Shown here: piece by piece, positions 1 through 64,000 of the stretch
How the letters are laid out: every line of letters begins with the position of its first letter
Position numbering within the stretch: position 1 is the stretch's first letter
From: Ignavibacteriota bacterium
GTDB taxonomy: Bacteria; Bacteroidota; Ignavibacteria; UBA10030; UBA6906
Assembly (NCBI GenBank): GCA_963811705.1
Contig: CAWESL010000015.1
Coordinates: 24,757 to 88,756 of the forward strand
Length of the DNA stretch: 64,000 nt
Direction: 5' to 3'
The notes under the pieces: generated by a model
Databases searched by the model: none
Seen by the model: the letters and a program-made list of their open reading frames with translations, nothing else
Told to the model about the DNA's origin: nothing
Program-made: the position numbers and the translations under genes

Positions 1-107
1 AAATCAACGGAGGGTGATCGGGTGATAACAATGCAGTTCGTCAGAGGGGACCGAAGCCACAGGCGCAGCGTTTCTATCGTGTTGCATTCCCGGCGGAACC
101 GGGCGGC

Positions 108-731
108 ATGATCCGCGTGCGCATCGATGCCGGGCAGCCGTTCGCGCGGGCGGCAGTTGCCCGTCTGCTCTCCGGCGACGACAACTTCGACGTCGTCGCC
201 CCTGCCGGCGCCTCTTCGATGGGCCGCATGCCGGAGGGACAATCGTGGGAACCGGACATCGTCATCGCCGTCGCCGATGCGGAGAACGATTGGGAGTCGG
301 TGATGGACCACGCAGGAGCGGCCGAGGTGTTGCTTCTTGTTGACGACCCGTCGGCGCAGGACTGGGACGAAGCGATGCGATCCGGCGTGCACGGCGTTCT
401 CCCGCTGGATACCGACCACGATATGCTGGCCGCGGCGCTCACGGCACTCTCGCAGGGGCTCAGCGTGTTTCCATCGGTGATTGGCGAGCAGGCCGGTCAG
501 ATCAGGAAGGGCTCAACAGCCGATGGCACGGCCGATGCATTGACATCGCGCGAAAACGAAGTGCTCGTGCTTCTGGCCGAGGGACTGCCGAACAAAATCA
601 TCGCAGAACGCCTCGGCATCTCCGATCACACGGTCAAATTTCACGTGGCCTCGATTCTCGGAAAGCTCGGCGCGGCGAGCAGAACGGAGGCAGTAACAAC
701 GGCGATCCGGCAAGGTCTGATCATGATATAG
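108..731 (+). CDS. LuxR/FixJ-family transcriptional regulator with a degenerate receiver-like N-terminus
   Basis: ATG at 108 opens a 207-aa ORF. The C-terminus is a LuxR/GerE HTH, 'ENEVLVLLAEGLPNKIIAERLGISDHTVKFHVASILGKLG'. The N-terminal ~125 aa are receiver-like in length, but the signature positions look non-canonical by eye. Confidence 0.85.
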   Translation: MIRVRIDAGQPFARAAVARLLSGDDNFDVVAPAGASSMGRMPEGQSWEPDIVIAVADAENDWESVMDHAGAAEVLLLVDDPSAQDWDEAMRSGVHGVLPLDTDHDMLAAALTALSQGLSVFPSVIGEQAGQIRKGSTADGTADALTSRENEVLVLLAEGLPNKIIAERLGISDHTVKFHVASILGKLGAASRTEAVTTAIRQGLIMI

Positions 732-744
732 CGAAGGGATGCGA

Positions 745-2151
745 TCACTTCAGCAAAACCAATGAACGTGTCTCCACCGTCCTGCCCGCTGTCATCCGGC
801 AGTAGTACACTCCGGTCGCCAGATTCCTTCCATCGAATTGCACGGTGTACGTTCCCGCCGTTTTCACGCCGTCAACAAGAACCTTGACTTCCCTCCCCAG
901 AACGTCATAGACCGCCAGCCGTATCTGACCGGCCGTCAACCCCCAATCGTTGACCGCATTGATCTTGAATTGGATAACGGTCGACGAATTGAACGGGTTC
1001 GGGTAGGATCCCTGGAGAGTGGCATAACGCGGCAGGGTGTCCTGGGGAACCTCTTCTGCGACGGAGGTGACGACGTACGATTGCTTGAGCGCCCGGATGC
1101 GTTGATATGCTTCATCGATCCTGGCGGCCGAAATCGTCCCGGATTGAACGCAGGCTTCGATGGTGTCGACCAGCTGACGGCAGAGCGACGCGCCATTGTG
1201 AAGGTCGTTGACGTAAAGAAGAATGTCCACGCCGGCATTGATTGCGTGAACGGCGGTTTCGCCGAACCCGAAGTTGTCGGTGATCGCCTTCATATTATAG
1301 AAGTCATCCGAGATCACCACCCCCTGGTATCCGAGGGAGTCGCGCAGGAGCCCCGTGACGGTATTGCGTGAAAGAGACGAGGGGTAAATGCTGTCGATCC
1401 GTGCGTTGAAAAGGTGCCCGACCATGATCATATCGACGCTGTTCGACGCGAGAAGCATGGAGTAGGGCACGAGCTCCGAATCCGCCCAGGTGTTCGTGAT
1501 GTCGGGGAGGGTGAGATGAGAATCCGTCCCCGCGCTGCCATGACCGGGAAAATGCTTGAAACACGTCGCGAGGTGCCTCGCGTGGAATGCGTCAACGAAC
1601 CGCTGCACGTGGGACCCGACCGTGACAGGATTCGAGGAGAAACTCCTTCCGTAGGCGCCGATTGCCGGACTGTTGGGATTGACATTCACGTCGGCCACCG
1701 GCGCCAGGTCGACGCTGAAACCCGCATCGGCCATCCATCCCGCCATCCGCGCAGCTTGCGCGTAGGTTGAATCGGTCGATCGGAACACCGATCCCGTCTG
1801 ATACGCCGTGTATGTCCTCGTGTACCCGTTGTTTTGGTTCAGTCGCGCGACCAGTCCGCCCTCTTCGTCCGTGGAGATCAACGGCGGCGTGAGCGCGTTC
1901 GCGTCAATTGATGCGGTCAACTGTTTGATCTGTTGCGGCGAGAGGCAGTTTCCCCCCATGAGGATCACGCCGCCGAGATTACGGGAAGAGAGATCGGTCT
2001 TGATCGTGTCATCCAGCGTCGAGCCGGGGAAACCCAGCATGAGCATCTGACCGATCTTGTCGCGCAACGTTTGCGCGTGCAGCCCGACCGTTGCGAGCGA
2101 AACGGCGGCGAACAGCACGATAATGGAACGGGAGACGGTCATCAGGCGCAT
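745..2151 (-). CDS. Exported glycoside hydrolase family 3 (beta-N-acetylhexosaminidase-like) with a T9SS C-terminal sorting domain
   Basis: The track ORF is 745..2244. The in-frame ATG at 2151 gives the signal peptide MRLMTVSRSIIVLFAAVSLATVGLHAQ. The GH3/NagZ motif 'KHFPGHGSAGTDSH' is present. The C-terminus 'YPNPFNSSTVIQFKI...GVYYCRMTAGRTVETRSLVLLK' is a Por/T9SS-type tail. Confidence 0.85.
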   Translation of the reverse strand: MRLMTVSRSIIVLFAAVSLATVGLHAQTLRDKIGQMLMLGFPGSTLDDTIKTDLSSRNLGGVILMGGNCLSPQQIKQLTASIDANALTPPLISTDEEGGLVARLNQNNGYTRTYTAYQTGSVFRSTDSTYAQAARMAGWMADAGFSVDLAPVADVNVNPNSPAIGAYGRSFSSNPVTVGSHVQRFVDAFHARHLATCFKHFPGHGSAGTDSHLTLPDITNTWADSELVPYSMLLASNSVDMIMVGHLFNARIDSIYPSSLSRNTVTGLLRDSLGYQGVVISDDFYNMKAITDNFGFGETAVHAINAGVDILLYVNDLHNGASLCRQLVDTIEACVQSGTISAARIDEAYQRIRALKQSYVVTSVAEEVPQDTLPRYATLQGSYPNPFNSSTVIQFKINAVNDWGLTAGQIRLAVYDVLGREVKVLVDGVKTAGTYTVQFDGRNLATGVYYCRMTAGRTVETRSLVLLK

Positions 2152-2310
2152 TGGGAATCCGGGATGCAGAAAAGGAATGAACGGTGGGGAAGGATACTCC
2201 AACATACGAAGGATGCCGGTCGGAATCAATTTCAGGATTCGCACCGGAACATTTCGTACCTTTCACCGGTCTCTCTTCCGCGAATCCCTCACTCATGTGA
2301 CAACACGACC

Positions 2311-4374
2311 ATGCAATCCCGTCGACTCTTTCCTGCGGCTGCAATGTTTTGCGCATTAACCGGCATGATGAACGGCCAAACGCTTCTCTCGCGCCCTCCG
2401 GCGATCCCGTTGATCGCCACGGATCCGTACTTCAGCATCTGGTCGTTCTCCGATCATCCCGGAAATGACTACACGCGTCATTGGACCGGCAAGACCATGT
2501 CGGTCTGTTCGATGGTGCGGATCGATGGGGCAGGATACCGGCTGGTCGGGAAGAACGTAGAATCCCTTCCCGTGCTTCCGCTCGTCTCAACCGCGCTCTC
2601 GCCGACGCAAACGGTGTACCGGTTCGAGGGCGCCGGGGTCGCGGTGGTCATGACGTTCACTGTGCCGCTCCTGCCCGACTCGCTGGACCTGCTCTCAAGT
2701 TCGGTCGGCTACGTCACCGTGTCGGCGTCGTCGATTGATTCCCGTACGCACCGTGTCGAGTTGTATATCGATCACTCTGCGGAGCTCTGCCTCGATAACC
2801 CGGGGCAAAGCGTTGCCTGGGGGAGGGTGCAGATCGAAGGGCTCGATGTCCTTCAGATGGGATCACAGGAGCAGCCGGTGCTCAAAAAGAAAGGCGATGA
2901 CCTCCGGATCGACTGGGGGCACATTTGCTTCGTCTCGGGGAAAGACCAGAACGCCCTGAGTTGCATAACGTCTGCAGACAACGCGCGGCAGGCGTTTCTT
3001 CAGCGCGGCACGCTCCCGGCCTCGGACGATCTGAACATGCCCCGTGCGGGAAATGACGATTGGCCGGTCTCGGCGTTCGTCTTCGATCTCGGCCCCGTCG
3101 AGAAATCGTCGAAGCAGGTCTTCGTCATGCTCGCGTACGACGACGGCTACGCCATCGAGTTTTTTCATCGCGCGCTGCCGTCGTACTGGAGACGCGATGG
3201 GGAGGCCATGAGTGAACGTCTCCGCGCCATGGCTGCGGCGCACGACCGGCTTCTCGCTTCCTGTGACGCGTTCGATCGCCGGTTGACAACGGCTCTGACA
3301 GCACAGGGCGGACCGGAGTACGCCGCGATATGCGCCCTTGCCTATCGTCAGGTGTTCGCCGCGCACAAGCTTGTCGCCGATATCGATGGAACGCCGATGC
3401 TCTTTCCGAAGGAGAATTTCAGCAACGGCTGCATCAGCACCGTCGACGTGATCTATCCTTCCGCCCCGTTCTTCCTCTACTTCAATCCCGCGTTGCTCAA
3501 GGCGTTGCTTACGCCGGTCTTCCGGTATGCCGAGATGCCGCGGTGGAAATTTCCGTTTGCGCCGCACGATCTCGGCACGTATCCCAAGGCGAATGGTCAG
3601 GTCTACGGCGGCGGGGAAAAGGATGAATCGGATCAGATGCCCGTGGAAGAGTCGGGAAACATGCTGATCCTGACGTATGCCTTCTGTCGGGAGGAGAAAA
3701 GCCCGGCGTTCGCCCTCAAGCACTGGGAATGTCTCTCGAAGTGGGCCCGCTATCTGGAAGCGAAAGGCCTCGATCCGGAGAACCAGCTCTGCACCGATGA
3801 TTTCACCGGGCACCTCGCGCACAATACGAATCTGTCGATCAAGGCGATTGTCGGACTCGGATGCTACGGCAGGCTCTGTGCTATGGTCGGAAAACCGGAC
3901 GAGGCAAAACGGTATCACACGATCGCCCGGAATTTTGCCGCGCAATGGGAATCGATGGCGAGCGACGGCGATCACTACCGGCTTGCCTTCGACCGGCCGG
4001 GAACATGGAGCATGAAGTACAACCTGGTCTGGGATACGCTTCTGGACCTCGGGCTCTTTCCTTCCGACGTGCGCACCAGGGAGCTTGCCTATTATCGCAG
4101 CAAGATGAATACCTACGGCCTGCCGCTCGATAACCGCGCAGACTTCACAAAACCCGAGTGGATGATCTGGACGGCCACGATGGCGAAAGACCGTGAAGAG
4201 TTTGTGTCGTACGTTCGTCCCATCGTCGCATACCTGAACGCGACACCGGACCGGGTACCGTTTTCCGACTGGTACGAAACGAAAACTGCCCGGAAGGATG
4301 CGTTTCAGGCGAGAAGTGTCCTTGGCGGGCTTTTCATCAAGATGCTCGAGAAAAGCGGAAGCACCCCGAGGTGA
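2311..4374 (+). CDS. Exported glutaminase-A-like protein (DUF4965/DUF1793 family, glycoside-hydrolase-like fold)
   Basis: The track ORF is 1933..4374. The in-frame ATG at 2311 gives the signal peptide MQSRRLFPAAAMFCALTGMMNGQ. The N-terminus 'PAIPLIATDPYFSIWSFSD' and the ~690-aa length are typical of this family. It is divergent from the GH3 gene. Confidence 0.8.
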   Translation: MQSRRLFPAAAMFCALTGMMNGQTLLSRPPAIPLIATDPYFSIWSFSDHPGNDYTRHWTGKTMSVCSMVRIDGAGYRLVGKNVESLPVLPLVSTALSPTQTVYRFEGAGVAVVMTFTVPLLPDSLDLLSSSVGYVTVSASSIDSRTHRVELYIDHSAELCLDNPGQSVAWGRVQIEGLDVLQMGSQEQPVLKKKGDDLRIDWGHICFVSGKDQNALSCITSADNARQAFLQRGTLPASDDLNMPRAGNDDWPVSAFVFDLGPVEKSSKQVFVMLAYDDGYAIEFFHRALPSYWRRDGEAMSERLRAMAAAHDRLLASCDAFDRRLTTALTAQGGPEYAAICALAYRQVFAAHKLVADIDGTPMLFPKENFSNGCISTVDVIYPSAPFFLYFNPALLKALLTPVFRYAEMPRWKFPFAPHDLGTYPKANGQVYGGGEKDESDQMPVEESGNMLILTYAFCREEKSPAFALKHWECLSKWARYLEAKGLDPENQLCTDDFTGHLAHNTNLSIKAIVGLGCYGRLCAMVGKPDEAKRYHTIARNFAAQWESMASDGDHYRLAFDRPGTWSMKYNLVWDTLLDLGLFPSDVRTRELAYYRSKMNTYGLPLDNRADFTKPEWMIWTATMAKDREEFVSYVRPIVAYLNATPDRVPFSDWYETKTARKDAFQARSVLGGLFIKMLEKSGSTPR

Positions 4375-4458
4375 CGCCCGGCGTCCCTTCTTCGTGGCCG
4401 GTTGATAAGTTCTTACCGGCTTTGTATCATTGCAGAAAGGTGATTCACGCCGCCACCC

Positions 4459-7400
4459 ATGACCCGACCCCTCCGGCGCCTGCGCCGGCTCATACCTCTT
4501 AAGGCTCTCGGACTGGCCTTTGTGTTCGGCCTCTTCGCAGTTACCGTGATCGCGGTCGGGCTGACCCTCCATATCCCGACGACGCCGATTACGACGGACG
4601 TCGGCGGCGTCTTCGCCACGATGGGTTCGGCACTGACCGGTCCGGTGGGAGGCTCGTTGATCGGCCTCATGACCGGCCTGATGGAGCCGAATCCCGAGCT
4701 GCGGTTGTTTGTCACGATCGACAAGATCCTGGCCGGGATATGGATGGGGTCGCTGTACTGGATCGTCCTGCGGAGGTTCCGCGGATCCAGCGTCCGCTTC
4801 TTTGTTGCATGGGTCGTCCTCGTGTTCGGGTATTACTATGTCGCCCGGATCCCCGCCTTCATCGGCCTCAAGTTTTTCTTTCCCGCCTCGTTCCATACGC
4901 TCGCAGGGGGGGATCCGCTCGTCCCGGATACTCTCGCCGCGGTGGATTCGGCCTTGTTCGAAGAAGCGTTGATCGTCGCGCTCATCAGCGGGATCGCTCT
5001 TACGGTGTTCCCTTCGGCGATTCGCATGCCGGTGTGGCGATCCGCGCTGGACTACAAGCGGTATCTCGACCTCCGTCCCCGTCCGCCGGCCGGATCGAAA
5101 TTTCCGCGGTCCCTCTCGATTCGTCTCTCGATCTGGCTGTTGCTCCTTTCCCTTCTCCCGGTGATGGTGTTGAGCGTCTTCGTCTGGGACGATGTTACCC
5201 GGCTCGTGTATCAACAGGCGGCCGGGACGGACGGGATGCTCGCCGCCGACCTTTCGGCAATGGTGGCCGGCGCGCCACCGCACAACATGCCGGGAATGCT
5301 CAGGCCGTTTATCGGACAGGGCGGACGCACGATCTGGTTTGTCGATGCCGCCGGAACGATCCGGTATCACCCCGATTCCACGCTCATCGGGCAGTCGGCG
5401 TTTCAATTCCTTGATTCGTCGATCGTCAGACAAGTGATGGGCGCGGAAAGCGGATCTGCGCTCGACGGCCGCGCCGACGCCGCCATCGGGTTTCACCGCA
5501 TCGGGGACAGCGGATGGACTCTGGTCGTCGTCGACCCGAGCCGCATTCTGGATCTGTCGCTGCATGCGTTTCACCGGAGCTCCTATCTCCGGCTCGGCGC
5601 GAGCATGGTGCTCATCAGCATCATCGGCGGGGTCATCATGCTGATCCTTGTCGAAATGCCGATGAAACGGCTTACAAAAGTCACGACGCAAATCGGGAAG
5701 GGTAATCTCTCGGTCAAGGTGCGCGAATCGGATCTCGACGATGAGATCGCCGTCCTGGGGAACCGGTTCAATGCCATGGTCAAGAACCTCCGTTCATTGC
5801 GGGACGGCTTGGAGAGTGAAATCGGATTCCGGCGGGGTGTCGAAACCCGCCTCCGGGAGAGCGAGGGAAAATACCGGACGATCATTGAACAGTCGTCCGA
5901 AGGCATCATCCTCGTCGACTCCGATGGCACGGTGATCGAATGCAACCGCGCGAGCGAGAAAATTCTCGGCATCCCGCGGTCCGATCTGGTCGGGAAGAGG
6001 ACCTGGGAGATTTTCCGGCAACTGAACGCAGCAGCCGGCAAAGACGAGAACAGCGTTAACATGTTCCGCGACGCCACCCTCGAAATGACGCAGGGCGAGT
6101 CCGCCCGGTACGAAGGCGCGTCGGAGATCGCGTTCGAACGGTCCGATGGGAAAACGATGGTGCTCCAGCAGACCATCTTCCCGATCCGGCGTGAAGGGGG
6201 CAACCGCATCGGCGTCATTCTTCAGGATATCACCGGCCGGAAGGAGAATGAAGAGGCGGTCCGGAGATCGGAGGAAAAGTTCTCCCGGGTGTTCCACACC
6301 ACGCCGGATTCCATCACGATCACGCGACTCTCCGACGGTAAATATATCGACATCAATGAAGGATTCACCGCCATTACGGGATTCAGTCGGGAGGAGGTGA
6401 TCGGAAGAACCTCGCGGGAACTGAAGGTCTGGGTCGACGACTCCGACCGCCAGAGGCTTGTCTCTGCGCTACGACAGACGGGAGAAGTCGCCGGTCTCGA
6501 CGGCAGATTCAGGATGAAGGATGGCTCGGCGGTCTTTGCCCTGTTGTCGGCGAGGATCATCTCCCTTGACGGGGAAGACTGCCTTCTCCTGATCGCCCGG
6601 GATGTCACCGAGCGACGCAAAGCGGAAGAAGCGCTGCGCGAAAGTGAAGAGCGGTTCCGGAGCGTCTTCGAACACGCCGCCGTGGGGATTTGTTATGCTT
6701 CACTCGAAGGGAAACTTCTGCGCGTCAATCATGCCTTGTGCAAAATCACCGGTTACGGCGACTCCGAACTCGCCGGAATGAGTCTGGCCGACTTCTCTGC
6801 AGGCGAAGAGTCGGCCGGGGATCTCGAACGCGTGGTGTCCGTCCTGCGTGACGGTATTCCAAGTTTCACGATGACACAACAGTACTTGCACAAATCGGGC
6901 CGTGCCATCTGGGTGAACGTGACGATGTCGCTGATTCGTGACACGACCGGCAAGCCTCTGTCGTTTATCGGCATCCTTGAAAATATCACCGAACGAAAGA
7001 AGGCGGAAGAGGAGATCGAACGCTCGCTCCGCGAAAAGGAACTGCTCCTGAAGGAGATCCATCACCGGGTCAAGAACAATCTGCAGATCATCTCCAGCTT
7101 GCTGAATTTGCAGTCGGAGGCGATCCGGGATTCGGAAGACCGCTCGCTGTTCCGGGACAGCCAGGACCGGATCCGTACGATGGCGCTCATCCATGAAAAG
7201 CTCTACCAGACAGACGACTTCTCCCACGTGGACTTTCAGGAGTATCTGAAAAGTCTGTTGTCGTCCCTGTTCCGTTCGTACCGGCTCCCGCTGGTGACAT
7301 GCGAGGAACAGATTGAAGACATCCGTTTAAACATCGACGCAGCCATTCCCTGCGGACTGATTGTCAACGAATTGGTGACCAATGCATTGAAGCACGCTTT

Positions 7401-7659
7401 TCCGGAAGGGCAGAAAGGGCAGGTGCGAGTCTCGTTCTTCCGGGACAACGGCGGACAACTCGTGCTGGAAGTCAGCGACAACGGGGTGGGAATGCGGCCG
7501 ATGCAGGAACGGGAGAGGAAGGATCAACTCGGTCTCGAGCTTGTCTCCATTCTGACGAAACAAATCGGAGGGCAACTTGCCATCCGACACGAAGAGGGGA
7601 CAACGTTTCAGATTTCGTTCTCCCAGGACGAACCTGATCCCTCGCAAAACCCCGGTTAG
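4459..7659 (+). CDS. Multi-domain sensor histidine kinase: N-terminal polytopic membrane module, periplasmic Cache-like domain, HAMP, three PAS, HisKA_2 and HATPase
   Basis: ATG at 4459 opens a 1066-aa ORF. Several hydrophobic helices occupy aa 1-200, and a second TM pair brackets a ~130-aa loop. A HAMP-like 'MPMKRLTKVTTQIGKGNLSVKV' follows. Three PAS units are each preceded by an 'R(E/R)SE(G/E)(K/R)(Y/F)' linker. The H-box 'HHRVKNNLQIISSLLNLQ' is HisKA_2 type. The ATPase motifs 'NELVTNALKHAF' and 'DNGVG' are present. Confidence 0.9.
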   Translation: MTRPLRRLRRLIPLKALGLAFVFGLFAVTVIAVGLTLHIPTTPITTDVGGVFATMGSALTGPVGGSLIGLMTGLMEPNPELRLFVTIDKILAGIWMGSLYWIVLRRFRGSSVRFFVAWVVLVFGYYYVARIPAFIGLKFFFPASFHTLAGGDPLVPDTLAAVDSALFEEALIVALISGIALTVFPSAIRMPVWRSALDYKRYLDLRPRPPAGSKFPRSLSIRLSIWLLLLSLLPVMVLSVFVWDDVTRLVYQQAAGTDGMLAADLSAMVAGAPPHNMPGMLRPFIGQGGRTIWFVDAAGTIRYHPDSTLIGQSAFQFLDSSIVRQVMGAESGSALDGRADAAIGFHRIGDSGWTLVVVDPSRILDLSLHAFHRSSYLRLGASMVLISIIGGVIMLILVEMPMKRLTKVTTQIGKGNLSVKVRESDLDDEIAVLGNRFNAMVKNLRSLRDGLESEIGFRRGVETRLRESEGKYRTIIEQSSEGIILVDSDGTVIECNRASEKILGIPRSDLVGKRTWEIFRQLNAAAGKDENSVNMFRDATLEMTQGESARYEGASEIAFERSDGKTMVLQQTIFPIRREGGNRIGVILQDITGRKENEEAVRRSEEKFSRVFHTTPDSITITRLSDGKYIDINEGFTAITGFSREEVIGRTSRELKVWVDDSDRQRLVSALRQTGEVAGLDGRFRMKDGSAVFALLSARIISLDGEDCLLLIARDVTERRKAEEALRESEERFRSVFEHAAVGICYASLEGKLLRVNHALCKITGYGDSELAGMSLADFSAGEESAGDLERVVSVLRDGIPSFTMTQQYLHKSGRAIWVNVTMSLIRDTTGKPLSFIGILENITERKKAEEEIERSLREKELLLKEIHHRVKNNLQIISSLLNLQSEAIRDSEDRSLFRDSQDRIRTMALIHEKLYQTDDFSHVDFQEYLKSLLSSLFRSYRLPLVTCEEQIEDIRLNIDAAIPCGLIVNELVTNALKHAFPEGQKGQVRVSFFRDNGGQLVLEVSDNGVGMRPMQERERKDQLGLELVSILTKQIGGQLAIRHEEGTTFQISFSQDEPDPSQNPG

Positions 7660-7682
7660 AGCCGGGTCCAGCCATCCACCAG

Positions 7683-8064
7683 TCAATGGACGCGATAGGC
7701 CTGCGCGGTGATGTATGGAGAAAAAAGTTCCGGTTTGCCCGGGGGCGCAATCTCGAATCGAATCCCGAGCGTATCGGCGGCGACGACAGTATATGTCAGA
7801 CGGAATCGCGGCCCTGCCATCGCACTGTCGCTGACAAACACAATGCTCTTTGACGGCCCCAGATTCACCCGGTAGCTGATGACATGCCCCTCGTTGTCAA
7901 AGTACATTGCTTTCGTCTCGCCAGCGGGATCCGCCTCCCCTTCCCTGCCATTGGCCCAGCATGAAATCATAATCGCTCCACGGTGAATGACTGCCGTTCG
8001 TCTGGGCGAGGCCGGAGGCGGTTCCTATTCCCATAAAGAGACAAATCACTGCAAATCGTCGCAT
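7683..8064 (-). pseudogene. Small exported beta-barrel-like protein, apparently frameshifted (or affected by an assembly indel)
   Basis: On the minus strand, ATG at 8064 follows GGAGAG by 7 nt and encodes the signal peptide MRRFAVICLFMGIGTASGLAQ, then '...SDYDFMLGQWQG'. That frame terminates soon after. The 95-aa ORF 7683..7970 continues in another frame with 'EGEADPAGETKAMYFDNEGHVISYRV...'. The junction lies in the run cagggaagggga (about 7935-7950). Confidence 0.45.
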
Positions 8065-8244
8065 TGGTACTCTCCGTTTCTATTCAGGCGACAAATTGCC
8101 GATAATTCCTTCAAATGTAAATGGAGGAGAGTCTGGCGTCGTCGTATTGATGTGGCCGGCGGGGAATTTTCCCGGCAGGAACTTTTTGATCCAAATTTGT
8201 GTAGTAGAGTTGTTCCCGCGTTATCCACGATATTCTGATCGCTC

Positions 8245-8658
8245 ATGAACCGTCTCGCCCTACAACGCTCGCCATGGTGGATCATCGCCTCATGGCTCAT
8301 CGTTGTTACCCTGACAGCCGATGCGATCAATTTAGACGACCTGGTTCCCGGCGTGTACGTCGCTCACGACGAGGTCGAAGCCTCCAGTCTGATTTCGGGT
8401 CTTTCGGTCACCCGTCCCGGAGTCGCTCCTGCGCGGCATCTCCCGTCGAAGTTCTCTCAAACCCGATCGCGCGCGCACAACGGGTCAGGCAAGGCGGCGC
8501 GGATCGTTTTTGACGAGGACAGTCCTTCCGAAGCTGCGAAACCCATCGAGATTTCCCTTCATCCCATCAACATCAATCCGGATGAACAGGCCGCTCTGGT
8601 TGTCCGCGGCGGCCCGGAAAACCCGTTGCATCATCTGCATTGTATCCTTCTGATTTGA
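8245..8658 (+). CDS. Hypothetical protein (weakly supported; competes with a minus-strand ORF)
   Basis: This is a 137-aa ORF with one hydrophobic N-terminal helix. GC3 is about 64% by hand count. I recognise no motif and see no clear RBS. It overlaps minus-strand ORF 8485..8862, whose internal start at 8661 (MSNQKD...) is equally plausible. Confidence 0.25.
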   Translation: MNRLALQRSPWWIIASWLIVVTLTADAINLDDLVPGVYVAHDEVEASSLISGLSVTRPGVAPARHLPSKFSQTRSRAHNGSGKAARIVFDEDSPSEAAKPIEISLHPININPDEQAALVVRGGPENPLHHLHCILLI

Positions 8659-8713
8659 CATCCCCGTTCTCTTCTCGCGTGGTACTCCTTTAGTCAAACG
8701 TTGGAGGGTCTCA

Positions 8714-9595
8714 ATGACCTTGCGCAAGATCTTCATCGCTCTTGCGATCCTCCAGCCATTGGCGGTCTCCTGGAACGTCTTCGCGCAGCGCAATGTCGCA
8801 CTTGACACAAGTGTGTCGGCAGGCGTGAATCCTGGCCGGCTCGCGATCGTCGGCGCCATCACAGGGGCAACCGTGGTTGGAGTGCATCTCTATCAACAGC
8901 AGGCGTGGTGGCAGGGACCAAGAGCGCCGTTCCGGTTCGAGAACGATTGGGATTATGCCATGAATGTGGACAAACAAGGCCACGCTTACGGCGCGTATCT
9001 CCTGTCGCATCTCTTCGGCTATGCGATGCGCTGGAGCGGCGAGGATCAGCCGTCAAGCGCGCTTTACGGTTCGCTGTTCGGGCTTGGCTATCAATTATAT
9101 GTCGAAGTGGAGGACGGGTTCCACAAGGATTACGGGTTCAGTCCGGGGGACGCGATTTCGGACGTCGCCGGTGCGTCCGTTCCCCTGCTGCAGGAAACCT
9201 TTCCCGTGCTCAAATCCTTCGCGCTGAAATGGAGCTACTACCCCAGCAAGGAATATCTCGACGCGCTGAAACAACAACAGTCGCGGGTCTTCATCGACGA
9301 CTACGAGGGGCAGATCTACTGGTACTCCTGGACGCCACGCGCCGCGTTCGACGGACCGTCGCTCTCCTGGCTCCCCGAGTGGCTGGGGGTGTCGGTCGGG
9401 TTTGGCGCGCGTCAACTCTACGATCCGTCGCTGCGTCATCGCATCGTCGCGGTGACTCTGGATGTCAGCCTGTCGCGTATTCACACGGGGAGTGATTTCG
9501 TCAACGCCGTGCTGACCGCCCTCGACCATATCCACGTCCCGTCGCCGGGATTCATCGTCGAGCGCGGCGTGGTAACCTTCGGAATCATCTACTGA
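8714..9595 (+). CDS. Exported DUF2279-like (YfiM-like) protein
   Basis: GGAGGG RBS precedes the ATG at 8714. The signal peptide is MTLRKIFIALAILQPLAVSWNVFAQ. The core 'DKQGHAYGAYLLSHLF...GFSPGDAISDVAG' resembles the DUF2279 lipoprotein family. Confidence 0.65.
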   Translation: MTLRKIFIALAILQPLAVSWNVFAQRNVALDTSVSAGVNPGRLAIVGAITGATVVGVHLYQQQAWWQGPRAPFRFENDWDYAMNVDKQGHAYGAYLLSHLFGYAMRWSGEDQPSSALYGSLFGLGYQLYVEVEDGFHKDYGFSPGDAISDVAGASVPLLQETFPVLKSFALKWSYYPSKEYLDALKQQQSRVFIDDYEGQIYWYSWTPRAAFDGPSLSWLPEWLGVSVGFGARQLYDPSLRHRIVAVTLDVSLSRIHTGSDFVNAVLTALDHIHVPSPGFIVERGVVTFGIIY

Positions 9596-10197
9596 TGAAA
9601 CGCCTCCTGACACTGATGCTCTTCGGAACGACCTTGCTGTTCAACGAGAACGCTGTCGGTGCAGAGAGGGACACCGCGACCGTGTGGATCCCGGGAGTGT
9701 TGTTCTCCTTCGGCACGACCGACGGATTCATCGTGAACAATGGCAACGTCCTCTCGGTATGGCTGGGAGCCGGATACGATCTCTCTCCCTCGTGGCGAGT
9801 CTCGGCGCTCTTTTCGACCGGGCATCATCACATCGACCCTGCGGCGGGCCGGCCTGTTTCCGGGACGCTTCTGCTCGGAGCGGGCACGCTGGAGATTCTC
9901 TACATCATGCAGAGCAATGCGCCAATCGCCCCCTTTGCAGGCGTCGGCGCAGGCATTGCAACGATTCTCGACCCTCAGAGCCGCGGGTACAACGGCTGGA
10001 TGGCCGATATCAGGGCCGGTGTTGAATGGCGACCCTCTGCCGCGTTCAGCGTGGATGGATTTCTCGGGTGGAATGCATGGACGTGGCAGAACGGCGTCGG
10101 GGACAATGTCGCTCCGTTTGAACCATTTCATGTCGGCGACGTCTCGCTGGGTATCAGCATGATTTTCCACCCTGTGTTTCACCGTCAACGGCTGTGA
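9595..10197 (+). CDS. Small outer-membrane beta-barrel-like protein
   Basis: It has an ATGA start/stop overlap with the upstream gene. A signal peptide is present (MKRLLTLMLFGTTLLFNENAVGA). Alternating hydrophobic, Gly- and aromatic-rich strands run through its 200 aa. Confidence 0.6.
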   Translation: MKRLLTLMLFGTTLLFNENAVGAERDTATVWIPGVLFSFGTTDGFIVNNGNVLSVWLGAGYDLSPSWRVSALFSTGHHHIDPAAGRPVSGTLLLGAGTLEILYIMQSNAPIAPFAGVGAGIATILDPQSRGYNGWMADIRAGVEWRPSAAFSVDGFLGWNAWTWQNGVGDNVAPFEPFHVGDVSLGISMIFHPVFHRQRL

Positions 10198-10231
10198 TCA
10201 CAAAACGTGTAATCAAGAAATCATCGATGCC

Positions 10232-11530
10232 ATGAGTTCACTCTGTGAATGGTCCGGTCGAAGGCGAGTCGTGTCGCTGGTCGTTCTGGCCTTCGCCGTT
10301 CTGAGCGGTGCAACTGCCCGGAACTCAACCGACACTGTCCGACTGTCCATCAATGACGCCGAGACCCGATTTCTGCACGGCAACCTCCAGCTTCTTGCCG
10401 CGCGGCTGGGGATCGAAGGGGCACGGGCGCAGGTGCTGCAGGCGGGGCTGTGGAACAACCCCAATCTTGCGTTCGAGCAGAACATCTACAATCCGGAGAC
10501 CCAGCGCTACTTTGACTTTACGAAGGACGGGAACAGCGAATTGCAGATCCAACAGCTGGTCCTCCTTGCGGGCAAACGCGGAGAGCAGGTCCGTCTTGCG
10601 CAGGCCAATGTTTCCCTCTCGGAAACGTCCTTCCTGGACCTCCTCCGTTCATTGAAGCTGCAATTGCGCACCGACCTCAATGATCTCTATTACCTTCGTC
10701 AATCCGTCGCATTCTATGACGAAAGCCTCGCTGCGTTGACGAGCACCATAACGACGGCGACGCGCATGTACGAGGGCAGGACGCTGCTCCTCGCCGAACT
10801 TCTCCGCCTGAAGTCTCTGTATTTCTCGCTCGCGAACGAGCGGCTCGGCCTGGTCATGCAGATGGAAGGGATTCAGCAAGACCTGAAGATCCTCCTTCGT
10901 GATACTTCCGCACAGACCCCGGTCTATCTGCCGCGGATCGATACCGCACGGGCCGGGTTCGAACAGATCTCGCTCGATTCGGCGCTTGTCCTGGCAACGC
11001 AGTCCCGCCCCGACCTCAGGGTCGCTGCAGCCACGGTCTCGCTCGACGAAGCGAATCTCTCTCTGCAGAAATCGCTTGCCGTTCCCGATCTCACCGTTGC
11101 CGGAAGGTGGTCCCGCGCCGGGAGCTACATTCCGGATTACTTCGCCGTGAGCGTCGCCATCGATCTCCCCCTGTTCAACAGGAACCAGGGAAATATCCTT
11201 GCGGCGGAACGGACGCTGGACGCTGATCGTGCGAACCTTCAGGCCGCCCGGCTGCGCGTGGAGAAGGATGTCGATCTTGCGTATAAGAAAGCGCTGGAAT
11301 CGGACAGGCTGCTCGGGTCCTCCAGCAGATCGTTCGCGACAGAATATGCCACACTCGTCGGCGGGATGATTTCCAATTACCAGAAACGGTACATCAACAT
11401 TCTCGAGTTTGCAGACTTCTTCGAGTCATACCGTACCAGCATGATGCAGATGTATCAGCTGCAGAACAATCGGCTCGATGCCCTGGAAGCGCTGAACTAT
11501 GCGGTTGGTATGGACCTGGTGAAGCCCTAA
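10232..11530 (+). CDS. czcC: TolC/CzcC-family outer membrane efflux protein
   Basis: The ORF is 432 aa. It has the OEP-family pattern 'LSINDAETRFLHGNLQLLAARLGIEGARAQVLQAGLWNNPNL' and two repeated helical halves. It is the first gene of the RND operon. Confidence 0.85.
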   Translation: MSSLCEWSGRRRVVSLVVLAFAVLSGATARNSTDTVRLSINDAETRFLHGNLQLLAARLGIEGARAQVLQAGLWNNPNLAFEQNIYNPETQRYFDFTKDGNSELQIQQLVLLAGKRGEQVRLAQANVSLSETSFLDLLRSLKLQLRTDLNDLYYLRQSVAFYDESLAALTSTITTATRMYEGRTLLLAELLRLKSLYFSLANERLGLVMQMEGIQQDLKILLRDTSAQTPVYLPRIDTARAGFEQISLDSALVLATQSRPDLRVAAATVSLDEANLSLQKSLAVPDLTVAGRWSRAGSYIPDYFAVSVAIDLPLFNRNQGNILAAERTLDADRANLQAARLRVEKDVDLAYKKALESDRLLGSSSRSFATEYATLVGGMISNYQKRYINILEFADFFESYRTSMMQMYQLQNNRLDALEALNYAVGMDLVKP

Positions 11531-11550
11531 GGGATCGGAAAGGAAGAACT

Positions 11551-12534
11551 ATGCGCTTACAACAGATGACAGGGCTGGTCGTGATGCTTTCTGTCGTTGC
11601 TCTCTCCTGGAACGGATGCACGGACAAGAGCTCGGCGGACCAGCAATCGTCCAAGCCGCTTGTTGCGCGGGTGACGAACGACGGGGAAACCATCACATTC
11701 CCGGACGGATGCCCCGGTCTCGAGCAAATCCAATCGCAGGTGGTCAAACGCCAAACCGCGATTGTGAGTGTGCTCGCTCCGTCCCGGGTTGTCGCGAGCA
11801 TTCGGTACATCGGGGCATCGGGCGAGCGGGCGGTCCTCTTCGATTCGCCGGATGTCACCACGCTCTACTCGCAGTTCCGGCAGGCGCGGACAAACGTTCA
11901 AAAGACGGAGTTGAATCTGCGTCGCGTCAACGACATGTATGCGACGCAGGGAGCGACGGCGCGGGACGTGACTGAGGCGCAGACCGATGCGGCGAATGCA
12001 CGGGCAGGCATGGCGGAGGCGGAAGGGAAACTTCTCGCTCTGGGCTTCAATCCGAACGAACTTGACAAGGCCGCACCCGGGACCATCTGGCTCATTTCCG
12101 ACGTCAACGACACCCAGCTCGGCGATGTTCAGCAGGGCGAAGACGTCGACATCTACTTCAACGCGTTTCCGGAGAAGAAATTTCCCGGCCGGGCGGTGGC
12201 CATTGGCGGAGTCCTTGATCCGACGACGCGGACGGTCAAGGTTCGGGTGGAGGCCAGTAACCCGGCCGGGTTGTTTCTCCCCGGAATGTTCGCACGCGTG
12301 GATTACGGCGATCCGGTAAACAACGTGATTGTCGTTCCGGTGTCGGCTATCGTCACGGTCGAAGGGAATGACTATGTGTTCGTCGAGACAGCACCGCACG
12401 TGTTCGAACGGCGGGAGATCAGCACCCGTTACCCCAGCAAGACGAGCGTGGTCGTCCTGACGGGCGTCAACGCGGGCGATCACGTCGTGGTCGCAGGTGC
12501 GATGCTCCTGAAAGGTCTCAGTTTTGGTTATTGA
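11551..12534 (+). CDS. czcB: Efflux RND periplasmic adaptor (membrane fusion protein, CzcB/HlyD family)
   Basis: AAAGGAAG RBS is present. A lipobox-like 'LSWNGC' follows the start. A coiled-coil hairpin segment and a beta-barrel segment ('GMFARVDYG...VVPVSAIV') are recognisable. The ORF is 327 aa. Confidence 0.85.
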   Translation: MRLQQMTGLVVMLSVVALSWNGCTDKSSADQQSSKPLVARVTNDGETITFPDGCPGLEQIQSQVVKRQTAIVSVLAPSRVVASIRYIGASGERAVLFDSPDVTTLYSQFRQARTNVQKTELNLRRVNDMYATQGATARDVTEAQTDAANARAGMAEAEGKLLALGFNPNELDKAAPGTIWLISDVNDTQLGDVQQGEDVDIYFNAFPEKKFPGRAVAIGGVLDPTTRTVKVRVEASNPAGLFLPGMFARVDYGDPVNNVIVVPVSAIVTVEGNDYVFVETAPHVFERREISTRYPSKTSVVVLTGVNAGDHVVVAGAMLLKGLSFGY

Positions 12535-12540
12535 TCGGAG

Positions 12541-13044
12541 ATGCAAATGATCAGGTTCGTCGTCCTCTGCCTTGTCGTCGCGGAGTTGATGCTCCGCGCC
12601 CCTGCGGCGGTCGCCGGGGAAAGCGATTCGCTTGAGACTCGTGCCCCGCGGGTCTCGTACTTGTTCGGTCCCGTGGTCGGCGTGCCGAGCGGCGTGGCGC
12701 TCATGGGCGGGATTATCGCACCCCCGCTTTCAGTCAGACTGTCCGGCGGATACTGGGGGAGCGATTGGAACGGGCTCCAGGCGGATGTGGGGTGGGTCTT
12801 TGATGCGGAAGGGCTACTCACCCAGGGAATCTTCGTGGTCGCAGGGACGTTTCGCGTCAACCCGCGACTCCTGACCGATCAAGGGATGCTGGTCAAGTCG
12901 GTGCGTCAGGACCGGTACGTCGGTCTCGCGTACGAAGTCGACTATTCCGGGTTCTTTCTTCAGGCGGGACTTGCGAAGGGGCGCGGAGATTATCCCAATC
13001 CCGAGGTGCTGCTTCAGGCCGGGTACCTGATTTCACTACGGTAA
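12541..13044 (+). CDS. Hypothetical exported protein, small beta-barrel-like
   Basis: ATG lies 6 nt after the czcB stop. A signal peptide ends in 'APAAVAGE'. Gly/aromatic-rich strand periodicity runs through its 167 aa. I do not recognise a family. Confidence 0.55.
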   Translation: MQMIRFVVLCLVVAELMLRAPAAVAGESDSLETRAPRVSYLFGPVVGVPSGVALMGGIIAPPLSVRLSGGYWGSDWNGLQADVGWVFDAEGLLTQGIFVVAGTFRVNPRLLTDQGMLVKSVRQDRYVGLAYEVDYSGFFLQAGLAKGRGDYPNPEVLLQAGYLISLR

Positions 13045-13054
13045 AAGGAGACTC

Positions 13055-13354
13055 ATGATCCAGGTTCAGGTGTTCTTCGACGAAGATGATCGTTACGAAG
13101 AGGCGCCGATGTACGAATATCTGATGCGCTACCTCATCCATCACGACATCCGGGGCGCCACCTTGATTTCCGCCATGGGCGGGTTTGGAGCGAAGCATCA
13201 CCTCCATTTCCCGCGGAAGCTGGGGACGGCGGATGAAGGGCCGCTTCTGTTACTGTTCATCGACACCGAGGAAAAAGTCCGAAGAGTCCTCCCGCACCTG
13301 AAGGTCGTTCTCCAGCAGGGACTCATCGTTATGACGACCGTGGAGGTGGTATGA
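13055..13354 (+). CDS. DUF190 (PII-like fold) protein
   Basis: AAAAGGAG RBS is present. The 99-aa ORF has 'GATLISAMGGFGAKHHLH...PLLLLFIDTEEKVRRVLPHLKVVLQQGLIVMTTVEVV', which matches the DUF190/COG1993 pattern. Confidence 0.8.
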   Translation: MIQVQVFFDEDDRYEEAPMYEYLMRYLIHHDIRGATLISAMGGFGAKHHLHFPRKLGTADEGPLLLLFIDTEEKVRRVLPHLKVVLQQGLIVMTTVEVV

Positions 13355-13373
13355 TCATGAAGGAGCATGCGCT

Positions 13374-14306
13374 ATGGCCCGATGGCTGTTGATCCTTGCA
13401 TCCGTGACCAGTTTGGTCATCGCCGTGACCTGTGCAGGGGCACAGACGCGATCATCGGATTTTGTCGGGACCGGGGATCTGCGCACCGATCTTTTCGGCT
13501 TCACGGAATTGCAGGGGCTGTCCCACTCCTGGCATGGCGACAGCACGCTGGCGCCGGCAACCGAACGGAAGTCCCCCATTCTTGCTGCCGGTCTCTCGCT
13601 CGTGGTGCCGGGGGCGGGGGAATTCTACAGCGGGACATATTGGAAAGCCGCCCTGTTCTTTGCTGCCGAAGCCGCGTTGTGGAGTCTGGCGTATTCCTAC
13701 AACAAACGCGGCGACCGGGGAACTGACGCATTTAATACCTTTGCCGACACGCACTGGAGTGTCGTGCGCTATATCGACTATACGCTGAAGAACCTTGTGC
13801 CATCCGGTTCGCAATACAATCTCTGGAAGAGCGGGGGTCCGCCTCCATCGACCGTGCCGGATCCATGGGACTATGTCAACTGGAGCGAATTGAACAGGAT
13901 GGAACACGATGTCTCAGCGACTTCGGAAGGGTCGTTCTATTCTCACACGCTCCCGGTCCACGGCGACCAGCAATACTATGAAGAGATCGGGAAATACGAG
14001 CAGTTCAATTCCGGGTGGGACGATGTGAGCCCGAACCTGCCGCCGGACTATGCGACGATCAAGGCGAATGAGTCCGCGAACGCTCTCTCGTACACCTATC
14101 AGCGGGCGCAGGCGAACGGATTTTACACGAAGGCAGCGACGTTCGTCGCCGTCGCCCTGGTGAACCACCTGGTGAGCGCCATCGATGCGGCGTTCTCCGC
14201 CTCGGCCTATAACCACGCAATCCGTGCCGAGGTCGGCGTGCAGACAGTGCCCGACGGGCTCGGCTCGGTTTCAGTGCCGGTCGTTACGATTCTTGTCAAC
14301 TTCTGA
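13374..14306 (+). CDS. Exported/membrane protein with a DUF5683-like segment
   Basis: AAGGAG RBS lies 9 nt upstream. A signal peptide is present. The membrane hairpin 'LAAGLSLVVPGAGEFYSGTYWKAALFFAAEAALWSLAYSY' resembles DUF5683. The ORF is 310 aa. Confidence 0.6.
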   Translation: MARWLLILASVTSLVIAVTCAGAQTRSSDFVGTGDLRTDLFGFTELQGLSHSWHGDSTLAPATERKSPILAAGLSLVVPGAGEFYSGTYWKAALFFAAEAALWSLAYSYNKRGDRGTDAFNTFADTHWSVVRYIDYTLKNLVPSGSQYNLWKSGGPPPSTVPDPWDYVNWSELNRMEHDVSATSEGSFYSHTLPVHGDQQYYEEIGKYEQFNSGWDDVSPNLPPDYATIKANESANALSYTYQRAQANGFYTKAATFVAVALVNHLVSAIDAAFSASAYNHAIRAEVGVQTVPDGLGSVSVPVVTILVNF

Positions 14307-14337
14307 TTGTCCAACAACTCCAGAAAGGAACTTCGTC

Positions 14338-14508
14338 ATGGGAAATATCGGCGTCCCGGAACTGCTCGTCATTCTTTTCATGATCCTCATTTTCTTCGGT
14401 CCCAAGAAGATCCCCGAGATTGCCCAGGGCCTCGGGAAAGGGATCCGCGAATTCAGGAAGGCCGCCCGGGAGCTCGATACAGAGTTGAAGAAGGATGACA
14501 AGGACTGA
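14338..14508 (+). CDS. tatA: Twin-arginine translocase subunit TatA/E
   Basis: The internal ATG at 14338 of ORF 14185..14508 follows an AAAGGAA RBS. The 56-aa product 'MGNIGVPELLVILFMILIFFGPKKIPEIAQGLGKGIREFRKA' is a textbook TatA. Confidence 0.88.
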   Translation: MGNIGVPELLVILFMILIFFGPKKIPEIAQGLGKGIREFRKAARELDTELKKDDKD

Positions 14509-14550
14509 AACGCAAAACACGCACGACGCTGAAAGAGAATCCTCTCCGCT

Positions 14551-17500
14551 ATGATACGTCGACTTCTTTCGTTTGCCCTGAATCAGCGCTTCGGGACGCT
14601 GGCGTTTACGCTAATCCTGATCGTGGTTGGTGTCTGGTCCTGGATCAACCTCAAGAAAGAAGCGTATCCCGACGTCGGCGACACCCAGGTCACCGTGATC
14701 ACGCAATTCCCGGGACGCGCCGCCACCGAGGTGGAGCAGCAGATCACGCTCCCGCTCGAGCGCGCGCTCAACGGCGTCCCACGGGTGATCACCCGACGGT
14801 CCAAGACCATTTTCGGGCTGTCGGTCATCCAGCTCACGTTCGAGGACGGTGTCGACGACTACTTCGCCCGTCAGCGGGTGCTGGAGAAGCTCAACGACGC
14901 GGTTCTTCCCGACGGCGTCACTCCCACACTCGGCCCGTTGACCGGACCGGTCGATGAAATCTTCCGGTATGTGATCGAGGGGACGAACAGCTACACGCCG
15001 ATGCAGCTGCGCACGCTTCAGGACTGGGTGATTGTTCCACGACTGCTCCAGGTGCCCGGCATCGCCGACGTCATCAATTTCGGCGGACTCGTCAAGCAGT
15101 ACCACGTGATCACGTCTCCGGACAGGCTGCTGCGGTACAATCTTACCATCCAGAGTGTCATCGACGCGATCACCGCGAACAACATCAACACCGGCGGGAA
15201 CATCATCAACCGCGGTGGGCAGGGCTTCATCGTCAGGGAAGTCGGCGCGATCCGGACAAAGGACGACCTGGGGTCGATCGTCGTCGCGTCGTACAACGGC
15301 GTGCCGGTGTTCGTTCGCGATCTCGGGAGTGTCGAGGAGTATCCGCTTCCGCCGACGGGAATCCTCGGGTATACCATCCGCACCGGCGACTCGAGCTTCA
15401 TCGACGTCAACTCCGGCGTCCAGGGACTCGTGGCAATGCGTCGCGGAGAGAATCCTTCCGATGTCGTCGATCGGCTCAAGGACCGCGTGAAGGAAATCAA
15501 CGACAACGATCTTCCGCCCGGGGTCCGTCTCCGCATCACCTACGACCGGAGCGATCTGGTCAACCATACGATCGATACCGTCTCCCGCACGCTCTTCGAG
15601 GGATTTTCGATCGTCATCATCGTGCTGATGTTCTTCATGGGAAGCGTCCGTTCGGCCCTGGTCGTGGCGACAACAATCCCGATCGCGATGCTGTTCGCCT
15701 TCACGATGACAAAACTGACCGGAATACCGGCGAACCTCCTGTCGCTCGGTGCGGTGGATTTCGGCATCATCGTGGACGGCGCCGTCGTGATGGTCGAGAA
15801 TATCATGCGGAGATACAGTCATGCGACGACAGAGGAAAAACAGCAGGGGATCGTCCGGTTTACCCTGAGTGCCGCGCAGGAAGTGGGACGGGAGATTTTC
15901 TTCTCCATTGCCATCATCATCCTCGCCTATCTTCCCATTTTTTCCTTTCAGCGAGTCGAGGGCAAGTTGTTCTCGCCGATGGCGTATACGCTCGCGTTCG
16001 CTGTCACGGGTTCGATGATTCTTGCGCTGACGACGATCCCCGTTCTCATGACGTTCATTTACCGCAGGCACTTCTCTGCCGACCGTGCCGGCCCGCTGGA
16101 GTGGAAAAACCCGGTCTACGTCTGGCTGGAGAAGGCCTATGCGCGACTCATCAGTATCCTGGCGCCAAAGGCCCGTTGGGCAGTGCCGGCAATTTTCGGC
16201 ATCGTCGTCATCGTCATCGTCGCGGGCATGCATGTCATCGGCACCGAATTCCTGCCCGAGCTGGATGAAGGCGCCATGAACATTCGGTGCTTCTTCCCCG
16301 TGGGCATCTCCCTCGATGAGGCGGCGAAGTATGTTCCGACGATCAGGCATGTCATCTTCCGGCACAAGGAAGTGAATGTCGTGATCTCGCAACTCGGCCG
16401 CAATGACGACGGGACGGACCCCTACGGGCCGAACAGACTGGAGATCCTCGTCGGGCTCAAGGACTATTCCCAGTGGAAAAGGGACATCACCAAAGCCCAG
16501 TTGTTGAAGGAAGTGCGGAGCGAGCTCGAGTCTGCGGTCCCGGGTGCGTTGTTCTCGTTCTCGCAGCCGATCCTGGACAATGTGACGGAAGCGGTGACGG
16601 GAAGCGTCGCGGACCTTGCCATCCTCATCAGCGGCGATGATCTCACCCTGATGCGCCAAAAAGCCGATTCGATCCTCGATGTCATCAAGACCGTCCGTGG
16701 GGCGACGGAGTACGGCATCGAACAGGAGGGGAACCAGGCCCAACTTGTCGTCGAGATCAACCGGGCCGCCGCAGCACGGTTCGGGATCAACGTGAGCGAT
16801 ATCCAGCGAATGATCGAAGCGGCGATTGGCGGCAAACCGATCGGGCAATTGTACGACGGTGTCGGGCGATTCGACATTGTGGTCCGGTACGCCTCGTTGT
16901 ACCGCTCCTCCATCGGAGCAATCCAGAACCTGTTGGTGCCTGCCCCCGGGGGGAGCCGCGTTCCGTTGTCGGAACTTGCCACGATCCGCCTCACGGATGG
17001 ACCCACCGTCATTCAGCGGGAGGATGGGAAACGCCAGATCTCCGTGCGGACCAATATCCGTGGGAGGGACCAGGCCGGGTTCGTTGCCGAAGCGCAAGAG
17101 AAGGTCATGCGCGCGATCTCCCTTCCGCGGAACTATACGCTGGACTGGGGCGGACAGTTCGAAAACCTCTCCCGTGCCGCGGCGCGTCTCGAGATCGTCA
17201 TTCCCCTGACCATCGGCATCATCTTCCTGATACTCTTCTCGATGTACAAAAGCGTCAGGAATGTGATGGTCGCGATGTCCATCATCCCTTTCGGGGTGAT
17301 GGGCGGGCTCATCGCCCTCTTGGTCCGGGGGTACAGTTTCAACGTGTCGGCCGGCGTCGGGTTCATCTCGCTGTTCGGGATCTCCATCATGAACGGGGTT
17401 CTGTACGTTTCCCGCGCGAATCGTTTGCGGGAAGACGAAGGGATGGAACTCGATGAGGCGGTGCAACGCGCGGCCGTCATTCAGCTCCGGCCTCTCATGA

Positions 17501-17700
17501 TGACGATGATCCTCGCGATCTTCGGATTGATCCCCGCAGCCCGGGCGACGGGAATCGGTTCGGACGTTCAACGGCCTCTTGCAACGGTGATTGTGGGCGG
17601 GCTGCTCTCGGCATTGGTCCTCAGTCTGATTGTCCTTCCGCCCCTTTATCTTCTGGTGGAACGGTGGGGGCACAGGAGGAGGACACCGTCCGCATTGTAA
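14551..17700 (+). CDS. czcA: CusA/CzcA-family heavy-metal efflux RND transporter
   Basis: The ORF is 1049 aa with 12-TM RND architecture. The N-terminus 'LNQRFGTLAFTLILIVVGVWSWINLKKEAYPDVGDTQVTVITQFPGRAATEVEQQITLPLE' is typical of the HME-RND family. Confidence 0.95.
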   Translation: MIRRLLSFALNQRFGTLAFTLILIVVGVWSWINLKKEAYPDVGDTQVTVITQFPGRAATEVEQQITLPLERALNGVPRVITRRSKTIFGLSVIQLTFEDGVDDYFARQRVLEKLNDAVLPDGVTPTLGPLTGPVDEIFRYVIEGTNSYTPMQLRTLQDWVIVPRLLQVPGIADVINFGGLVKQYHVITSPDRLLRYNLTIQSVIDAITANNINTGGNIINRGGQGFIVREVGAIRTKDDLGSIVVASYNGVPVFVRDLGSVEEYPLPPTGILGYTIRTGDSSFIDVNSGVQGLVAMRRGENPSDVVDRLKDRVKEINDNDLPPGVRLRITYDRSDLVNHTIDTVSRTLFEGFSIVIIVLMFFMGSVRSALVVATTIPIAMLFAFTMTKLTGIPANLLSLGAVDFGIIVDGAVVMVENIMRRYSHATTEEKQQGIVRFTLSAAQEVGREIFFSIAIIILAYLPIFSFQRVEGKLFSPMAYTLAFAVTGSMILALTTIPVLMTFIYRRHFSADRAGPLEWKNPVYVWLEKAYARLISILAPKARWAVPAIFGIVVIVIVAGMHVIGTEFLPELDEGAMNIRCFFPVGISLDEAAKYVPTIRHVIFRHKEVNVVISQLGRNDDGTDPYGPNRLEILVGLKDYSQWKRDITKAQLLKEVRSELESAVPGALFSFSQPILDNVTEAVTGSVADLAILISGDDLTLMRQKADSILDVIKTVRGATEYGIEQEGNQAQLVVEINRAAAARFGINVSDIQRMIEAAIGGKPIGQLYDGVGRFDIVVRYASLYRSSIGAIQNLLVPAPGGSRVPLSELATIRLTDGPTVIQREDGKRQISVRTNIRGRDQAGFVAEAQEKVMRAISLPRNYTLDWGGQFENLSRAAARLEIVIPLTIGIIFLILFSMYKSVRNVMVAMSIIPFGVMGGLIALLVRGYSFNVSAGVGFISLFGISIMNGVLYVSRANRLREDEGMELDEAVQRAAVIQLRPLMMTMILAIFGLIPAARATGIGSDVQRPLATVIVGGLLSALVLSLIVLPPLYLLVERWGHRRRTPSAL

Positions 17701-17854
17701 CTCAAGGCACGAACGCGGAGCACGTGTGTGCTGTTGTTAGAAAAGGTGGCCCTCGAGGATGGCTTGGAGGAGTTGTCCCAAAAACCTACGATTATTCGCC
17801 TTTATCGCAGAATGATGACTTCCGCGCTTGCAATTTCTATGAGTTTTTCAGAGT

Positions 17855-18919
17855 ATGACTGACCCTCGGCGCATGTTACAAGCCATCATACTGCATGGGC
17901 CGAACGCGCCGCAATCCGTCGCAGGCCGGCCTTTTCCCTTCGTCCGTGAGATGGGTCGTCGTTCCGAATCCCTACAGGTAGTGCTGTTCATGACCGGATC
18001 TCTGCGAAAGAACGTTTCCCACAGCCTGAATTTGTGTCTCGGTACGATGATCCTGCTCATCGCCGTCGGACCTGACGCGTTGAGCTTCCACGCCGATTCC
18101 CTTTCCGTCGCATCGTCAACCGCCCGTCGTGACACTTCCGTGCAATCCTTGCGCTGGTACAGTATGTTCACCAATATCCCGTCCGATTGGACGCGATTTG
18201 CGGAGCGCACATTTCGGTCGGAGAACCTCTCGGGCATTGTCGGCATGACCGTTCTGACCGTGGGTTTGATCGTGGCCGATGACGAAACCTGGACGCTTTC
18301 CGATCGCTGGTACAAAGGGCACACCGCCACCGCCGAAGTGAGCGACTTCTTCGAATACCTGGGTGACGGGCGGCCGCAATTCGGACTGGCGGCTGCCTTC
18401 GGGGCATATGGTGCGATCGCCGGCGACATTCGTGCCCTCCGGACGGCGAGCCAGCTTGTTGAGGTCATTCTCGCGTGTGGCACTGTGGTCCAGGTGCTGA
18501 AGCACGTCACCGGGAGGGAGAGCCCGTTTGTGTCGACTGTTCCGGGCGGACGCTGGGATTTCTTCCCGAATCAGATTGAATACCACAAGCACGTGCCGCG
18601 GTTCGATGCATTTCCCTCCGGGCACATTGCGACGGCGCTGGCGACGGTGACGGTCATCGCGGAAAATTATCCTGAATGGAAATGGGTCAGGCCGGTGGGG
18701 TATTCGATCTGCGCGCTGATCGGGATCAGCATGGCGAACACCGGGATTCACTGGTACAGCGACTACCCGCTCGGGCTTTTTCTCGGGTATACCTTCGGCA
18801 TGATTGTCTCGCATCCAGACGGGTTGGAGGGAGAGCGACGGGCGGCGGACAGTCGTGTCTCGATTGAGCCGAGTTCGACGATGAACGGCCCTGCGATCGG
18901 TCTTGTTGTACGGTTCTGA
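17855..18919 (+). CDS. PAP2-superfamily membrane phosphatase (paralog 1)
   Basis: PAP2 motifs are present: 'LKHVTGRESP', 'FPSGHIAT' and 'HWYSDYPLG'. The true start may be the internal ATG at 17990 (MTGSLRKNV..., signal-like). Confidence 0.8.
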   Translation: MTDPRRMLQAIILHGPNAPQSVAGRPFPFVREMGRRSESLQVVLFMTGSLRKNVSHSLNLCLGTMILLIAVGPDALSFHADSLSVASSTARRDTSVQSLRWYSMFTNIPSDWTRFAERTFRSENLSGIVGMTVLTVGLIVADDETWTLSDRWYKGHTATAEVSDFFEYLGDGRPQFGLAAAFGAYGAIAGDIRALRTASQLVEVILACGTVVQVLKHVTGRESPFVSTVPGGRWDFFPNQIEYHKHVPRFDAFPSGHIATALATVTVIAENYPEWKWVRPVGYSICALIGISMANTGIHWYSDYPLGLFLGYTFGMIVSHPDGLEGERRAADSRVSIEPSSTMNGPAIGLVVRF

Positions 18920-18920
18920 T

Positions 18921-19955
18921 ATGGAATCTCCACAGACGAAAGGTAGCCAGGTGCGGACTTCACATTGCTCGCGACGAGGGCAGATCGGTCAGGCTGCGGG
19001 GGAAACGCTCGTGGTTCTTTCAGCGTTTCTCGCGCTCGTTCGTCCTGCATTGCATGCTCAGGACCTCCTTTCGTCCTCCGCGTATCGGCCCGGACCCGAA
19101 CGGCAGCTCTATGCGGACATTGATTCAATTGTTTCGGTGCATCCTCTGTTGGTCGGAGAGCCGCGTTCTGCCAAGCCGACGTATTCCTGGTCCAGTCCGA
19201 TCACCAATCTGCCGGTCGACTGGATTGCCGCGGGAAGCGAGGTGATGAACGCAAAGAGCGTCCCCACATTTCTTGCGGTCGGCGCAACCACCGGCGCTCT
19301 TCTGCTCACGGACCACGCCACCTACCGGCTTTCGAGAACTTTTTACCAGGAACATTCGTTTGTTCAGCATATGAGTGATGCGCTCGTTTATGTCGGAGAA
19401 GGTTCGACGCATTTGGGCATCGCGGCAGGATTCGGCCTGTATGGATTCCTGGCAGACGACAATCGCGCAATGGAGACAGGGGGGCAGATCGTCGAGGCAC
19501 TGGTGGCAACCGGAATTACCGTCCAACTGCTGAAGCGCATCAGCGGTCGTGAAAGTCCGCAGACGGCGTTGCACGGAACCAGCCGTTGGCGTCCCTTCCC
19601 GAGTCTCGCAGGCTATCAACGGAATCAACCGAAGTACTATTCATTTCCTTCGGGCCACATCGCGACCACCATGGCAACGCTCACGGTCATTGCGGAAAAC
19701 TACCCCGATGCGCACTGGATCCGGCCGGTCGGGTACGGAGTGCTCGCCGCGGTGGGGGTCAGCCTCGTGAATGTCCGTTATCACTGGTTCAGCGATTTGC
19801 CGCTCGGATTATTGCTGGGGTATGGTTTCGGAGAACTTGCCTCGCATCATTCCACGCGCGACAACAGCGCTGACCCGGAGTCGGAGTCACACGTGATCGT
19901 TCACCCGACAGTCGGACACGACGGCGCCGGTCTTGCCGTCGCGTGGTCGTTCTGA
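18921..19955 (+). CDS. PAP2-superfamily membrane phosphatase (paralog 2)
   Basis: The motifs match the upstream paralog: 'LKRISGRESP', 'FPSGHIATTMATLTVIAENYPD' and 'HWFSDLPLG'. The track ORF starts at 18903; ATG at 18921 lies just after the upstream stop. Confidence 0.8.
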   Translation: MESPQTKGSQVRTSHCSRRGQIGQAAGETLVVLSAFLALVRPALHAQDLLSSSAYRPGPERQLYADIDSIVSVHPLLVGEPRSAKPTYSWSSPITNLPVDWIAAGSEVMNAKSVPTFLAVGATTGALLLTDHATYRLSRTFYQEHSFVQHMSDALVYVGEGSTHLGIAAGFGLYGFLADDNRAMETGGQIVEALVATGITVQLLKRISGRESPQTALHGTSRWRPFPSLAGYQRNQPKYYSFPSGHIATTMATLTVIAENYPDAHWIRPVGYGVLAAVGVSLVNVRYHWFSDLPLGLLLGYGFGELASHHSTRDNSADPESESHVIVHPTVGHDGAGLAVAWSF

Positions 19956-20012
19956 ACATGCACCATAACCACTACAGCGAAAACCTACGACGATAGAAAG
20001 GATGCAATACGG

Positions 20013-20582
20013 ATGAACAGGCGCATACTCACACCAGCACTTATTCTTGCCGTGGCCCTGGTTCTTGCCGGCTGCAGCAAGAAGAGTGACAGCGGCTACA
20101 ACTCGGCGCTGCTCGGTCAAAACAACGGCACGGTGGCCGGTTTGAAGTGGGGAGTCCCGAACCGCTGGCTCGTTGAAGGGCAGCGACCCATGCGTGCGGC
20201 GACATACAATGTCCCGGCATCGGAAGGCGACAGTGAAGCGGCCGAATGTGCCGTGTTCTATTTCGGTAACGACCAGGGCGGCACGATCGACGCGAACATC
20301 GATCGGTGGGTCGGTCAATTCGAACAGGCAAGCGCCCCTGATCGCGGATCGAAGGACGTGAGCGGGATGAAGGTGACGACCGTCGCTATCTCGGGCACCT
20401 ACCTTGCGCCAAGCGGACCAATGATGATGCCGACAGGAAAAAAGGACAACTATAAGTTGCTGGGTGCAATCATCCAGGGTCCCCAGGGATCGGTGTTCTT
20501 CAAGCTGACCGGTCCCATGAAATCCGTGGACGCCTCAAGCGCTGAGTTCGATGCGTTGATCGGTTCCATCCGGAAGGAGTAA
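20013..20582 (+). CDS. Lipoprotein of unknown function
   Basis: The signal peptide has a lipobox, 'ALVLAGC'. The ORF is 189 aa and is followed by a hairpin with a T-run. Confidence 0.7.
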   Translation: MNRRILTPALILAVALVLAGCSKKSDSGYNSALLGQNNGTVAGLKWGVPNRWLVEGQRPMRAATYNVPASEGDSEAAECAVFYFGNDQGGTIDANIDRWVGQFEQASAPDRGSKDVSGMKVTTVAISGTYLAPSGPMMMPTGKKDNYKLLGAIIQGPQGSVFFKLTGPMKSVDASSAEFDALIGSIRKE

Positions 20583-20603
20583 CCGGTCGGCCGCGACCCA
20601 TCG

Positions 20604-20654
20604 AAGGGAGCGAGGAATGCCGCCGTGGTGTCGCGCGGTTTCCCGCTCCCTTTT
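20604..20654 (+). terminator. Putative intrinsic terminator
   Basis: The 9-bp arms AAGGGAGCG (20604-20612) and CGCTCCCTT (20644-20652) are followed by TT. The 31-nt loop is long for a terminator. Confidence 0.4.
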
Positions 20655-20667
20655 CAGTTCCTGTCGC

Positions 20668-20967
20668 CTATGTCCGGTGTGCCGCCGTCTCCTCGATGCG
20701 TTCGAGAAGGGCAAAATCCTTTTCCGTAATCCCCCCCGCAGAGTGCGTGGCAAGATCGATCGTCACTCTATTAAAGACATTCGTCCATTCCGGGTGATGG
20801 TTCATGGACTCGGCGATCAGCGCGACCGCGGTCATGAACCCGAACGCCTCCGGAAACGTCCCGAAGGTGAACTCCTTGTGGAGCTTTCCCCCCTTCACCT
20901 CCCATCCCTTCGCCGTCGAAAGACGCCGTGAAAGGTCGTCTCGTTCCAGAACCTTCGTGTCAGCCAT
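20668..20967 (-). CDS. phhB: Pterin-4-alpha-carbinolamine dehydratase
   Basis: The internal ATG at 20967 of ORF 20668..21270 follows an AAAGGAGGA RBS. The 99-aa product has 'GWEVKGGKLHKEFTFGTFPEAFGFMTAVALIAESMNHHPEW', the PCD/DCoH signature. Confidence 0.9.
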   Translation of the reverse strand: MADTKVLERDDLSRRLSTAKGWEVKGGKLHKEFTFGTFPEAFGFMTAVALIAESMNHHPEWTNVFNRVTIDLATHSAGGITEKDFALLERIEETAAHRT

Positions 20968-21106
20968 TCGGTCCTCCTTTCCTGTGAGGAACCTGCAGGC
21001 ATCGCCAAAGGTTCCGGAACGGTTTGGTTGATTCTCGATGAAAGAAAGTGTACTTTTTCCGGTGCCTGCCTTCGCTGTCCCTGCGTACCCTTGATGTCTT
21101 GCTGCG

Positions 21107-21844
21107 ATGACCAAAGGAGATGACATGCCCGAAGAAGGTGTCAGAGCCCAGATCATGCCGGCGCCTCCGCCCAAGAAATGGATCGATAATATCGCCGCGG
21201 TTTCGAGTGCGCTGATAGCGATCGGTACGCTTCTGAACTGGTTTTTCGGGAGGGAAAGCTCGTTTCCCAAGTGGTTCTTCTACGTCCTCACCCTCCTTAT
21301 CCTTGTCATCCTGTTCAAGTATTTCGAGGAATCGATCAAACGGTTCTTCGCTGCGATTGCTGTGAGGAGCTACATTCGCGAGGCGCACTTCAAACTCCTC
21401 GACAACCTGCAGCGGTTCAGCGAGCTCGTATCGCAGCGGAGCGATGACTCCATCGTCCATGTGATCGAGACCATCGGCACGCGACGTGGGAGGGCGCTGG
21501 TCGACAAGGACCTGTATCCTTATGCCGACCAGCTTGTCCAGAATATCCTGCTCAAGCTTTCGGAATCCGGCAAAAGCCTGTCTGCCGGAGAATTCAAAGG
21601 CGTGTTGAACGATCTCAGCACCCTTATCCGGTTCTGCACGTTCTTCTATTTCAAAAAGCCCTTCCATTCCCAGGATACCGGCGATCTTACCAAGGATGAG
21701 ATGAAAGAGCTGGAGTTTGCACGGGAGAATTTCGCCGACTTCCTCCGCCGGTATCAGATTTTCTTTGATGAAGTCAGCGGCAGACTCGGCTCGACCACAA
21801 GGGCGCATTTCGAGATCCCGAAACCGGTGTCCCCGAGGGCATGA
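21107..21844 (+). CDS. Hypothetical membrane protein: two N-terminal TM helices plus an all-helical cytoplasmic domain
   Basis: The ORF is 245 aa. An alternative start at ATG 21125 follows AAAGGAGA. The TM helices are 'IAAVSSALIAIGTLLNWFF' and 'WFFYVLTLLILVILF'. I recognise no family. GC is slightly lower than in the neighbours. Confidence 0.6.
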   Translation: MTKGDDMPEEGVRAQIMPAPPPKKWIDNIAAVSSALIAIGTLLNWFFGRESSFPKWFFYVLTLLILVILFKYFEESIKRFFAAIAVRSYIREAHFKLLDNLQRFSELVSQRSDDSIVHVIETIGTRRGRALVDKDLYPYADQLVQNILLKLSESGKSLSAGEFKGVLNDLSTLIRFCTFFYFKKPFHSQDTGDLTKDEMKELEFARENFADFLRRYQIFFDEVSGRLGSTTRAHFEIPKPVSPRA

Positions 21845-21860
21845 CCAGCGGAGGATTAGC

Positions 21861-22610
21861 GTGACCGACGCTCGGATCCAGGTGTTTCCCACCGCTGCGG
21901 CATTGTCCGTCGGCGCCGCGGAGAAGATCGCAACGGCGCTCTCGGCGGCCCATGTGCTGGGCGGAGTGGTCTCGCTTGTTCTGTCCGGTGGATCCACTCC
22001 CCGTGGGGTGTATGAGACGCTCGCGACGGCAGCGTACCAGAAGCGCATCGATTGGGCCCGCCTCCACATCTTCTGGGGCGACGAACGATGTGTGCCACCG
22101 GATTCTCCCGAGAGTAATTTCCGGATGGCGAATCAGGCATTCCTTCACAAGGTTCCTCTTCCGGCACACCACATCCACCGGATTCGGGGCGAGCTTCCTC
22201 CGGCGGAAGCGGCGCGAGCGTACGAAATGGAGCTGCGGAACGTCTTCGGCATCGCGAAAAAGGAAACCCCCCGCTTATCTCTGGTGTTGCTCGGCATAGG
22301 GGAAGACGGGCATACGGCGTCATTGTTCCCGGGGACCCCGGCGCTCGATGAAGAACGCCGCTTGATGACCGAAGTGCATGTCGAACGCCTCAACGCATGG
22401 CGAGTCTCGATGACGATCCCGCTTCTGGCTCGTGCGGGGACGATTCTGTTTCTCGTATCGGGCCCGGCAAAAGCCTCCATTGTTTCTTCCGTCCTCCGCA
22501 AGGCTGGCGCTGAATTCCCTGCGGCACACGTCGCACAACGGGCCGGCAACGTTCAGTGGTACCTCGATCGCGACGCGGCATCAATCCTCGAAGATTCGGA
22601 GCATGCATGA
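21861..22610 (+). CDS. pgl: 6-phosphogluconolactonase
   Basis: The GTG at 21861 is in frame within ORF 21717..22610. The motifs 'LSGGSTPRGVYE', 'IFWGDERCVPPDSPESN' and 'LLGIGEDGHTASLFPG' are present. Confidence 0.9.
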   Translation: MTDARIQVFPTAAALSVGAAEKIATALSAAHVLGGVVSLVLSGGSTPRGVYETLATAAYQKRIDWARLHIFWGDERCVPPDSPESNFRMANQAFLHKVPLPAHHIHRIRGELPPAEAARAYEMELRNVFGIAKKETPRLSLVLLGIGEDGHTASLFPGTPALDEERRLMTEVHVERLNAWRVSMTIPLLARAGTILFLVSGPAKASIVSSVLRKAGAEFPAAHVAQRAGNVQWYLDRDAASILEDSEHA

Positions 22611-23591
22611 TTCTCGCAGGTGACATCGGCGGTACGAAAACCAACCTGGCGTATTTCGACGTCGAGAATGGAAAACTCGTCGTGAAGCAGACGAAGAGCT
22701 ACCCCAGCCAGGAATATCCGTCGCTCAGCGCCATCCTCGCAAAGTTTCGGCGCGAGTATCCCGCGGACATTGCCGGAGCGGCGTTCGGAATTGCCGGGCC
22801 AATCGTCGATGGGCATTGTCATCTCACCAATATCGGATGGGACATCGACACCGTTGCCCTTCGGCGGGAATATGCAGTTGGACGCCGTCGAGTTGATCAA
22901 CGATCTCCAGGCGACGGGATATGGAACACTCCATCTCGCTGAACACGAGCGCGTGACGCTGCAAAAAGGTCTCCCGCAGCCGAAGGGTTCGATCGCCGTC
23001 ATTGCGGCCGGCACGGGACTTGGTGAAGGCGCGCTGATCTGGGATGGAAATCATTATCGTGCCATCGCCTCGGAAGGCGGCCACGCCGACTTCTCACCGA
23101 GGAACGATTTGGAAGCATCTCTTCTGCATTTTCTTGCAGGCAAGTTCGGCCATGTCAGTTGGGAGCGTGTTCTCTCCGGGCCCGGCTTGTTCTCGATTTA
23201 CGAATTCTTCTCCCAGCGTTCACCGTCTCCTTCCCCTTCGTGGTTGACCGACGCCATCGCGGCCGGCGACCCGGCGGCGGTCGTTTCCAAAGCGGCGTTG
23301 GAGGGAAAGGACGCCACTTGTGTCGAGGCGCTCGACCTGTTTGTGTCGCTGTACGGATCGGAGAGCGGAAACCTTGCCCTCAAAATGCTGGCCACCGGAG
23401 GCGTGTTTGTCGGCGGCGGGATCGCACCGAAGATTCTCCCAAAAATTAAGACCGGACTGTTCGTGCGTAATTTTTACGCAAAAGGACGGCTCGATGCCAT
23501 GCTCCAGGAAATGCCCGTCCATGTTGTGTTGAATGACAGGATCGCCCTGTTCGGAGCAGCCCACGTCGCTCGCACCCTGACCGAATCGTGA
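22607..23591 (+). pseudogene. glk: Glucokinase, split by an apparent 1-nt frameshift near 22862-22872
   Basis: The N-terminal part 'MILAGDIGGTKTNLAYF...GIAGPIVDGHCHLTNIGWDIDTVALRRE' lies in the frame of ORF 22556..22942, with ATG at 22607 in an ATGA overlap with pgl. The remainder 'MQLDAVELINDLQATGYG...AAGTGLGEG...EGGHADF' lies in the frame of ORF 22770..23591. One extra base sits at cggcgggaaT|ATG. Confidence 0.8.
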
Positions 23592-23790
23592 CGGCGGTCA
23601 CATCTCTACGGAACCCCGCGTAAATCCACCCCACGGGTGGCTCTCCCCGGATCGTCCGGGCATGGACGAAACTCTCCCGTCCCCTCCAGTGTTGTCAAAT
23701 TGCCCGGCAAGCCATCGGGGAGGATCTGCCGTGGCTTTCTGTCCCGCCGTCCAATTACACTCCTGGTCAATTTATTCGAGAGGGGGCTCC

Positions 23791-25998
23791 ATGCGAAAGT
23801 CATTTCGTTACGGTCTCTTGCTGCTTGCGTGCTCGCTGCTGTCTTTGTCCGTTGAGGCGCGGGCACAATCAAGAGTGAGCTCGCCGGTCGTGGAGCGAAC
23901 CTGGGGGCAAATGGTGCTCAATGACATGCTGCTACATTCCGAGGTGCTGCAGAAGTCCATGGTCTCTCCGGGACGCGTGACGCCGCAGTCCCTCGGAGCC
24001 TCGCCGGCCTTTGTCCCTGCGACGCTCGCCGCCGTTGCGCCCGGCCGGCAAAATGCCGTGTCGGCGACACCGTCACCGGCTGTGGATTTCGATGCACTCT
24101 CGGACAATACCCATGTGATCCCTCCTGATACCTACGGCGCCGTCGGACCTTCGCACATTGTGACCATGCTCAATAGCCAGGTTCGCGTTCAGGCAAAGGA
24201 CGGTTCGGAGGTCAGTACGGTGACGCTGGCTTCGTTCTGGTCGGCCGGCGTTGGGAGCTCGAATCTCTCCGATCCGCATGTGCTGTATGATGTCCAGAGC
24301 GGCAGATGGATTGCTTCGATTACGATCGATCCGGATACGAATACTTCGAGGATCGGCGTGGCCGTGAGCGAGACCAACGACCCGACCCAGTCATGGAGGT
24401 TCTTGACGTACATGTCTCCGGACACGACGGTTTTCCCGGATTACCCGGCTCTCGGGTTCAACAACAAATGGATTGTGGTGTCAGCCAATATCTTCAAGAC
24501 GACAGCCCACGGGGGGACGTTTCAAGGCGCGGGCTTCTGGGCGATTGACAAAAACGCTGCCGAGGCAACGTCCGGGATCGTCTCCGCGACGCGGTTCAAT
24601 CCCGGTTATGACGGCACCAACCACGGGTTCACGGAACAGCCGATGATTTGCTACGATCCCTGCGATACCCTCTGGTTCATGGAATCCGGGGCCTATGTCA
24701 GCGGTACAACGCAACTGATCCGCATCTCCTACCTGTCCGGGACGACCTCTTCGCCAACCTGGAATGCCGACGCCCTGTCGCCCTTCTCCGGCGGCTTCTT
24801 CCCGGTGAACAACAATTATAAGGCGCTGCCGAACGGGGCGACGCAAAAAGGCAGTACGCACCGGATCGACAATGGCGATGCCCGGGCGTGCGGCGCGGTC
24901 TATCGCAACGGGAATGTCTGGTTCGCTCACAGCGGAGGTCTGCCGTCAACAGGAACGGTGAACAGGACTGCCGTCTTCTGGTATCAGATCAATCCGCGAT
25001 CGTCAAGCCCCATCGTTCAATCGGGGGTGGTGGATCCCGGCGCGAACTCTCACATCATGTATCCGTCGATCGCCGTGAACAAGCTCAACAGCGCATGCAT
25101 CGGGTTCACGCACTCGGACACCTCCCGATACGCCGAGGCGGCCTATACGATTCGTCAGGCGGGAGACCCTGCGGGAACGACACAGGGGATTGCACTCCTG
25201 AAAGCCGGTCAGGGTGCGTATTACAAGACCTTTGGCGGCGGGCGGAACCGCTGGGGCGACTTCAGTAATACGGTGGTCGATCCGTCCGACAGCCTTGCCT
25301 TCTGGACGATTCAGGAATACGCCGGCACGCCGGTCGGGAATGTGAGCACGGACGGAAGCGGGCGATGGGCGACCCACTGGGGAAAGATCGCCGTCGATGT
25401 TCCCCTGGCGGTTCAACTCACGAGCTTCTCGGGAGCACTGGCGGCAAACGGGTCAGTGCATATCACCTGGGCGACGGCAAGTGAAATCAACTGCTATGGA
25501 TTCACTGTTGCGCGAAGCGCGAATACGACGGACAACTTCGTTGAGGTACCAAACGGATTCGTCGCGGGACATGGAACGACTGCTGAGCCGCACACCTATG
25601 CGTTCACGGATACTCCCCCGACCCCGGGGAAGTACTATTACCGTCTGACGGAGACTGATTTGAAGGGCAACACCCAATCGTTCGAACCCATCCTCGTGGA
25701 CGGCCTGACCGGAGTCGCATCGTCGAACGTGCCGGATCAGACTGCCCTGTTCCAGAATTACCCGAACCCGTTCAATCCGACAACAGTGATCAGCGGACAG
25801 TGGACAGCGGACAGTTTTGTGCGGCTTGCGGTGTACGATGTGTTGGGCCGAGAGGTGGCTGTCTTGGCGAACGGCAGATTTGCAGCCGGAAGATACTCCT
25901 TTGCGTTCGACGGAGCGAACCTGGCAAGCGGGGTGTACATTTATCGATTGACGGCAGGGACATTTACCGCGGTTCGGAGGATGCTCCTGGTTCGTTGA
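23791..25998 (+). CDS. Large secreted protein of unknown function with a T9SS C-terminal sorting domain
   Basis: The internal ATG at 23791 gives the signal peptide MRKSFRYGLLLLACSLLSLSVEARAQ. The C-terminus 'FQNYPNPFNPTTVISGQ...GVYIYRLTAGTFTAVRRMLLVR' is a T9SS tail, preceded by an Ig/FN3-like module. Confidence 0.8.
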   Translation: MRKSFRYGLLLLACSLLSLSVEARAQSRVSSPVVERTWGQMVLNDMLLHSEVLQKSMVSPGRVTPQSLGASPAFVPATLAAVAPGRQNAVSATPSPAVDFDALSDNTHVIPPDTYGAVGPSHIVTMLNSQVRVQAKDGSEVSTVTLASFWSAGVGSSNLSDPHVLYDVQSGRWIASITIDPDTNTSRIGVAVSETNDPTQSWRFLTYMSPDTTVFPDYPALGFNNKWIVVSANIFKTTAHGGTFQGAGFWAIDKNAAEATSGIVSATRFNPGYDGTNHGFTEQPMICYDPCDTLWFMESGAYVSGTTQLIRISYLSGTTSSPTWNADALSPFSGGFFPVNNNYKALPNGATQKGSTHRIDNGDARACGAVYRNGNVWFAHSGGLPSTGTVNRTAVFWYQINPRSSSPIVQSGVVDPGANSHIMYPSIAVNKLNSACIGFTHSDTSRYAEAAYTIRQAGDPAGTTQGIALLKAGQGAYYKTFGGGRNRWGDFSNTVVDPSDSLAFWTIQEYAGTPVGNVSTDGSGRWATHWGKIAVDVPLAVQLTSFSGALAANGSVHITWATASEINCYGFTVARSANTTDNFVEVPNGFVAGHGTTAEPHTYAFTDTPPTPGKYYYRLTETDLKGNTQSFEPILVDGLTGVASSNVPDQTALFQNYPNPFNPTTVISGQWTADSFVRLAVYDVLGREVAVLANGRFAAGRYSFAFDGANLASGVYIYRLTAGTFTAVRRMLLVR

Positions 25999-26030
25999 CG
26001 GGGGCACGTTTTTTTCCTTGAACGAAGAAT

Positions 26031-26056
26031 TCTGAATTCTTCATTCTTAACACCTC
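26031..26056. repeat. AT-rich palindromic hairpin element (GAAGAATTC-T-GAATTCTTC); shares a 16-nt core with 50895-50930
   Basis: A perfect 9-nt inverted repeat at 26034-26052 sits immediately 3' of the T9SS cargo gene. Its reverse complement contains AGAATTCAGAATTCTT, which also occurs at about 50909-50924. Confidence 0.45.
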
Positions 26057-26101
26057 CGGCAATGAACAGTTGTCAGTGGAAGATGTTGGTTTTCGATCTT
26101 C

Positions 26102-26584
26102 ATGAGCTTTTTGGGTATCATGGGGGGGAGCGCCAGGTCTGGTGCCCGTTGTGCCACAACACGGAGTGCTCTGATCCCAATGTCGAAGATCTCAGGCGGT
26201 GATCCGGAGTCGTACGCAAAGATTCTCTTCAGAAGAGAGGGGGGAGGGAACAAGACGTTCTACGTAACGGCCGACCCATCCCTGCAACAGCTCTCGTTCG
26301 ATGTGGTCAGGTATAACTTTAAAGAGACGTCGTATGTGTTCCGGCGATCGTCACAGGAGATGCAGGACGTGTTCGGAGTGGTCGCTTCGATACTTTCGGG
26401 TCGGACCGCCCTTTCCGGCATGCTCGCCCCGGTTGCGAAGCCCACGGGCACGTGGGTGCATCTTTTCGCTGTGACAACGCAGGGCTCGATGGTGGAGATC
26501 ACCGACCGCAAACTCTGCGAGCGGCTGATGTCCCTCGAAACGTTCGTTGAAGCCGAGAGCGGGGATTTTCCGGTTGCACGATGA
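26102..26584 (+). CDS. Hypothetical protein
   Basis: The ORF is 160 aa with coding-like codon usage and is followed by a strong terminator. The start is uncertain; an alternative ATG at 26180 gives MSKISGG. I recognise no motif. Confidence 0.55.
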   Translation: MSFLGIMGGSARSGARCATTRSALIPMSKISGGDPESYAKILFRREGGGNKTFYVTADPSLQQLSFDVVRYNFKETSYVFRRSSQEMQDVFGVVASILSGRTALSGMLAPVAKPTGTWVHLFAVTTQGSMVEITDRKLCERLMSLETFVEAESGDFPVAR

Positions 26585-26604
26585 ACACAGGCAGGAACGA
26601 ACGG

Positions 26605-26640
26605 AAAAGCCCGGTGATGGAAGATCGCCGGGCTTTTTCG
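26605..26640. terminator. Bidirectional intrinsic terminator between convergent genes
   Basis: The stem AAAAGCCCGG (26605-26614) pairs with CCGGGCTTTT (26628-26637). It is flanked by an A-run on the 5' side and a T-run on the 3' side. Confidence 0.7.
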
Positions 26641-26657
26641 TGATGGTCTTGGGGAGG

Positions 26658-27086
26658 CTACTTCGCGGTCTTTGCGCCGACTGTGAAGTCAAGCTGCTTC
26701 AGCGTATTCCCTCCGGCATCGGAGACGGTGACAGACCATGACCCTGCAATTGCCGCCGTCTTATACGCCCAGGTGTGATACGTCGGGCCGCCGACCTTCA
26801 GGGTGGTGGCATAGCTCTTCTCGCCATTCTTCCATGTTACCGTGATGTCATCAGCGGGGCCCCCCTTCAGCTCGAGCCAGAGATAGACTTTCTGGTTCAG
26901 GTCAAAGGTGGTCGCTTCTCCCGCGAGCTGCCGATTTTCCACGGAGGTCCCGAGTTTCGCCTCGGAAACAGTCAACGTTCCCGCCACTTTTTCCTTCGGC
27001 GCTGATGCCTCTTTTCCCTGGGTCAATGCCGGCTGCGACGCCAGCGCAATTGCGACCACCGCAAATGCCATGATTCTGTGTATCAT
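26658..27086 (-). CDS. Small exported DUF2914-like protein
   Basis: The internal ATG at 27086 follows an AAGGAGG RBS. The signal peptide is MIHRIMAFAVVAIALASQPALTQG. 'KVYLWLELKGGPADDITVTWKNGEKSYATTLKVGGPTYHTWAYKTAAIAGSWSVTVSDAGGNTL' fits the DUF2914 pattern as I recall it. Confidence 0.65.
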   Translation of the reverse strand: MIHRIMAFAVVAIALASQPALTQGKEASAPKEKVAGTLTVSEAKLGTSVENRQLAGEATTFDLNQKVYLWLELKGGPADDITVTWKNGEKSYATTLKVGGPTYHTWAYKTAAIAGSWSVTVSDAGGNTLKQLDFTVGAKTAK

Positions 27087-27246
27087 GATGATCCTCCTTA
27101 ATGACGGTAGGAATGTAGGGATCTTTGGGTTCATGGGAAAGGGGGTCAATACCGCGACAGGAGGTTCGACCAAGCGAATTCGGCGAATCTTTTGTATATT
27201 AAAGATTAGAGTTTTTGACAGCCCTGACCACCAGCCTTAGCAACCC

Positions 27247-30135
27247 ATGAACAATCGCCTTCTGTATCGCATCGTCGGCTTCGGTGTCTTACTCTTGTCG
27301 CTCGCTCAGTATATTTCCACGGTCCAGCCTTCCGTTTCGTTCTGGGACCCGGGCGAGCTTTCCGCCGCGGCATACCTTCTCCAGGTACCGCATCCGCCGG
27401 GTGGACCGTTGTTCTTGCTCGTGGGACGGTTCTTCTACCTCCTTCCATTCCCGGGGAATCTCGGGTTGCGGATGAACATGGTGTCGACCTTCTCCGCGGC
27501 CTTTTCCGTGTTCTTCCTGTATCTCGTCGCCGTGAAGCTGATCAAACTGTACAAGGGTGGATCGTTCAGGAACCCGATGGACGAAGTCGGCACGATTGTC
27601 GCGGCGGCGATCGGCGCGCTTTCGTTGTCCGTGTGCGACACCTTCTGGTTCAGCGCCGTGGAGGCGAACTACTTTTCGGCAAGCACGCTACTCTACTCCG
27701 CCATGATATGGCTGATGCTCGTCTGGGATGAGAATCAGGCGAAACCCGGGAGCGGACGGTACCTGTTGATGATCGCCTTTCTCGCCGGGCTCTCCCCCGG
27801 GGTCCATCTGATGAGCGTGGTTGCCGTCATGCCCGTGGTCATGATGGTGGCGTTCCGGTGGAGCAATGCCGAAGAAGGCGCCTGCAAGAAGTCGGCATAC
27901 GTGTTCCTCGGCCACGTGGCCCTGCTCCTGATCACCGCGCTGGTCATGTGGAATGCCCAGACATCCTCGACCCCTCCCGATGCCGATGCGGCACATGCTT
28001 ATGATGTCCAGTTCATCTGGATCATGCTCGGCATCAGCGCGGCGTACGTTGCGTTGTTCCGGCGGCATGTGTTCACGCGGAATTCCTTTTATCTCCCGGT
28101 TGTTGCCGGCGGCATCGGGCTCGCCCTTGTGTACCCCGGCGTCGTCAAAGAGTTGCCCGCGTTCCTTCGATTGGTGGCCGACGACAACGCCGAAATCGGA
28201 TTGGTGGTGGTCATTCTGATCGTGGCGGTTCTCGGCTGGGTTGCGTACTGGGCGGCCAAGAACCTTCGACGGACCCTTCACCTCGCCTCGCTGTCCGTCA
28301 TGCTGGCCATCCTGGGATTCTCGATCTATGCGATGATCATCATTCGCGCGAACCATCATCCGCCGATGAACGAAAATTCTCCGGGGACCTTCAGTTCGCT
28401 GCTCACGTATCTCAACCGCGAGCAGTACGGTGACTTCCCGATCTTCAAGCGCCGCTGGAACGGGGACGGGATGCACGATCCCACGTTCAAGGATTATTCC
28501 AGCGATCTCGATTTCTTTGTCCGGTACCAGATGAACCACATGTATCACCGGTATCTGCTGTTCAATTTTATGGGGAGAGTGTCCGACGATCAGGATGCGA
28601 GCGCAGACTTCTCCGGCTACTTTGCGATCCCGCTGCTCATCGCGGTCTTCGGTCTTTACTCCCATTTCAAAAACGACTGGAAGCGCGCGTCCATCTTTCT
28701 TATTCTCTTCGTGCTGATGGGGCACATGATCGCCTTCTACCAGAATCAGCAGGAACCGCAGCCGCGCGAGAGGGATTACTTCTACGCGGGGGCGTATTTT
28801 GTCGTCTCGCTCTGGATCGCGCTCGGGATGAAAGGGATCTTTGACCTGATCGAGCAGAAGGCTGCCGGCATGGCCAAGCCGGCGATGATCGGAGCGGCCG
28901 TCCTCGGGTTCGTGTTCATCCCCGGACGGATGTTCCAGGTCAATTATCCGACGCATGACCGGTCGAACAATTGGGTTCCCTGGGATCTTGCGTACAACAT
29001 GCTCCAGACATGCGACAAGGACGCCATCCTCTTTACGTACGGCGATAATGATACTTTTCCGCTCTGGTATCTCCAGGATGTGGAAGGGGTGCGGCGCGAT
29101 GTCCGGGTTGTCAATCTGAGCCTCGGCAATACCCCCTGGTACATCCAGCAAATGAAAGACAAGCCGTACTACGCTGATGCGAAGGCGGTTCCGATCAGCA
29201 TGTCCGACAAGCGCATTCAAACGCTGGGCGGCCTGGAGCCCTGGCGGGCCCGGACGATCGACCTGCCGGTGCCGCAAAGTGTCTTCGCCCAGTACGGAGT
29301 GACCGATACGTCGATCACGAATCGGGGGAAAATCTCCTGGGTGATGCGTCCCCCGCTGCAATTCGGACAGACGGGAGCAGTGCGGACGCAGGACCTTCTC
29401 GTCCTCGATGTCATTCAATCGACCCGTTGGACGCGGCCGATCTATTTCGCGTCGACGTGCGACCCCAACAGCAGAATCAGCATCGATGAGTATCTCTGGT
29501 TCGAAGGCATGGCCTGGAAACTTGAGCCGAAGAAGTCGTCCTCCGCGAACATGGGGACCAACGCCGCCAAACTGGACTCCGAGCTGTTCAACGAGCCGCA
29601 AGGGTTCTCGAAGACACCGGCCATCGGGTATAAGTTCCGTGGACTCGCGGATCCGAAGGTATTCCTCGACGAGAACGCCCTGCGGATGGTGCAGAACTAC
29701 CGGTCGTCCTTCCTCCAGCTCGCGATGTACTACGCGGGCGTCGGCAACAACAGCGAGCGCGGTGCCACCGTCCTCGACAGGATGCAGCATCTCATGCCGC
29801 TGACAAAGTATCCTCTTCCCTTCGAGATGCTGGCGCAGATGACGTTCCTCTACAATCACTTCGGGAAGACGCAGGAGTTTCACCAGCTTGCCGACGAAGT
29901 CGAGCGAATGGCGCGGGCGAGAATTCAGTCAGGACAGGTGGACATGAATTCGATGTACAACCCGTACTCCATCCTCCTGCAGCTGTACGACAGCGAGAAG
30001 GACAACGTGAAGACGCTGGGCTTGCTCCACGAGCTTGAAGTCCTCTATCCGAACGATCCCTCGCTGAAGGCACGCGTGCAAGAAGTCGAGGCACAGGTAA
30101 AGGCGCGAGACAGTCTCGCGAAGGGCAAGGAGTAG
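27247..30135 (+). CDS. DUF2723 polytopic membrane protein (putative glycosyltransferase fold) with a C-terminal helical/TPR-like region
   Basis: The ORF is 962 aa. The N-terminus 'YISTVQPSVSFWDPGELSAAAYLLQVPHPPGGPLF' is the DUF2723 signature. More than 10 TM helices are present. Confidence 0.85.
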   Translation: MNNRLLYRIVGFGVLLLSLAQYISTVQPSVSFWDPGELSAAAYLLQVPHPPGGPLFLLVGRFFYLLPFPGNLGLRMNMVSTFSAAFSVFFLYLVAVKLIKLYKGGSFRNPMDEVGTIVAAAIGALSLSVCDTFWFSAVEANYFSASTLLYSAMIWLMLVWDENQAKPGSGRYLLMIAFLAGLSPGVHLMSVVAVMPVVMMVAFRWSNAEEGACKKSAYVFLGHVALLLITALVMWNAQTSSTPPDADAAHAYDVQFIWIMLGISAAYVALFRRHVFTRNSFYLPVVAGGIGLALVYPGVVKELPAFLRLVADDNAEIGLVVVILIVAVLGWVAYWAAKNLRRTLHLASLSVMLAILGFSIYAMIIIRANHHPPMNENSPGTFSSLLTYLNREQYGDFPIFKRRWNGDGMHDPTFKDYSSDLDFFVRYQMNHMYHRYLLFNFMGRVSDDQDASADFSGYFAIPLLIAVFGLYSHFKNDWKRASIFLILFVLMGHMIAFYQNQQEPQPRERDYFYAGAYFVVSLWIALGMKGIFDLIEQKAAGMAKPAMIGAAVLGFVFIPGRMFQVNYPTHDRSNNWVPWDLAYNMLQTCDKDAILFTYGDNDTFPLWYLQDVEGVRRDVRVVNLSLGNTPWYIQQMKDKPYYADAKAVPISMSDKRIQTLGGLEPWRARTIDLPVPQSVFAQYGVTDTSITNRGKISWVMRPPLQFGQTGAVRTQDLLVLDVIQSTRWTRPIYFASTCDPNSRISIDEYLWFEGMAWKLEPKKSSSANMGTNAAKLDSELFNEPQGFSKTPAIGYKFRGLADPKVFLDENALRMVQNYRSSFLQLAMYYAGVGNNSERGATVLDRMQHLMPLTKYPLPFEMLAQMTFLYNHFGKTQEFHQLADEVERMARARIQSGQVDMNSMYNPYSILLQLYDSEKDNVKTLGLLHELEVLYPNDPSLKARVQEVEAQVKARDSLAKGKE

Positions 30136-30221
30136 GACGACCGTCCTTCTCCTCCGAGGCGCTCGGGCGAACAGTGTTGGGGGGCACGTGTGGGGTGGGG
30201 AAGAGTTCCATGAATGATCCC

Positions 30222-30256
30222 AAGCTCCGGGGTGCGCCGCTCCCCGGAGCTTTTTC
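30222..30256 (+). terminator. Intrinsic terminator after the DUF2723 gene
   Basis: The 11-bp stem AAGCTCCGGGG (30222-30232) pairs with the CCCCGGAGCTT arm in 30241-30252 and is followed by TTT. It separates the DUF2723 gene from the Bat operon. Confidence 0.75.
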
Positions 30257-30439
30257 TTGGAATGAATGTAAACGGAGGGCCCGCGGGAATTGTCCAATAG
30301 ATCCTGTGGAGACCGCCAGGGCTCTGTGGGCGGTATGCGATACCGGTTGCGATTACCGGCGGGGAGTGGAAATTGATTTTCCCTCGCTGCCTTGCTACAT
30401 TATAAATTCTGGTTTTTGCCGCAAATTCTCGGAGGGTGA

Positions 30440-31429
30440 ATGACGTACGACATCAGGGCAATCAATGAGAAGATCCAACGCGAAAGCGCGTTCATCGATT
30501 TGCTCCAACTGGAAATGGGGAAGGTGATCGTCGGGCAGAAGCAAATGGTCGAGCGCCTCCTCGTTGGTCTGCTTGCGAACGGGCATATCCTTCTCGAAGG
30601 GGTCCCCGGACTTGCCAAGACGCTCGCGATCAAGACCCTTGCCTCCGCGGTGCAGGCGAAGTTCCACCGCATCCAGTTCACCCCCGATCTTCTCCCCGCC
30701 GACCTCGTCGGCACGATGATTTACAATCAGAAAGACGGGTCCTTTCAAACAAAGAAGGGACCGGTGTTCGCGAACTTCATCCTCGCCGACGAAATCAACC
30801 GTTCCCCGGCGAAAGTCCAGAGCGCACTCCTCGAAGCCATGCAGGAACGACAAGTCACGATCGGGGAAGAAACCTTCAAGCTCCCCGAACCGTTCCTGGT
30901 CCTTGCCACACAGAACCCGATCGAGCAGGAAGGGACCTATCCGCTGCCCGAGGCCCAGGTCGACCGGTTCATGCTGAAGGTGAAAATCGGCTATCCCACC
31001 AAGGAAGAAGAGCTCCAGATCATGCGGGCGAACGTCAAGGACGGGATGGCGACGGTCCGCGGCGTCGTGAGCAGTGCGGATATTCTGCGGGCGCGGTCGG
31101 TCATCAGTGAGATTTACATGGACGAGAAGATCGAGCGCTATATCCTCGACATCGTGTTCGCCACGCGGGTACCCAAGCAGTATAATCTCAACAACCTCGC
31201 GTCGTTGATCAGTTATGGCGCCTCTCCCCGTGCGTCGATCAACCTCGCGCTCGGCGCGAAAGCCTACGCGTTCATCAAGCGCCGCGGGTACGTCGTGCCG
31301 GAGGACGTCCGCGCGATCAGTCTGGATGTGCTGCGTCATCGCGTGGCCGTGACCTACGAAGCCGAAGCGGAGGAAGTCACGGCGGAGCAGGTGGTCCAGG
31401 AGGTGCTGAACAAGATTGAAGTGCCGTGA
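30440..31429 (+). CDS. MoxR-family AAA+ ATPase (first gene of the Bat operon)
   Basis: GGAGGG RBS is present. Walker A-like 'LLEGVPGLAKT', Walker B 'ILADEINR' and 'VLATQNPIEQEGTYPLPEAQVDRF' are present. The ORF is 329 aa. Confidence 0.95.
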   Translation: MTYDIRAINEKIQRESAFIDLLQLEMGKVIVGQKQMVERLLVGLLANGHILLEGVPGLAKTLAIKTLASAVQAKFHRIQFTPDLLPADLVGTMIYNQKDGSFQTKKGPVFANFILADEINRSPAKVQSALLEAMQERQVTIGEETFKLPEPFLVLATQNPIEQEGTYPLPEAQVDRFMLKVKIGYPTKEEELQIMRANVKDGMATVRGVVSSADILRARSVISEIYMDEKIERYILDIVFATRVPKQYNLNNLASLISYGASPRASINLALGAKAYAFIKRRGYVVPEDVRAISLDVLRHRVAVTYEAEAEEVTAEQVVQEVLNKIEVP

Positions 31430-31498
31430 TGGCATACATCCCAATCGACAATAGTCAGTGGACAATTAGCGTCCTACTCCTAGCCGAATGACGAAGTA

Positions 31499-32374
31499 AT
31501 GGAAACGCGCGAAGTTCTCAAAAAAGTCCGGCAGATCGAAATCAAGACCCGGGGTCTGGTCAATCAGATCTTCTCGGGTGAGTATCACTCCGTCTTCAAG
31601 GGGCGGGGGATGGAGTTCTCCGAGGTGCGCGAGTATCAGTTCGGTGACGATATCCGGCAGATCGACTGGAACGTTTCCGCACGGTTCGACCGCCCGTTCG
31701 TGAAAGTGTTTGAAGAAGAGCGTGAGCTCACCGTGATGCTGCTCGTGGACCTGAGTGCGTCGGGCGACTTTGGCTCCGCGACGCAGCTGAAGAACGAAAT
31801 TGCTGCGGAGATCTGCGCCGTGCTCGCCTTCTCGGCGATCAAGAACAATGACAAGGTCGGGCTGATCATGTTCACCGACCGGATCGAGAAGTTTGTCCCT
31901 CCCAAGAAGGGGCGCGCACACATTCTCCGGATCATCCGCGAGCTGCTCTCGCCGTCCGTCGGGGGAACCGGCACAAGCATCCGCGGCGCGCTCGAGTATT
32001 TCAATCATGTCAGCAAGAAACGGACGATCGCGTTTCTGATCTCCGACTTCATCGACGAAGGGTACGACAAGATCCTCGGGATTGTCGCGAGGAAGCACGA
32101 CGTGATCGCCGTGCAGGTCAGCGACCCCCGCGAAGAGACGCTCCCGGAAGTGGGGATGGTCTTTGTCCGCGATGCGGAATCGGGCCGTCATCGCTGGGTG
32201 GACTCGGGTCATCGTGCGACGCGGAACGCCTTCAAGAAATACTGGGAAGAGCGCCGCGCCGCGCAAAAGACCCTGTTCGTCCGTTCCCGGGTCGATGCCA
32301 TCCCCATTCGAGTCGACCGGCCATACATCAAACCGATCGTGGATTTCTTCCGACTACGCGAAAAACGAATGTGA
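31499..32374 (+). CDS. DUF58 protein (MoxR-associated, VWA-like)
   Basis: 'GEYHSVFKGRGMEFSEVREYQFGDDIRQIDWNVSAR' is the DUF58 signature. The ORF is 291 aa. Confidence 0.9.
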   Translation: METREVLKKVRQIEIKTRGLVNQIFSGEYHSVFKGRGMEFSEVREYQFGDDIRQIDWNVSARFDRPFVKVFEEERELTVMLLVDLSASGDFGSATQLKNEIAAEICAVLAFSAIKNNDKVGLIMFTDRIEKFVPPKKGRAHILRIIRELLSPSVGGTGTSIRGALEYFNHVSKKRTIAFLISDFIDEGYDKILGIVARKHDVIAVQVSDPREETLPEVGMVFVRDAESGRHRWVDSGHRATRNAFKKYWEERRAAQKTLFVRSRVDAIPIRVDRPYIKPIVDFFRLREKRM

Positions 32375-33324
32375 TGGCTCAACGCATTTTCGGCGTTCTT
32401 ACGGCGTTCGTCGTCTCGGCTACGGCGCTCGCGCAAGGCTCGGGCGTGACTGCCCATGCCTGGGTGGACTCGACGAACTTTCAGGTCGGCGACGCAATCA
32501 CCATCCACGTGATCGTTTCGCATCCACGCGGCGTCGCCATCCAGCCCCCGGCCGGAGACTCCCTCGGACCGCTGGTCGTCCTCCAGCATACGCCCGTCAC
32601 GCATCAGAACGATTCGACGGCGATGACAGGTCTGGTGGTCGCCTATTACGATTCCGGGAGTGTGACCGTCCCGCCCGTGCTTGTCCCGTATGCCGTGCCG
32701 GGAGATACGACCGGACGCTTTGCACCGACGAACCCGTTGACGATTGCCGTCCATACCGTGGCGGTCGACACGAGCAAAGCGTTCAGGGACCTGAAGCCGC
32801 CGATGTCGATACCGATCACGCTTGCCGAGATCGCGCTGTACGCGGGGATCGCGATTGTCGCGGCCGCCCTGGCGTATCTGGCCTACCGCTACTGGAAGAA
32901 ACGCAAAGAACGGCTCGCAGGCATCCAGCCGGAATTGCCCGCACGGCCTGCCGACATCCTTGCGCTCGAGGAACTCGGCGCGCTGAAGGAGAAGAAACTC
33001 TGGCAGCAGGGGAAGGTCAAGGAGTATTATTCCGAAGCGACGGAAATCATCCGGCGGTATTTCGAACGGCGATACGCCGTCAGGGCGCTGGAAGAAACCA
33101 CGGATGAAATTCTTGGCGCGCTCAAGGGCGTCTCCGCTCCCCCGAAAGCCCTGGAATGTGCCATGAAGATGCTGCAACTGGCGGACCTCGTCAAGTTCGC
33201 GAAGTTCACGCCGGGCATCCCCGACCACGAAGAGTTGATGACGCTCGCGTACGATATTATCGAACATACGAAACCGGTGATCATGTCGCCGGTGGTCAAC
33301 ACCGATGCCAATGCTGGGTCCTAA
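32371..33324 (+). CDS. Bat-operon membrane protein: BatD-like N-terminal exported domain, one TM, DUF4381-like C-terminal domain
   Basis: It overlaps the DUF58 stop (GTG 32371 or ATG 32374). A signal peptide is present. The central TM is 'IALYAGIAIVAAALAYLAYRYW'. The C-terminal helical domain ends in '...LQLADLVKFAKFTP'. Confidence 0.75.
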   Translation: MMAQRIFGVLTAFVVSATALAQGSGVTAHAWVDSTNFQVGDAITIHVIVSHPRGVAIQPPAGDSLGPLVVLQHTPVTHQNDSTAMTGLVVAYYDSGSVTVPPVLVPYAVPGDTTGRFAPTNPLTIAVHTVAVDTSKAFRDLKPPMSIPITLAEIALYAGIAIVAAALAYLAYRYWKKRKERLAGIQPELPARPADILALEELGALKEKKLWQQGKVKEYYSEATEIIRRYFERRYAVRALEETTDEILGALKGVSAPPKALECAMKMLQLADLVKFAKFTPGIPDHEELMTLAYDIIEHTKPVIMSPVVNTDANAGS

Positions 33325-34309
33325 CGTTCATTTCGCGAGTCCGTCCTTCCTGTACGGATTGCTGCTCATCCCGCTCCTCATCGCCTGGTACATGCGGCGA
33401 AACCAGGAGGACGTGGCGGATCTCCGCTACTCCACCCTCAGCCCGTTCGCGGGTCTCCGGCCGACGCTGAAAGAGCGCCTTCACCATCTGCCGTTCATTC
33501 TTCGCCTCGGCGTCATCATCTTCCTGATCGTGGCCCTTGCCCGTCCGCAAACGTCGTCGTCAGCGGAAAACGTCTACACCGAGGGGATTGATATCGTCCT
33601 CCTGCTCGACATTTCGGGGAGCATGCTCGCGGAAGACTTCACCCCGAACCGGATCGAAGCGGCAAAACAGGTGGCGCAGGACTTTATCGACGGCCGGCAG
33701 CACGACCGGATCGGCCTTGTGATCTTCGCGGGACAGAGCTTCACGCAGTGCCCGATGACGCTGGACTACCACGTGTTGAAGAACCTGCTCCGCCAGGTGA
33801 AGCCGGGCATGGTCGAGGACGGCACCGCCATCGGGATGGCGATCGCGCAGGGGGTGAACCGCCTCAAGGACAGCAAAGCCAAAAGCAAGGTCATGATTCT
33901 CCTGACCGACGGTGTCAACAACCGCGGGGAGATCGATCCGATCACGGCAGCCCAGATCGCGCAGACGTTCGGCATCCGGATCTATACCATCGGCGTCGGG
34001 ACGATCGGCGAAGCGCCGTATCCCGTGCAAACGCCGTTCGGCATCCGGTACCAGAATATGCAGGTGGACGTCGACGAGAAGACCCTGCAGCAGATCGCTA
34101 CCATGACGGACGGGGAATACTTCCGGGCGACGAACAACCGGACCCTGCGGCAGATCTACAACGAGATCGACAAGTTGGAGAAGACCAGGATTGAAGTCCG
34201 CCAGTACCGCTCGTATACCGAGTTGTTTCCCTTCTGGGCCGGGTTGGGCCTGATCCTGGCCGTGGCGGAGTTTTCCGTTCGCGGGACACTGCTCCGGAAG
34301 ATACCATAG
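33305..34309 (+). CDS. batA: VWA-domain membrane protein BatA
   Basis: An N-terminal TM pair is followed by a VWA domain with MIDAS 'DISGSM'. 'ILLTDGVNNRGEIDP' and a C-terminal TM are present. The ORF is 334 aa. Confidence 0.9.
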   Translation: MPMLGPNVHFASPSFLYGLLLIPLLIAWYMRRNQEDVADLRYSTLSPFAGLRPTLKERLHHLPFILRLGVIIFLIVALARPQTSSSAENVYTEGIDIVLLLDISGSMLAEDFTPNRIEAAKQVAQDFIDGRQHDRIGLVIFAGQSFTQCPMTLDYHVLKNLLRQVKPGMVEDGTAIGMAIAQGVNRLKDSKAKSKVMILLTDGVNNRGEIDPITAAQIAQTFGIRIYTIGVGTIGEAPYPVQTPFGIRYQNMQVDVDEKTLQQIATMTDGEYFRATNNRTLRQIYNEIDKLEKTRIEVRQYRSYTELFPFWAGLGLILAVAEFSVRGTLLRKIP

Positions 34310-34313
34310 ACCG

Positions 34314-35366
34314 ATGATCCGATTCGCACATCCTGAATATCTTTACCTGATGGGGCTCGTCCCGGTCATGATCGCGGCATTCTGGTTGTTCAGCAGGATG
34401 CGCGTGGCGGCAAGCAAGCGGTTCGGCACGGCGACGATCTTCGAACGGCTCGCAGAACGGACCAGCGGCGTCCGGAGGACGGTGAAATTCGTTCTCCTGG
34501 CCGGCGCGGTCGCCCTGGTCTCCATCGGCCTCGCCAACCCGCAAATCGGAACGCGGCTTGAAGAGGTGAAACAGGAAGGGGTGGACATCTACATCGCACT
34601 TGACGTCTCCCTGAGCATGAAAGCGGAGGACATCAAGCCGAACCGCCTGGAAAAAGCGAAGCTCGAGCTCCGCAATCTGATCGGGCGTCTTGCGGGCGAC
34701 AGGGTCGGACTCGTCGTGTTCGCGGGCGAAGCGTTCACGCAATTTCCCCTGACCACGGATTACAGCGCCGCAAACATGTTTGTCGATATCATCGATGTGA
34801 ACAGCGTTCCTGTCCCGGGGACCGCGATCGGCGACGCCATTGAACGCGCCCTCGAGTCGTATGACTTCAAGGACCCGACGACGAAAGTCCTCGTGATCAT
34901 GACCGACGGCGAAAACACGGAAGGCGACGCCATCGAGGCTGCGCAGGAGGCGGCGAAGAAAGGGGTGCTGATCTACACGATCGGGCTCGGTTCGCCGACG
35001 GGCGCCCCGATTCCCGTGTACAACAGTGCGGGGCAGCAGATCGACTTCAAGCGCGACCGAAGCGGCAACGTGGTTGTCACCAAACTCGACGAAGCGGGAT
35101 TGGAACATATTGCGGAGATCGGACACGGGAAGTACTTCCGCGGAACGAATTCCCAGGACGAGCTCGATGAGATCTACAAGAGCATCAACGCGCTTCAGAA
35201 ACGCGAGTTCGGCGTGAAGCAGTTCACCGATTACGAGTCGCGCTACCAGTGGTTTCTCTTTCCGGCGATCCTGCTGCTGGTGATCGAAGTGCTGGTGTCG
35301 GAGAAAGCGGCGCTCTGGCTTCGTCGCTGGAACCCGCTGCGGAGAGAAGAGGAGGAAGCGACATGA
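34314..35366 (+). CDS. batB: VWA-domain membrane protein BatB
   Basis: The VWA MIDAS is 'DVSLSM'. 'IMTDGENTEGDAIEAA' and a C-terminal TM are present. The ORF is 350 aa. Confidence 0.9.
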   Translation: MIRFAHPEYLYLMGLVPVMIAAFWLFSRMRVAASKRFGTATIFERLAERTSGVRRTVKFVLLAGAVALVSIGLANPQIGTRLEEVKQEGVDIYIALDVSLSMKAEDIKPNRLEKAKLELRNLIGRLAGDRVGLVVFAGEAFTQFPLTTDYSAANMFVDIIDVNSVPVPGTAIGDAIERALESYDFKDPTTKVLVIMTDGENTEGDAIEAAQEAAKKGVLIYTIGLGSPTGAPIPVYNSAGQQIDFKRDRSGNVVVTKLDEAGLEHIAEIGHGKYFRGTNSQDELDEIYKSINALQKREFGVKQFTDYESRYQWFLFPAILLLVIEVLVSEKAALWLRRWNPLRREEEEAT

Positions 35367-36073
35367 CCCGAAGCATCGTCATCGCGCTGTGCGTCTTTAC
35401 GGCGCAACTCGGATTTGCACAGTCGGTCCGATCGCTCGTCAACGGCGGGAACGATCTGTACCACGAGAAGAAATTCTCCGATGCCGAGGTGAACTACCGC
35501 AAGGCCCTTCAGCAAGAGAAGGACCTGGTCCAGGGACACTTCAACCTCGGCAATGCCCTGGCAAAGCAGGGGAAAAATGAGGAGGCGGCCAGGGAGTTTT
35601 CCGCGGCCGCCGAGAAATCGCAGCTCCGGGAGACGAAGGAGTCCGCGTACTACAATATCGGGAATACGCAGATGGCCGCCCAACAATATGGCGACGCCAT
35701 CCGCTCCTATGTCGAAGCCCTCAAGATCGATCCGAAGGACGAAGAGGCGAAATACAATCTCTCGTATGCCCTCGAGAAACTCCGGCAACAGCAACAACAG
35801 CAAAAGCAAAACCAGCAGAACAAGCCGAACAAGGACGAAAAAGACAAGAATAAGCAGAAGAACCAGGATCAGAACAAGGACCAGAACAAGCAAAAAAACG
35901 ACCAGAAACAGCAGCCGAAGGATCAACAGGCGAACCGTCAGCAGCAGGAAAAGCGCATGTCGAAATCGGACGCCGAGCGGATCCTCGACGTACTCCGGAA
36001 TAGTGAAAAGGACGTTCAGAAAAAACTGCATACCCGCCCGGCCGAGCGGCCGACGACGGACAAGGATTGGTAA
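35363..36073 (+). CDS. batC: TPR protein BatC with a Q/N/K/D-rich low-complexity tail
   Basis: ATG at 35363 forms an ATGA overlap with batB. The signal peptide is MTRSIVIALCVFTAQLGFAQ. TPR units such as 'HFNLGNALAKQGKNEEA' and 'YYNIGNTQMAAQQYGDAIRSYVEALKIDP' are present, followed by a ~57-aa QQQQQQKQNQQNKPNKDEK... tract. Confidence 0.85.
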   Translation: MTRSIVIALCVFTAQLGFAQSVRSLVNGGNDLYHEKKFSDAEVNYRKALQQEKDLVQGHFNLGNALAKQGKNEEAAREFSAAAEKSQLRETKESAYYNIGNTQMAAQQYGDAIRSYVEALKIDPKDEEAKYNLSYALEKLRQQQQQQKQNQQNKPNKDEKDKNKQKNQDQNKDQNKQKNDQKQQPKDQQANRQQQEKRMSKSDAERILDVLRNSEKDVQKKLHTRPAERPTTDKDW

Positions 36074-36076
36074 CGC

Positions 36077-37924
36077 ATGACCAGGAATCGCTTTATCGTT
36101 CGTGTCGTCGCCGCCGCCTTCCTGGTGCTCGGGTCCGGCACTCTTCTTGCCCAGGAAGCGACGTTCCAGGCGAGTGTCGACAAGAACCCTGTCGGCGTCG
36201 GGGACCAACTCACGCTCTCATTCGCCCTGAACGGTGGCGGAGTGAACGGCGGGGAGAACATGAAACTCCCCGACCTGGGCAAATTCCGGATGCTCTCGGG
36301 GCCGAACCAGTCGACCAATATGCAGTGGGTCAACGGCAAGATGTCGTCTTCGGTCACGTACAGCTATGTCCTTCAGCCGAAGGAAATCGGGAAAATCACG
36401 ATCGGCCCCGCGTCGATTGTCGCCGGGGGAAAAACGCTGGAGAGCAATGCCATCGTGCTGGACGTCGTGAAATCCGCGCCGAAACCCAAACAGGCTCCCG
36501 CGCAGGACGTCAGCGGGCAGATTGCGGACAACTTGTTCGTCAAAGCCGTGGTCAGCAAGACCCGCGCCATCCAGGGCGATCAGATCAATCTGACATTCAA
36601 GTTGTATACGCGGCTCACGGTGCTGAACTATGCCGTCGAGAAAACGCCGACCATGACCGGATTCTGGGGCGAAGACGTTGAGACGCCGAAGGACATCCAG
36701 CTCGCCACGGAAACCGTCAACGGGAAACAATACCGTGTCGGGATCATCAAGAAGATGGCCTTGTTTGCGACGCAATCGGGGACGCTGGAGATCAGCCCGA
36801 TGCAGGTCCAGACGCAGATCCAGGTTCCGGCTCCGCGGTCGCTCGATCCGTTCGACGCGTTTTTCCGCGACCCGTTCGGGCGAACGACCAACTATACGGC
36901 GCAGAGCGAGCCGGTGAAGATCACGATCGAGCCTCTTCCGTCGGGCGCGCCCCCCGATTTCAAAGGCGCCGTCGGCCAATTCGCGATGAGCACGACGCTC
37001 GATAAGCGATCGACGAAGACCAACGAGCCGGTGTCGTTCAAGGTGACGATTTCCGGAACGGGCAACATCAAACTCCTTGAAGCCCCTTCGTTGGAACTTC
37101 CGTCCGATTTCGAGCAATACAGCCCAAAGATCACGGACAACATCAACCGGCAGGGCGATCGCATCAGCGGGAGCAAGGTGTTTGAGTACCTTCTCATTCC
37201 GCGGTACCCGGGGCTGAAGATCATCAAACCGCTGACCTTCTCCTACTTCGATCTCGCAAAACGGGAATACGTCCGGCTCCGCTCGCCTGAGGTGGAGTTG
37301 AACGTGGAGCAGGGGACGAGCTCCCCGCAGCCCCTTGCTGTCGGATCGAACAGGGAAGATGTCCGGCTGCTCAATCAGGACATCCGCTTCATCAAAGTGC
37401 GCGACACGGGATTCCGGCGTCAGGGTGAATTCCTGTACAACACGCCAATGTTCGTCGCCCTCTGGGTCCTGCCGCTCGCCGGACTCGCGGGCTCCGTGCT
37501 GTACACGCGCAACCGCCGGGCCATCATCGAAGACGTGGCAGGATACCGAAACAGGAAGGCCATCGGCGTGGCCCGGAAACGCCTGAAGGTCGCGGAACGC
37601 CTGATCAAAGATCTCTCGCCGAAAGCGGGTGCGACCGCCGCGACCGGACCTCGGTTCTATTCGGAAGTCTCCGGCGCGCTCTGGCAATACCTCGGCGACA
37701 AGCTCTCGATTCCGCAGGCGGAGTTTTCCGTTGAACGCGCAACCGGCTCGCTCGACGAGCACGGCGCCCCGGCAGAAACGATCGGCGCGCTGAAATCGCT
37801 TCTGGAAACGTGCGACCTCGTGCGCTTCGCCCCCGGAAATGTCGATCGGGCCGAAATGCAGCGGACCTATGACGAAGCGAGCCGCATCATTGTGGAACTC
37901 GAACAGAAGCTGAAATTCTCATGA
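36077..37924 (+). CDS. batD: BatD (oxygen-tolerance family) protein
   Basis: The ORF is 615 aa. A signal peptide is followed by repeated Ig-like exported modules, a single TM ('MFVALWVLPLAGLAGSVLY') and a cytoplasmic helical tail ending '...CDLVRFAPG'. Confidence 0.85.
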   Translation: MTRNRFIVRVVAAAFLVLGSGTLLAQEATFQASVDKNPVGVGDQLTLSFALNGGGVNGGENMKLPDLGKFRMLSGPNQSTNMQWVNGKMSSSVTYSYVLQPKEIGKITIGPASIVAGGKTLESNAIVLDVVKSAPKPKQAPAQDVSGQIADNLFVKAVVSKTRAIQGDQINLTFKLYTRLTVLNYAVEKTPTMTGFWGEDVETPKDIQLATETVNGKQYRVGIIKKMALFATQSGTLEISPMQVQTQIQVPAPRSLDPFDAFFRDPFGRTTNYTAQSEPVKITIEPLPSGAPPDFKGAVGQFAMSTTLDKRSTKTNEPVSFKVTISGTGNIKLLEAPSLELPSDFEQYSPKITDNINRQGDRISGSKVFEYLLIPRYPGLKIIKPLTFSYFDLAKREYVRLRSPEVELNVEQGTSSPQPLAVGSNREDVRLLNQDIRFIKVRDTGFRRQGEFLYNTPMFVALWVLPLAGLAGSVLYTRNRRAIIEDVAGYRNRKAIGVARKRLKVAERLIKDLSPKAGATAATGPRFYSEVSGALWQYLGDKLSIPQAEFSVERATGSLDEHGAPAETIGALKSLLETCDLVRFAPGNVDRAEMQRTYDEASRIIVELEQKLKFS

Positions 37925-38679
37925 ATCGAATCCGGTGGCTCCTGACTTTCCTGGTCATTCTCTCCGTCTCGGGGTTCGGACAAACGCCCGAACAGCTCTT
38001 CGGCGAAGGGAATCAAGCGTATCAGAAGGGGGACCTTGCGAAGGCGACGGAGTTGTACGAGTCGATCCTCCACAATGGCTATGTGAACAGCGATCTCTAC
38101 TATAATCTCGGCAACGCGTATTACAAGCAAGGGAACATCGCCAGGGCGATTCTGAACTACGAACGGGCCGCCCGCCTCACTCCCGGCGACGACGATCTCC
38201 GCCATAATCTCCAGCTTGCCAATCAGATGATCACCGACAGGATCGACCCGACGCCGCGGCTGTTCGTCTGGGATTGGTGGACGTCCATCAAGAACTGGCT
38301 GCCGTTTGAAACGCTGACGTGGCTGCTCTTCGTCGCCGTCACCCTCGTCGCGACGTCAATCTCCCTGGTGATCGCCGGTCGCTCCTATCGCATGCGCCGC
38401 ATCGCCTTGTTGTCGGCCCTCGTGGAAGGCCTGCTTCTCCTCCTTGTCGGAGCGATCTTTGCGGGGCGCTACTCGGATGTGCACCGGGCCGACGAGGCCA
38501 TCGTTGTAACGGCGGTGGTGAACGTCAAGAATTCGCCTGACGCGCGAAGCAGTGACGCCTTCGTCATCCATGCAGGCCTTAAAGTGCAACTGACCGATTA
38601 TCTTGGAAATTGGACCAAGGTAAGGCTGGCTGACGGCAAGGTCGGCTGGTTGGAGGGAAAAGATCTCGAAGCTATCTGA
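37921..38679 (+). CDS. batE: BatE: TPR, TM and C-terminal SH3-like domain protein
   Basis: It has an ATGA overlap with batD. The TPR is 'GNQAYQKGDLAKATELYESIL...YYNLGNAYYKQGNIARAILNYERAARLTP'. Two TM helices are present. The C-terminus 'WTKVRLADGKVGWLEGKDLEAI' is SH3b-like. Confidence 0.85.
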   Translation: MNRIRWLLTFLVILSVSGFGQTPEQLFGEGNQAYQKGDLAKATELYESILHNGYVNSDLYYNLGNAYYKQGNIARAILNYERAARLTPGDDDLRHNLQLANQMITDRIDPTPRLFVWDWWTSIKNWLPFETLTWLLFVAVTLVATSISLVIAGRSYRMRRIALLSALVEGLLLLLVGAIFAGRYSDVHRADEAIVVTAVVNVKNSPDARSSDAFVIHAGLKVQLTDYLGNWTKVRLADGKVGWLEGKDLEAI

Positions 38680-38790
38680 AGTTTTAAGGCGCCAGATTGG
38701 CGGGATTTCTTACGCCTCTCCCTGCCCGTCGATGGCCCCCTTTTTTGCGATTCCGCCCTGAATTTTCCGACTCCCTTTGTTGTTTTATTA

Positions 38791-39534
38791 TTATCGCTTG
38801 AAATTCCAGGAATCTTGTTTATACTTTGAGTCGACAAGCTGGCGCACCGTTTCCCAGGGTGGATCGAAGGGGTCCGCTGCTGCCGCCCACTGGCGTGAAA
38901 TCACGGATTTGAGTTCTTCAGTGTGAATATGGATGTTGGTAAGAAACCTTGCGTGAGGACGGTTTTGCCGGTATCCCGGTTGTCGTGAAGGCATCGGCAG
39001 AAGACGGGATATCCATTGAAGATCGGCGTCGCACAGGACGACACCGTGGAAAAGCAAGGAAGACTCTCCGCGTCGCTGGGCGTTGCCGCAAAATTTCTTT
39101 CCGTTAAGTGCCAGGTCCGATATCCCTTCGATTGTCACCGTCGTCGCCTTCACGAGGTGTGCGAACGCGCGCCGGAACGACTCCATGATCGCGCGGTTCG
39201 TCGACTCGATCGTCGAGAATTCCTTCGCGGCGGCGTAGGGGAGCACAAGCGTATAGTTCAGGCATCCCGGCATCTGGACAACAGTACCACCGCCCGTGCA
39301 TCGACGGAGTACCGGGATGTGAAGCGATCGACAGATGTCGGTCTGCACCTCGCGATCGACGATGTTGGTGTATCCGACGACGACAAAAGTGCTGTCGGGA
39401 ACCCAGAACCGGAGTATGCCGGGACCGCCGTTGCGCTCGCAGGCAAGAAAGAGCGCCTCGTCGCAGGCGAGATTTTCCTCGGGAGAGCGCAGCGAAAGGT
39501 CAAGGATGCGGGGAGGGGGATTCAGGTGGACCAT
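38791..39534 (-). CDS. Lipoate-protein ligase / octanoyltransferase family protein (catalytic domain only)
   Basis: The internal ATG at 39534 of ORF 38791..39627 gives a 247-aa product. BPL/LPL catalytic-domain features 'RRCTGGGTVVQ' and 'NGKKFCGNAQRR' (catalytic Lys) are present. It is divergent from aceE. Confidence 0.8.
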   Translation of the reverse strand: MVHLNPPPRILDLSLRSPEENLACDEALFLACERNGGPGILRFWVPDSTFVVVGYTNIVDREVQTDICRSLHIPVLRRCTGGGTVVQMPGCLNYTLVLPYAAAKEFSTIESTNRAIMESFRRAFAHLVKATTVTIEGISDLALNGKKFCGNAQRRGESSLLFHGVVLCDADLQWISRLLPMPSRQPGYRQNRPHARFLTNIHIHTEELKSVISRQWAAAADPFDPPWETVRQLVDSKYKQDSWNFKR

Positions 39535-39575
39535 CGGTGCGCGCGGTATTCCAATGATTTTCCAAGTGAGGCAAC

Positions 39576-42266
39576 GTGGAACAGGAACATACTGAACATC
39601 TGACTGTGCCGCAAGACGGCGATACAAAGGATCGCTGGATCGAGAGTCTTGAGTTCGTCATCGAGACTGTGCTGCGGGATCGCGAGAGCGCACAGGTCCC
39701 GTTGCTGCTGGAGCGGCTGGTCACCCGGCTTCGCGAATCGGGTGTTCCGATTCCCACGACGGTCAGCACACCGTACGTTAACACCATTCCGCCCGACCGG
39801 GAGCCGCCATACCCCGGGAACAGGGAGATCGAGCGCCGCATCAAGAGTTATACCCGGTGGAACGCGATGGCCATGGTGGTTGCGGCGAATCGTCTGCACA
39901 GCGGATTGGGCGGCCATATTTCCACGTTCGCATCGTCGGCGACGCTGTATGATGTTGCCTTCAATCACTTCCTCCGCGGAGGCGAAGGAGAACACCCCGG
40001 AGACCTCGTGTACTTTCAGGGGCATGCCGTCCCGGGCATTTACGCGCGAGCATTTCTCGAAGGACGACTCGATGCAGCGCGCCTGCACAATTTCCGCCAG
40101 GATCTCGCGGCGGGCGGCGGGCTTTCCTCGTATCCGCACCCGTACCTGATGCCCGACTTCTGGCAATTTCCCACGGTCTCCATGGGCCTCGGCCCGATCA
40201 TGTCGATCTACCAGGCGCGGTTCAGCAGATACCTCCGCGCGCGGGGATTGAAGACCGGCGACGAACCGAAAGTGTGGGCGTTCGTCGGCGACGGTGAATC
40301 CGACGAGCCGGAAACGCTCGGCGCCTTGACGGTCGCAAGCCGCGAGCAGCTCGACAATCTCATCTGGGTGGTGAACTGCAATTTGCAGCGGCTCGACGGA
40401 CCGGTCCGTGGAAACGGTAAGATCATCCAGGAACTTGAGATGCTCTTCCGCGGTGCCGGATGGAACGTCATCAAGGTCATCTGGGGTTCGGATTGGGATC
40501 CCCTGTTCGCCGCGGACAAGAAAGGGTTGCTGTTGAAACGGATGGAGGAAGCGGTCGACGGCGACTACCAGAAATATTCCGTTGCTCCGGGGAGCTATAC
40601 CCGGAAGCATTTCTTCGGGAAATACCCGGAGCTGTTCGAGATGGTGAACCACCTCACGGATGCGCAGATCTCGAAGATGCTTCGGGGCGGACATGATCCG
40701 AAGAAAGTGTATGCGGCGTACAAGGCCGCGATGGAGCACACGGGATCGCCCACGGTGATCCTCGCGAAGACGATCAAGGGATACGGTCTGGGCGAGGCGG
40801 GAGAAGGCCGGAATGTCACGCATCAGCAGAAGAAACTGAACGAAAAGGAATTGCGGGAATTCCGTTTGCGGTTCGGCATCCCGATCAGCGATGAAGAGAT
40901 CGCCGAAACACCGTTTTACCGGCCTGCCCCCGAAAGCGAGGAGACGCAATATCTACTTGCCCGTCGGAAAGAACTGGGCGGAGCGCTTCCCAGGAGAGTG
41001 CCGTCGACCGAGCGTCTGACCGTGCCGCCGCTCGCCGCGTTTTCCGAGTTTCTGCGTGGGTCCGAACGGTTCGAGGTGTCCACGACAATGGCATTTGTGC
41101 GGATGCTGAGCATGCTTCTCCGGAACAAGGAGATCGGGAAACGGATTGTTCCGATCATCCCTGACGAAGCCCGCACGTTCGGCATGGACCCGCTGTTCCG
41201 GGAGATCGGCATCTATTCGTCCAAGGGACAGCTCTACGAACCGGTCGACAAAGAATCGCTTCTCTATTATAATGAGACAAAGGAAGGACAGATCCTCGAA
41301 GAGGGGATCACGGAAGCCGGCGCGATGTCGTCCTGGATCGCCGCGGCAACCTCCTATGCGACGCATGGTGTCCCGATGATCCCCTTCTACATCTACTACT
41401 CCATGTTTGGATTTCAGCGTACCGGCGATCTGATGTGGGCGGCGGGGGACATCAAAGCGAAAGGATTTCTTCTGGGCGGGACCGCGGGCCGGACGACATT
41501 GAACGGCGAAGGGCTCCAGCACGAGGACGGCCACAGTCACCTGCTTGCCAGCACCATCCCGACCATTCTGAGCTACGACCCCGCATGGGCGTATGAAGTC
41601 GCCGTCATCATCCAGGACGGACTGCGCCGGATGTATGGGGAAGGTCAGGATCTGTTCTACTATCTCACGCTCTACAACGAAAACTATCCGATGCCTCCGA
41701 TGCCCAAAGGCGTGGAGGAGGGGATTCTGAAGGGGCTCTACAAATTCTCCGAAGGCGCTGCGGACATGAAGTTGAAGGCACACATTCTCGGGAGCGGCCC
41801 GATCCTCCGGTTTGCCGTTGCAGCGCAGAAAATTCTCGCCGAACGGTACAACGTTTCGGCCGATGTCTGGAGCGCAACGAGCTACAAAACCCTCCGCGCC
41901 GATGCGGTGCTCAAGCGGCGCTGGAACATGCTCCACCCCACGCAGCCGCCGCAAGCATCGTACCTGGAAACGCTTCTTTCAAAGGAGCAGGGAGTCTTCG
42001 TCGCGGTGTCGGACTACATGAAACTTGTCCCGGATCAGATCGCGCCGTGGGTGCCGGGCGGCCTGACGACGCTGGGGACGGACGGATTCGGGCGGAGCGA
42101 CACGCGTTCCCAGCTGCGAAGATTTTTTGAAATCGACACGGAGTCCATCGTGGTCGGGACGCTGTATGCCCTTGCTGAAAAAGGACAGGTCAAGCGCCAG
42201 GCGGTGGAGAAGGCCATCAAGGAACTCGGCGTCGATCCGGAGAAACCCTATCCGGAAATTCACTAA
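39576..42266 (+). CDS. aceE: Pyruvate dehydrogenase E1 component (homodimeric AceE type)
   Basis: The start codon is GTG and the ORF is 896 aa. 'GGHISTFASSATLYDVAFNHFLRG', 'VWAFVGDGESDEPETLGAL' and 'NCNLQRLDGPVRGNGKIIQELE' are present. Confidence 0.95.
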   Translation: MEQEHTEHLTVPQDGDTKDRWIESLEFVIETVLRDRESAQVPLLLERLVTRLRESGVPIPTTVSTPYVNTIPPDREPPYPGNREIERRIKSYTRWNAMAMVVAANRLHSGLGGHISTFASSATLYDVAFNHFLRGGEGEHPGDLVYFQGHAVPGIYARAFLEGRLDAARLHNFRQDLAAGGGLSSYPHPYLMPDFWQFPTVSMGLGPIMSIYQARFSRYLRARGLKTGDEPKVWAFVGDGESDEPETLGALTVASREQLDNLIWVVNCNLQRLDGPVRGNGKIIQELEMLFRGAGWNVIKVIWGSDWDPLFAADKKGLLLKRMEEAVDGDYQKYSVAPGSYTRKHFFGKYPELFEMVNHLTDAQISKMLRGGHDPKKVYAAYKAAMEHTGSPTVILAKTIKGYGLGEAGEGRNVTHQQKKLNEKELREFRLRFGIPISDEEIAETPFYRPAPESEETQYLLARRKELGGALPRRVPSTERLTVPPLAAFSEFLRGSERFEVSTTMAFVRMLSMLLRNKEIGKRIVPIIPDEARTFGMDPLFREIGIYSSKGQLYEPVDKESLLYYNETKEGQILEEGITEAGAMSSWIAAATSYATHGVPMIPFYIYYSMFGFQRTGDLMWAAGDIKAKGFLLGGTAGRTTLNGEGLQHEDGHSHLLASTIPTILSYDPAWAYEVAVIIQDGLRRMYGEGQDLFYYLTLYNENYPMPPMPKGVEEGILKGLYKFSEGAADMKLKAHILGSGPILRFAVAAQKILAERYNVSADVWSATSYKTLRADAVLKRRWNMLHPTQPPQASYLETLLSKEQGVFVAVSDYMKLVPDQIAPWVPGGLTTLGTDGFGRSDTRSQLRRFFEIDTESIVVGTLYALAEKGQVKRQAVEKAIKELGVDPEKPYPEIH

Positions 42267-42307
42267 GCACCGTCCGCTGCATTGAATGACTCAGGAGAGA
42301 CTATCGC

Positions 42308-43642
42308 ATGGATGTGAAACTCCCACGACTTGGAGAAGGCGCAGACTCCGGAACCGTTGCAAGCGTCTTCGTGCACGTTGGCGACAAAGTCAACAAGGAC
42401 CAGCCGGTTCTCGAGCTCGAGAGCGACAAGGCGGTCGCATCGATTCCGTCGCCGTCCGCCGGGACGGTGACGAAGATCCACGTCAAGGAAGGCGACCTGA
42501 TCAAAGTCGGCCAGCTGATTGTGTCGCTGGACGAGGGAAGCACGCCGGAGCCGGTCGTCAGTCACAAACGCGAAGAGATCGAGGAGCCGGAGATCTCGGT
42601 GGCGCCTTCCGGGACGCTGGTCGGGCCGTCGAATACGCCGATCCCGATGACGCAGCACCCCGTCGAAGAACGTCCGACGATGATGTCGGGAATCCTGCCG
42701 TCGCCGAGCGCACTGCCTCCGGCGGCGTCACCCACCATCCGAAAGATCGCCCGCGACCTGGGCATCGATCTTCGCCGTGTCCGCGGGACCGAGCGCGGCG
42801 GCCGGATTGTCATCGGCGACTTGCGCACGTATATTGCCCTCCTGCAGGAAATCGCCGGCCGGGCACAGGGTGCGCCGACGACGGAACAAGTATCGCCCCC
42901 GTCCGCCCCGACGGTGCAGCCGGTCGACTTTTCGAAGTGGGGGCCGGTCCATACGGAGAAACTGTCCACGCTGCGGCGCACGATCAGCACGCGGATGACG
43001 GATGCCTGGACGGCGATCCCGCATGTCACGCAGTTCGATCAGGTGGACATCACGGACCTTCTCGCGTTGCAGAAAAAATACGCCGCGGCGTATGAGAAGA
43101 AGAAGGCGCGGCTGACCCTGACGCCCCTGTTGCTCAAGGCGCTGGCAGGCGTGATCAAAAAGCACCCGAAATTCAACGCGAGCCTTGACGAGCTCAACGG
43201 CCAGCTCGTGTTCAAGGACTATTTCCATTGCGGCATCGCGGTGGATACCGAGCTGGGGTTAATCGTTCCGGTGATCCGCGACGTCGATAAAAAGCCGCTA
43301 TTGGATCTGGCGCTCGAATTGCAGGACCTGGCCGTCAGGACGCGCGAGCGAAAGGTCGGATTGAACGAGATGGCCGGCGGTACCTTTACGATTTCCAACC
43401 AGGGCGGAATCGGAAGCGGGCATTTTACGCCGATCATCAATCGCCCCGAAGTTGCGATCCTCGGCGTGGCCCGCGCGACCGAACAGATGGTGTTCCGGAA
43501 GACGAAGTTCGTTCGCCGCACCATCCTCCCGGTCAGCCTTTCCTACGACCATCGGGTGATCGACGGGGCCGACGCCGCGCGGTTCATGGTTGATTTCGTC
43601 GCGACGCTCGAGCGCTTGGGCGAAAAAGAAATCAAGCTTTGA
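42308..43642 (+). CDS. aceF: Dihydrolipoamide acetyltransferase E2 (single lipoyl domain)
   Basis: The lipoyl motif 'LELESDKAVASIPSP', the E3-binding domain 'ASPTIRKIARDLGIDLRRVRGTERGGRI' and the catalytic 'SLSYDHRVIDGADAARF' are present. Confidence 0.95.
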   Translation: MDVKLPRLGEGADSGTVASVFVHVGDKVNKDQPVLELESDKAVASIPSPSAGTVTKIHVKEGDLIKVGQLIVSLDEGSTPEPVVSHKREEIEEPEISVAPSGTLVGPSNTPIPMTQHPVEERPTMMSGILPSPSALPPAASPTIRKIARDLGIDLRRVRGTERGGRIVIGDLRTYIALLQEIAGRAQGAPTTEQVSPPSAPTVQPVDFSKWGPVHTEKLSTLRRTISTRMTDAWTAIPHVTQFDQVDITDLLALQKKYAAAYEKKKARLTLTPLLLKALAGVIKKHPKFNASLDELNGQLVFKDYFHCGIAVDTELGLIVPVIRDVDKKPLLDLALELQDLAVRTRERKVGLNEMAGGTFTISNQGGIGSGHFTPIINRPEVAILGVARATEQMVFRKTKFVRRTILPVSLSYDHRVIDGADAARFMVDFVATLERLGEKEIKL

Positions 43643-43691
43643 CACGTTCCCAATTCATGACATCAGGAAAAGCCGGTAAGCGAGGTATCCA

Positions 43692-45125
43692 GTGAAAGCA
43701 ACGAAGACGGACATTGTCGTAGTCGGTGCGGGACCCGGCGGCTATGCTGCGGCGTTTTACGCGGCCGAGCTGGGCAAAAGCGTCGTTATGGTGGAAATGG
43801 ACAAACGCCTTGGCGGCGTCTGCCTGAACCGCGGATGCATTCCATCGAAAGCGCTGCTGCACGCGTCCAAATTGATCAAGGAAGCGGAAGAGTCGGGGTT
43901 TCGCGGGATCGAATTCGAAAAACCGAAGATCAACCTCAGGCAAATGCGCGAGTGGAAGGAATCGATTCTCGCGAAGCTCGCCCAGGGCGTCGCGGATCTC
44001 GCGAAGAAGCGTGGCGTGACCGTGATCTATGGCCGCGGGTATTTCGAGGATTCGAAAACCCTTCGTGTCGAAACCTCCGGCGGACAAACCTACTTCACCT
44101 ATGACCAGGCCATCATTGCGACGGGATCGCTCGCCGCGATGCCGGCGGCGTTCGATCTCGGCAACCCCCGGATCATGACGTCGACGGAGGCGCTGGAGAT
44201 CGAGGATGTGCCGGAGCGAATGCTGATCGTCGGCGGCGGGTACATCGGAATGGAACTGGGCACCGTCTACCAGACGCTCGGCAGTACCATCGTGCTCGTG
44301 GAAGCCCTCGGCACAATATTGCAGGGAGCCGACGCAGATCTCGTCCGCCCCGTTCTCCGGTATGTCGAGAAGAATTTCGAAGAAGTGCGGACGAATGCCA
44401 AGGTGCTGAAGATGGCGACGAGCGGGAAACAGATCAAGGTCACGATCGAACACAACGGTCAGACGAAGGATGAACTGTACGACCGCGTGCTCGTGTCCGT
44501 CGGCCGGACGCCGAACAGCCGGAACCTCGGCCTGGAGAACACGAAGGTGACGCTTGATGAAAAGGGGTTCGTCAAAGTGAATGATCGGCAACAGACGGAC
44601 GATGCTTCAATCTACGCCATCGGCGATGTCGCGGGGGGAGTGCTTCTCGCGCACAAGGCCTCGAAGGAGGCCCGGGTGGCGGTCGAGGTGATCTGCGGAG
44701 AGATGAGTCAATTCAAAGACATCGTCATCCCTGCAGTGGTGTTTACCGATCCCGAGATTGCGTGGTGCGGTTTGACGGAAGCGGAAGCGAAGGAGAAGGG
44801 GATCGAGGTGCAGACGGCAAAGTTCCCGTGGTCGGCGTCGGGGCGGGCGTTGAGTTTCGACCGGACCGAAGGGATGACCAAGCTGATCATCGATCCGCAA
44901 ACCGAACGGCTCCTGGGAGTGGGGATCGTGGGTGTCGGCGCGGGAGACCTTATCAGTGAGGCGGTTGTTGCCATCGAGCTGGGAGCCACGGCGCGTGACC
45001 TAGCCGAGTCCGTCCATCCGCATCCCACCCTGTCCGAAACGCTGAGCGAAGCTGCCGAAGTGTTCTACGGTGTTTCGACACACATGTATTCACGGCGCAA
45101 GGCGAAACAGGAACCGGCACTCTGA
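43692..45125 (+). CDS. lpdA: Dihydrolipoyl dehydrogenase E3
   Basis: The start codon is GTG. The FAD motif 'VVVGAGPGGYAAA', the redox disulfide 'GGVCLNRGCIPSK' and the C-terminal 'HPHPTLSE' are present. Confidence 0.95.
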   Translation: MKATKTDIVVVGAGPGGYAAAFYAAELGKSVVMVEMDKRLGGVCLNRGCIPSKALLHASKLIKEAEESGFRGIEFEKPKINLRQMREWKESILAKLAQGVADLAKKRGVTVIYGRGYFEDSKTLRVETSGGQTYFTYDQAIIATGSLAAMPAAFDLGNPRIMTSTEALEIEDVPERMLIVGGGYIGMELGTVYQTLGSTIVLVEALGTILQGADADLVRPVLRYVEKNFEEVRTNAKVLKMATSGKQIKVTIEHNGQTKDELYDRVLVSVGRTPNSRNLGLENTKVTLDEKGFVKVNDRQQTDDASIYAIGDVAGGVLLAHKASKEARVAVEVICGEMSQFKDIVIPAVVFTDPEIAWCGLTEAEAKEKGIEVQTAKFPWSASGRALSFDRTEGMTKLIIDPQTERLLGVGIVGVGAGDLISEAVVAIELGATARDLAESVHPHPTLSETLSEAAEVFYGVSTHMYSRRKAKQEPAL

Positions 45126-45168
45126 CGGGTGCCGAATCATGCACTGTGGGACCGCCCGCCCGACACCT

Positions 45169-45747
45169 TCACCGCTCTGCGAGCGCCTGCTCCACCGCCT
45201 GAACAATGTCGGCCGAAAGCGGTTCGACGTTCGGCGCAAAGCGCGCGAGAAGTTCACCGTTGCGCCCCACAAGAAACTTCTGAAAGTTCCACTCGATCTC
45301 TCCGCTGAACTTCGGGTCGGTTTCTTTTTCTGTGAGGAACCGGTAGAGCGGATGTTTGTCCTTCCCCCGCACAGAAATCTTCGAGAACATGTCGAACGTT
45401 ACCCCGTACTTCGCAGTGCAGAACGATTTGATCTCCTGATCCGTGCCTGGCTCCTGGCTGAGGAAGTTGTTTGCCGGGAACCCGAGGATCACCAATCCCT
45501 TCTCCTTGTATTTCTGATAGAGTGACTCAAGTCCCTGGTACTGCGGGGTGAATCCGCAGCGTGAAGCAACATTCACGATGAGAACCACCTTCCCCTTGTA
45601 CGTGGAGAGAGGGATATCCCTCCCGTCGATATTCTTCATCGTAAAATCAAGCACAGACTTCGCCGTCACCGGCGCTCCAGCGAACGCCGGCGTGATGACC
45701 TCGGCGAGAATAGTCGGGAGCAAGAGAATTGTACGGAGAATGTTCAT
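45169..45747 (-). CDS. gpx: Glutathione peroxidase (Cys type) with a signal peptide
   Basis: 'VVLIVNVASRCGFTPQY', 'ILGFPANNFLSQEPG' and 'WNFQKFLV' are present. The ORF is 192 aa. Confidence 0.9.
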   Translation of the reverse strand: MNILRTILLLPTILAEVITPAFAGAPVTAKSVLDFTMKNIDGRDIPLSTYKGKVVLIVNVASRCGFTPQYQGLESLYQKYKEKGLVILGFPANNFLSQEPGTDQEIKSFCTAKYGVTFDMFSKISVRGKDKHPLYRFLTEKETDPKFSGEIEWNFQKFLVGRNGELLARFAPNVEPLSADIVQAVEQALAER

Positions 45748-45946
45748 TATGGTCTCTTTGCGAGGAGAATTATCAGATAAAGCTCGTGGGTCTGTTAGAT
45801 TAACATTTCATGAAAATTGGAAGTTCCACTTGACTTTTTGACTTCTTCTCGTGAACTTCCCCTTGCGAAGCGCATTGAGGTCGTAACTGCGGGTTTTTCT
45901 CGTGATGTAGCTCTCATTAGTCGTTGATAATGGAGAGGAGGCGGAG

Positions 45947-46300
45947 ATGCAGAAAACCACGCGATCAATGCGGCGGGCTGTCTTGTCCAAGCTGTTCGAG
46001 CATCTGAAGGAAAACTACGGTCTCGATTGGTCTGATGAGATCTTCGACGACAATCGGCTCTCGGTCCACCAGTTAGATGCCGTGCTCGCGTTCAAGAGTG
46101 ATTTTGTTCTGGACGAATTGTGTTCAGCGCTGAATCGACTCGAGGAGGGGACGTACGGTGTTTGTATTCGGTGCAAGCGTGCTATTGACGAAGAAGTTCT
46201 TGATGACGATCCAATTCAGAGACTCTGCCCAACATGTGCGATGAGCTTCATGCACATTGCGGCGGAGGACCTGGGGCCGCATATCCCTGCAGTGCATTGA
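45947..46300 (+). CDS. TraR/DksA-family C4 zinc-finger protein
   Basis: A GGAGAGGAGG RBS is present. 'EGTYGVCIRCKRAIDEEVLDDDPIQRLCPTC' is a CxxC-x17-CxxC finger. The ORF is 117 aa. Confidence 0.7.
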   Translation: MQKTTRSMRRAVLSKLFEHLKENYGLDWSDEIFDDNRLSVHQLDAVLAFKSDFVLDELCSALNRLEEGTYGVCIRCKRAIDEEVLDDDPIQRLCPTCAMSFMHIAAEDLGPHIPAVH

Positions 46301-46652
46301 CATGAGATGTGCCGTCTCGCCCACACACGGGCAGTTGGTTGTTTGAAGGAAGACGGGACGGCACCTGGACCGGCCGCAGGATAATATCGGGACAGGGTCC
46401 TTCCGGAATATCCACAGGACATTTACAGAAATCGAATCGCGCCTGACGATCTATACCGTCGTTATGGAGCGATTCTTTTTTTTTGCCTCGGGCGGGAATC
46501 CCCTCTGTGCACTTTTGTGCGCATTCGCATACTCTATTGGACGGTCCTCGGGGAAAGGGCTTACTTTTTCCTTTATTTTGGCGTAGATTGATGGCACGGG
46601 GATTGGGGCGGAAGAGAGCGTGGTCATTCCATTGATTGGTCAGAGGTGGACA

Positions 46653-47807
46653 ATGAGACGGCTCGGATTCCTTTTGATGTTGGCGGCATTGGTGAGCGTG
46701 CCCGCATTCGCGAACCCTCCGGACGGTGATGTTTCGTTCGGCATGTTCTATTCATCGTTGAACCCCTATGGTGATTGGCTTCATGTCAGCGGAGGTGTGT
46801 ATGCGTGGAAACCGTACAACGTCCAGGAAGGATGGAGACCGTACACGAACGGGCGTTGGGTCTGGACGGACGACGGGTGGTACTGGGCATCGGATGAGCC
46901 CTGGGGCTGGGCGGCGTTCCACTACGGCCGTTGGTATTTTGACGACAACTACGGCTGGGTCTGGATCCCGGGCTATGAATGGGCGCCCGCGTGGGTTGAG
47001 TGGCGATACGGAGAAGGGTGTGTCGGCTGGGCTCCGCTAAGCCCGTACGCGGTCTTCAGTGTCGGCTGGGGCGTGCACTACGAGGAACATTGGGCGACAC
47101 CGGCGTCGTACTGGTCCTTTGTCGATTGTCGTTATATCAACCGCCCCGGGATTCGCGACTATGTCTACCGCTCCGGTGACAATTCCCGATGGATCGGGAG
47201 GACGCGGGGGGCCGGAAGCGTGACGGTCGAGGGGACGCGAATTCTGACGCGCGGGCCGGCGCGGGATTACGTGGAGCGGACAGGGAATATCCGCATCCAG
47301 CGGACGGATCTGGTGACAAGAACAGAGATGGGGAGAGAACGCTTTATTCGGGGGCCCGAGGGGAGAGAGCGCATCGAAGTGTATCGACCGCGGATCATCA
47401 ATGGTGGCGCGCGAGGTGAAATCGCCCGACCGTCGCGTGTGCAGGAGATCAACCGGCCGTTCTCTCTCGACGTCCGGCGGACGGACATCGAGTTGCGCGA
47501 CCGCGGGAGAACACCAACCCGCGACTTCAATGGCACGGACGAGTACCGCAGAAGGCAATTCGAGTCACGCCGCTCCGACGACCAGAACGTCATGCCCCCC
47601 CCTTCGATCGGTAACCGTGATGGCTCACGTCAGGGCGGGGAGAGGCAGATCCAGCGTACGCCGGAGCGAAGGGAGCAGCCCGTCCAACGGCAGACCCGGA
47701 TTGAGCGGAGAACGGATCGACCGGATCGTCAGGTCGTGCGTCCGGAAAGCAAGTCGCAATCGCCGCGCAATGAGGGAAGCCGGGAGCGGACAGGTCGTCG
47801 TCGGTAA
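46653..47807 (+). CDS. Exported Trp-rich repeat protein (DUF6600-like) with an Arg-rich disordered tail
   Basis: The internal ATG at 46653 gives the signal peptide MRRLGFLLMLAALVSVPAFA. 'GWYWASDEPWGWAAFHYGRWYFDDNYGWVWIPGYEWAPAWVEWRYG' is present. About 200 aa of R/E/Q/P-rich tail follow. Confidence 0.7.
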   Translation: MRRLGFLLMLAALVSVPAFANPPDGDVSFGMFYSSLNPYGDWLHVSGGVYAWKPYNVQEGWRPYTNGRWVWTDDGWYWASDEPWGWAAFHYGRWYFDDNYGWVWIPGYEWAPAWVEWRYGEGCVGWAPLSPYAVFSVGWGVHYEEHWATPASYWSFVDCRYINRPGIRDYVYRSGDNSRWIGRTRGAGSVTVEGTRILTRGPARDYVERTGNIRIQRTDLVTRTEMGRERFIRGPEGRERIEVYRPRIINGGARGEIARPSRVQEINRPFSLDVRRTDIELRDRGRTPTRDFNGTDEYRRRQFESRRSDDQNVMPPPSIGNRDGSRQGGERQIQRTPERREQPVQRQTRIERRTDRPDRQVVRPESKSQSPRNEGSRERTGRRR

Positions 47808-47849
47808 CGGTTGCCTTGCCCCGACCGACAGTCAAAAGGGAGCGTCGCT

Positions 47850-48218
47850 ATGCAAGTCCGGAAGCAATTGCTCGTGATCGGCGATCGGATTCTCCTGCAG
47901 CTGGACGACGAAAGCGAGAGAACGAAGTCGGGCCTCTACCTCCCTCCCTCCGTACGGGAGAAGGAAAAAGTCGCCGCCGGAAAAGTCTTCAAAGTGGGAC
48001 CGGGGTTTGCGATTCCGAATCCGAACTACAACGATGATGAGCCATGGTCGGCTCCCAAAGACCCGATCCGGTATATTCCCCTTCAGGTCCGGGAAGGCGA
48101 TTACGCGGTGTTCCTTCGCGAACAGGCGATCGAAGTGGAATTTGAAGGGAAGAAATACTACATCGTGAATCAGGCTGCAGTGTTGATGGTGGAACGGAGC
48201 GAGCTGAGAGAGGAATGA
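47850..48218 (+). CDS. GroES/Cpn10-family protein with an insertion; no groEL adjacent
   Basis: The internal ATG at 47850 follows an AAAAGGGAG RBS. 'LLVIGDRILLQLDDESERTKSGLYLPPSVREKEKVAAGKVFKVGPG' aligns by eye to GroES. A ~20-aa extra segment 'AIPNPNYNDDEPWSAPKDPIRY' is present. The ORF is 122 aa. Confidence 0.65.
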   Translation: MQVRKQLLVIGDRILLQLDDESERTKSGLYLPPSVREKEKVAAGKVFKVGPGFAIPNPNYNDDEPWSAPKDPIRYIPLQVREGDYAVFLREQAIEVEFEGKKYYIVNQAAVLMVERSELREE

Positions 48219-48231
48219 TAAGTTCCCTCGC

Positions 48232-48259
48232 CCCCTCTCCGGAAACACGAGAGGGGGAA
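48232..48259. other. 9-bp GC-rich hairpin between convergent genes (possible terminator without a T-tract)
   Basis: CCCCCTCTC (48232-48240) pairs with GAGAGGGGG (48251-48259). No U-run follows on either strand. Confidence 0.35.
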
Positions 48260-48278
48260 CGAAGGAACGAACGGGAAC

Positions 48279-49337
48279 CTACGCGACCGTGATTTCTTTC
48301 GACAGGTAGACATCCTGGATGGCATTCAACAGCTTTGCCCCTTCCGCCATCGGACGCTGAAACGCTTTCCGTCCGCTGATCAGACCCATCCCTCCTGCGC
48401 GTTTGTTGATGACGGCAGTCTTGACCGCTTCGGCGAGATCGCTTTCACCCGAAGAAGCCCCTCCGGAATTGATCAGTCCCGCCCGGCCCATGTAGCAATT
48501 CGCGACCTGATACCGTGTAAGATCAATTGGATTGTCCGAGGTCAGATCGGTATACACCTTCTTGTGCGTTTTGCCGAAATTCAGCGCGGTGAATCCGCCG
48601 TTGTTTTCCGGAAGCTTCTGCTTAATGATATCCGCCTGAATGGTAACCCCGAGGTGGTTGGCCTGACCGGTCAGGTCGGCCGACACGTGATAATCTTTTT
48701 CCTTCGTCTTGAAAGCACTGTTCCTCGTGTAGCACCAGAGCACCGTCGCCATCCCCTTTTCGTGAGCATAGGCGAAGGCCTTTGCGACTTCCTGAATCTG
48801 CCGTTTTGATTCTGCGGACCCGAAGTAAATTGTCGCGCCGACCGCGACCGCTCCCATGTCCCACGCCTGGTCGATCGTCCCGAACATGATCTGATCGTAC
48901 GTGTTGGGATACGTGAGAAACTCGTTGTGATTGAACTTTACCAGGAACGGAATCTTGTGGGCATATTTCCGGGCAACGCTTCCGAGGACGCCGAACGTGG
49001 AAGCGACGGCATTACAGCCGCCCTCGATGGCAAGTTTCACGATGTTTTCGGGGTCAAAATACGCAGGATTCGGAGCGAACGATGCCCCGGCGGAGTGTTC
49101 GATCCCCTGGTCGACCGGTAGAATAGAGACATATCCGGTTCCAGCGAGGCGTCCGGTGTTGAAGAGGGATTGCAGGCTCCGCAGGACCATGGGACGGCGG
49201 TCAGACGGGACAAATATACGGTCGACAAAGTCGGGTCCGGGAACGTGAATGGTTTCCTTGGGGATCCCCTTGCAGTGGTGGTCAAGAAGACTGCGGGCAT
49301 CGGCACCAAGGAGGGACTCGATTTCCTTCAGTGTCAT
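48279..49337 (-). CDS. fbaB: Class I fructose-bisphosphate aldolase (FbaB/DhnA type)
   Basis: The 352-aa product aligns along its full length with E. coli FbaB as I recall it: '[39 protein letters not shown]', '[16 protein letters not shown]' and '[19 protein letters not shown]'. Confidence 0.93.
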
Positions 49338-49707
49338 CTTAGATTCTCCTGTTAAGATACGGTTCTAGGCGAGGGTGAAACTACGAATCTTTCTAATATA
49401 CAGAAAACCCAAGGAAAGGGAAAGAAATCGGGGAAGGGGAAAAGGCGTTTCGGGGGCTCACCCCTTGATTTTCTTCTTGTCGGAACCTATCTTTTTTCGT
49501 AGCCCTTGTCCACCGCTTCTTTTGCCCTTAATGGTATTCCGTTGCTGTATCAGAGTTGTTCCCCTGTTCGCGAACGCTCGCAACAACGGCGGGTGCGGGA
49601 GATTGTTGCGCTGTCGGTAGCCTATTAAGACGCAATGAGCTCGGTGCCCCGCGGGGCGCATTGCCGTACGCGTTCAGGTCAACCTCTTACAGCAAAGGAA
49701 CAATCCG
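49338..49707 (+). promoter_or_regulatory. Long structured leader/promoter region upstream of cspA (candidate cold-shock 5' UTR)
   Basis: This is a 370-nt non-coding gap. An 8-bp stem pairs CGCAACAA (49579-49586) with TTGTTGCG (49603-49610). A nested hairpin pairs GCAATG (49632-49637) with CATTGC (49659-49664) and encloses the palindrome GCCCCGCGGGGC (49646-49657). The transcription start site is unknown. Confidence 0.3.
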
Positions 49708-49908
49708 ATGGAGACAGGAGTAGTAAAGTGGTTCAACGCTACAAAAGGATTTGGCTTTATCCAGCGGTCTTCGGGTGAGGATGTGTTCGTGCATTACAAG
49801 GCGATCAACGGAGAAGGCTATCGGACACTCAACGAAGGCGATAAGGTTCAGTTCGAAGTGGAGAATGGTCCCAAAGGTCTTCAGGCGCACAACGTCAGCA
49901 AGGTCTAA
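49708..49908 (+). CDS. cspA: Cold-shock protein (CspA family)
   Basis: The 66-aa product '[30 protein letters not shown]' contains the RNP1 and RNP2 motifs. Confidence 0.95.
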
Positions 49909-50056
49909 GGGCTGAACTCAAGGTCCGATCCGGGCGTGATCGGGAGCTGCCTCGACCTGGACGTGAGAGGCGCAGCGACCCCTTCCGACGGCGGATTGCG
50001 TACAAGCGATGTTGCTGCGTCACCGCGTCGCAGCGAAAGAATTTGCGAGGAGATTC

Positions 50057-50108
50057 GTCCGGCGAAAAACCGGACCCCCCGGCCTGTCACGGCCGGGGTA
50101 TTTTTTTT
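50057..50108 (+). terminator. Tandem hairpins with a T8 tract, about 150 nt downstream of cspA
   Basis: GTCCGG (50057-50062) pairs with CCGGAC (50070-50075). CCCCGGCC (50077-50084) pairs with GGCCGGGG (50091-50098) and is followed by TATTTTTTTT. Confidence 0.7.
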
Positions 50109-50121
50109 CTAAGGACAGCGT

Positions 50122-50868
50122 GTGAACATCAAGATTGCACTTCTGACAGATCCCGGCCCGCTCAACGGCCGCGATCACGTGACGGCAGACATCGTGGTGC
50201 TTCCTGAACTGGTGGACGGCGGGTATGCGGCCCTCGGACGCGGGGAGGGTTCGCACAGCGAACGCGATCGGTATCTTGAAACGTTCCGTGAATCGACGGC
50301 AAAGAAGAACGCTGTGGTCGTGGCGGGATCGGTCCGGCTCAAAGGACGGGGTACCGCGTATACAAACACATCGCTTGCATTCCAGCGCGGGAAGAGCGTT
50401 CATCGTTATGACAAAATCCATCTGTTCCGTCCCACGGGAGACCACCAGTATTTCGTCCCGGGTCGCAGGGCGGAGGTCTTCCGCGTGACAATCGGCCACT
50501 CCCGGCTGCGCATCGGTGTCATCATCTGCTTCGACCTCCGCTTTCCCGAGCTTGCGCGCTCGCTCGCCTTCCGTGGTATGGATCTCCTGATCGTTCCCGC
50601 ACGCTGGCCCGCACAACGGGCCGAAGCATGGAAAACGTTGCTGCGCGCACGCGCAATTGAAAACCAGGTGTTCGTGGCGGGGTGTAACGCCTCCGGTCCG
50701 GAGGGAGGACCATCGTTTGTCTTTGGCCCGAACGGCGCTCCCGTGCCGGCAGTTGTTCGAGGAGAAAGAGCTGCCGCGAAAACGTATTCTCTCGACCTCA
50801 ACGAGATCACGAAGGCAAAACGGCTGTACAACAGCATTCAAGAAGCGCGATGGCGGAAGAGAGGATAG
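50122..50868 (+). CDS. Carbon-nitrogen hydrolase (nitrilase superfamily) protein
   Basis: The start codon is GTG. The Glu-Lys-Cys triad context 'VVLPELV', 'YDKIHLF' and 'IGVIICFDLRFPE' is present. The ORF is 248 aa. Confidence 0.85.
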   Translation: MNIKIALLTDPGPLNGRDHVTADIVVLPELVDGGYAALGRGEGSHSERDRYLETFRESTAKKNAVVVAGSVRLKGRGTAYTNTSLAFQRGKSVHRYDKIHLFRPTGDHQYFVPGRRAEVFRVTIGHSRLRIGVIICFDLRFPELARSLAFRGMDLLIVPARWPAQRAEAWKTLLRARAIENQVFVAGCNASGPEGGPSFVFGPNGAPVPAVVRGERAAAKTYSLDLNEITKAKRLYNSIQEARWRKRG

Positions 50869-50894
50869 GGGGAGATGGGGGGAAAGAAGAATTA

Positions 50895-50930
50895 AGAACT
50901 GAGAATTGAGAATTCAGAATTCTTAGTTCT
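50895..50930. repeat. AT-rich hairpin element related to 26031-26056 (probable bidirectional terminator)
   Basis: A 13-bp stem pairs AGAACTGAGAATT (50895-50907) with AATTCTTAGTTCT (50918-50930), including one G-U pair. The 10-nt loop contains GAATTC. It lies between convergent genes. Confidence 0.5.
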
Positions 50931-51032
50931 GTCAGCGTATAAGAATGAGCTCGGAGATTATCGACCTGGGAGACTTTGAGACTACGGAAATTGGAAGCGC
51001 TATCTTCCTACTGCATACTTCCTAGGTCCTAC

Positions 51033-51434
51033 TCATGCTTCTTTGTGTGTATATTCTCCTGACGCGACCGTATGAATGCCGCCGCGCACTTTGTAGTCCG
51101 CTTCAACCTTCATCCATTTCGGATTCGCGCAGCGGACGAGGTCGTCGAGGACGCGGTTCACGAGATGTTCCTGGTAGATGCCGACGTTACGATAGGAGAA
51201 GAGGTAATATTTCAATGACCGGAGCTCGATGATCGCGGGCCCCGGCGTGTAGTGAATCTTGATCGTCGCGAAATCCGGAAGTCCGGAGTACGGGCAGACG
51301 GCCGTAAATTCATCCGTGTCGATGTCGACAATAATGTCTTTCCCCGGGTACTCGTAGGGAAATGTCTCGAGCACGGAAGTGTCGACTGCAGAGAGGTCCT
51401 GGGTATCGTATCTTTTGTCAAGCGCTTCGGTCAT
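51033..51434 (-). CDS. queF: NADPH-dependent 7-cyano-7-deazaguanine reductase (type I QueF)
   Basis: 'EFTAVCPYSGLPDFATIKIHYTP' and 'ELRSLKYYLFSYRNVGIYQEH' are present. The ORF is 133 aa. Confidence 0.92.
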   Translation of the reverse strand: MTEALDKRYDTQDLSAVDTSVLETFPYEYPGKDIIVDIDTDEFTAVCPYSGLPDFATIKIHYTPGPAIIELRSLKYYLFSYRNVGIYQEHLVNRVLDDLVRCANPKWMKVEADYKVRGGIHTVASGEYTHKEA

Positions 51435-51472
51435 TCCGGTCTTTTCGTCCTGTATGCCATGAGGTTCAAATC

Positions 51473-52018
51473 ATGTCAATATACAAGCTTGCGAAGGAAA
51501 ATCAAAAGCGGCTCCTGCTGCCTTCACTTCTCGCGACGATGGTCTTGTCCTTGTTGACCGCCGGTTGCGGGCACTCATCGGGGATCACGGTCGAACCAAT
51601 CGAGAAAGGATGGATCAACCGATCCGTTCTTCAGGGACCACCGCACCAGGAGTTCCAGTTCGGGTACGACACGACGTCAGTCCAGGCGCCGATGATCACA
51701 ATGTTGCGGAACGTGGACAAGGGGATTTCGACGATCGTTTTCCTCGGGACCTGGTGTCCGGACAGCCGCCGGAACGTTCCGCATTTCCTGAAAGTTGCGG
51801 ACGAAGCTGGAATTCCCCCGGACAGCATCAGACTGTATTGTGTGGACCGGACCAAGAAATCCGATGACGGCCTGACAGCGTCCTACGATATTCAGAGAGT
51901 GCCGACGTTCATTTTTATGAAGGGAGGAAAAGAAATCGGCCGGATCGTCGAGTCGCCCGAGCTGTCGATTGAACAGGACATGGTGAGGATTTTCGTTTCG
52001 GCGGCCGCGACACCGTAG
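51473..52018 (+). CDS. Thioredoxin-fold lipoprotein with a single-Cys 'WCPDS' motif
   Basis: The internal ATG at 51473 gives a product with the lipobox 'LLTAGC'. 'VFLGTWCPDSRRNVP' and 'VPTFIFMKGGKEIGR' are present. Confidence 0.75.
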   Translation: MSIYKLAKENQKRLLLPSLLATMVLSLLTAGCGHSSGITVEPIEKGWINRSVLQGPPHQEFQFGYDTTSVQAPMITMLRNVDKGISTIVFLGTWCPDSRRNVPHFLKVADEAGIPPDSIRLYCVDRTKKSDDGLTASYDIQRVPTFIFMKGGKEIGRIVESPELSIEQDMVRIFVSAAATP

Positions 52019-52107
52019 CGCCGGTTCATTGACATTCGGTGCGAATTTGAGTACATTTTCACGATTTGTCAACTTCGTCATTCACGCGTTTCAGCTATTG
52101 AAGTCGT

Positions 52108-54603
52108 ATGCCTTCGGACGATCGGACGAGGCAAACCGACGATGCACGGCAGAAGCTGCTGCAGGAGATCAAGAGGCGGGCGGAAGAGGCCGAGCTCCGA
52201 CGCCTCGAAGAGGAAGAACGATCTCCGCTGGAGCCGTCTGCGCGTCATCGGCCGCAGCCCCCCCAACCAACAACACCGCCCATTCCGACGCCCGGAATTA
52301 TTCCTCCGGTCGCCAGGGAATCCGACGCCCGTCTTTCACGCCTCCGTGAAGAATTTTCGCGCATGATCGATCTGCGCGACCCCGTCGCCGCCGCGCACGC
52401 CCTGGAAGAGTGCCGTTCGTTGAACGTGGACACGAGCGAGATCACGGCAATGCGCATCATGCTGGATCGCCTCGAAGAAGAGCTTCAGCAGCTGGCGATG
52501 CCGGCAGCGCTCGATCCTCCCCCGACCGCTGAGCCTGAATTGCCCGCGCCCGTTGAGCCAGAACCCTCTGCGCCCGTGGAACCTGAAATTCCGGTCTCCC
52601 CCGCGATTGATGCGCGTCAGATCGCCGATCTGTTGCAACAGGCGGAGTTCAACTATCAGCACGAGCGATATGCGGAAGCGGTAGAGATTCTCGAGAACGT
52701 TCTTTCGGCGGATCCGAATAACCCGGATGCCCAGAATCTTCGCCGTGCAGTCGCGCGCGCCATCGAGCTTTCGGAGCGGATTGCAAGCGAGGATGCCCGG
52801 TCGCGAGAGTCGCTGTTGTCCGTGCCGGCACCGTCGAAGCCGGGCCAGCCCCCCGTCTCCGATGTCGAAGTGTGGGGCTCATCGGTCAAGCCTCTCGACA
52901 CGATGGGGTTCGACACCTTACCGGAGCAGGAAGGGCTCATGCCGGCTCCGAAACCCTCGATGGGATCCCGGCTCATCCCCAGGCTTGCCGGCATTGGCCG
53001 TTTCCTGAGACCTCTTGCGCTGATCGTGCTGGTGGCCGTGGCAGCCATCGGGGTCTATTTTCTCGTGCGCGCGCTCTCTTCGACAGTTGTTCCCACGCAG
53101 ACGTCTCTCCTTATTCTCCCTGCGGTCTCGACGGGAGGCGACCCGGCGTTTGCCCAGATCACCGAAGGATTTTCCGACGATGTGGTTCGCAAATTAGGCC
53201 TGGTGTCCGACCTCCGTATCGTCGCTCCCGTTTCGGCGGCGGCGGCGGGTATGTCGTCGTGGTCTCCTCCACAAGCGGCGCGCGCAGTGAAAGCGGGACT
53301 CTGCCTGGCGTGGAACATGTCCATCGACGTGTCCGTCATCCATATCCAGCAGGCCCTGTACGATTCGACATCGACGAATCCGATCTGGAGCAAAAAGGTT
53401 GACGTTCCCGTGGGTGATCTTTCGGTGCAACGTTCCGAGATCCTCGGGAGTCTCATCGCCGCCGTGAACGTCCACACGAGCGAAGAAGAACAGGTCGCAC
53501 TGCATAAGATTCCGACAACGCGAAGTGACGCGTATGACGCGTATCTCCACGGCAGGGCGATCCTGCGCCATCCGGACGCGTATCCCATTTCCGCCGCCGT
53601 GGCCGAATTCGAGCAGGCGATCGCTCTCGACTCTCTGTTCGGCGAAGCGTATGCGTCACTCGGGTGGGCGCGCGTACTCGCTCTCGAACACGGCGACACA
53701 ACGGAAGTCAATACCGACAAGGCTGTCTATTGCGTCCAGCGCGCGGTGGCGCTGGGCTTCAGAAATGCGGAGGCGTTCCGGACCTGGGGTGCGCTCGAGC
53801 GCCACGACGGACAGATCCTCAAGGCCGGCGAACGCTTCGATGAAGCAGTCCAGATTGCGCCCAGCGATGCCGAAGCGCGGCGACGGCTGGCCCAGGTGCA
53901 AATAATGCGGGGGCAGCTTGACGCGGCCATTGCATCGGCGCAGCGCGCATTGAAAGACGATCCGTTGAACGTGGACTCTTACACGCTTCTCGGTCTCCTC
54001 CAGGAATACTCCGCGATCGCCAACAATGAGAATAAGGATGATTTTACTGCTGCGCTCGCGACATTGCGTGCCGGCGAGAAGTATGCAAAGGACGGGAGCG
54101 ACTACGGCAGCACGTATCTTGCCCCGCTCTGGTGGTATCTCCAAAATCCGGACGATGCGATTGCCATCCTTTCGGACAATCTGGCTCGGACCCGCGAGAG
54201 CTATGACGGGTTATACCTGCTCGGTCGCGTGCAGCAGGCCGCGGGCCGGCCAAAACAGGAGTGGCAGAATATCCTTTCGCGCTCGAAAGCGACGCTCCAG
54301 GATCACCTCAAGGGATCACCGTCGAACCCGGTTCTTCTTTCGTGGCTCAGTCTCGTTGATACGCGGCTGGGTGAATTCAAGGAGGCGGTTGCCGCATCAA
54401 AGCGGGCGCTCGAACAGGGTTCACAGAACCCCGTTGTTCTCTACAACACCGCCCGGATGTACGCGCTCCAACGTAATGGGAAGTCCGCAACGGAGTATCT
54501 CCGGAGAGCGGCCGACCGTGACTACGATCTCGTTGCGTTGCTGGATATGGATCTTTTCAATCTCCACGGCGAGCCCGAGTATCTGAAATCCGCCATCCGC
54601 TAA
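52108..54603 (+). CDS. Large membrane-anchored TPR protein with a charged/Pro-rich cytoplasmic N-terminus
   Basis: The ORF is 831 aa. An E/R-rich helix and PxP tracts come first. A single TM follows ('LRPLALIVLVAVAAIGVYFLV'). Beyond it lie a ~150-aa TolB-N-like module and multiple TPRs ('AYASLGWARVL', 'YTLLGLLQEY', 'LYNTARMYALQRNGKSA'). Confidence 0.75.
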   Translation: MPSDDRTRQTDDARQKLLQEIKRRAEEAELRRLEEEERSPLEPSARHRPQPPQPTTPPIPTPGIIPPVARESDARLSRLREEFSRMIDLRDPVAAAHALEECRSLNVDTSEITAMRIMLDRLEEELQQLAMPAALDPPPTAEPELPAPVEPEPSAPVEPEIPVSPAIDARQIADLLQQAEFNYQHERYAEAVEILENVLSADPNNPDAQNLRRAVARAIELSERIASEDARSRESLLSVPAPSKPGQPPVSDVEVWGSSVKPLDTMGFDTLPEQEGLMPAPKPSMGSRLIPRLAGIGRFLRPLALIVLVAVAAIGVYFLVRALSSTVVPTQTSLLILPAVSTGGDPAFAQITEGFSDDVVRKLGLVSDLRIVAPVSAAAAGMSSWSPPQAARAVKAGLCLAWNMSIDVSVIHIQQALYDSTSTNPIWSKKVDVPVGDLSVQRSEILGSLIAAVNVHTSEEEQVALHKIPTTRSDAYDAYLHGRAILRHPDAYPISAAVAEFEQAIALDSLFGEAYASLGWARVLALEHGDTTEVNTDKAVYCVQRAVALGFRNAEAFRTWGALERHDGQILKAGERFDEAVQIAPSDAEARRRLAQVQIMRGQLDAAIASAQRALKDDPLNVDSYTLLGLLQEYSAIANNENKDDFTAALATLRAGEKYAKDGSDYGSTYLAPLWWYLQNPDDAIAILSDNLARTRESYDGLYLLGRVQQAAGRPKQEWQNILSRSKATLQDHLKGSPSNPVLLSWLSLVDTRLGEFKEAVAASKRALEQGSQNPVVLYNTARMYALQRNGKSATEYLRRAADRDYDLVALLDMDLFNLHGEPEYLKSAIR

Positions 54604-54745
54604 TCCTTCCCCCCGGCAGCGGGGCCGGCGTCGCCTCCATGACCCGTTTCGTTGACAAAGAACACATCAATGGATATATTCCGATGGTGAAGAACACCCG
54701 CGGTTCGATTCGTGCACGCAACGACGAAAGGTAGAGGATTCGGGC

Positions 54746-57061
54746 TTGGCTGAACTTGATGACGCGACTCGACAAGAGCAGCGAAAAAAGGCCGGCGATT
54801 TCTTGAAGATGGCCGACAAGCTTTTTAAGAACGGCGACCTGTCGGGCGCGACCCGCCTCGTTGAGATGGCCGTTGCCGTCGATCCGCAGAACCCGTATGT
54901 CAATGCCTACGCAGAACGTCTCAAACTGGCTGTAACCTCTGCGAGTCCTTCCGCATCCGGCACCGCGCCTTTGCCGCCTGCGCCCCGCGCGTCCGGAACG
55001 CGGCCGTCCCCGGCCTCCCCGACGGCGTCGGGAACACGGCCAACGCCCTCCGCGTCGCCGACGGAATCGGGAACCCGCCCTCCGGTCTCAAAGTCTCCGG
55101 TTCCCGTTCCGCCCCCCGCTCCCGCCCCTCCACAGCAGCATGTCCTGCCGCCGAATGCGCATGGGAGTGCCCTCGACCATGAAATGCGGCGCAACGCGGA
55201 AGTCGAAGGCCGCCGCATGGCCCGCGAGGATGAGATCAGGAATAAAGTGGAGGATGAATACCGGCCGAAACTTGAAGAAGCCGTGAAGGCTGTCGAAGAG
55301 CAGCGCCGGCTTCTTGTCGAGGAAAAACGGTATCGTGCTGAAGTTGAAACCGAATACCGGAACCTGATGTCAACGCGCGAGGCCCAGCTGAAGGACGAAC
55401 TCGCCCAGCAACTGGCACTCGAACGCCGGCGGCTGGAAACGGAGTTTGCCTCGCGCTTGCAGGTCGAGAAGGCCACCGTCGAGGAGGTCACGGGTCGCCG
55501 CAAAGCCCAGGAAGAACGTGCACGGGCGCTCGAGGAAAGCCGGCGCATGATCGACGCAGAACGGATCCGCCTCGAACGTGAAATGGAAACCCGTCTGGCC
55601 GAGGAACGTGCGCGGCTGCAACAGCTCAGGGTCCAGGAAGAGACCGCTGCAACGGAACGGCGAAAGGCCACGGAGCAGCAACTGCATCAATTGCAGGAAG
55701 ATCTCCACAGGAAAATGCAGCAGGAGTTGAATGCGACGCGTGAGCGGCTGGAGGACGAATCGCGGCGCCAGCTTTCTTCGGAACACCGGCGGCTCGAAGA
55801 AGCGCGTTCCCGTGAACAGGCGGAGATCAAGGAAACCCAACGGCAATTCGAGGACGATACGCGGCGCCGCATGGAGGATGAACTTGCCCAACGGCTCGTG
55901 AGGGAACGTTCGAACCTGGAAGCGGAAACGCGACGGCAGCTCGACATCGAGCGCGCGAAAATCGAGGAAGACGCATTCCGGCGCGCCGAGGAAGACGCAA
56001 CGGCCCGGATGGAAAAACAGGACCGGATCGCGTCCGAACTTCGAGCGAAGGCGGAAGAAGAGCGTAAACGCCAGGAGGAGGAACAGGACCGCAAACTGCA
56101 CCAGGAGGCTGAGGAAACCCGGCGGTACGAAGAAGCGGTGCGCCAGGCGATCGAAGAAGGTCAGCGCGTGGCACACGGAAAGAAAGTGCGCATTCATCTG
56201 GACCAGGCGCTGCTCGCGCTCGACGGTCACAACTACGACGATGCGCTTCAGGAAATCACGCGCGCCCTTCGCGTTGACCCGACCAACCCTGAGGGGCTCA
56301 GTCTGGAGAAGCGGGTGTACGCGGAACGCGACGAGGCGGGCCGGACAAAGGACCTGCAGGAACGGCGTGCGAAGCAGCGGGAGAGACTCGAGGAACTTCA
56401 ACGACGTCTCGAAGAGCAGGCGAAGCGCGATGCCGAGGAGCAGAAACAGCGCGCGATCCGTGAGGCAAAGATCGCGTCCTCGCTGCGCAAGGTCAGGGAA
56501 TTGCAGCGGAACGGCCAGCTGGACGGAGCCGTCTCCGAACTGAACACCCTCTACACGATCGATCCCGGAAACGTCACCGGCCGGGAAATTGAAATGGAGA
56601 TCGTTGCGACGCAGCATTCCCGCGAACGCGCGGAGGAGCTGTCGGAACAACGCTCCGCCGAGAACGAGTCGTGGCGGCGCGAAGAGGAAGGACGTGCGAT
56701 GGAACGGCAGGCCGATCGCGAGCGCCTGAAACAGGATGCTGCGGAGTCCTGCCGCAGCATGTTGAAGCAGGCTTGGGTGAACGGAACGCCTCCAAGCGAT
56801 GAACGGGCGATGATCGAAGTCATCCGGCTGTCGCTTGGCATTTCCGACGACGAACGCGATGCGCTTGAGCGGGAGATCCGCGCCGAGTGCTATGCCGACG
56901 CGTTCCGTTCCGCACAGCAGCATGGCATTCTCAGGGAGAACGACGAACGCTCCCTCGAACCGCTGCGTCAGGTCTTCGGCATCGACACCTCCGAGGCCCG
57001 GCAGATCGAGTCCAGCGTCCTTCGCGACGCGGCAACAAAGACGTCCTCCACACGAGAATAA
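54746..57061 (+). CDS. Giant E/R/K-rich helical (coiled-coil or single-alpha-helix) protein with TPR-like units and a TerB-like C-terminal module
   Basis: The ORF has a TTG start at 54746 after AAAGGTAGAGGA; an alternative ATG is at 54809. It is 771 aa. It contains SGTRP Pro-rich repeats and more than 300 aa of near-continuous charged helix. The C-terminus is 'ERAMIEVIRLSLGISDDERDALEREIRAECYADAF'. Confidence 0.7.
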   Translation: MAELDDATRQEQRKKAGDFLKMADKLFKNGDLSGATRLVEMAVAVDPQNPYVNAYAERLKLAVTSASPSASGTAPLPPAPRASGTRPSPASPTASGTRPTPSASPTESGTRPPVSKSPVPVPPPAPAPPQQHVLPPNAHGSALDHEMRRNAEVEGRRMAREDEIRNKVEDEYRPKLEEAVKAVEEQRRLLVEEKRYRAEVETEYRNLMSTREAQLKDELAQQLALERRRLETEFASRLQVEKATVEEVTGRRKAQEERARALEESRRMIDAERIRLEREMETRLAEERARLQQLRVQEETAATERRKATEQQLHQLQEDLHRKMQQELNATRERLEDESRRQLSSEHRRLEEARSREQAEIKETQRQFEDDTRRRMEDELAQRLVRERSNLEAETRRQLDIERAKIEEDAFRRAEEDATARMEKQDRIASELRAKAEEERKRQEEEQDRKLHQEAEETRRYEEAVRQAIEEGQRVAHGKKVRIHLDQALLALDGHNYDDALQEITRALRVDPTNPEGLSLEKRVYAERDEAGRTKDLQERRAKQRERLEELQRRLEEQAKRDAEEQKQRAIREAKIASSLRKVRELQRNGQLDGAVSELNTLYTIDPGNVTGREIEMEIVATQHSRERAEELSEQRSAENESWRREEEGRAMERQADRERLKQDAAESCRSMLKQAWVNGTPPSDERAMIEVIRLSLGISDDERDALEREIRAECYADAFRSAQQHGILRENDERSLEPLRQVFGIDTSEARQIESSVLRDAATKTSSTRE

Positions 57062-57074
57062 GCGCTGCTCCCCG

Positions 57075-57938
57075 TCACGCTTTCCCCCTGCTGAACCGGC
57101 GTGCGAGGTTCCGCCGGTACAGGATGGCCCCCCACCACACGCCGTTCGAAACGAGAAGATTGAAGAGAAGGTAGTGAGGAAGGGCGCCGAAGAGGGTGAA
57201 CGCCGCGAGCACGGCGTTCTCCGTTCCCAATCCCAATAACCCCGACCACCGAATTCCTTTCCTGTCGCCGTACCACGACGCTTCATCCACGACCTGGCCG
57301 CGTTTCGACCACCGATCGATCCGTATCATCATCCTGTCCTGCCAACCATAGAAAAAAAGAAACCCCCGCTGCAGCCGGAGTGTCCATCGATCCTGCTCGA
57401 GGTCCTCGGGCCTGATCTCCTCCGTTGTGCGATTCCCTGCATAGGCGTTCTGCAGGTGCAGGAACGACGTCTGGTAAAAGACATGATAGGATACGCGGAG
57501 CGTGAGGCAGGTGAACGCCGCTGCGGAGAAGAGAAGCCAGAACGGAAGAGCCCCCTGGCGACCGAGGGAAAAGCCGATCGCGCCGAAGATCGCGATGTTG
57601 ACGACGATGTCGCCGATCGAATCGAGGAAACGTCCCAGTCTGCTGAACTGCTTCCGGGCCCGGGCAAGCTGCCCGTCGGCGGAATCGAGGATGTCCTTGA
57701 CGATCAGGAGCAACCCTGCGAGGGGAGCAAATGCGGATGAGCCTTCGAAAAACGCGAAGGCGCTGCAAAGACCCGCCAGGAGTGCTGCGATGGTGATCTG
57801 ATTCGGCGTGATGCGTGTCGGGTAGGACCAACGGACCACGATGCCGGCCAGCGGTCGAATGACATGGCGATTAATCAGTTCGTCCGCTACGTCGGACTTC
57901 GTTGACTGCGTGTACGAATATGGCTCCGGTTCGGTCAT
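57075..57938 (-). CDS. CDP-alcohol phosphatidyltransferase-family membrane protein (copy 2, last gene of the operon)
   Basis: ATG at 57938 forms an ATGA overlap with the upstream gene. The full signature D-x2-D-G-x2-A-R-x8-G-x3-D-x3-D is present as 'DSADGQLARARKQFSRLGRFLDSIGD'. The protein is polytopic. Confidence 0.9.
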   Translation of the reverse strand: MTEPEPYSYTQSTKSDVADELINRHVIRPLAGIVVRWSYPTRITPNQITIAALLAGLCSAFAFFEGSSAFAPLAGLLLIVKDILDSADGQLARARKQFSRLGRFLDSIGDIVVNIAIFGAIGFSLGRQGALPFWLLFSAAAFTCLTLRVSYHVFYQTSFLHLQNAYAGNRTTEEIRPEDLEQDRWTLRLQRGFLFFYGWQDRMMIRIDRWSKRGQVVDEASWYGDRKGIRWSGLLGLGTENAVLAAFTLFGALPHYLLFNLLVSNGVWWGAILYRRNLARRFSRGKA

Positions 57939-58654
57939 AACCCCGTCGTGATCGCCAGATTGGCGGCAGCCGCAAGATCTTGAGGCGTATCGATCTCCAT
58001 GCACGGCAGCCCTTGCGTCGAAACAGCGGCGATTCTCGAGCCGTTCTGAATGATTTCCTGAAAGGACGCCTCATAGAACTCGTCGTGAACCCTTCGGCGG
58101 CTGAGTGTCGCGAACAGCCTGCGGGCCGTGCCGGCGCTGAATTTCTCGATGCCGATCGACTCCCCGGCGGCCCGCACCGCATCCACCTGCTTTCCAATCT
58201 CAAGAACATACCCGCCGTCGAGGATCACTTTGATTTCTTCAGCGCCGAGGTCGCAGTCCTCCCGGATGAGAAGTGCGTCCGGGAGGGATGAGGAAAGAAG
58301 AAGAGCCAGGAGCCGGGGATCGAAGAGGATGTCGGAATCGAGAACAAGAATATCGCTGTTCTGAATGGCGGTTAGTGCCAGCCAGAGCGAGGCGTTGTTG
58401 TTCGTCGATGCGAAGTCGGGATTGTTTACGAAGCGTACCGGCATCGACAAGCACATCGACCGGACCGAGTCCTCGATCATTGCGCGGAGATGGCCCGTGA
58501 CGATAACGCAGTCGGAAATCCCGGACGACTGAAGAGCCCTGAGTGTCCTTGGGAGAAGACCCTCCGGGCCGACGGGGAGGAGGCACTTGGGGCAGGAGTC
58601 CGTAAGAGGCCGGAGCCGCGCGCCGACGCCGGCAGCGAGAACGATCCCGGTCAT
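57935..58654 (-). CDS. LicC-like phospho-alcohol/sugar-phosphate nucleotidyl (cytidylyl) transferase
   Basis: ATG at 58654 forms an ATGA overlap with the upstream gene. 'MTGIVLAAGVGARLRPLTDSCPKCLLPV', 'STNNNASLWLA', 'LVLDSDILFD', 'ESIGIEKFS' and 'MEIDTPQDL' align by eye with LicC-type enzymes. The ORF is 239 aa. Confidence 0.85.
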   Translation of the reverse strand: MTGIVLAAGVGARLRPLTDSCPKCLLPVGPEGLLPRTLRALQSSGISDCVIVTGHLRAMIEDSVRSMCLSMPVRFVNNPDFASTNNNASLWLALTAIQNSDILVLDSDILFDPRLLALLLSSSLPDALLIREDCDLGAEEIKVILDGGYVLEIGKQVDAVRAAGESIGIEKFSAGTARRLFATLSRRRVHDEFYEASFQEIIQNGSRIAAVSTQGLPCMEIDTPQDLAAAANLAITTGL

Positions 58655-59727
58655 GGAGTCGGAATCTTCTCGGGAGCAAGGAGCGGCAGGTGAAGAGAAC
58701 CGGTGGCGACCTCTCGAAAGGCGTCTCTGACGGCGGCGTTCTGCTCCCGGGTGCCGATGGTGATGCGAATGCAATCCTCCAGTCCCGGATCATCCAGAAA
58801 CTTCACGATGACGCCCCGTTGCTCGAGGCCCTCTTTGAGAGGCGTCCGCAGATGTCGCGGATAGCGGACGAGGAGAAAATTCGCTTCGGACGGGAAGGGG
58901 AAAAACCCTTGAATCCGGCCGAGATCATGGATGTACCGGTGCAGATCCTCACGCATCGCCTGCGCGATCGACGCATAGTAGCCGGGCTCGTCAAGCGCGG
59001 CCAGGGCGATCCGTTCGGAGAGCTGATTGAACCCGAGATAGCGCGCGCTGAAGGCGATCAGCTGTCGCACATCGTTCCCGACGAACGCATACCCGATCCG
59101 CAAGCCTGCGAGAGCGTAGTACTTTGAAAACGTCCGGAGGATGACCAGCCGGCCGTGAAGCGCGAGAAGCTCCTCCGGATTGCCGCCGGTGTCATCGGTG
59201 AATCCAAAGTATGCCTGGTCGAGGACGATGACGGATTCCGTGCAATGTGCGACCACGCGCCGGAGTGCATCGGGAGGAATCGTGTTGCCGGTCGGGTTGT
59301 TTGGCGAGGCGATCAGGATGACGTTCGGTCGGTGGCGATCATACAGGGCGAGGATTTCATCAACATCATGCTCGAATCGCCCATTCCGTTCGCGGACGGC
59401 ATAGTGGATCTCGTGGCCGAAGACTTCCTTCGCCACGGACTTGTAGTACCACCAGGATTGACTCGGGAGAAGGATCGCTTCACCCTGGTGGAGATAGCAG
59501 TGGACCACCTGCTTCAGCATATCCTCGCTGCCGTAGCTCAACAGCACCCGCTCTTCGGGAATGTGACATTCGGCGCCGAGGCGTGCTGAGAGGTCGCTCT
59601 TTCTGCCGCCGGCATACGCGCGAGAGTAGAGACTGAGTTGCTCGAGGTTCGCCTTCCGAAGTGCGTCGTAGCATCCGGGAGCAGGACCATACTGGTTCTC
59701 GTTTCTATCGAGGAGGATTTTTGTCAT
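58651..59727 (-). CDS. Class I/II PLP-dependent enzyme, HisC/CobD-like (phospho-substrate aminotransferase or decarboxylase)
   Basis: The internal ATG at 59727 of ORF 58651..60021 gives 'MTKILLDRNENQYGPAPG'. 'IASPNNPTGN', 'LDQAYFGF' and the PLP lysine motif 'RTFSKYYALAGLRIGY' are present. The ORF is 358 aa. Confidence 0.85.
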   Translation of the reverse strand: MTKILLDRNENQYGPAPGCYDALRKANLEQLSLYSRAYAGGRKSDLSARLGAECHIPEERVLLSYGSEDMLKQVVHCYLHQGEAILLPSQSWWYYKSVAKEVFGHEIHYAVRERNGRFEHDVDEILALYDRHRPNVILIASPNNPTGNTIPPDALRRVVAHCTESVIVLDQAYFGFTDDTGGNPEELLALHGRLVILRTFSKYYALAGLRIGYAFVGNDVRQLIAFSARYLGFNQLSERIALAALDEPGYYASIAQAMREDLHRYIHDLGRIQGFFPFPSEANFLLVRYPRHLRTPLKEGLEQRGVIVKFLDDPGLEDCIRITIGTREQNAAVRDAFREVATGSLHLPLLAPEKIPTP

Positions 59728-60652
59728 AGCTCGGTTCCAGTGTCGATTGCCGGCCCTCCGCATCACGAGGGTCCTGATCAGTGGCGGCCGCACGGGTTGA
59801 ACGTGCCACCCTTCTATCGATCCGGTGCTGCCATGTGAGCAGAAACAGCATGTAGAGCGTTCCGGGGATCGCCGCCGCCCAGCAAAAAATATCGGGACGG
59901 CCGAAGAGGGCGGCGATGATAAGGCCGCTCCGGTTCGTCGTTGGGCCCAGGAGGGTCCACCACCGCATGGCTCCGAGGTTGGCCGCCCGGTAACGATCCA
60001 CCGGGATGACGGGGCCGGCATTCTCGGAGACCTGCAGTTGTCCCTGAAATGTCATGTAGCTCAAATAGAGCCGCAATGCGATGCGCTTTCCGAACCATAC
60101 CCCCGTATCGTTTTCCAGAACGGAACGCGCCCGCGCGAGTTCGCTCGCAAGTTGATTTTCTTTTCCTCGGACAGCGGCAATATACGATTGCTGGTGAGAG
60201 TCGAAGACGATCGCGTGGAGCGCCGAGGTGACTCCTCCGGCGACCGCCAGCCACCAGTACGAGGGATTCCCGGTAAGCGACGACAGGCCGAGACCAACGC
60301 CGGCAAAAATCGCAACGCTGGTCACCCAGTCGGCGATGCCATCCACAAGGCGGCCGAACGGTGTGCCGCTCTTCTGCAGCCGCGCGAGCATTCCATCCGC
60401 GCAGTCGAAAACATTCGCCAGCGCATACCAGAGCGCCGCGTAGAAAAACCAGGAGGCTGTTCCCTGCGCGAAGCACCAGGCGGAAATCAGGCCGGCAAGG
60501 AGGGAAACCCCTGTGACCTGGTTCGGCGTGATTGGCAGGCGGTAGATCGTCTTTACCACCAGGAATGCGGCGGGTCGGTAGAAGAAAAGATCCAGAAGTT
60601 CTTCCACTTCGGCCAACTTCAGAGAATTTTTGTACTCGGTAAGGAGAGACAT
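59705..60652 (-). CDS. CDP-alcohol phosphatidyltransferase-family membrane protein (copy 1, first gene of the operon)
   Basis: The internal ATG at 60652 gives MSLLTEYKN. The signature 'DCADGMLARLQKSGTPFGRLVDGIAD' is present. The protein is polytopic. Its 3' end overlaps the next gene by 23 nt. Confidence 0.9.
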   Translation of the reverse strand: MSLLTEYKNSLKLAEVEELLDLFFYRPAAFLVVKTIYRLPITPNQVTGVSLLAGLISAWCFAQGTASWFFYAALWYALANVFDCADGMLARLQKSGTPFGRLVDGIADWVTSVAIFAGVGLGLSSLTGNPSYWWLAVAGGVTSALHAIVFDSHQQSYIAAVRGKENQLASELARARSVLENDTGVWFGKRIALRLYLSYMTFQGQLQVSENAGPVIPVDRYRAANLGAMRWWTLLGPTTNRSGLIIAALFGRPDIFCWAAAIPGTLYMLFLLTWQHRIDRRVARSTRAAATDQDPRDAEGRQSTLEPSYDKNPPR

Positions 60653-60788
60653 AGGGAGGTTGATCCTCAAGTTAGGCCTTTTTCCCAAATACGCAAGGAG
60701 CCGTATTTACTAGGTGCGAGAAAATGGCTATATTGGACTGATGCATTGAAAACCTTCTTCATTTCGAAAGGGAATCGTACACGACATC

Positions 60789-61883
60789 ATGGCAGCGCAC
60801 AAACTACGCAGAATCGGAATATTGACAGGAGGAGGGGATTGTCCCGGACTGAATGCTGTTATCCGGAGCGTCGCCAAGCCCGCAATGGCGCACTTTGGGA
60901 CAAAGGTCATCGGCATTCAGGACGGATACGAAGGGTTTGTCGAGGGCAGAGCCCACGAGCTCACGCCGATCGATGTCCTGGGGATCATCAATCAGGGTGG
61001 AACCATCCTCGGAACGTCGAACAAGGGAGACCCGTTCCATTTCCCGATGGGGGAACGCGGGAATATCCGGATCATCGACGCGTCGGATCAGGTGCTGGCA
61101 CACTACCGGAACTGGCAGCTTGACTGTCTGATCGCCATCGGCGGCGACGGCACCATGACCATTGCCCATAAGCTCTCCGAGATGGGGCTGAATGTTATCG
61201 GCGTGCCCAAGACCATTGATAACGACCTCGACGCGACCGACATCACGTTCGGTCACGATTCAGCGCGTGCCGTTGCGACGGAAGCGATCGATCGATTGCA
61301 GACCACGGCCTCGGCCCATCATCGGGTCATCGTTGTGGAAACGATGGGCCGCTATGCCGGTTGGATCGCGCTCGGCTCCGGCGTTGCCGGAGGAGCGGAC
61401 ATCATCCTGATCCCCGAGATCCCATTCTCATGGGACAAGATTTTCGAATCCGTCCTCAAGAGAAGCAAGGGAGCGAAGTTCAGCATCGTGTGCGTTGCTG
61501 AGGGCGCCAGGCCGAAGGACGGCCAGATTTCCGTCAAGGAGATGGACATCAAACGGACGGATCCCGTGAGGCTCGGCGGCATTGGCGAACTGGTCGCGAA
61601 GAGAATCGAGGACGAAACCGGCCTCGAAACCCGCGTCACAGTTCTCGGCCATGTGCAACGGGGTGGCAGCCCGACCCCGTACGATCGGATTCTTGCGACA
61701 CGGTTCGGGACTGTCGCGCTTCAGGCCGCCTCGAACGGCGAGTTCGGGGTGATGACGAGTCTCCAGCGTGATGAGGTCTGTACGGTCACCCTCAAGGACG
61801 CAATCGGAAAGCAGCGGGTGGTCCCGATGGACTCACAACTCCTCTTTGCAGCGCGCGCTGTCGGGACGTGTATCGGAGATTGA
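60789..61883 (+). CDS. pfk: 6-phosphofructokinase (PFK-A family; phosphoryl donor not decidable from sequence)
   Basis: 'GILTGGGDCPGLNAVIR', 'IGGDGTMT', 'VPKTIDNDL', 'ETMGRYAGWIAL' and 'LGHVQRGGSPT' are present. The ORF is 364 aa. Confidence 0.93.
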   Translation: MAAHKLRRIGILTGGGDCPGLNAVIRSVAKPAMAHFGTKVIGIQDGYEGFVEGRAHELTPIDVLGIINQGGTILGTSNKGDPFHFPMGERGNIRIIDASDQVLAHYRNWQLDCLIAIGGDGTMTIAHKLSEMGLNVIGVPKTIDNDLDATDITFGHDSARAVATEAIDRLQTTASAHHRVIVVETMGRYAGWIALGSGVAGGADIILIPEIPFSWDKIFESVLKRSKGAKFSIVCVAEGARPKDGQISVKEMDIKRTDPVRLGGIGELVAKRIEDETGLETRVTVLGHVQRGGSPTPYDRILATRFGTVALQAASNGEFGVMTSLQRDEVCTVTLKDAIGKQRVVPMDSQLLFAARAVGTCIGD

Positions 61884-61908
61884 TCTTCCCTGCCCAGCGG
61901 TTCTTGTC

Positions 61909-61937
61909 ACGGCGGCACTTCGGGGCCGCCGTTTTTG
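61909..61937 (+). terminator. Intrinsic terminator after pfk
   Basis: ACGGCGGC (61909-61916) pairs with GCCGCCGT (61925-61932) and is followed by TTTT. Confidence 0.75.
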
Positions 61938-61952
61938 TTTCTTGCTTCCTAT

Positions 61953-62861
61953 CTAAAGACGGAATTTTCCGTCGTGCCAGTGACGCACCATCTCCATCCA
62001 GAACAGCAGCCCGCGCCATTCGCCGTACTTTGCATAGTGGCGTTCGATCACACGATCGCTCACTTTCCGCCCCTTCCTGTGAAGATGGGAGAACTGGCTC
62101 CGGACCCATGAATCGAGTGCGAGAGAATCATGTCGGCCGAGGAGGCGGAGCATGTTCCCGACCGCATAGGGACCCATGCCTTTGACCGTGCGGATCTCTT
62201 CTTCAAGTTCCGGTGTGGACTTCTTCGACCCTCGCCAATTCTCCGGCCGCAGCGTTCCCGAAGCGACATTCACGGCAAGTTCCCTGATGTACGGTGCTCG
62301 GTAGCCGGTCTTGCACCGTTCTCGCAATTCGCGCTCACTCAAGGCGGCGATGGCGGCGGGCGACGGGAAGGTGTAGTGGATGCCATCGTCCGAGCGGCCG
62401 GCATGTCGCGCCAGGTTGGTGACCATGATGGTGGTCAGCGCCCAGGTGCAGTTCGTGGTGCAAATGATCTTCACGGCATCTTCGAACACGGTCGGGCACC
62501 GGAGCATTCTTCCTCCGCCGGATTTCGGGATCCAGCGATATTCCGGAAACCCCGACGCGAACCGGTAGAACGGCGTGAGGTCAAAATCCAATTCCAGACA
62601 CGTTGCGACCGATGTGCGGATCTCGCGTCTGGCCTCCAGCGTGAGGGGGTGCTGCGATACAGCGGTGATCACGACGCCGTCTGTCCCGGCCCGGAGCGTG
62701 CAGTCGACTATCGAAGTGTCATAGAGCCCGAACGTCCGGGAAAGGGTTCGACGGTCGCGATCGCAGGAGAACGGGGGAAGGGAACACCACCCATGGCTGA
62801 ACGCCGTTCGCCAGAAATTGAACGTGCGGGGAGTGCGGAGCCGGAGAGTGGAAGTGTGCAT
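61953..62861 (-). CDS. HhH-GPD DNA glycosylase (AlkA-like 3-methyladenine glycosylase II)
   Basis: The HhH-GPD segment 'IRTVKGMGPYAVGNMLRLLGRHDSLALDSWVR' is present. The ORF is 302 aa and lies 18 nt downstream of rho. Confidence 0.8.
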   Translation of the reverse strand: MHTSTLRLRTPRTFNFWRTAFSHGWCSLPPFSCDRDRRTLSRTFGLYDTSIVDCTLRAGTDGVVITAVSQHPLTLEARREIRTSVATCLELDFDLTPFYRFASGFPEYRWIPKSGGGRMLRCPTVFEDAVKIICTTNCTWALTTIMVTNLARHAGRSDDGIHYTFPSPAAIAALSERELRERCKTGYRAPYIRELAVNVASGTLRPENWRGSKKSTPELEEEIRTVKGMGPYAVGNMLRLLGRHDSLALDSWVRSQFSHLHRKGRKVSDRVIERHYAKYGEWRGLLFWMEMVRHWHDGKFRL

Positions 62862-62879
62862 GCGGAAATGGATCGCCGG

Positions 62880-63968
62880 TTAAAATTTGCTGACGAGCTC
62901 CTCGTTCGTGGCGTATTTCTCCGTCAGGCGGAGAGCGGCCAGAAGGGCCTCGCGGGGATTCAATCGCGAAAGAGAACGACGCAAATTCTGGTGACGTCCC
63001 GCCTCGGCACCGAAGAGGATCTCTTCCCTTCGGGTCCCCGAAAGTGACAGGTTCATCGCGGGGAAGAGCCGCTCCTCGGCCAATTTCCGATCCAGGACCA
63101 GCTCCATGTTCCCCGTTCCCTTGAACTCCTGGAAGATGAGTTCGTCCATCCTCGAGTTCGTTTCGATCAGGGCGGTGGCGATGATGGTGAGCGAACCTCC
63201 GCCTTCCAACTTTCGTGCCGCGCCGAAGATTCGTTTCGGAATTTCCAGGGCCCGCGCGTCGACTCCGCCCGACATGGTCCTGCCGCTCCCGCGCTGATGA
63301 ATATTGAACGCCCGTCCGAGCCGGGTCAAAGAATCAAGAAGGAGCACGACGTCGCGGCCCGTTTCCACCTTCCGTTTCGCATATTCCAGCACGAGCTGCG
63401 CGAGCCGCACCTGGTTTCCCCTCTCGGTGTCGCTTGAGCTCCCGAATACTTCGCCCCGGATCGCCCGTTTCATTTCCGTCAATTCTTCCGGGCGTTCATC
63501 CACAAGAAGGACAATGAGATCCACGTCGCTATTGAACGTACTGATGGCGTGAGCGAGCTGCTGCAGGAGGATGGTCTTTCCTGCCTTCGGGGGAGAGACA
63601 ATGAGGGCGCGCTGTCCCTTCCCGATCGGACAAAACAGACTCACGAGGCGCATGGCCACGTCGCAGCCGGGTCCGTCGAGGCGCAGAGCTTCCTGCGGGG
63701 AGATGGGTTCGTGGTTGCTCAGATCGGCGAACCGTTTCCAGGCTTCGGGGGCGACCCCGTTGACCCGGGCAATGCTCCGGACGTGCGGGCTCTTGCCATG
63801 GCGCTCCTCGGCTTCCCCCTCGAGGTAGACTCCTTCGCGAAGAGTAAATCGGTCGACGAACGTTGAGGAAACAAAAGGGTCGCCGGGTTTGCTTGCAATG
63901 GTCAGGGATCGCGTCCGCACAAATCCGGTCCGTCCCCCTTCGAGCTCGAGTATTCCCTGAAATGTCAT
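62880..63968 (-). CDS. rho: Transcription termination factor Rho lacking the N-terminal helix-bundle domain
   Basis: The OB/CSD-like segment 'GILELEGGRTGFVRT', Walker A 'SPPKAGKT', 'LLVDERPEE', the Q/R-loop region and 'FPAMNLSLSGTRREE' are present. It is 362 aa, against about 419 aa for E. coli Rho. An in-frame TAA lies 9 nt upstream of the ATG, which follows an AAGGTGA RBS. Confidence 0.9.
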   Translation of the reverse strand: MTFQGILELEGGRTGFVRTRSLTIASKPGDPFVSSTFVDRFTLREGVYLEGEAEERHGKSPHVRSIARVNGVAPEAWKRFADLSNHEPISPQEALRLDGPGCDVAMRLVSLFCPIGKGQRALIVSPPKAGKTILLQQLAHAISTFNSDVDLIVLLVDERPEELTEMKRAIRGEVFGSSSDTERGNQVRLAQLVLEYAKRKVETGRDVVLLLDSLTRLGRAFNIHQRGSGRTMSGGVDARALEIPKRIFGAARKLEGGGSLTIIATALIETNSRMDELIFQEFKGTGNMELVLDRKLAEERLFPAMNLSLSGTRREEILFGAEAGRHQNLRRSLSRLNPREALLAALRLTEKYATNEELVSKF

Positions 63969-64000
63969 TTCACCTTATTCGTGGTTCAAGTCGGCACTGC

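Follow-up and report, generated by a model that had tools for sequence, protein, structure and literature searches.

A four-gene operon of an Ignavibacteriota bacterium (genes A to D) probably builds a head group de novo by a Kennedy-type pathway, in which an amino-alcohol phosphate would be converted to a CDP-amino-alcohol and delivered to membrane lipids. Its two central genes, for a HisC/CobD-fold PLP enzyme (B) and a LicC-like nucleotidyltransferase (C), form a portable module with obligate linkage and interchangeable transferase partners. The operon was analysed within a 64,000-nucleotide stretch of contig CAWESL010000015.1 (the window). A sequence-only reading had already proposed the Kennedy-type model; all of the checks it suggested that were run favoured this model, which is further supported by the constant adjacency of B and C, by gene fusions, by the variety of phospho-alcohol transferases found with them and by a sphingolipid/inositol-lipid supercluster in Bacteroidales. 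Inferred parts of the model are which head group is made, what type of reaction B catalyses and on which acceptors A and D act.

All four genes lie on the minus strand: A (59705-60652, 315 aa) and D (57075-57938, 287 aa) encode CDP-alcohol phosphotransferases of two clades, termed here the A clade and the D clade, and B (58651-59727, 358 aa) and C (57935-58654, 239 aa) lie between them. Start codons were set by agreement with orthologues. The open reading frames and their overlaps were present as first described (A/B 23 nt; B/C and C/D 4 nt each, ATGA), as was every peptide cited from B and C, and the 23-nt and 4-nt overlaps were seen again in two relatives (L001 and L002). Between A and the divergently oriented pfkA lie 136 bp of intergenic sequence (60653-60788, no strand), the presumed site of the operon promoter because no other non-coding gap precedes the four genes; a sigma-70 consensus scan of this region, with a tool that does not cover Bacteroidota-type promoters, returned nothing above chance.

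B matched PF00155 (126.9 bits) and scored under the curated cut-offs of both the hisC profile TIGR01141 (220.8 bits, cut-off 276.55) and the CobD profile TIGR01140 (129.9 bits, cut-off 290.55). The PLP residues were retained (N144, D170, Y173, S201-K202, R210 and R321), including the PLP-binding K202 of the TFSKYYA motif (codon 59122-59124, minus strand), which aligned with K214 of E. coli HisC and K216 of CobD; Arg321 is also the distal phosphate/carboxylate anchor. The substrate pocket carries a signature of its own (E68, W92, W93, Y94, Y95, L231 and K309), invariant in 41 diverse members. With residue roles taken from PMC4703992, the positions E68, W92/W93, Y94/Y95, L231 and K309 correspond to D85, Y110, M112, Y243 and R322 of HisC and to T86, F108, E110, W246 and R323 of CobD, and the changes from HisC (D85 to E, Y110 to W, M112 to Y, Y243 to L) are invariant in the B family. 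There is no N-terminal substrate arm, neither the Tyr20 lid of HisC nor the HGG[ND] arm of CobD. The best fold matches of an AlphaFold2 model of B (pLDDT 91.8) were HisC and CobD, approximately equally (TM 0.78-0.85 and 0.84, respectively), and a B-family profile scored mostly 110-153 bits on solved HisCs (about 97-100 for the M. tuberculosis, T. maritima and S. meliloti enzymes) and 85 bits on CobD. B is a third HisC/CobD-fold subfamily, neither HisC nor CobD; with the hisC score under its cut-off, the lid absent and the pocket replaced, the earlier view that it is not a housekeeping HisC held. Public annotation names B-type proteins histidinol-phosphate aminotransferase. B is predicted to make a small amino-alcohol phosphate; sequence and fold do not discriminate between an aminotransferase and a decarboxylase.

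C matched PF12804 (52.4 bits) and PF00483 (46 bits), so that the expected Pfam assignments were recovered for these two proteins and, as given below, for the transferases. Its best solved relatives were LicC (1JYK, E 1.6e-16) and a PntC fusion (6PD1, E 1e-12), to which it is closer than to sugar-1-phosphate enzymes, in agreement with its initial description as LicC-like. In the alignment of the C family, LDSD (D106) is conserved and FYE (E195) invariant; these acids align with D105/D192 of LicC and E104/E196 of PntC, which bind the amine (PMC6697681). C is accordingly a predicted CTP:phospho-amino-alcohol cytidylyltransferase.

The linkage of B and C was strict: in 26/26 collected B-type genes, a C gene was found less than 1.2 kb away on the same strand. 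Four proteins (P0458, P0463, P0476 and P0531) are fusions of a wHTH, a LicC-like domain and a B-like PLP domain, and one such fusion gene adjoins LicD. The four-gene neighbourhood proved to be conserved in relatives, with the order A-B-C-D or B-C-D in L001-L005, L008, L011, L013, L017, L019-L023 and L026; the cluster B-C-D, with or without A, recurs in many independent MAGs, beyond chance. Against the model, the cluster was not contiguous everywhere: partial loci held C-D only (L006, L016, L024), A-D without B or C (L018, L025) or D alone (L010, L012, L014, L015). The transferase partner of B-C varied: the D clade in the Ignavibacteriota-like lineage, the A clade in Bacteroidales (L030, L042), an inositol-type 'PT2' clade together with LPG_synthase_TM in Prevotella (L088, L089, L093) and LicD in L086, L087, L090-L092 and L094. 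These LicD glycan phosphotransferases stand beside B-C in Prevotella, Hoylesella and Phocaeicola, and in L090 LicD is fused to a TagF-like Glyphos_transf domain. Cobalamin genes lie a few genes upstream in two Prevotella-type loci, L087 (Cob_adeno_trans) and L090 (CbiC/CbiG). Literature searches found no publication describing the B-C module.

Both transferases matched PF01066 (A 56.1 bits, D 51.5 bits; cut-off 22 bits) and carry the complete D-x2-D-G-x2-A-R-x8-G-x3-D-x3-D motif exactly as quoted, located by regular-expression match and translation: DCADGMLARLQKSGTPFGRLVDGIAD in A (aa 83-108; 60329-60406, minus strand) and DSADGQLARARKQFSRLGRFLDSIGD in D (aa 85-110; 57609-57686, minus strand). 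They had been called paralogues; they are related, but only distantly, each coming from its own clade and the two sharing 31% identity (92 bits) across part of the length. Orthologues of A were found in L005, L026 and L018 (46-57% identity), and in L030 and L042 an A-clade member (35-38% identity) separates B from C, beside serine palmitoyltransferase (SPT). Gene A is optional, being missing from L003 and many B-C-D loci. D orthologues of at least 44% identity came from uncultured MAGs only, nearly all labelled Ignavibacteriota, Bacteroidota or Chlorobi and three Chitinophagales/Chitinophagaceae; D is the conserved partner of B-C in the Ignavibacteriota-like lineage. The predicted model of D is all-helical (pLDDT 85.4), with AF2299 as its top fold match (TM 0.56). 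Its closest solved relatives were IPCT/DIPPS (4MND) and AF2299 (4O6M), followed by weak matches to CEPT1 and CHPT1 (E 0.0014-0.008); the closest pair counts against the lipid model, IPCT/DIPPS making a soluble product and AF2299 having no assigned acceptor.

A lipid context was seen in L030 and L042, two uncultured Bacteroidales MAGs in which B-A-C lies between SPT and a CDP-inositol-type lipid cluster (SPT - two paralogues - B - A - C - LysE - NTP-transferase - TetR-like - ATP-grasp-like - PT2 ... MIPS). The SPT matched NF047600 at 682 bits (cut-off 640), and homologues of the two paralogues (373-384 aa, function unassigned) adjoin SPT elsewhere too. In this gene order, B stands where, by the logic of the CDP-inositol module that Heaver 2022 proposed (PMC9246714), MIPS would be. 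The link of the A clade to ceramide rests on these two related MAGs; SPT was found neither in the window nor within 10 kb of any D-clade gene. Because B. thetaiotaomicron produces PE-dihydroceramide and no Bacteroides entry was among the named matches listed, B-C is probably not a universal route to this lipid. P. copri produces DHC-PE and DHC-PI (PMC10865984).

In the proposed pathway, B, descended from the HisC/CobD family, would produce a small amino-alcohol phosphate from a phosphorylated intermediate of central metabolism. The leading candidates are phosphoethanolamine, from decarboxylation of O-phospho-L-serine, and serinol phosphate, from transamination of DHAP, which appears almost as likely; the former is slightly favoured because the phospho head groups that Bacteroidales sphingolipids are reported to carry are phosphoethanolamine and phosphoinositol. 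By homology, C would join the product to CTP. The polytopic A and D, of different clades, would then transfer the phospho-amino-alcohol, each to its own membrane acceptor: A to (dihydro)ceramide or a related lipid, D to diacylglycerol or another lipid. Cj1437 and Cj1436 of C. jejuni are PLP-dependent enzymes. Both are characterised and provide precedents for the two candidate reactions of B: Cj1437 forms (S)-serinol-P from DHAP, and Cj1436 forms ethanolamine-P from L-Ser-P (PMC11800397). In contrast to the predicted B-C product, theirs are not CDP-activated; an ATP-grasp enzyme attaches them through an amide bond to capsular glucuronate (PMC11800397).

The overall scheme has several relatives. 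A PF01066 enzyme moves a CDP-activated amino-alcohol onto DAG or ceramide in the eukaryotic Kennedy pathway (ECT/CCT with CEPT1/CHPT1), in the Treponema CDP-choline route (LicCA with Cpt) and in the case of the Drosophila CDP-ethanolamine:ceramide CPE synthase. Unlike in the Kennedy pathway, the cytidylyltransferase here is of the LicC fold rather than the CCT/ECT HxGH fold, and the amino-alcohol phosphate would come de novo from PLP chemistry rather than from a kinase acting on the free base. The putative 'alternative' inositol-lipid cluster of Bacteroides vulgatus and Prevotella (MIPS, NTP-transferase, CDP-alcohol phosphatidyltransferase and HAD; PMC9246714) follows the same logic, from a phospho-alcohol maker through a LicC-like NTP-transferase to a PF01066 enzyme acting on DAG or ceramide. 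The two kinds of module stand side by side in L030 and L042, and B-C itself occurs together with the inositol-type transferase clade and LPG_synthase_TM in Prevotella L088 and L093; in the operon, however, a HisC/CobD-fold PLP enzyme replaces MIPS, the HAD gene is absent, and A and D fall outside the 'PT2' clade. C is most similar to the LicC of the LicC/LicD phosphocholine system (S. pneumoniae, 1JYK) and to PntC, sharing both acidic positions, and the Treponema denticola PntC-AEPT fusion (Tde1415, 6PD1; PMC6697681) likewise joins a LicC-like domain to a PLP enzyme. In contrast to these systems, the substrate would be supplied by a class-I/II HisC-like PLP enzyme, not by the choline kinase LicA or by Ppm/Ppd with a class-V transaminase, and, unlike LicC/LicD, the acceptor enzymes in the window are PF01066 membrane transferases. 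B itself shares fold, PLP-binding residues and the distal phosphate-anchoring arginine with HisC and CobD, and differs from both in its pocket and N-terminal arm; it scores under both curated cut-offs and lies in a genomic setting with no tie to histidine or cobamide synthesis.

Of the other readings, the most serious, although clearly less probable than the general model, keeps the same architecture and makes B a DHAP:glutamate aminotransferase, so that serinol phosphate would lead to new phosphoserinol lipids (phosphatidylserinol and/or ceramide phosphoserinol). B is nearer HisC than CobD by the curated profiles and by its own family profile, and all CobD hallmarks are missing. The residues that hold imidazole in HisC are bulkier in B and the lid is gone, with the Arg321 and K309 anchors retained, as expected if -CH2-imidazole had shrunk to -CH2OH and the keto-phosphate chemistry had been kept. 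The LicD-TagF-like fusion of L090 points the same way. The Glyphos_transf class normally takes glycerol-like CDP-alditols, and serinol is 2-amino-2-deoxyglycerol. Cj1437 provides the precedent (PMC11800397). However, the HisC-specific residues are also absent from B, so its likeness to HisC is not decisive; literature searches turned up no serinol-headed lipid; and the myriocin-responsive features of P. copri are DHC, DHC-PE and DHC-PI only (PMC10865984), which bears on the question only if P. copri has B-C.

An improbable reading has D, and possibly A, couple the CDP-amino-alcohol with another small phospho-alcohol, yielding soluble phosphodiesters (DIPPS-style compatible solutes). D does score best against two NCBIfam models, archaetidylinositol-phosphate synthase at 59.0 bits and IPCT/DIPPS at 58.9 bits, a full-length match of C to the IPCT half of the latter reached 65.1 bits, the PDB matches 4MND and AF2299 agree, and the split NTP_transf_3-type cytidylyltransferase plus PF01066 transferase is a shared feature; but these 59-65 bits are far under the equivalog cut-off of 580, MIPS and an accompanying phosphatase gene are absent from the operon, and the informative B-C contexts are all lipid or envelope-glycan ones (SPT, LPG_synthase_TM, the inositol-lipid cluster, LicD). 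It is very unlikely that the operon tailors phosphonates, with B transaminating phosphonoacetaldehyde or phosphonopyruvate, C acting as a PntC that makes a CMP-aminophosphonate, and A and D building phosphonolipids: C is related to PntC, PntC with an aminotransferase and LicD or a lipid transferase is a known architecture (PMC6697681), and a Cyclobacteriaceae locus (L059) joins Ppm-Ppd-AEPT with CDP-OH-PT and SPT, yet Ppm, which defines phosphonate biosynthetic neighbourhoods (PMC8942020), Ppd and class-V AEP transaminase homologues were found neither in the window nor in any of the 26 B-containing loci, and the AEP transaminases that are known fall in PF00266 rather than PF00155. Hardly more credible is a B that serves as histidinol-phosphate/aromatic aminotransferase or cobamide CobD and lies beside lipid genes incidentally, as its public annotation and the cobalamin genes near L087 and L090 might suggest. 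Against this stand the sub-threshold scores and missing specificity residues of both enzymes, the constant B-C adjacency and the fusions to LicC-like domains; moreover, the window holds no his or cob genes, as originally noted, and Porphyromonas gingivalis (Bacteroidales) has a separate canonical CobD (3FKD) with the CobD hallmarks.

The Kennedy-type model remains the preferred reading. If B makes serinol phosphate, the LicD-linked loci would yield phosphoserinol-decorated glycans. The uncharacterised two-enzyme B-C core is also common in human-associated Prevotella.

The four genes are all carried on the minus strand: gene A (59705-60652, 315 aa), gene B (58651-59727, 358 aa), gene C (57935-58654, 239 aa) and gene D (57075-57938, 287 aa), with start codons picked to match the lengths and N-termini of orthologues. 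The overlaps described in the sequence-only reading were confirmed (23 nt for A/B, and a 4-nt ATGA each for B/C and C/D) and are identical in the closest relatives. Its domain calls were upheld by Pfam: A and D scored 56.1 and 51.5 bits against the CDP-alcohol phosphotransferase family (CDP-OH-PT, PF01066; cut-off 22 bits), B scored 126.9 bits against PF00155, and C matched PF12804 and PF00483. A divergent pfkA lies upstream of the operon, and the gene that follows it downstream is convergent and encodes a 771-aa coiled-coil protein. On inspection, neither his or cob genes, as had been stated, nor lipid genes were conspicuous in the remainder of the 64-kb window, and his genes were also absent from the related loci. 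A promoter/terminator consensus scan of the operon gave nothing above chance, the promoter consensus being that of sigma-70, which does not cover Bacteroidota-type promoters.

The 771-aa protein (54746-57061, plus strand) has a high content of Glu, Arg and Lys, a predicted coiled coil and an N-terminus (DDATRQEQRKKAGDFLKMADKLFK) that is conserved; it contains no Pfam domain. Its gene lies directly downstream of D, with the stop codons 13 bp apart in the window, and is kept beside D in relatives, even at loci with D alone; among the loci from other genomes (given L numbers here), counterparts were located in L001 (10667-12943), L003 (10669-13056), L012 (9251-11902) and L015 (2127-4688). Elsewhere in the window, a MoxR/BatA-D-like aerotolerance operon (30440-38679), a pyruvate-dehydrogenase E1-E2-E3 cluster (39576-45125) and a class-I-type fructose-bisphosphate aldolase (48279-49337) were recognised by eye, from N-terminal sequences only. 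The aldolase and the pfkA beside the operon both feed DHAP production.

B is publicly annotated as 'histidinol-phosphate aminotransferase'. The HisC/CobD fold first proposed for it was borne out: in Foldseek, the AlphaFold2 model (pLDDT 91.8) matched HisC with TM 0.78-0.85 and CobD 1LC7 with TM 0.84, equally good matches that do not decide between an aminotransferase and a decarboxylase. Membership of either family was rejected, with scores of 220.8 bits against TIGR01141 (HisC; curated equivalog cut-off 276.55) and 129.9 bits against TIGR01140 (CobD; curated cut-off 290.55). B was aligned to E. coli HisC (from NC_000913) and to CobD sequences recovered from PDB alignments; the CobD reference set comprised the solved structures 1LC5, 3FTB and 3FKD, with the HGG[ND] arm visible in 1LC5 and 3FTB and that part of 3FKD not recovered. 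The PLP-binding residues are kept in B (N144, D170, Y173, S201-K202 and R210; Asn157, Asp184, Tyr187, Lys214 and Arg222 in E. coli HisC), as is the distal arginine, the anchor for the phosphate or carboxylate of the substrate (R321; Arg335 in HisC). B starts only five residues ahead of the conserved DRNEN motif and is therefore without the HisC lid (Tyr20) and the CobD arm (HGG[ND]).

At pocket positions 85, 110, 112, 243 and 322 (E. coli HisC numbering), HisC has D, Y, M, Y and R, CobD has T/S, F/Y, E, W and R, and B has E68, W92/W93, Y94/Y95, L231 and K309, respectively. The pocket did not identify B as a HisC, in which the Tyr20 lid, Asp85, Tyr110 and Tyr243* would be expected (residue roles from the M. 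tuberculosis HspAT study, PMC4703992): the lid is missing, and E68, W92/93 and L231 are found instead. Nor did it identify B as a CobD, since besides the missing arm, Y94/95, L231 and K309 replace Glu110, Trp246 and Arg323. The B-specific pocket residues are invariant in 41 members with overall identity down to 35%, and of the 150 best cluster representatives (50% identity), about 90 carry the signature; a B-profile search retrieved 3337 proteins at E <= 1e-30, a total that includes ordinary HisCs. Because B falls below both cut-offs and its invariant pocket residues are unlike those of HisC or CobD, it is, by these sequence criteria, a third, uncharacterised subfamily of the fold. The retained phosphate anchor, together with the filled-in pocket, suggests a small phosphorylated substrate.

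The Pfam assignment of C to the NTP-transferase fold is accompanied by an N-terminal (L)AAGxGxRLxPLT motif (N-terminus MTGIVLAAGVGARLRPLT). C had been called LicC-like, and its best match is indeed LicC, the CTP:phosphocholine cytidylyltransferase (1JYK, E 1.6e-16, 63.7 bits, aa 3-227), followed by a Treponema protein in which PntC is fused to an aminotransferase (6PD1, PntC domain, 51.3 bits). Sugar-1-phosphate nucleotidyltransferases match C only at the N-terminal nucleotide-binding part: the named enzymes reached at most 29.6 bits over the N-terminal ~115 residues or fewer, and 4Y7T, an unnamed nucleotidyl transferase, reached 40.2 bits over the N-terminal half. The acids that bind the substrate amine are D105/D192 in LicC and E104/E196 in PntC (PMC6697681). 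In a 25-sequence family alignment, D106 (LDSD) and E195 (FYE) of C are invariant among the sequences shown and align with these amine-contacting acids, a correspondence that depends on the alignment (the pairwise HMMER alignment was shifted by three residues). C is a predicted CTP-dependent activator of a phospho-amino-alcohol.

When the translations were checked, both CDP-alcohol phosphotransferase motifs (D-x2-D-G-x2-A-R-x8-G-x3-D-x3-D; aa 83-108 of A, aa 85-110 of D) were complete and exactly as first quoted, and the motif residues of D are invariant across 26 orthologues. A and D are paralogues, as had been said, but only distant ones (31% identity, 92 bits). Both are polytopic, with several TM-like segments by hydropathy in about three separate regions of A and four of D. 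In comparisons that resolve the family level only, A was nearest to AF2299 and PIP synthases, and D to IPCT/DIPPS and AF2299, with weak matches to CEPT1/CHPT1. The predicted model of D is all-helical and matches AF2299; the fold search for D gave a family-level match only (AF2299, PIPS, DIPPS) and no clue to the acceptor or to a conserved hydrophilic region at ~aa 150-240. A and D are both predicted to move a phospho-alcohol from a CDP-linked donor onto an acceptor hydroxyl.

Relatives of B (at least 58% identity) and of D (at least 50% identity) each form more than 120 90%-identity clusters, all from metagenomes or MAGs labelled Bacteroidota or Ignavibacteriota. When the D-family alignment was scanned against one genome per GTDB species, D orthologues with at least 44% identity were confined to some two dozen uncultured MAGs, whose labels are almost all Ignavibacteriota, Bacteroidota or Chlorobi, with three Chitinophagales/Chitinophagaceae. 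Among these loci and four more from an exact look-up, the order A-B-C-D was found in six, B-C-D in nine, C-D in three, A-D in two and D alone in four. The neighbourhood is therefore conserved, as expected for the proposed operon, and the counts identify B-C-D as the core in this lineage and A as accessory. At one C-D locus (L016), the upstream genes were considered as an alternative phospho-alcohol supplier and proved to be a split UvrD helicase. In L003, only a 57-aa ORF (7818-7991) stands at the expected place of A, and in L025 (9872-10874) D is split into two ORFs, perhaps through a frameshift, as a pseudogene or by faulty assembly.

B-C occurs much more widely than D, and a C gene was found within 1.2 kb on the same strand in 26/26 of the B-type genes collected. 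In two uncultured Bacteroidales (L030, L042), serine palmitoyltransferase (SPT) comes first, followed by a pair of paralogous proteins of 373-384 aa and then by B, an A-clade transferase, C and LysE; after these come another NTP-transferase, a gene judged TetR-like by eye, an ATP-grasp-like gene and a CDP-OH-PT of the PT2 (inositol-type) clade, with myo-inositol-phosphate synthase (MIPS) further along. This SPT exceeds the NCBIfam equivalog cut-off (682 vs 640 bits), and homologues of the two paralogous proteins adjoin SPT in other lineages too. The PT2 clade includes the transferase of a MIPS, NTP-transferase and HAD cluster for which a CDP-inositol route to inositol lipids has been proposed (Heaver et al., PMC9246714). 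A B-A-C module thus stands beside a MIPS/NTP-transferase/PT2 module, next to the sphingolipid starter enzyme, with B in the logical place of MIPS.

In Prevotella sp. (L088, L089, L093), a CarboxypepD_reg protein is encoded upstream of a PT2-clade transferase and LPG_synthase_TM, which are followed by B-C; accessory genes of these types are also reported around inositol clusters (Heaver et al., PMC9246714). Six further loci (L086, L087, L090-L092, L094), which belong to Prevotella sp. oral taxon 299, Phocaeicola oris and other Prevotella, have one or two LicD genes attached to B-C, and in one case LicD is fused to a TagF-like domain. The B family is abundant in human-associated Prevotella, Hoylesella and Phocaeicola; cultured carriers of B-C, of the LicD-linked type, are Prevotella sp. 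oral taxon 299 F0039, Hoylesella nanceiensis and Phocaeicola oris, and the pair is also carried by Hoylesella marshii (a MAG match). In two Prevotella/Phocaeicola loci, B-C is preceded, at a distance of a few genes, by genes related to cobalamin (a PduO-type adenosyltransferase, L087 6001-6555; CbiC, CbiG and TP_methylase, L090 1276-5989), which was judged coincidental.

Natural fusions were found in a profile search covering 1.84 billion representatives: P0458, P0463, P0476 and P0531 combine a winged helix, a LicC-like NTP-transferase and a B-like PLP domain, and one such fusion adjoins LicD. LicC-choline-kinase fusions have a similar architecture, in which a kinase stands where these proteins have the PLP domain. 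All LicC-fused proteins fall in a sister clade of B (within P0446-P0546) that has [A/S]68, M144, F231 and R309, and these four pocket differences may mean that the clade makes a product related to that of B but different. This Met replaces the PLP-O3' asparagine that is otherwise universal (B N144, E. coli HisC N157), which makes the active site unusual for the fold. In L095 (5306-14395), LicD and the fusion P0458 are followed by four genes, for a fused E1 dehydrogenase, a lipoyl-domain protein in which a PglD-like hexapeptide acyltransferase replaces the normal E2 core, a lipoate ligase and E3; these may form a 2-oxoacid-driven N-acylation system acting on the amine. Two B-type proteins, P0242 (479 aa) and P0257 (411 aa), have exact internal duplications of ~60-130 residues and were rejected as fusions, being probably assembly artefacts.

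Other CDP-OH-PT genes were seen in further candidate lipid clusters. In a Gemmatimonadota MAG (L034, 8674-18262; similarly L031, L047, L064 and L075), a CDP-OH-PT lies among several genes recognised by eye only, flanked by a class-III aminotransferase-like protein, a Gfo/Idh/MocA-like oxidoreductase and an LPG_synthase_TM-like protein; ~6 kb away are an epimerase-like gene, a homologue of the SPT-neighbour proteins of L030, and SPT. A further head-group cluster for sphingolipids may be present here, the head group perhaps being an aminated cyclitol. In a Cyclobacteriaceae MAG (L059, 3375-19651; gene identities by eye and phmmer only), a cytidylyltransferase-PEP-mutase fusion, Ppd, a class-V AEP transaminase and a CDP-OH-PT occur with SPT, two SPT-neighbour homologues, an epimerase-like gene, an NTP-transferase and MIPS, a candidate locus for a sphingophosphonolipid and an inositol sphingolipid.

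Several known systems were weighed as alternatives for the operon. A housekeeping HisC or CobD role for B, as its annotation would have it, is excluded by the membership tests and the B-C linkage. Phosphonate (AEP) tailoring, for which Ppm (PEP mutase) in the neighbourhood is the criterion (PMC8942020), was rejected, no homologue of Ppm, Ppd or AEPT being found in the window or in any B-containing locus. Assignment of A and D to the PT2 clade was also rejected (60-78 bits to PT2 members vs 176-296 bits between members of the PT2 clade), and the window contains no MIPS homologue, so that the operon does not qualify as a B. vulgatus-type inositol-lipid cluster (MIPS, NTP-transferase, PT2 CDP-OH-PT and HAD); on inspection, no HAD-type gene stood out among the operon neighbours. 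C and D scored 65.1 and 58.9 bits against the IPCT/DIPPS model (NF041135) vs an equivalog cut-off of 580 bits, and these low scores, with MIPS absent, led to the rejection of IPCT/DIPPS membership. D could still make a soluble solute as DIPPS does, in keeping with its nearest matches, but no genomic context supports this, and it is considered very improbable.

The preferred reading is a three-step route, as follows: B would convert a central phospho-metabolite into a small amino-alcohol phosphate, C would activate this with CTP to a CDP-amino-alcohol, and the accompanying transferase, a PF01066 enzyme for lipids or LicD for glycans, would receive it. In the window, where the two PF01066 enzymes belong to separate clades, each would have an acceptor of its own. 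It is the A clade that is embedded next to SPT, which weakly supports a (dihydro)ceramide-type acceptor for A; a diacylglycerol-type acceptor is assigned to D by default, again with weak support. For the head group, ethanolamine phosphate is the tentative first choice, held at somewhat less than even confidence: the Bacteroidales supercluster has exactly two modules, one of them for inositol, and Prevotella sphingolipids are reported with two phospho head groups, phosphoethanolamine and phosphoinositol (PMC10865984). Serinol phosphate follows at only slightly lower confidence: B shows more similarity to the aminotransferase HisC than to the decarboxylase CobD, the CobD hallmarks are wholly missing from it, and it looks like a HisC with the imidazole pocket filled in. 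Both have characterised precedents in C. jejuni, where Cj1437 converts DHAP to (S)-serinol phosphate and Cj1436 converts Ser-P to ethanolamine phosphate (PMC11800397). Some other small amino-alcohol phosphate takes the remaining probability. The fullest form of the serinol proposal, that B is a DHAP aminotransferase and that CDP-serinol gives new phosphoserinol (2-amino-2-deoxyglycerol phosphate) membrane lipids, and LicD decoration of surface glycans in common human Prevotella, Hoylesella and Phocaeicola species, is speculative and on balance unlikely.

In bacteria, phosphatidylethanolamine and related lipids are usually made via CDP-diacylglycerol, and CDP-alcohol (Kennedy-type) routes are rare, with choline in Treponema a known case. 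A Kennedy-type inositol route in Bacteroidota is proposed and unproven (PMC9246714). In its working the module would resemble the Kennedy pathway, the LicC/LicD and PntC systems and the CDP-inositol system that has been proposed. Its new elements are the PLP enzyme subfamily that would supply the phospho-alcohol, the obligate pairing of this subfamily with a LicC-like enzyme, to which it is occasionally fused, and the A and D clades of CDP-alcohol phosphotransferases. The earlier remark that no characterised pathway is known to have exactly this gene set is consistent with literature searches, which covered CDP-serinol/phosphatidylserinol, a CDP-ethanolamine or CPE-synthase route in bacteria and the gene combination itself, and in which the module was not found described.

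If the preferred reading is true, the module is a self-sufficient Kennedy-type route: the PLP enzyme would make the amino-alcohol phosphate from central metabolism, so that no exogenous base or kinase would be needed. Solving it would correct a widespread mis-annotation ('histidinol-phosphate aminotransferase') and would give functions to three uncharacterised clades of CDP-alcohol phosphotransferases that recur beside bacterial sphingolipid genes. It would also either fill a gap, by giving a route to the phosphoethanolamine of Bacteroidota sphingolipids and glycan decorations, or add serinol phosphate as a new head group. Because the sphingolipids and phospho-decorated surface glycans of Bacteroidota have immunological activity, the products of the module would matter for host-microbe biology.
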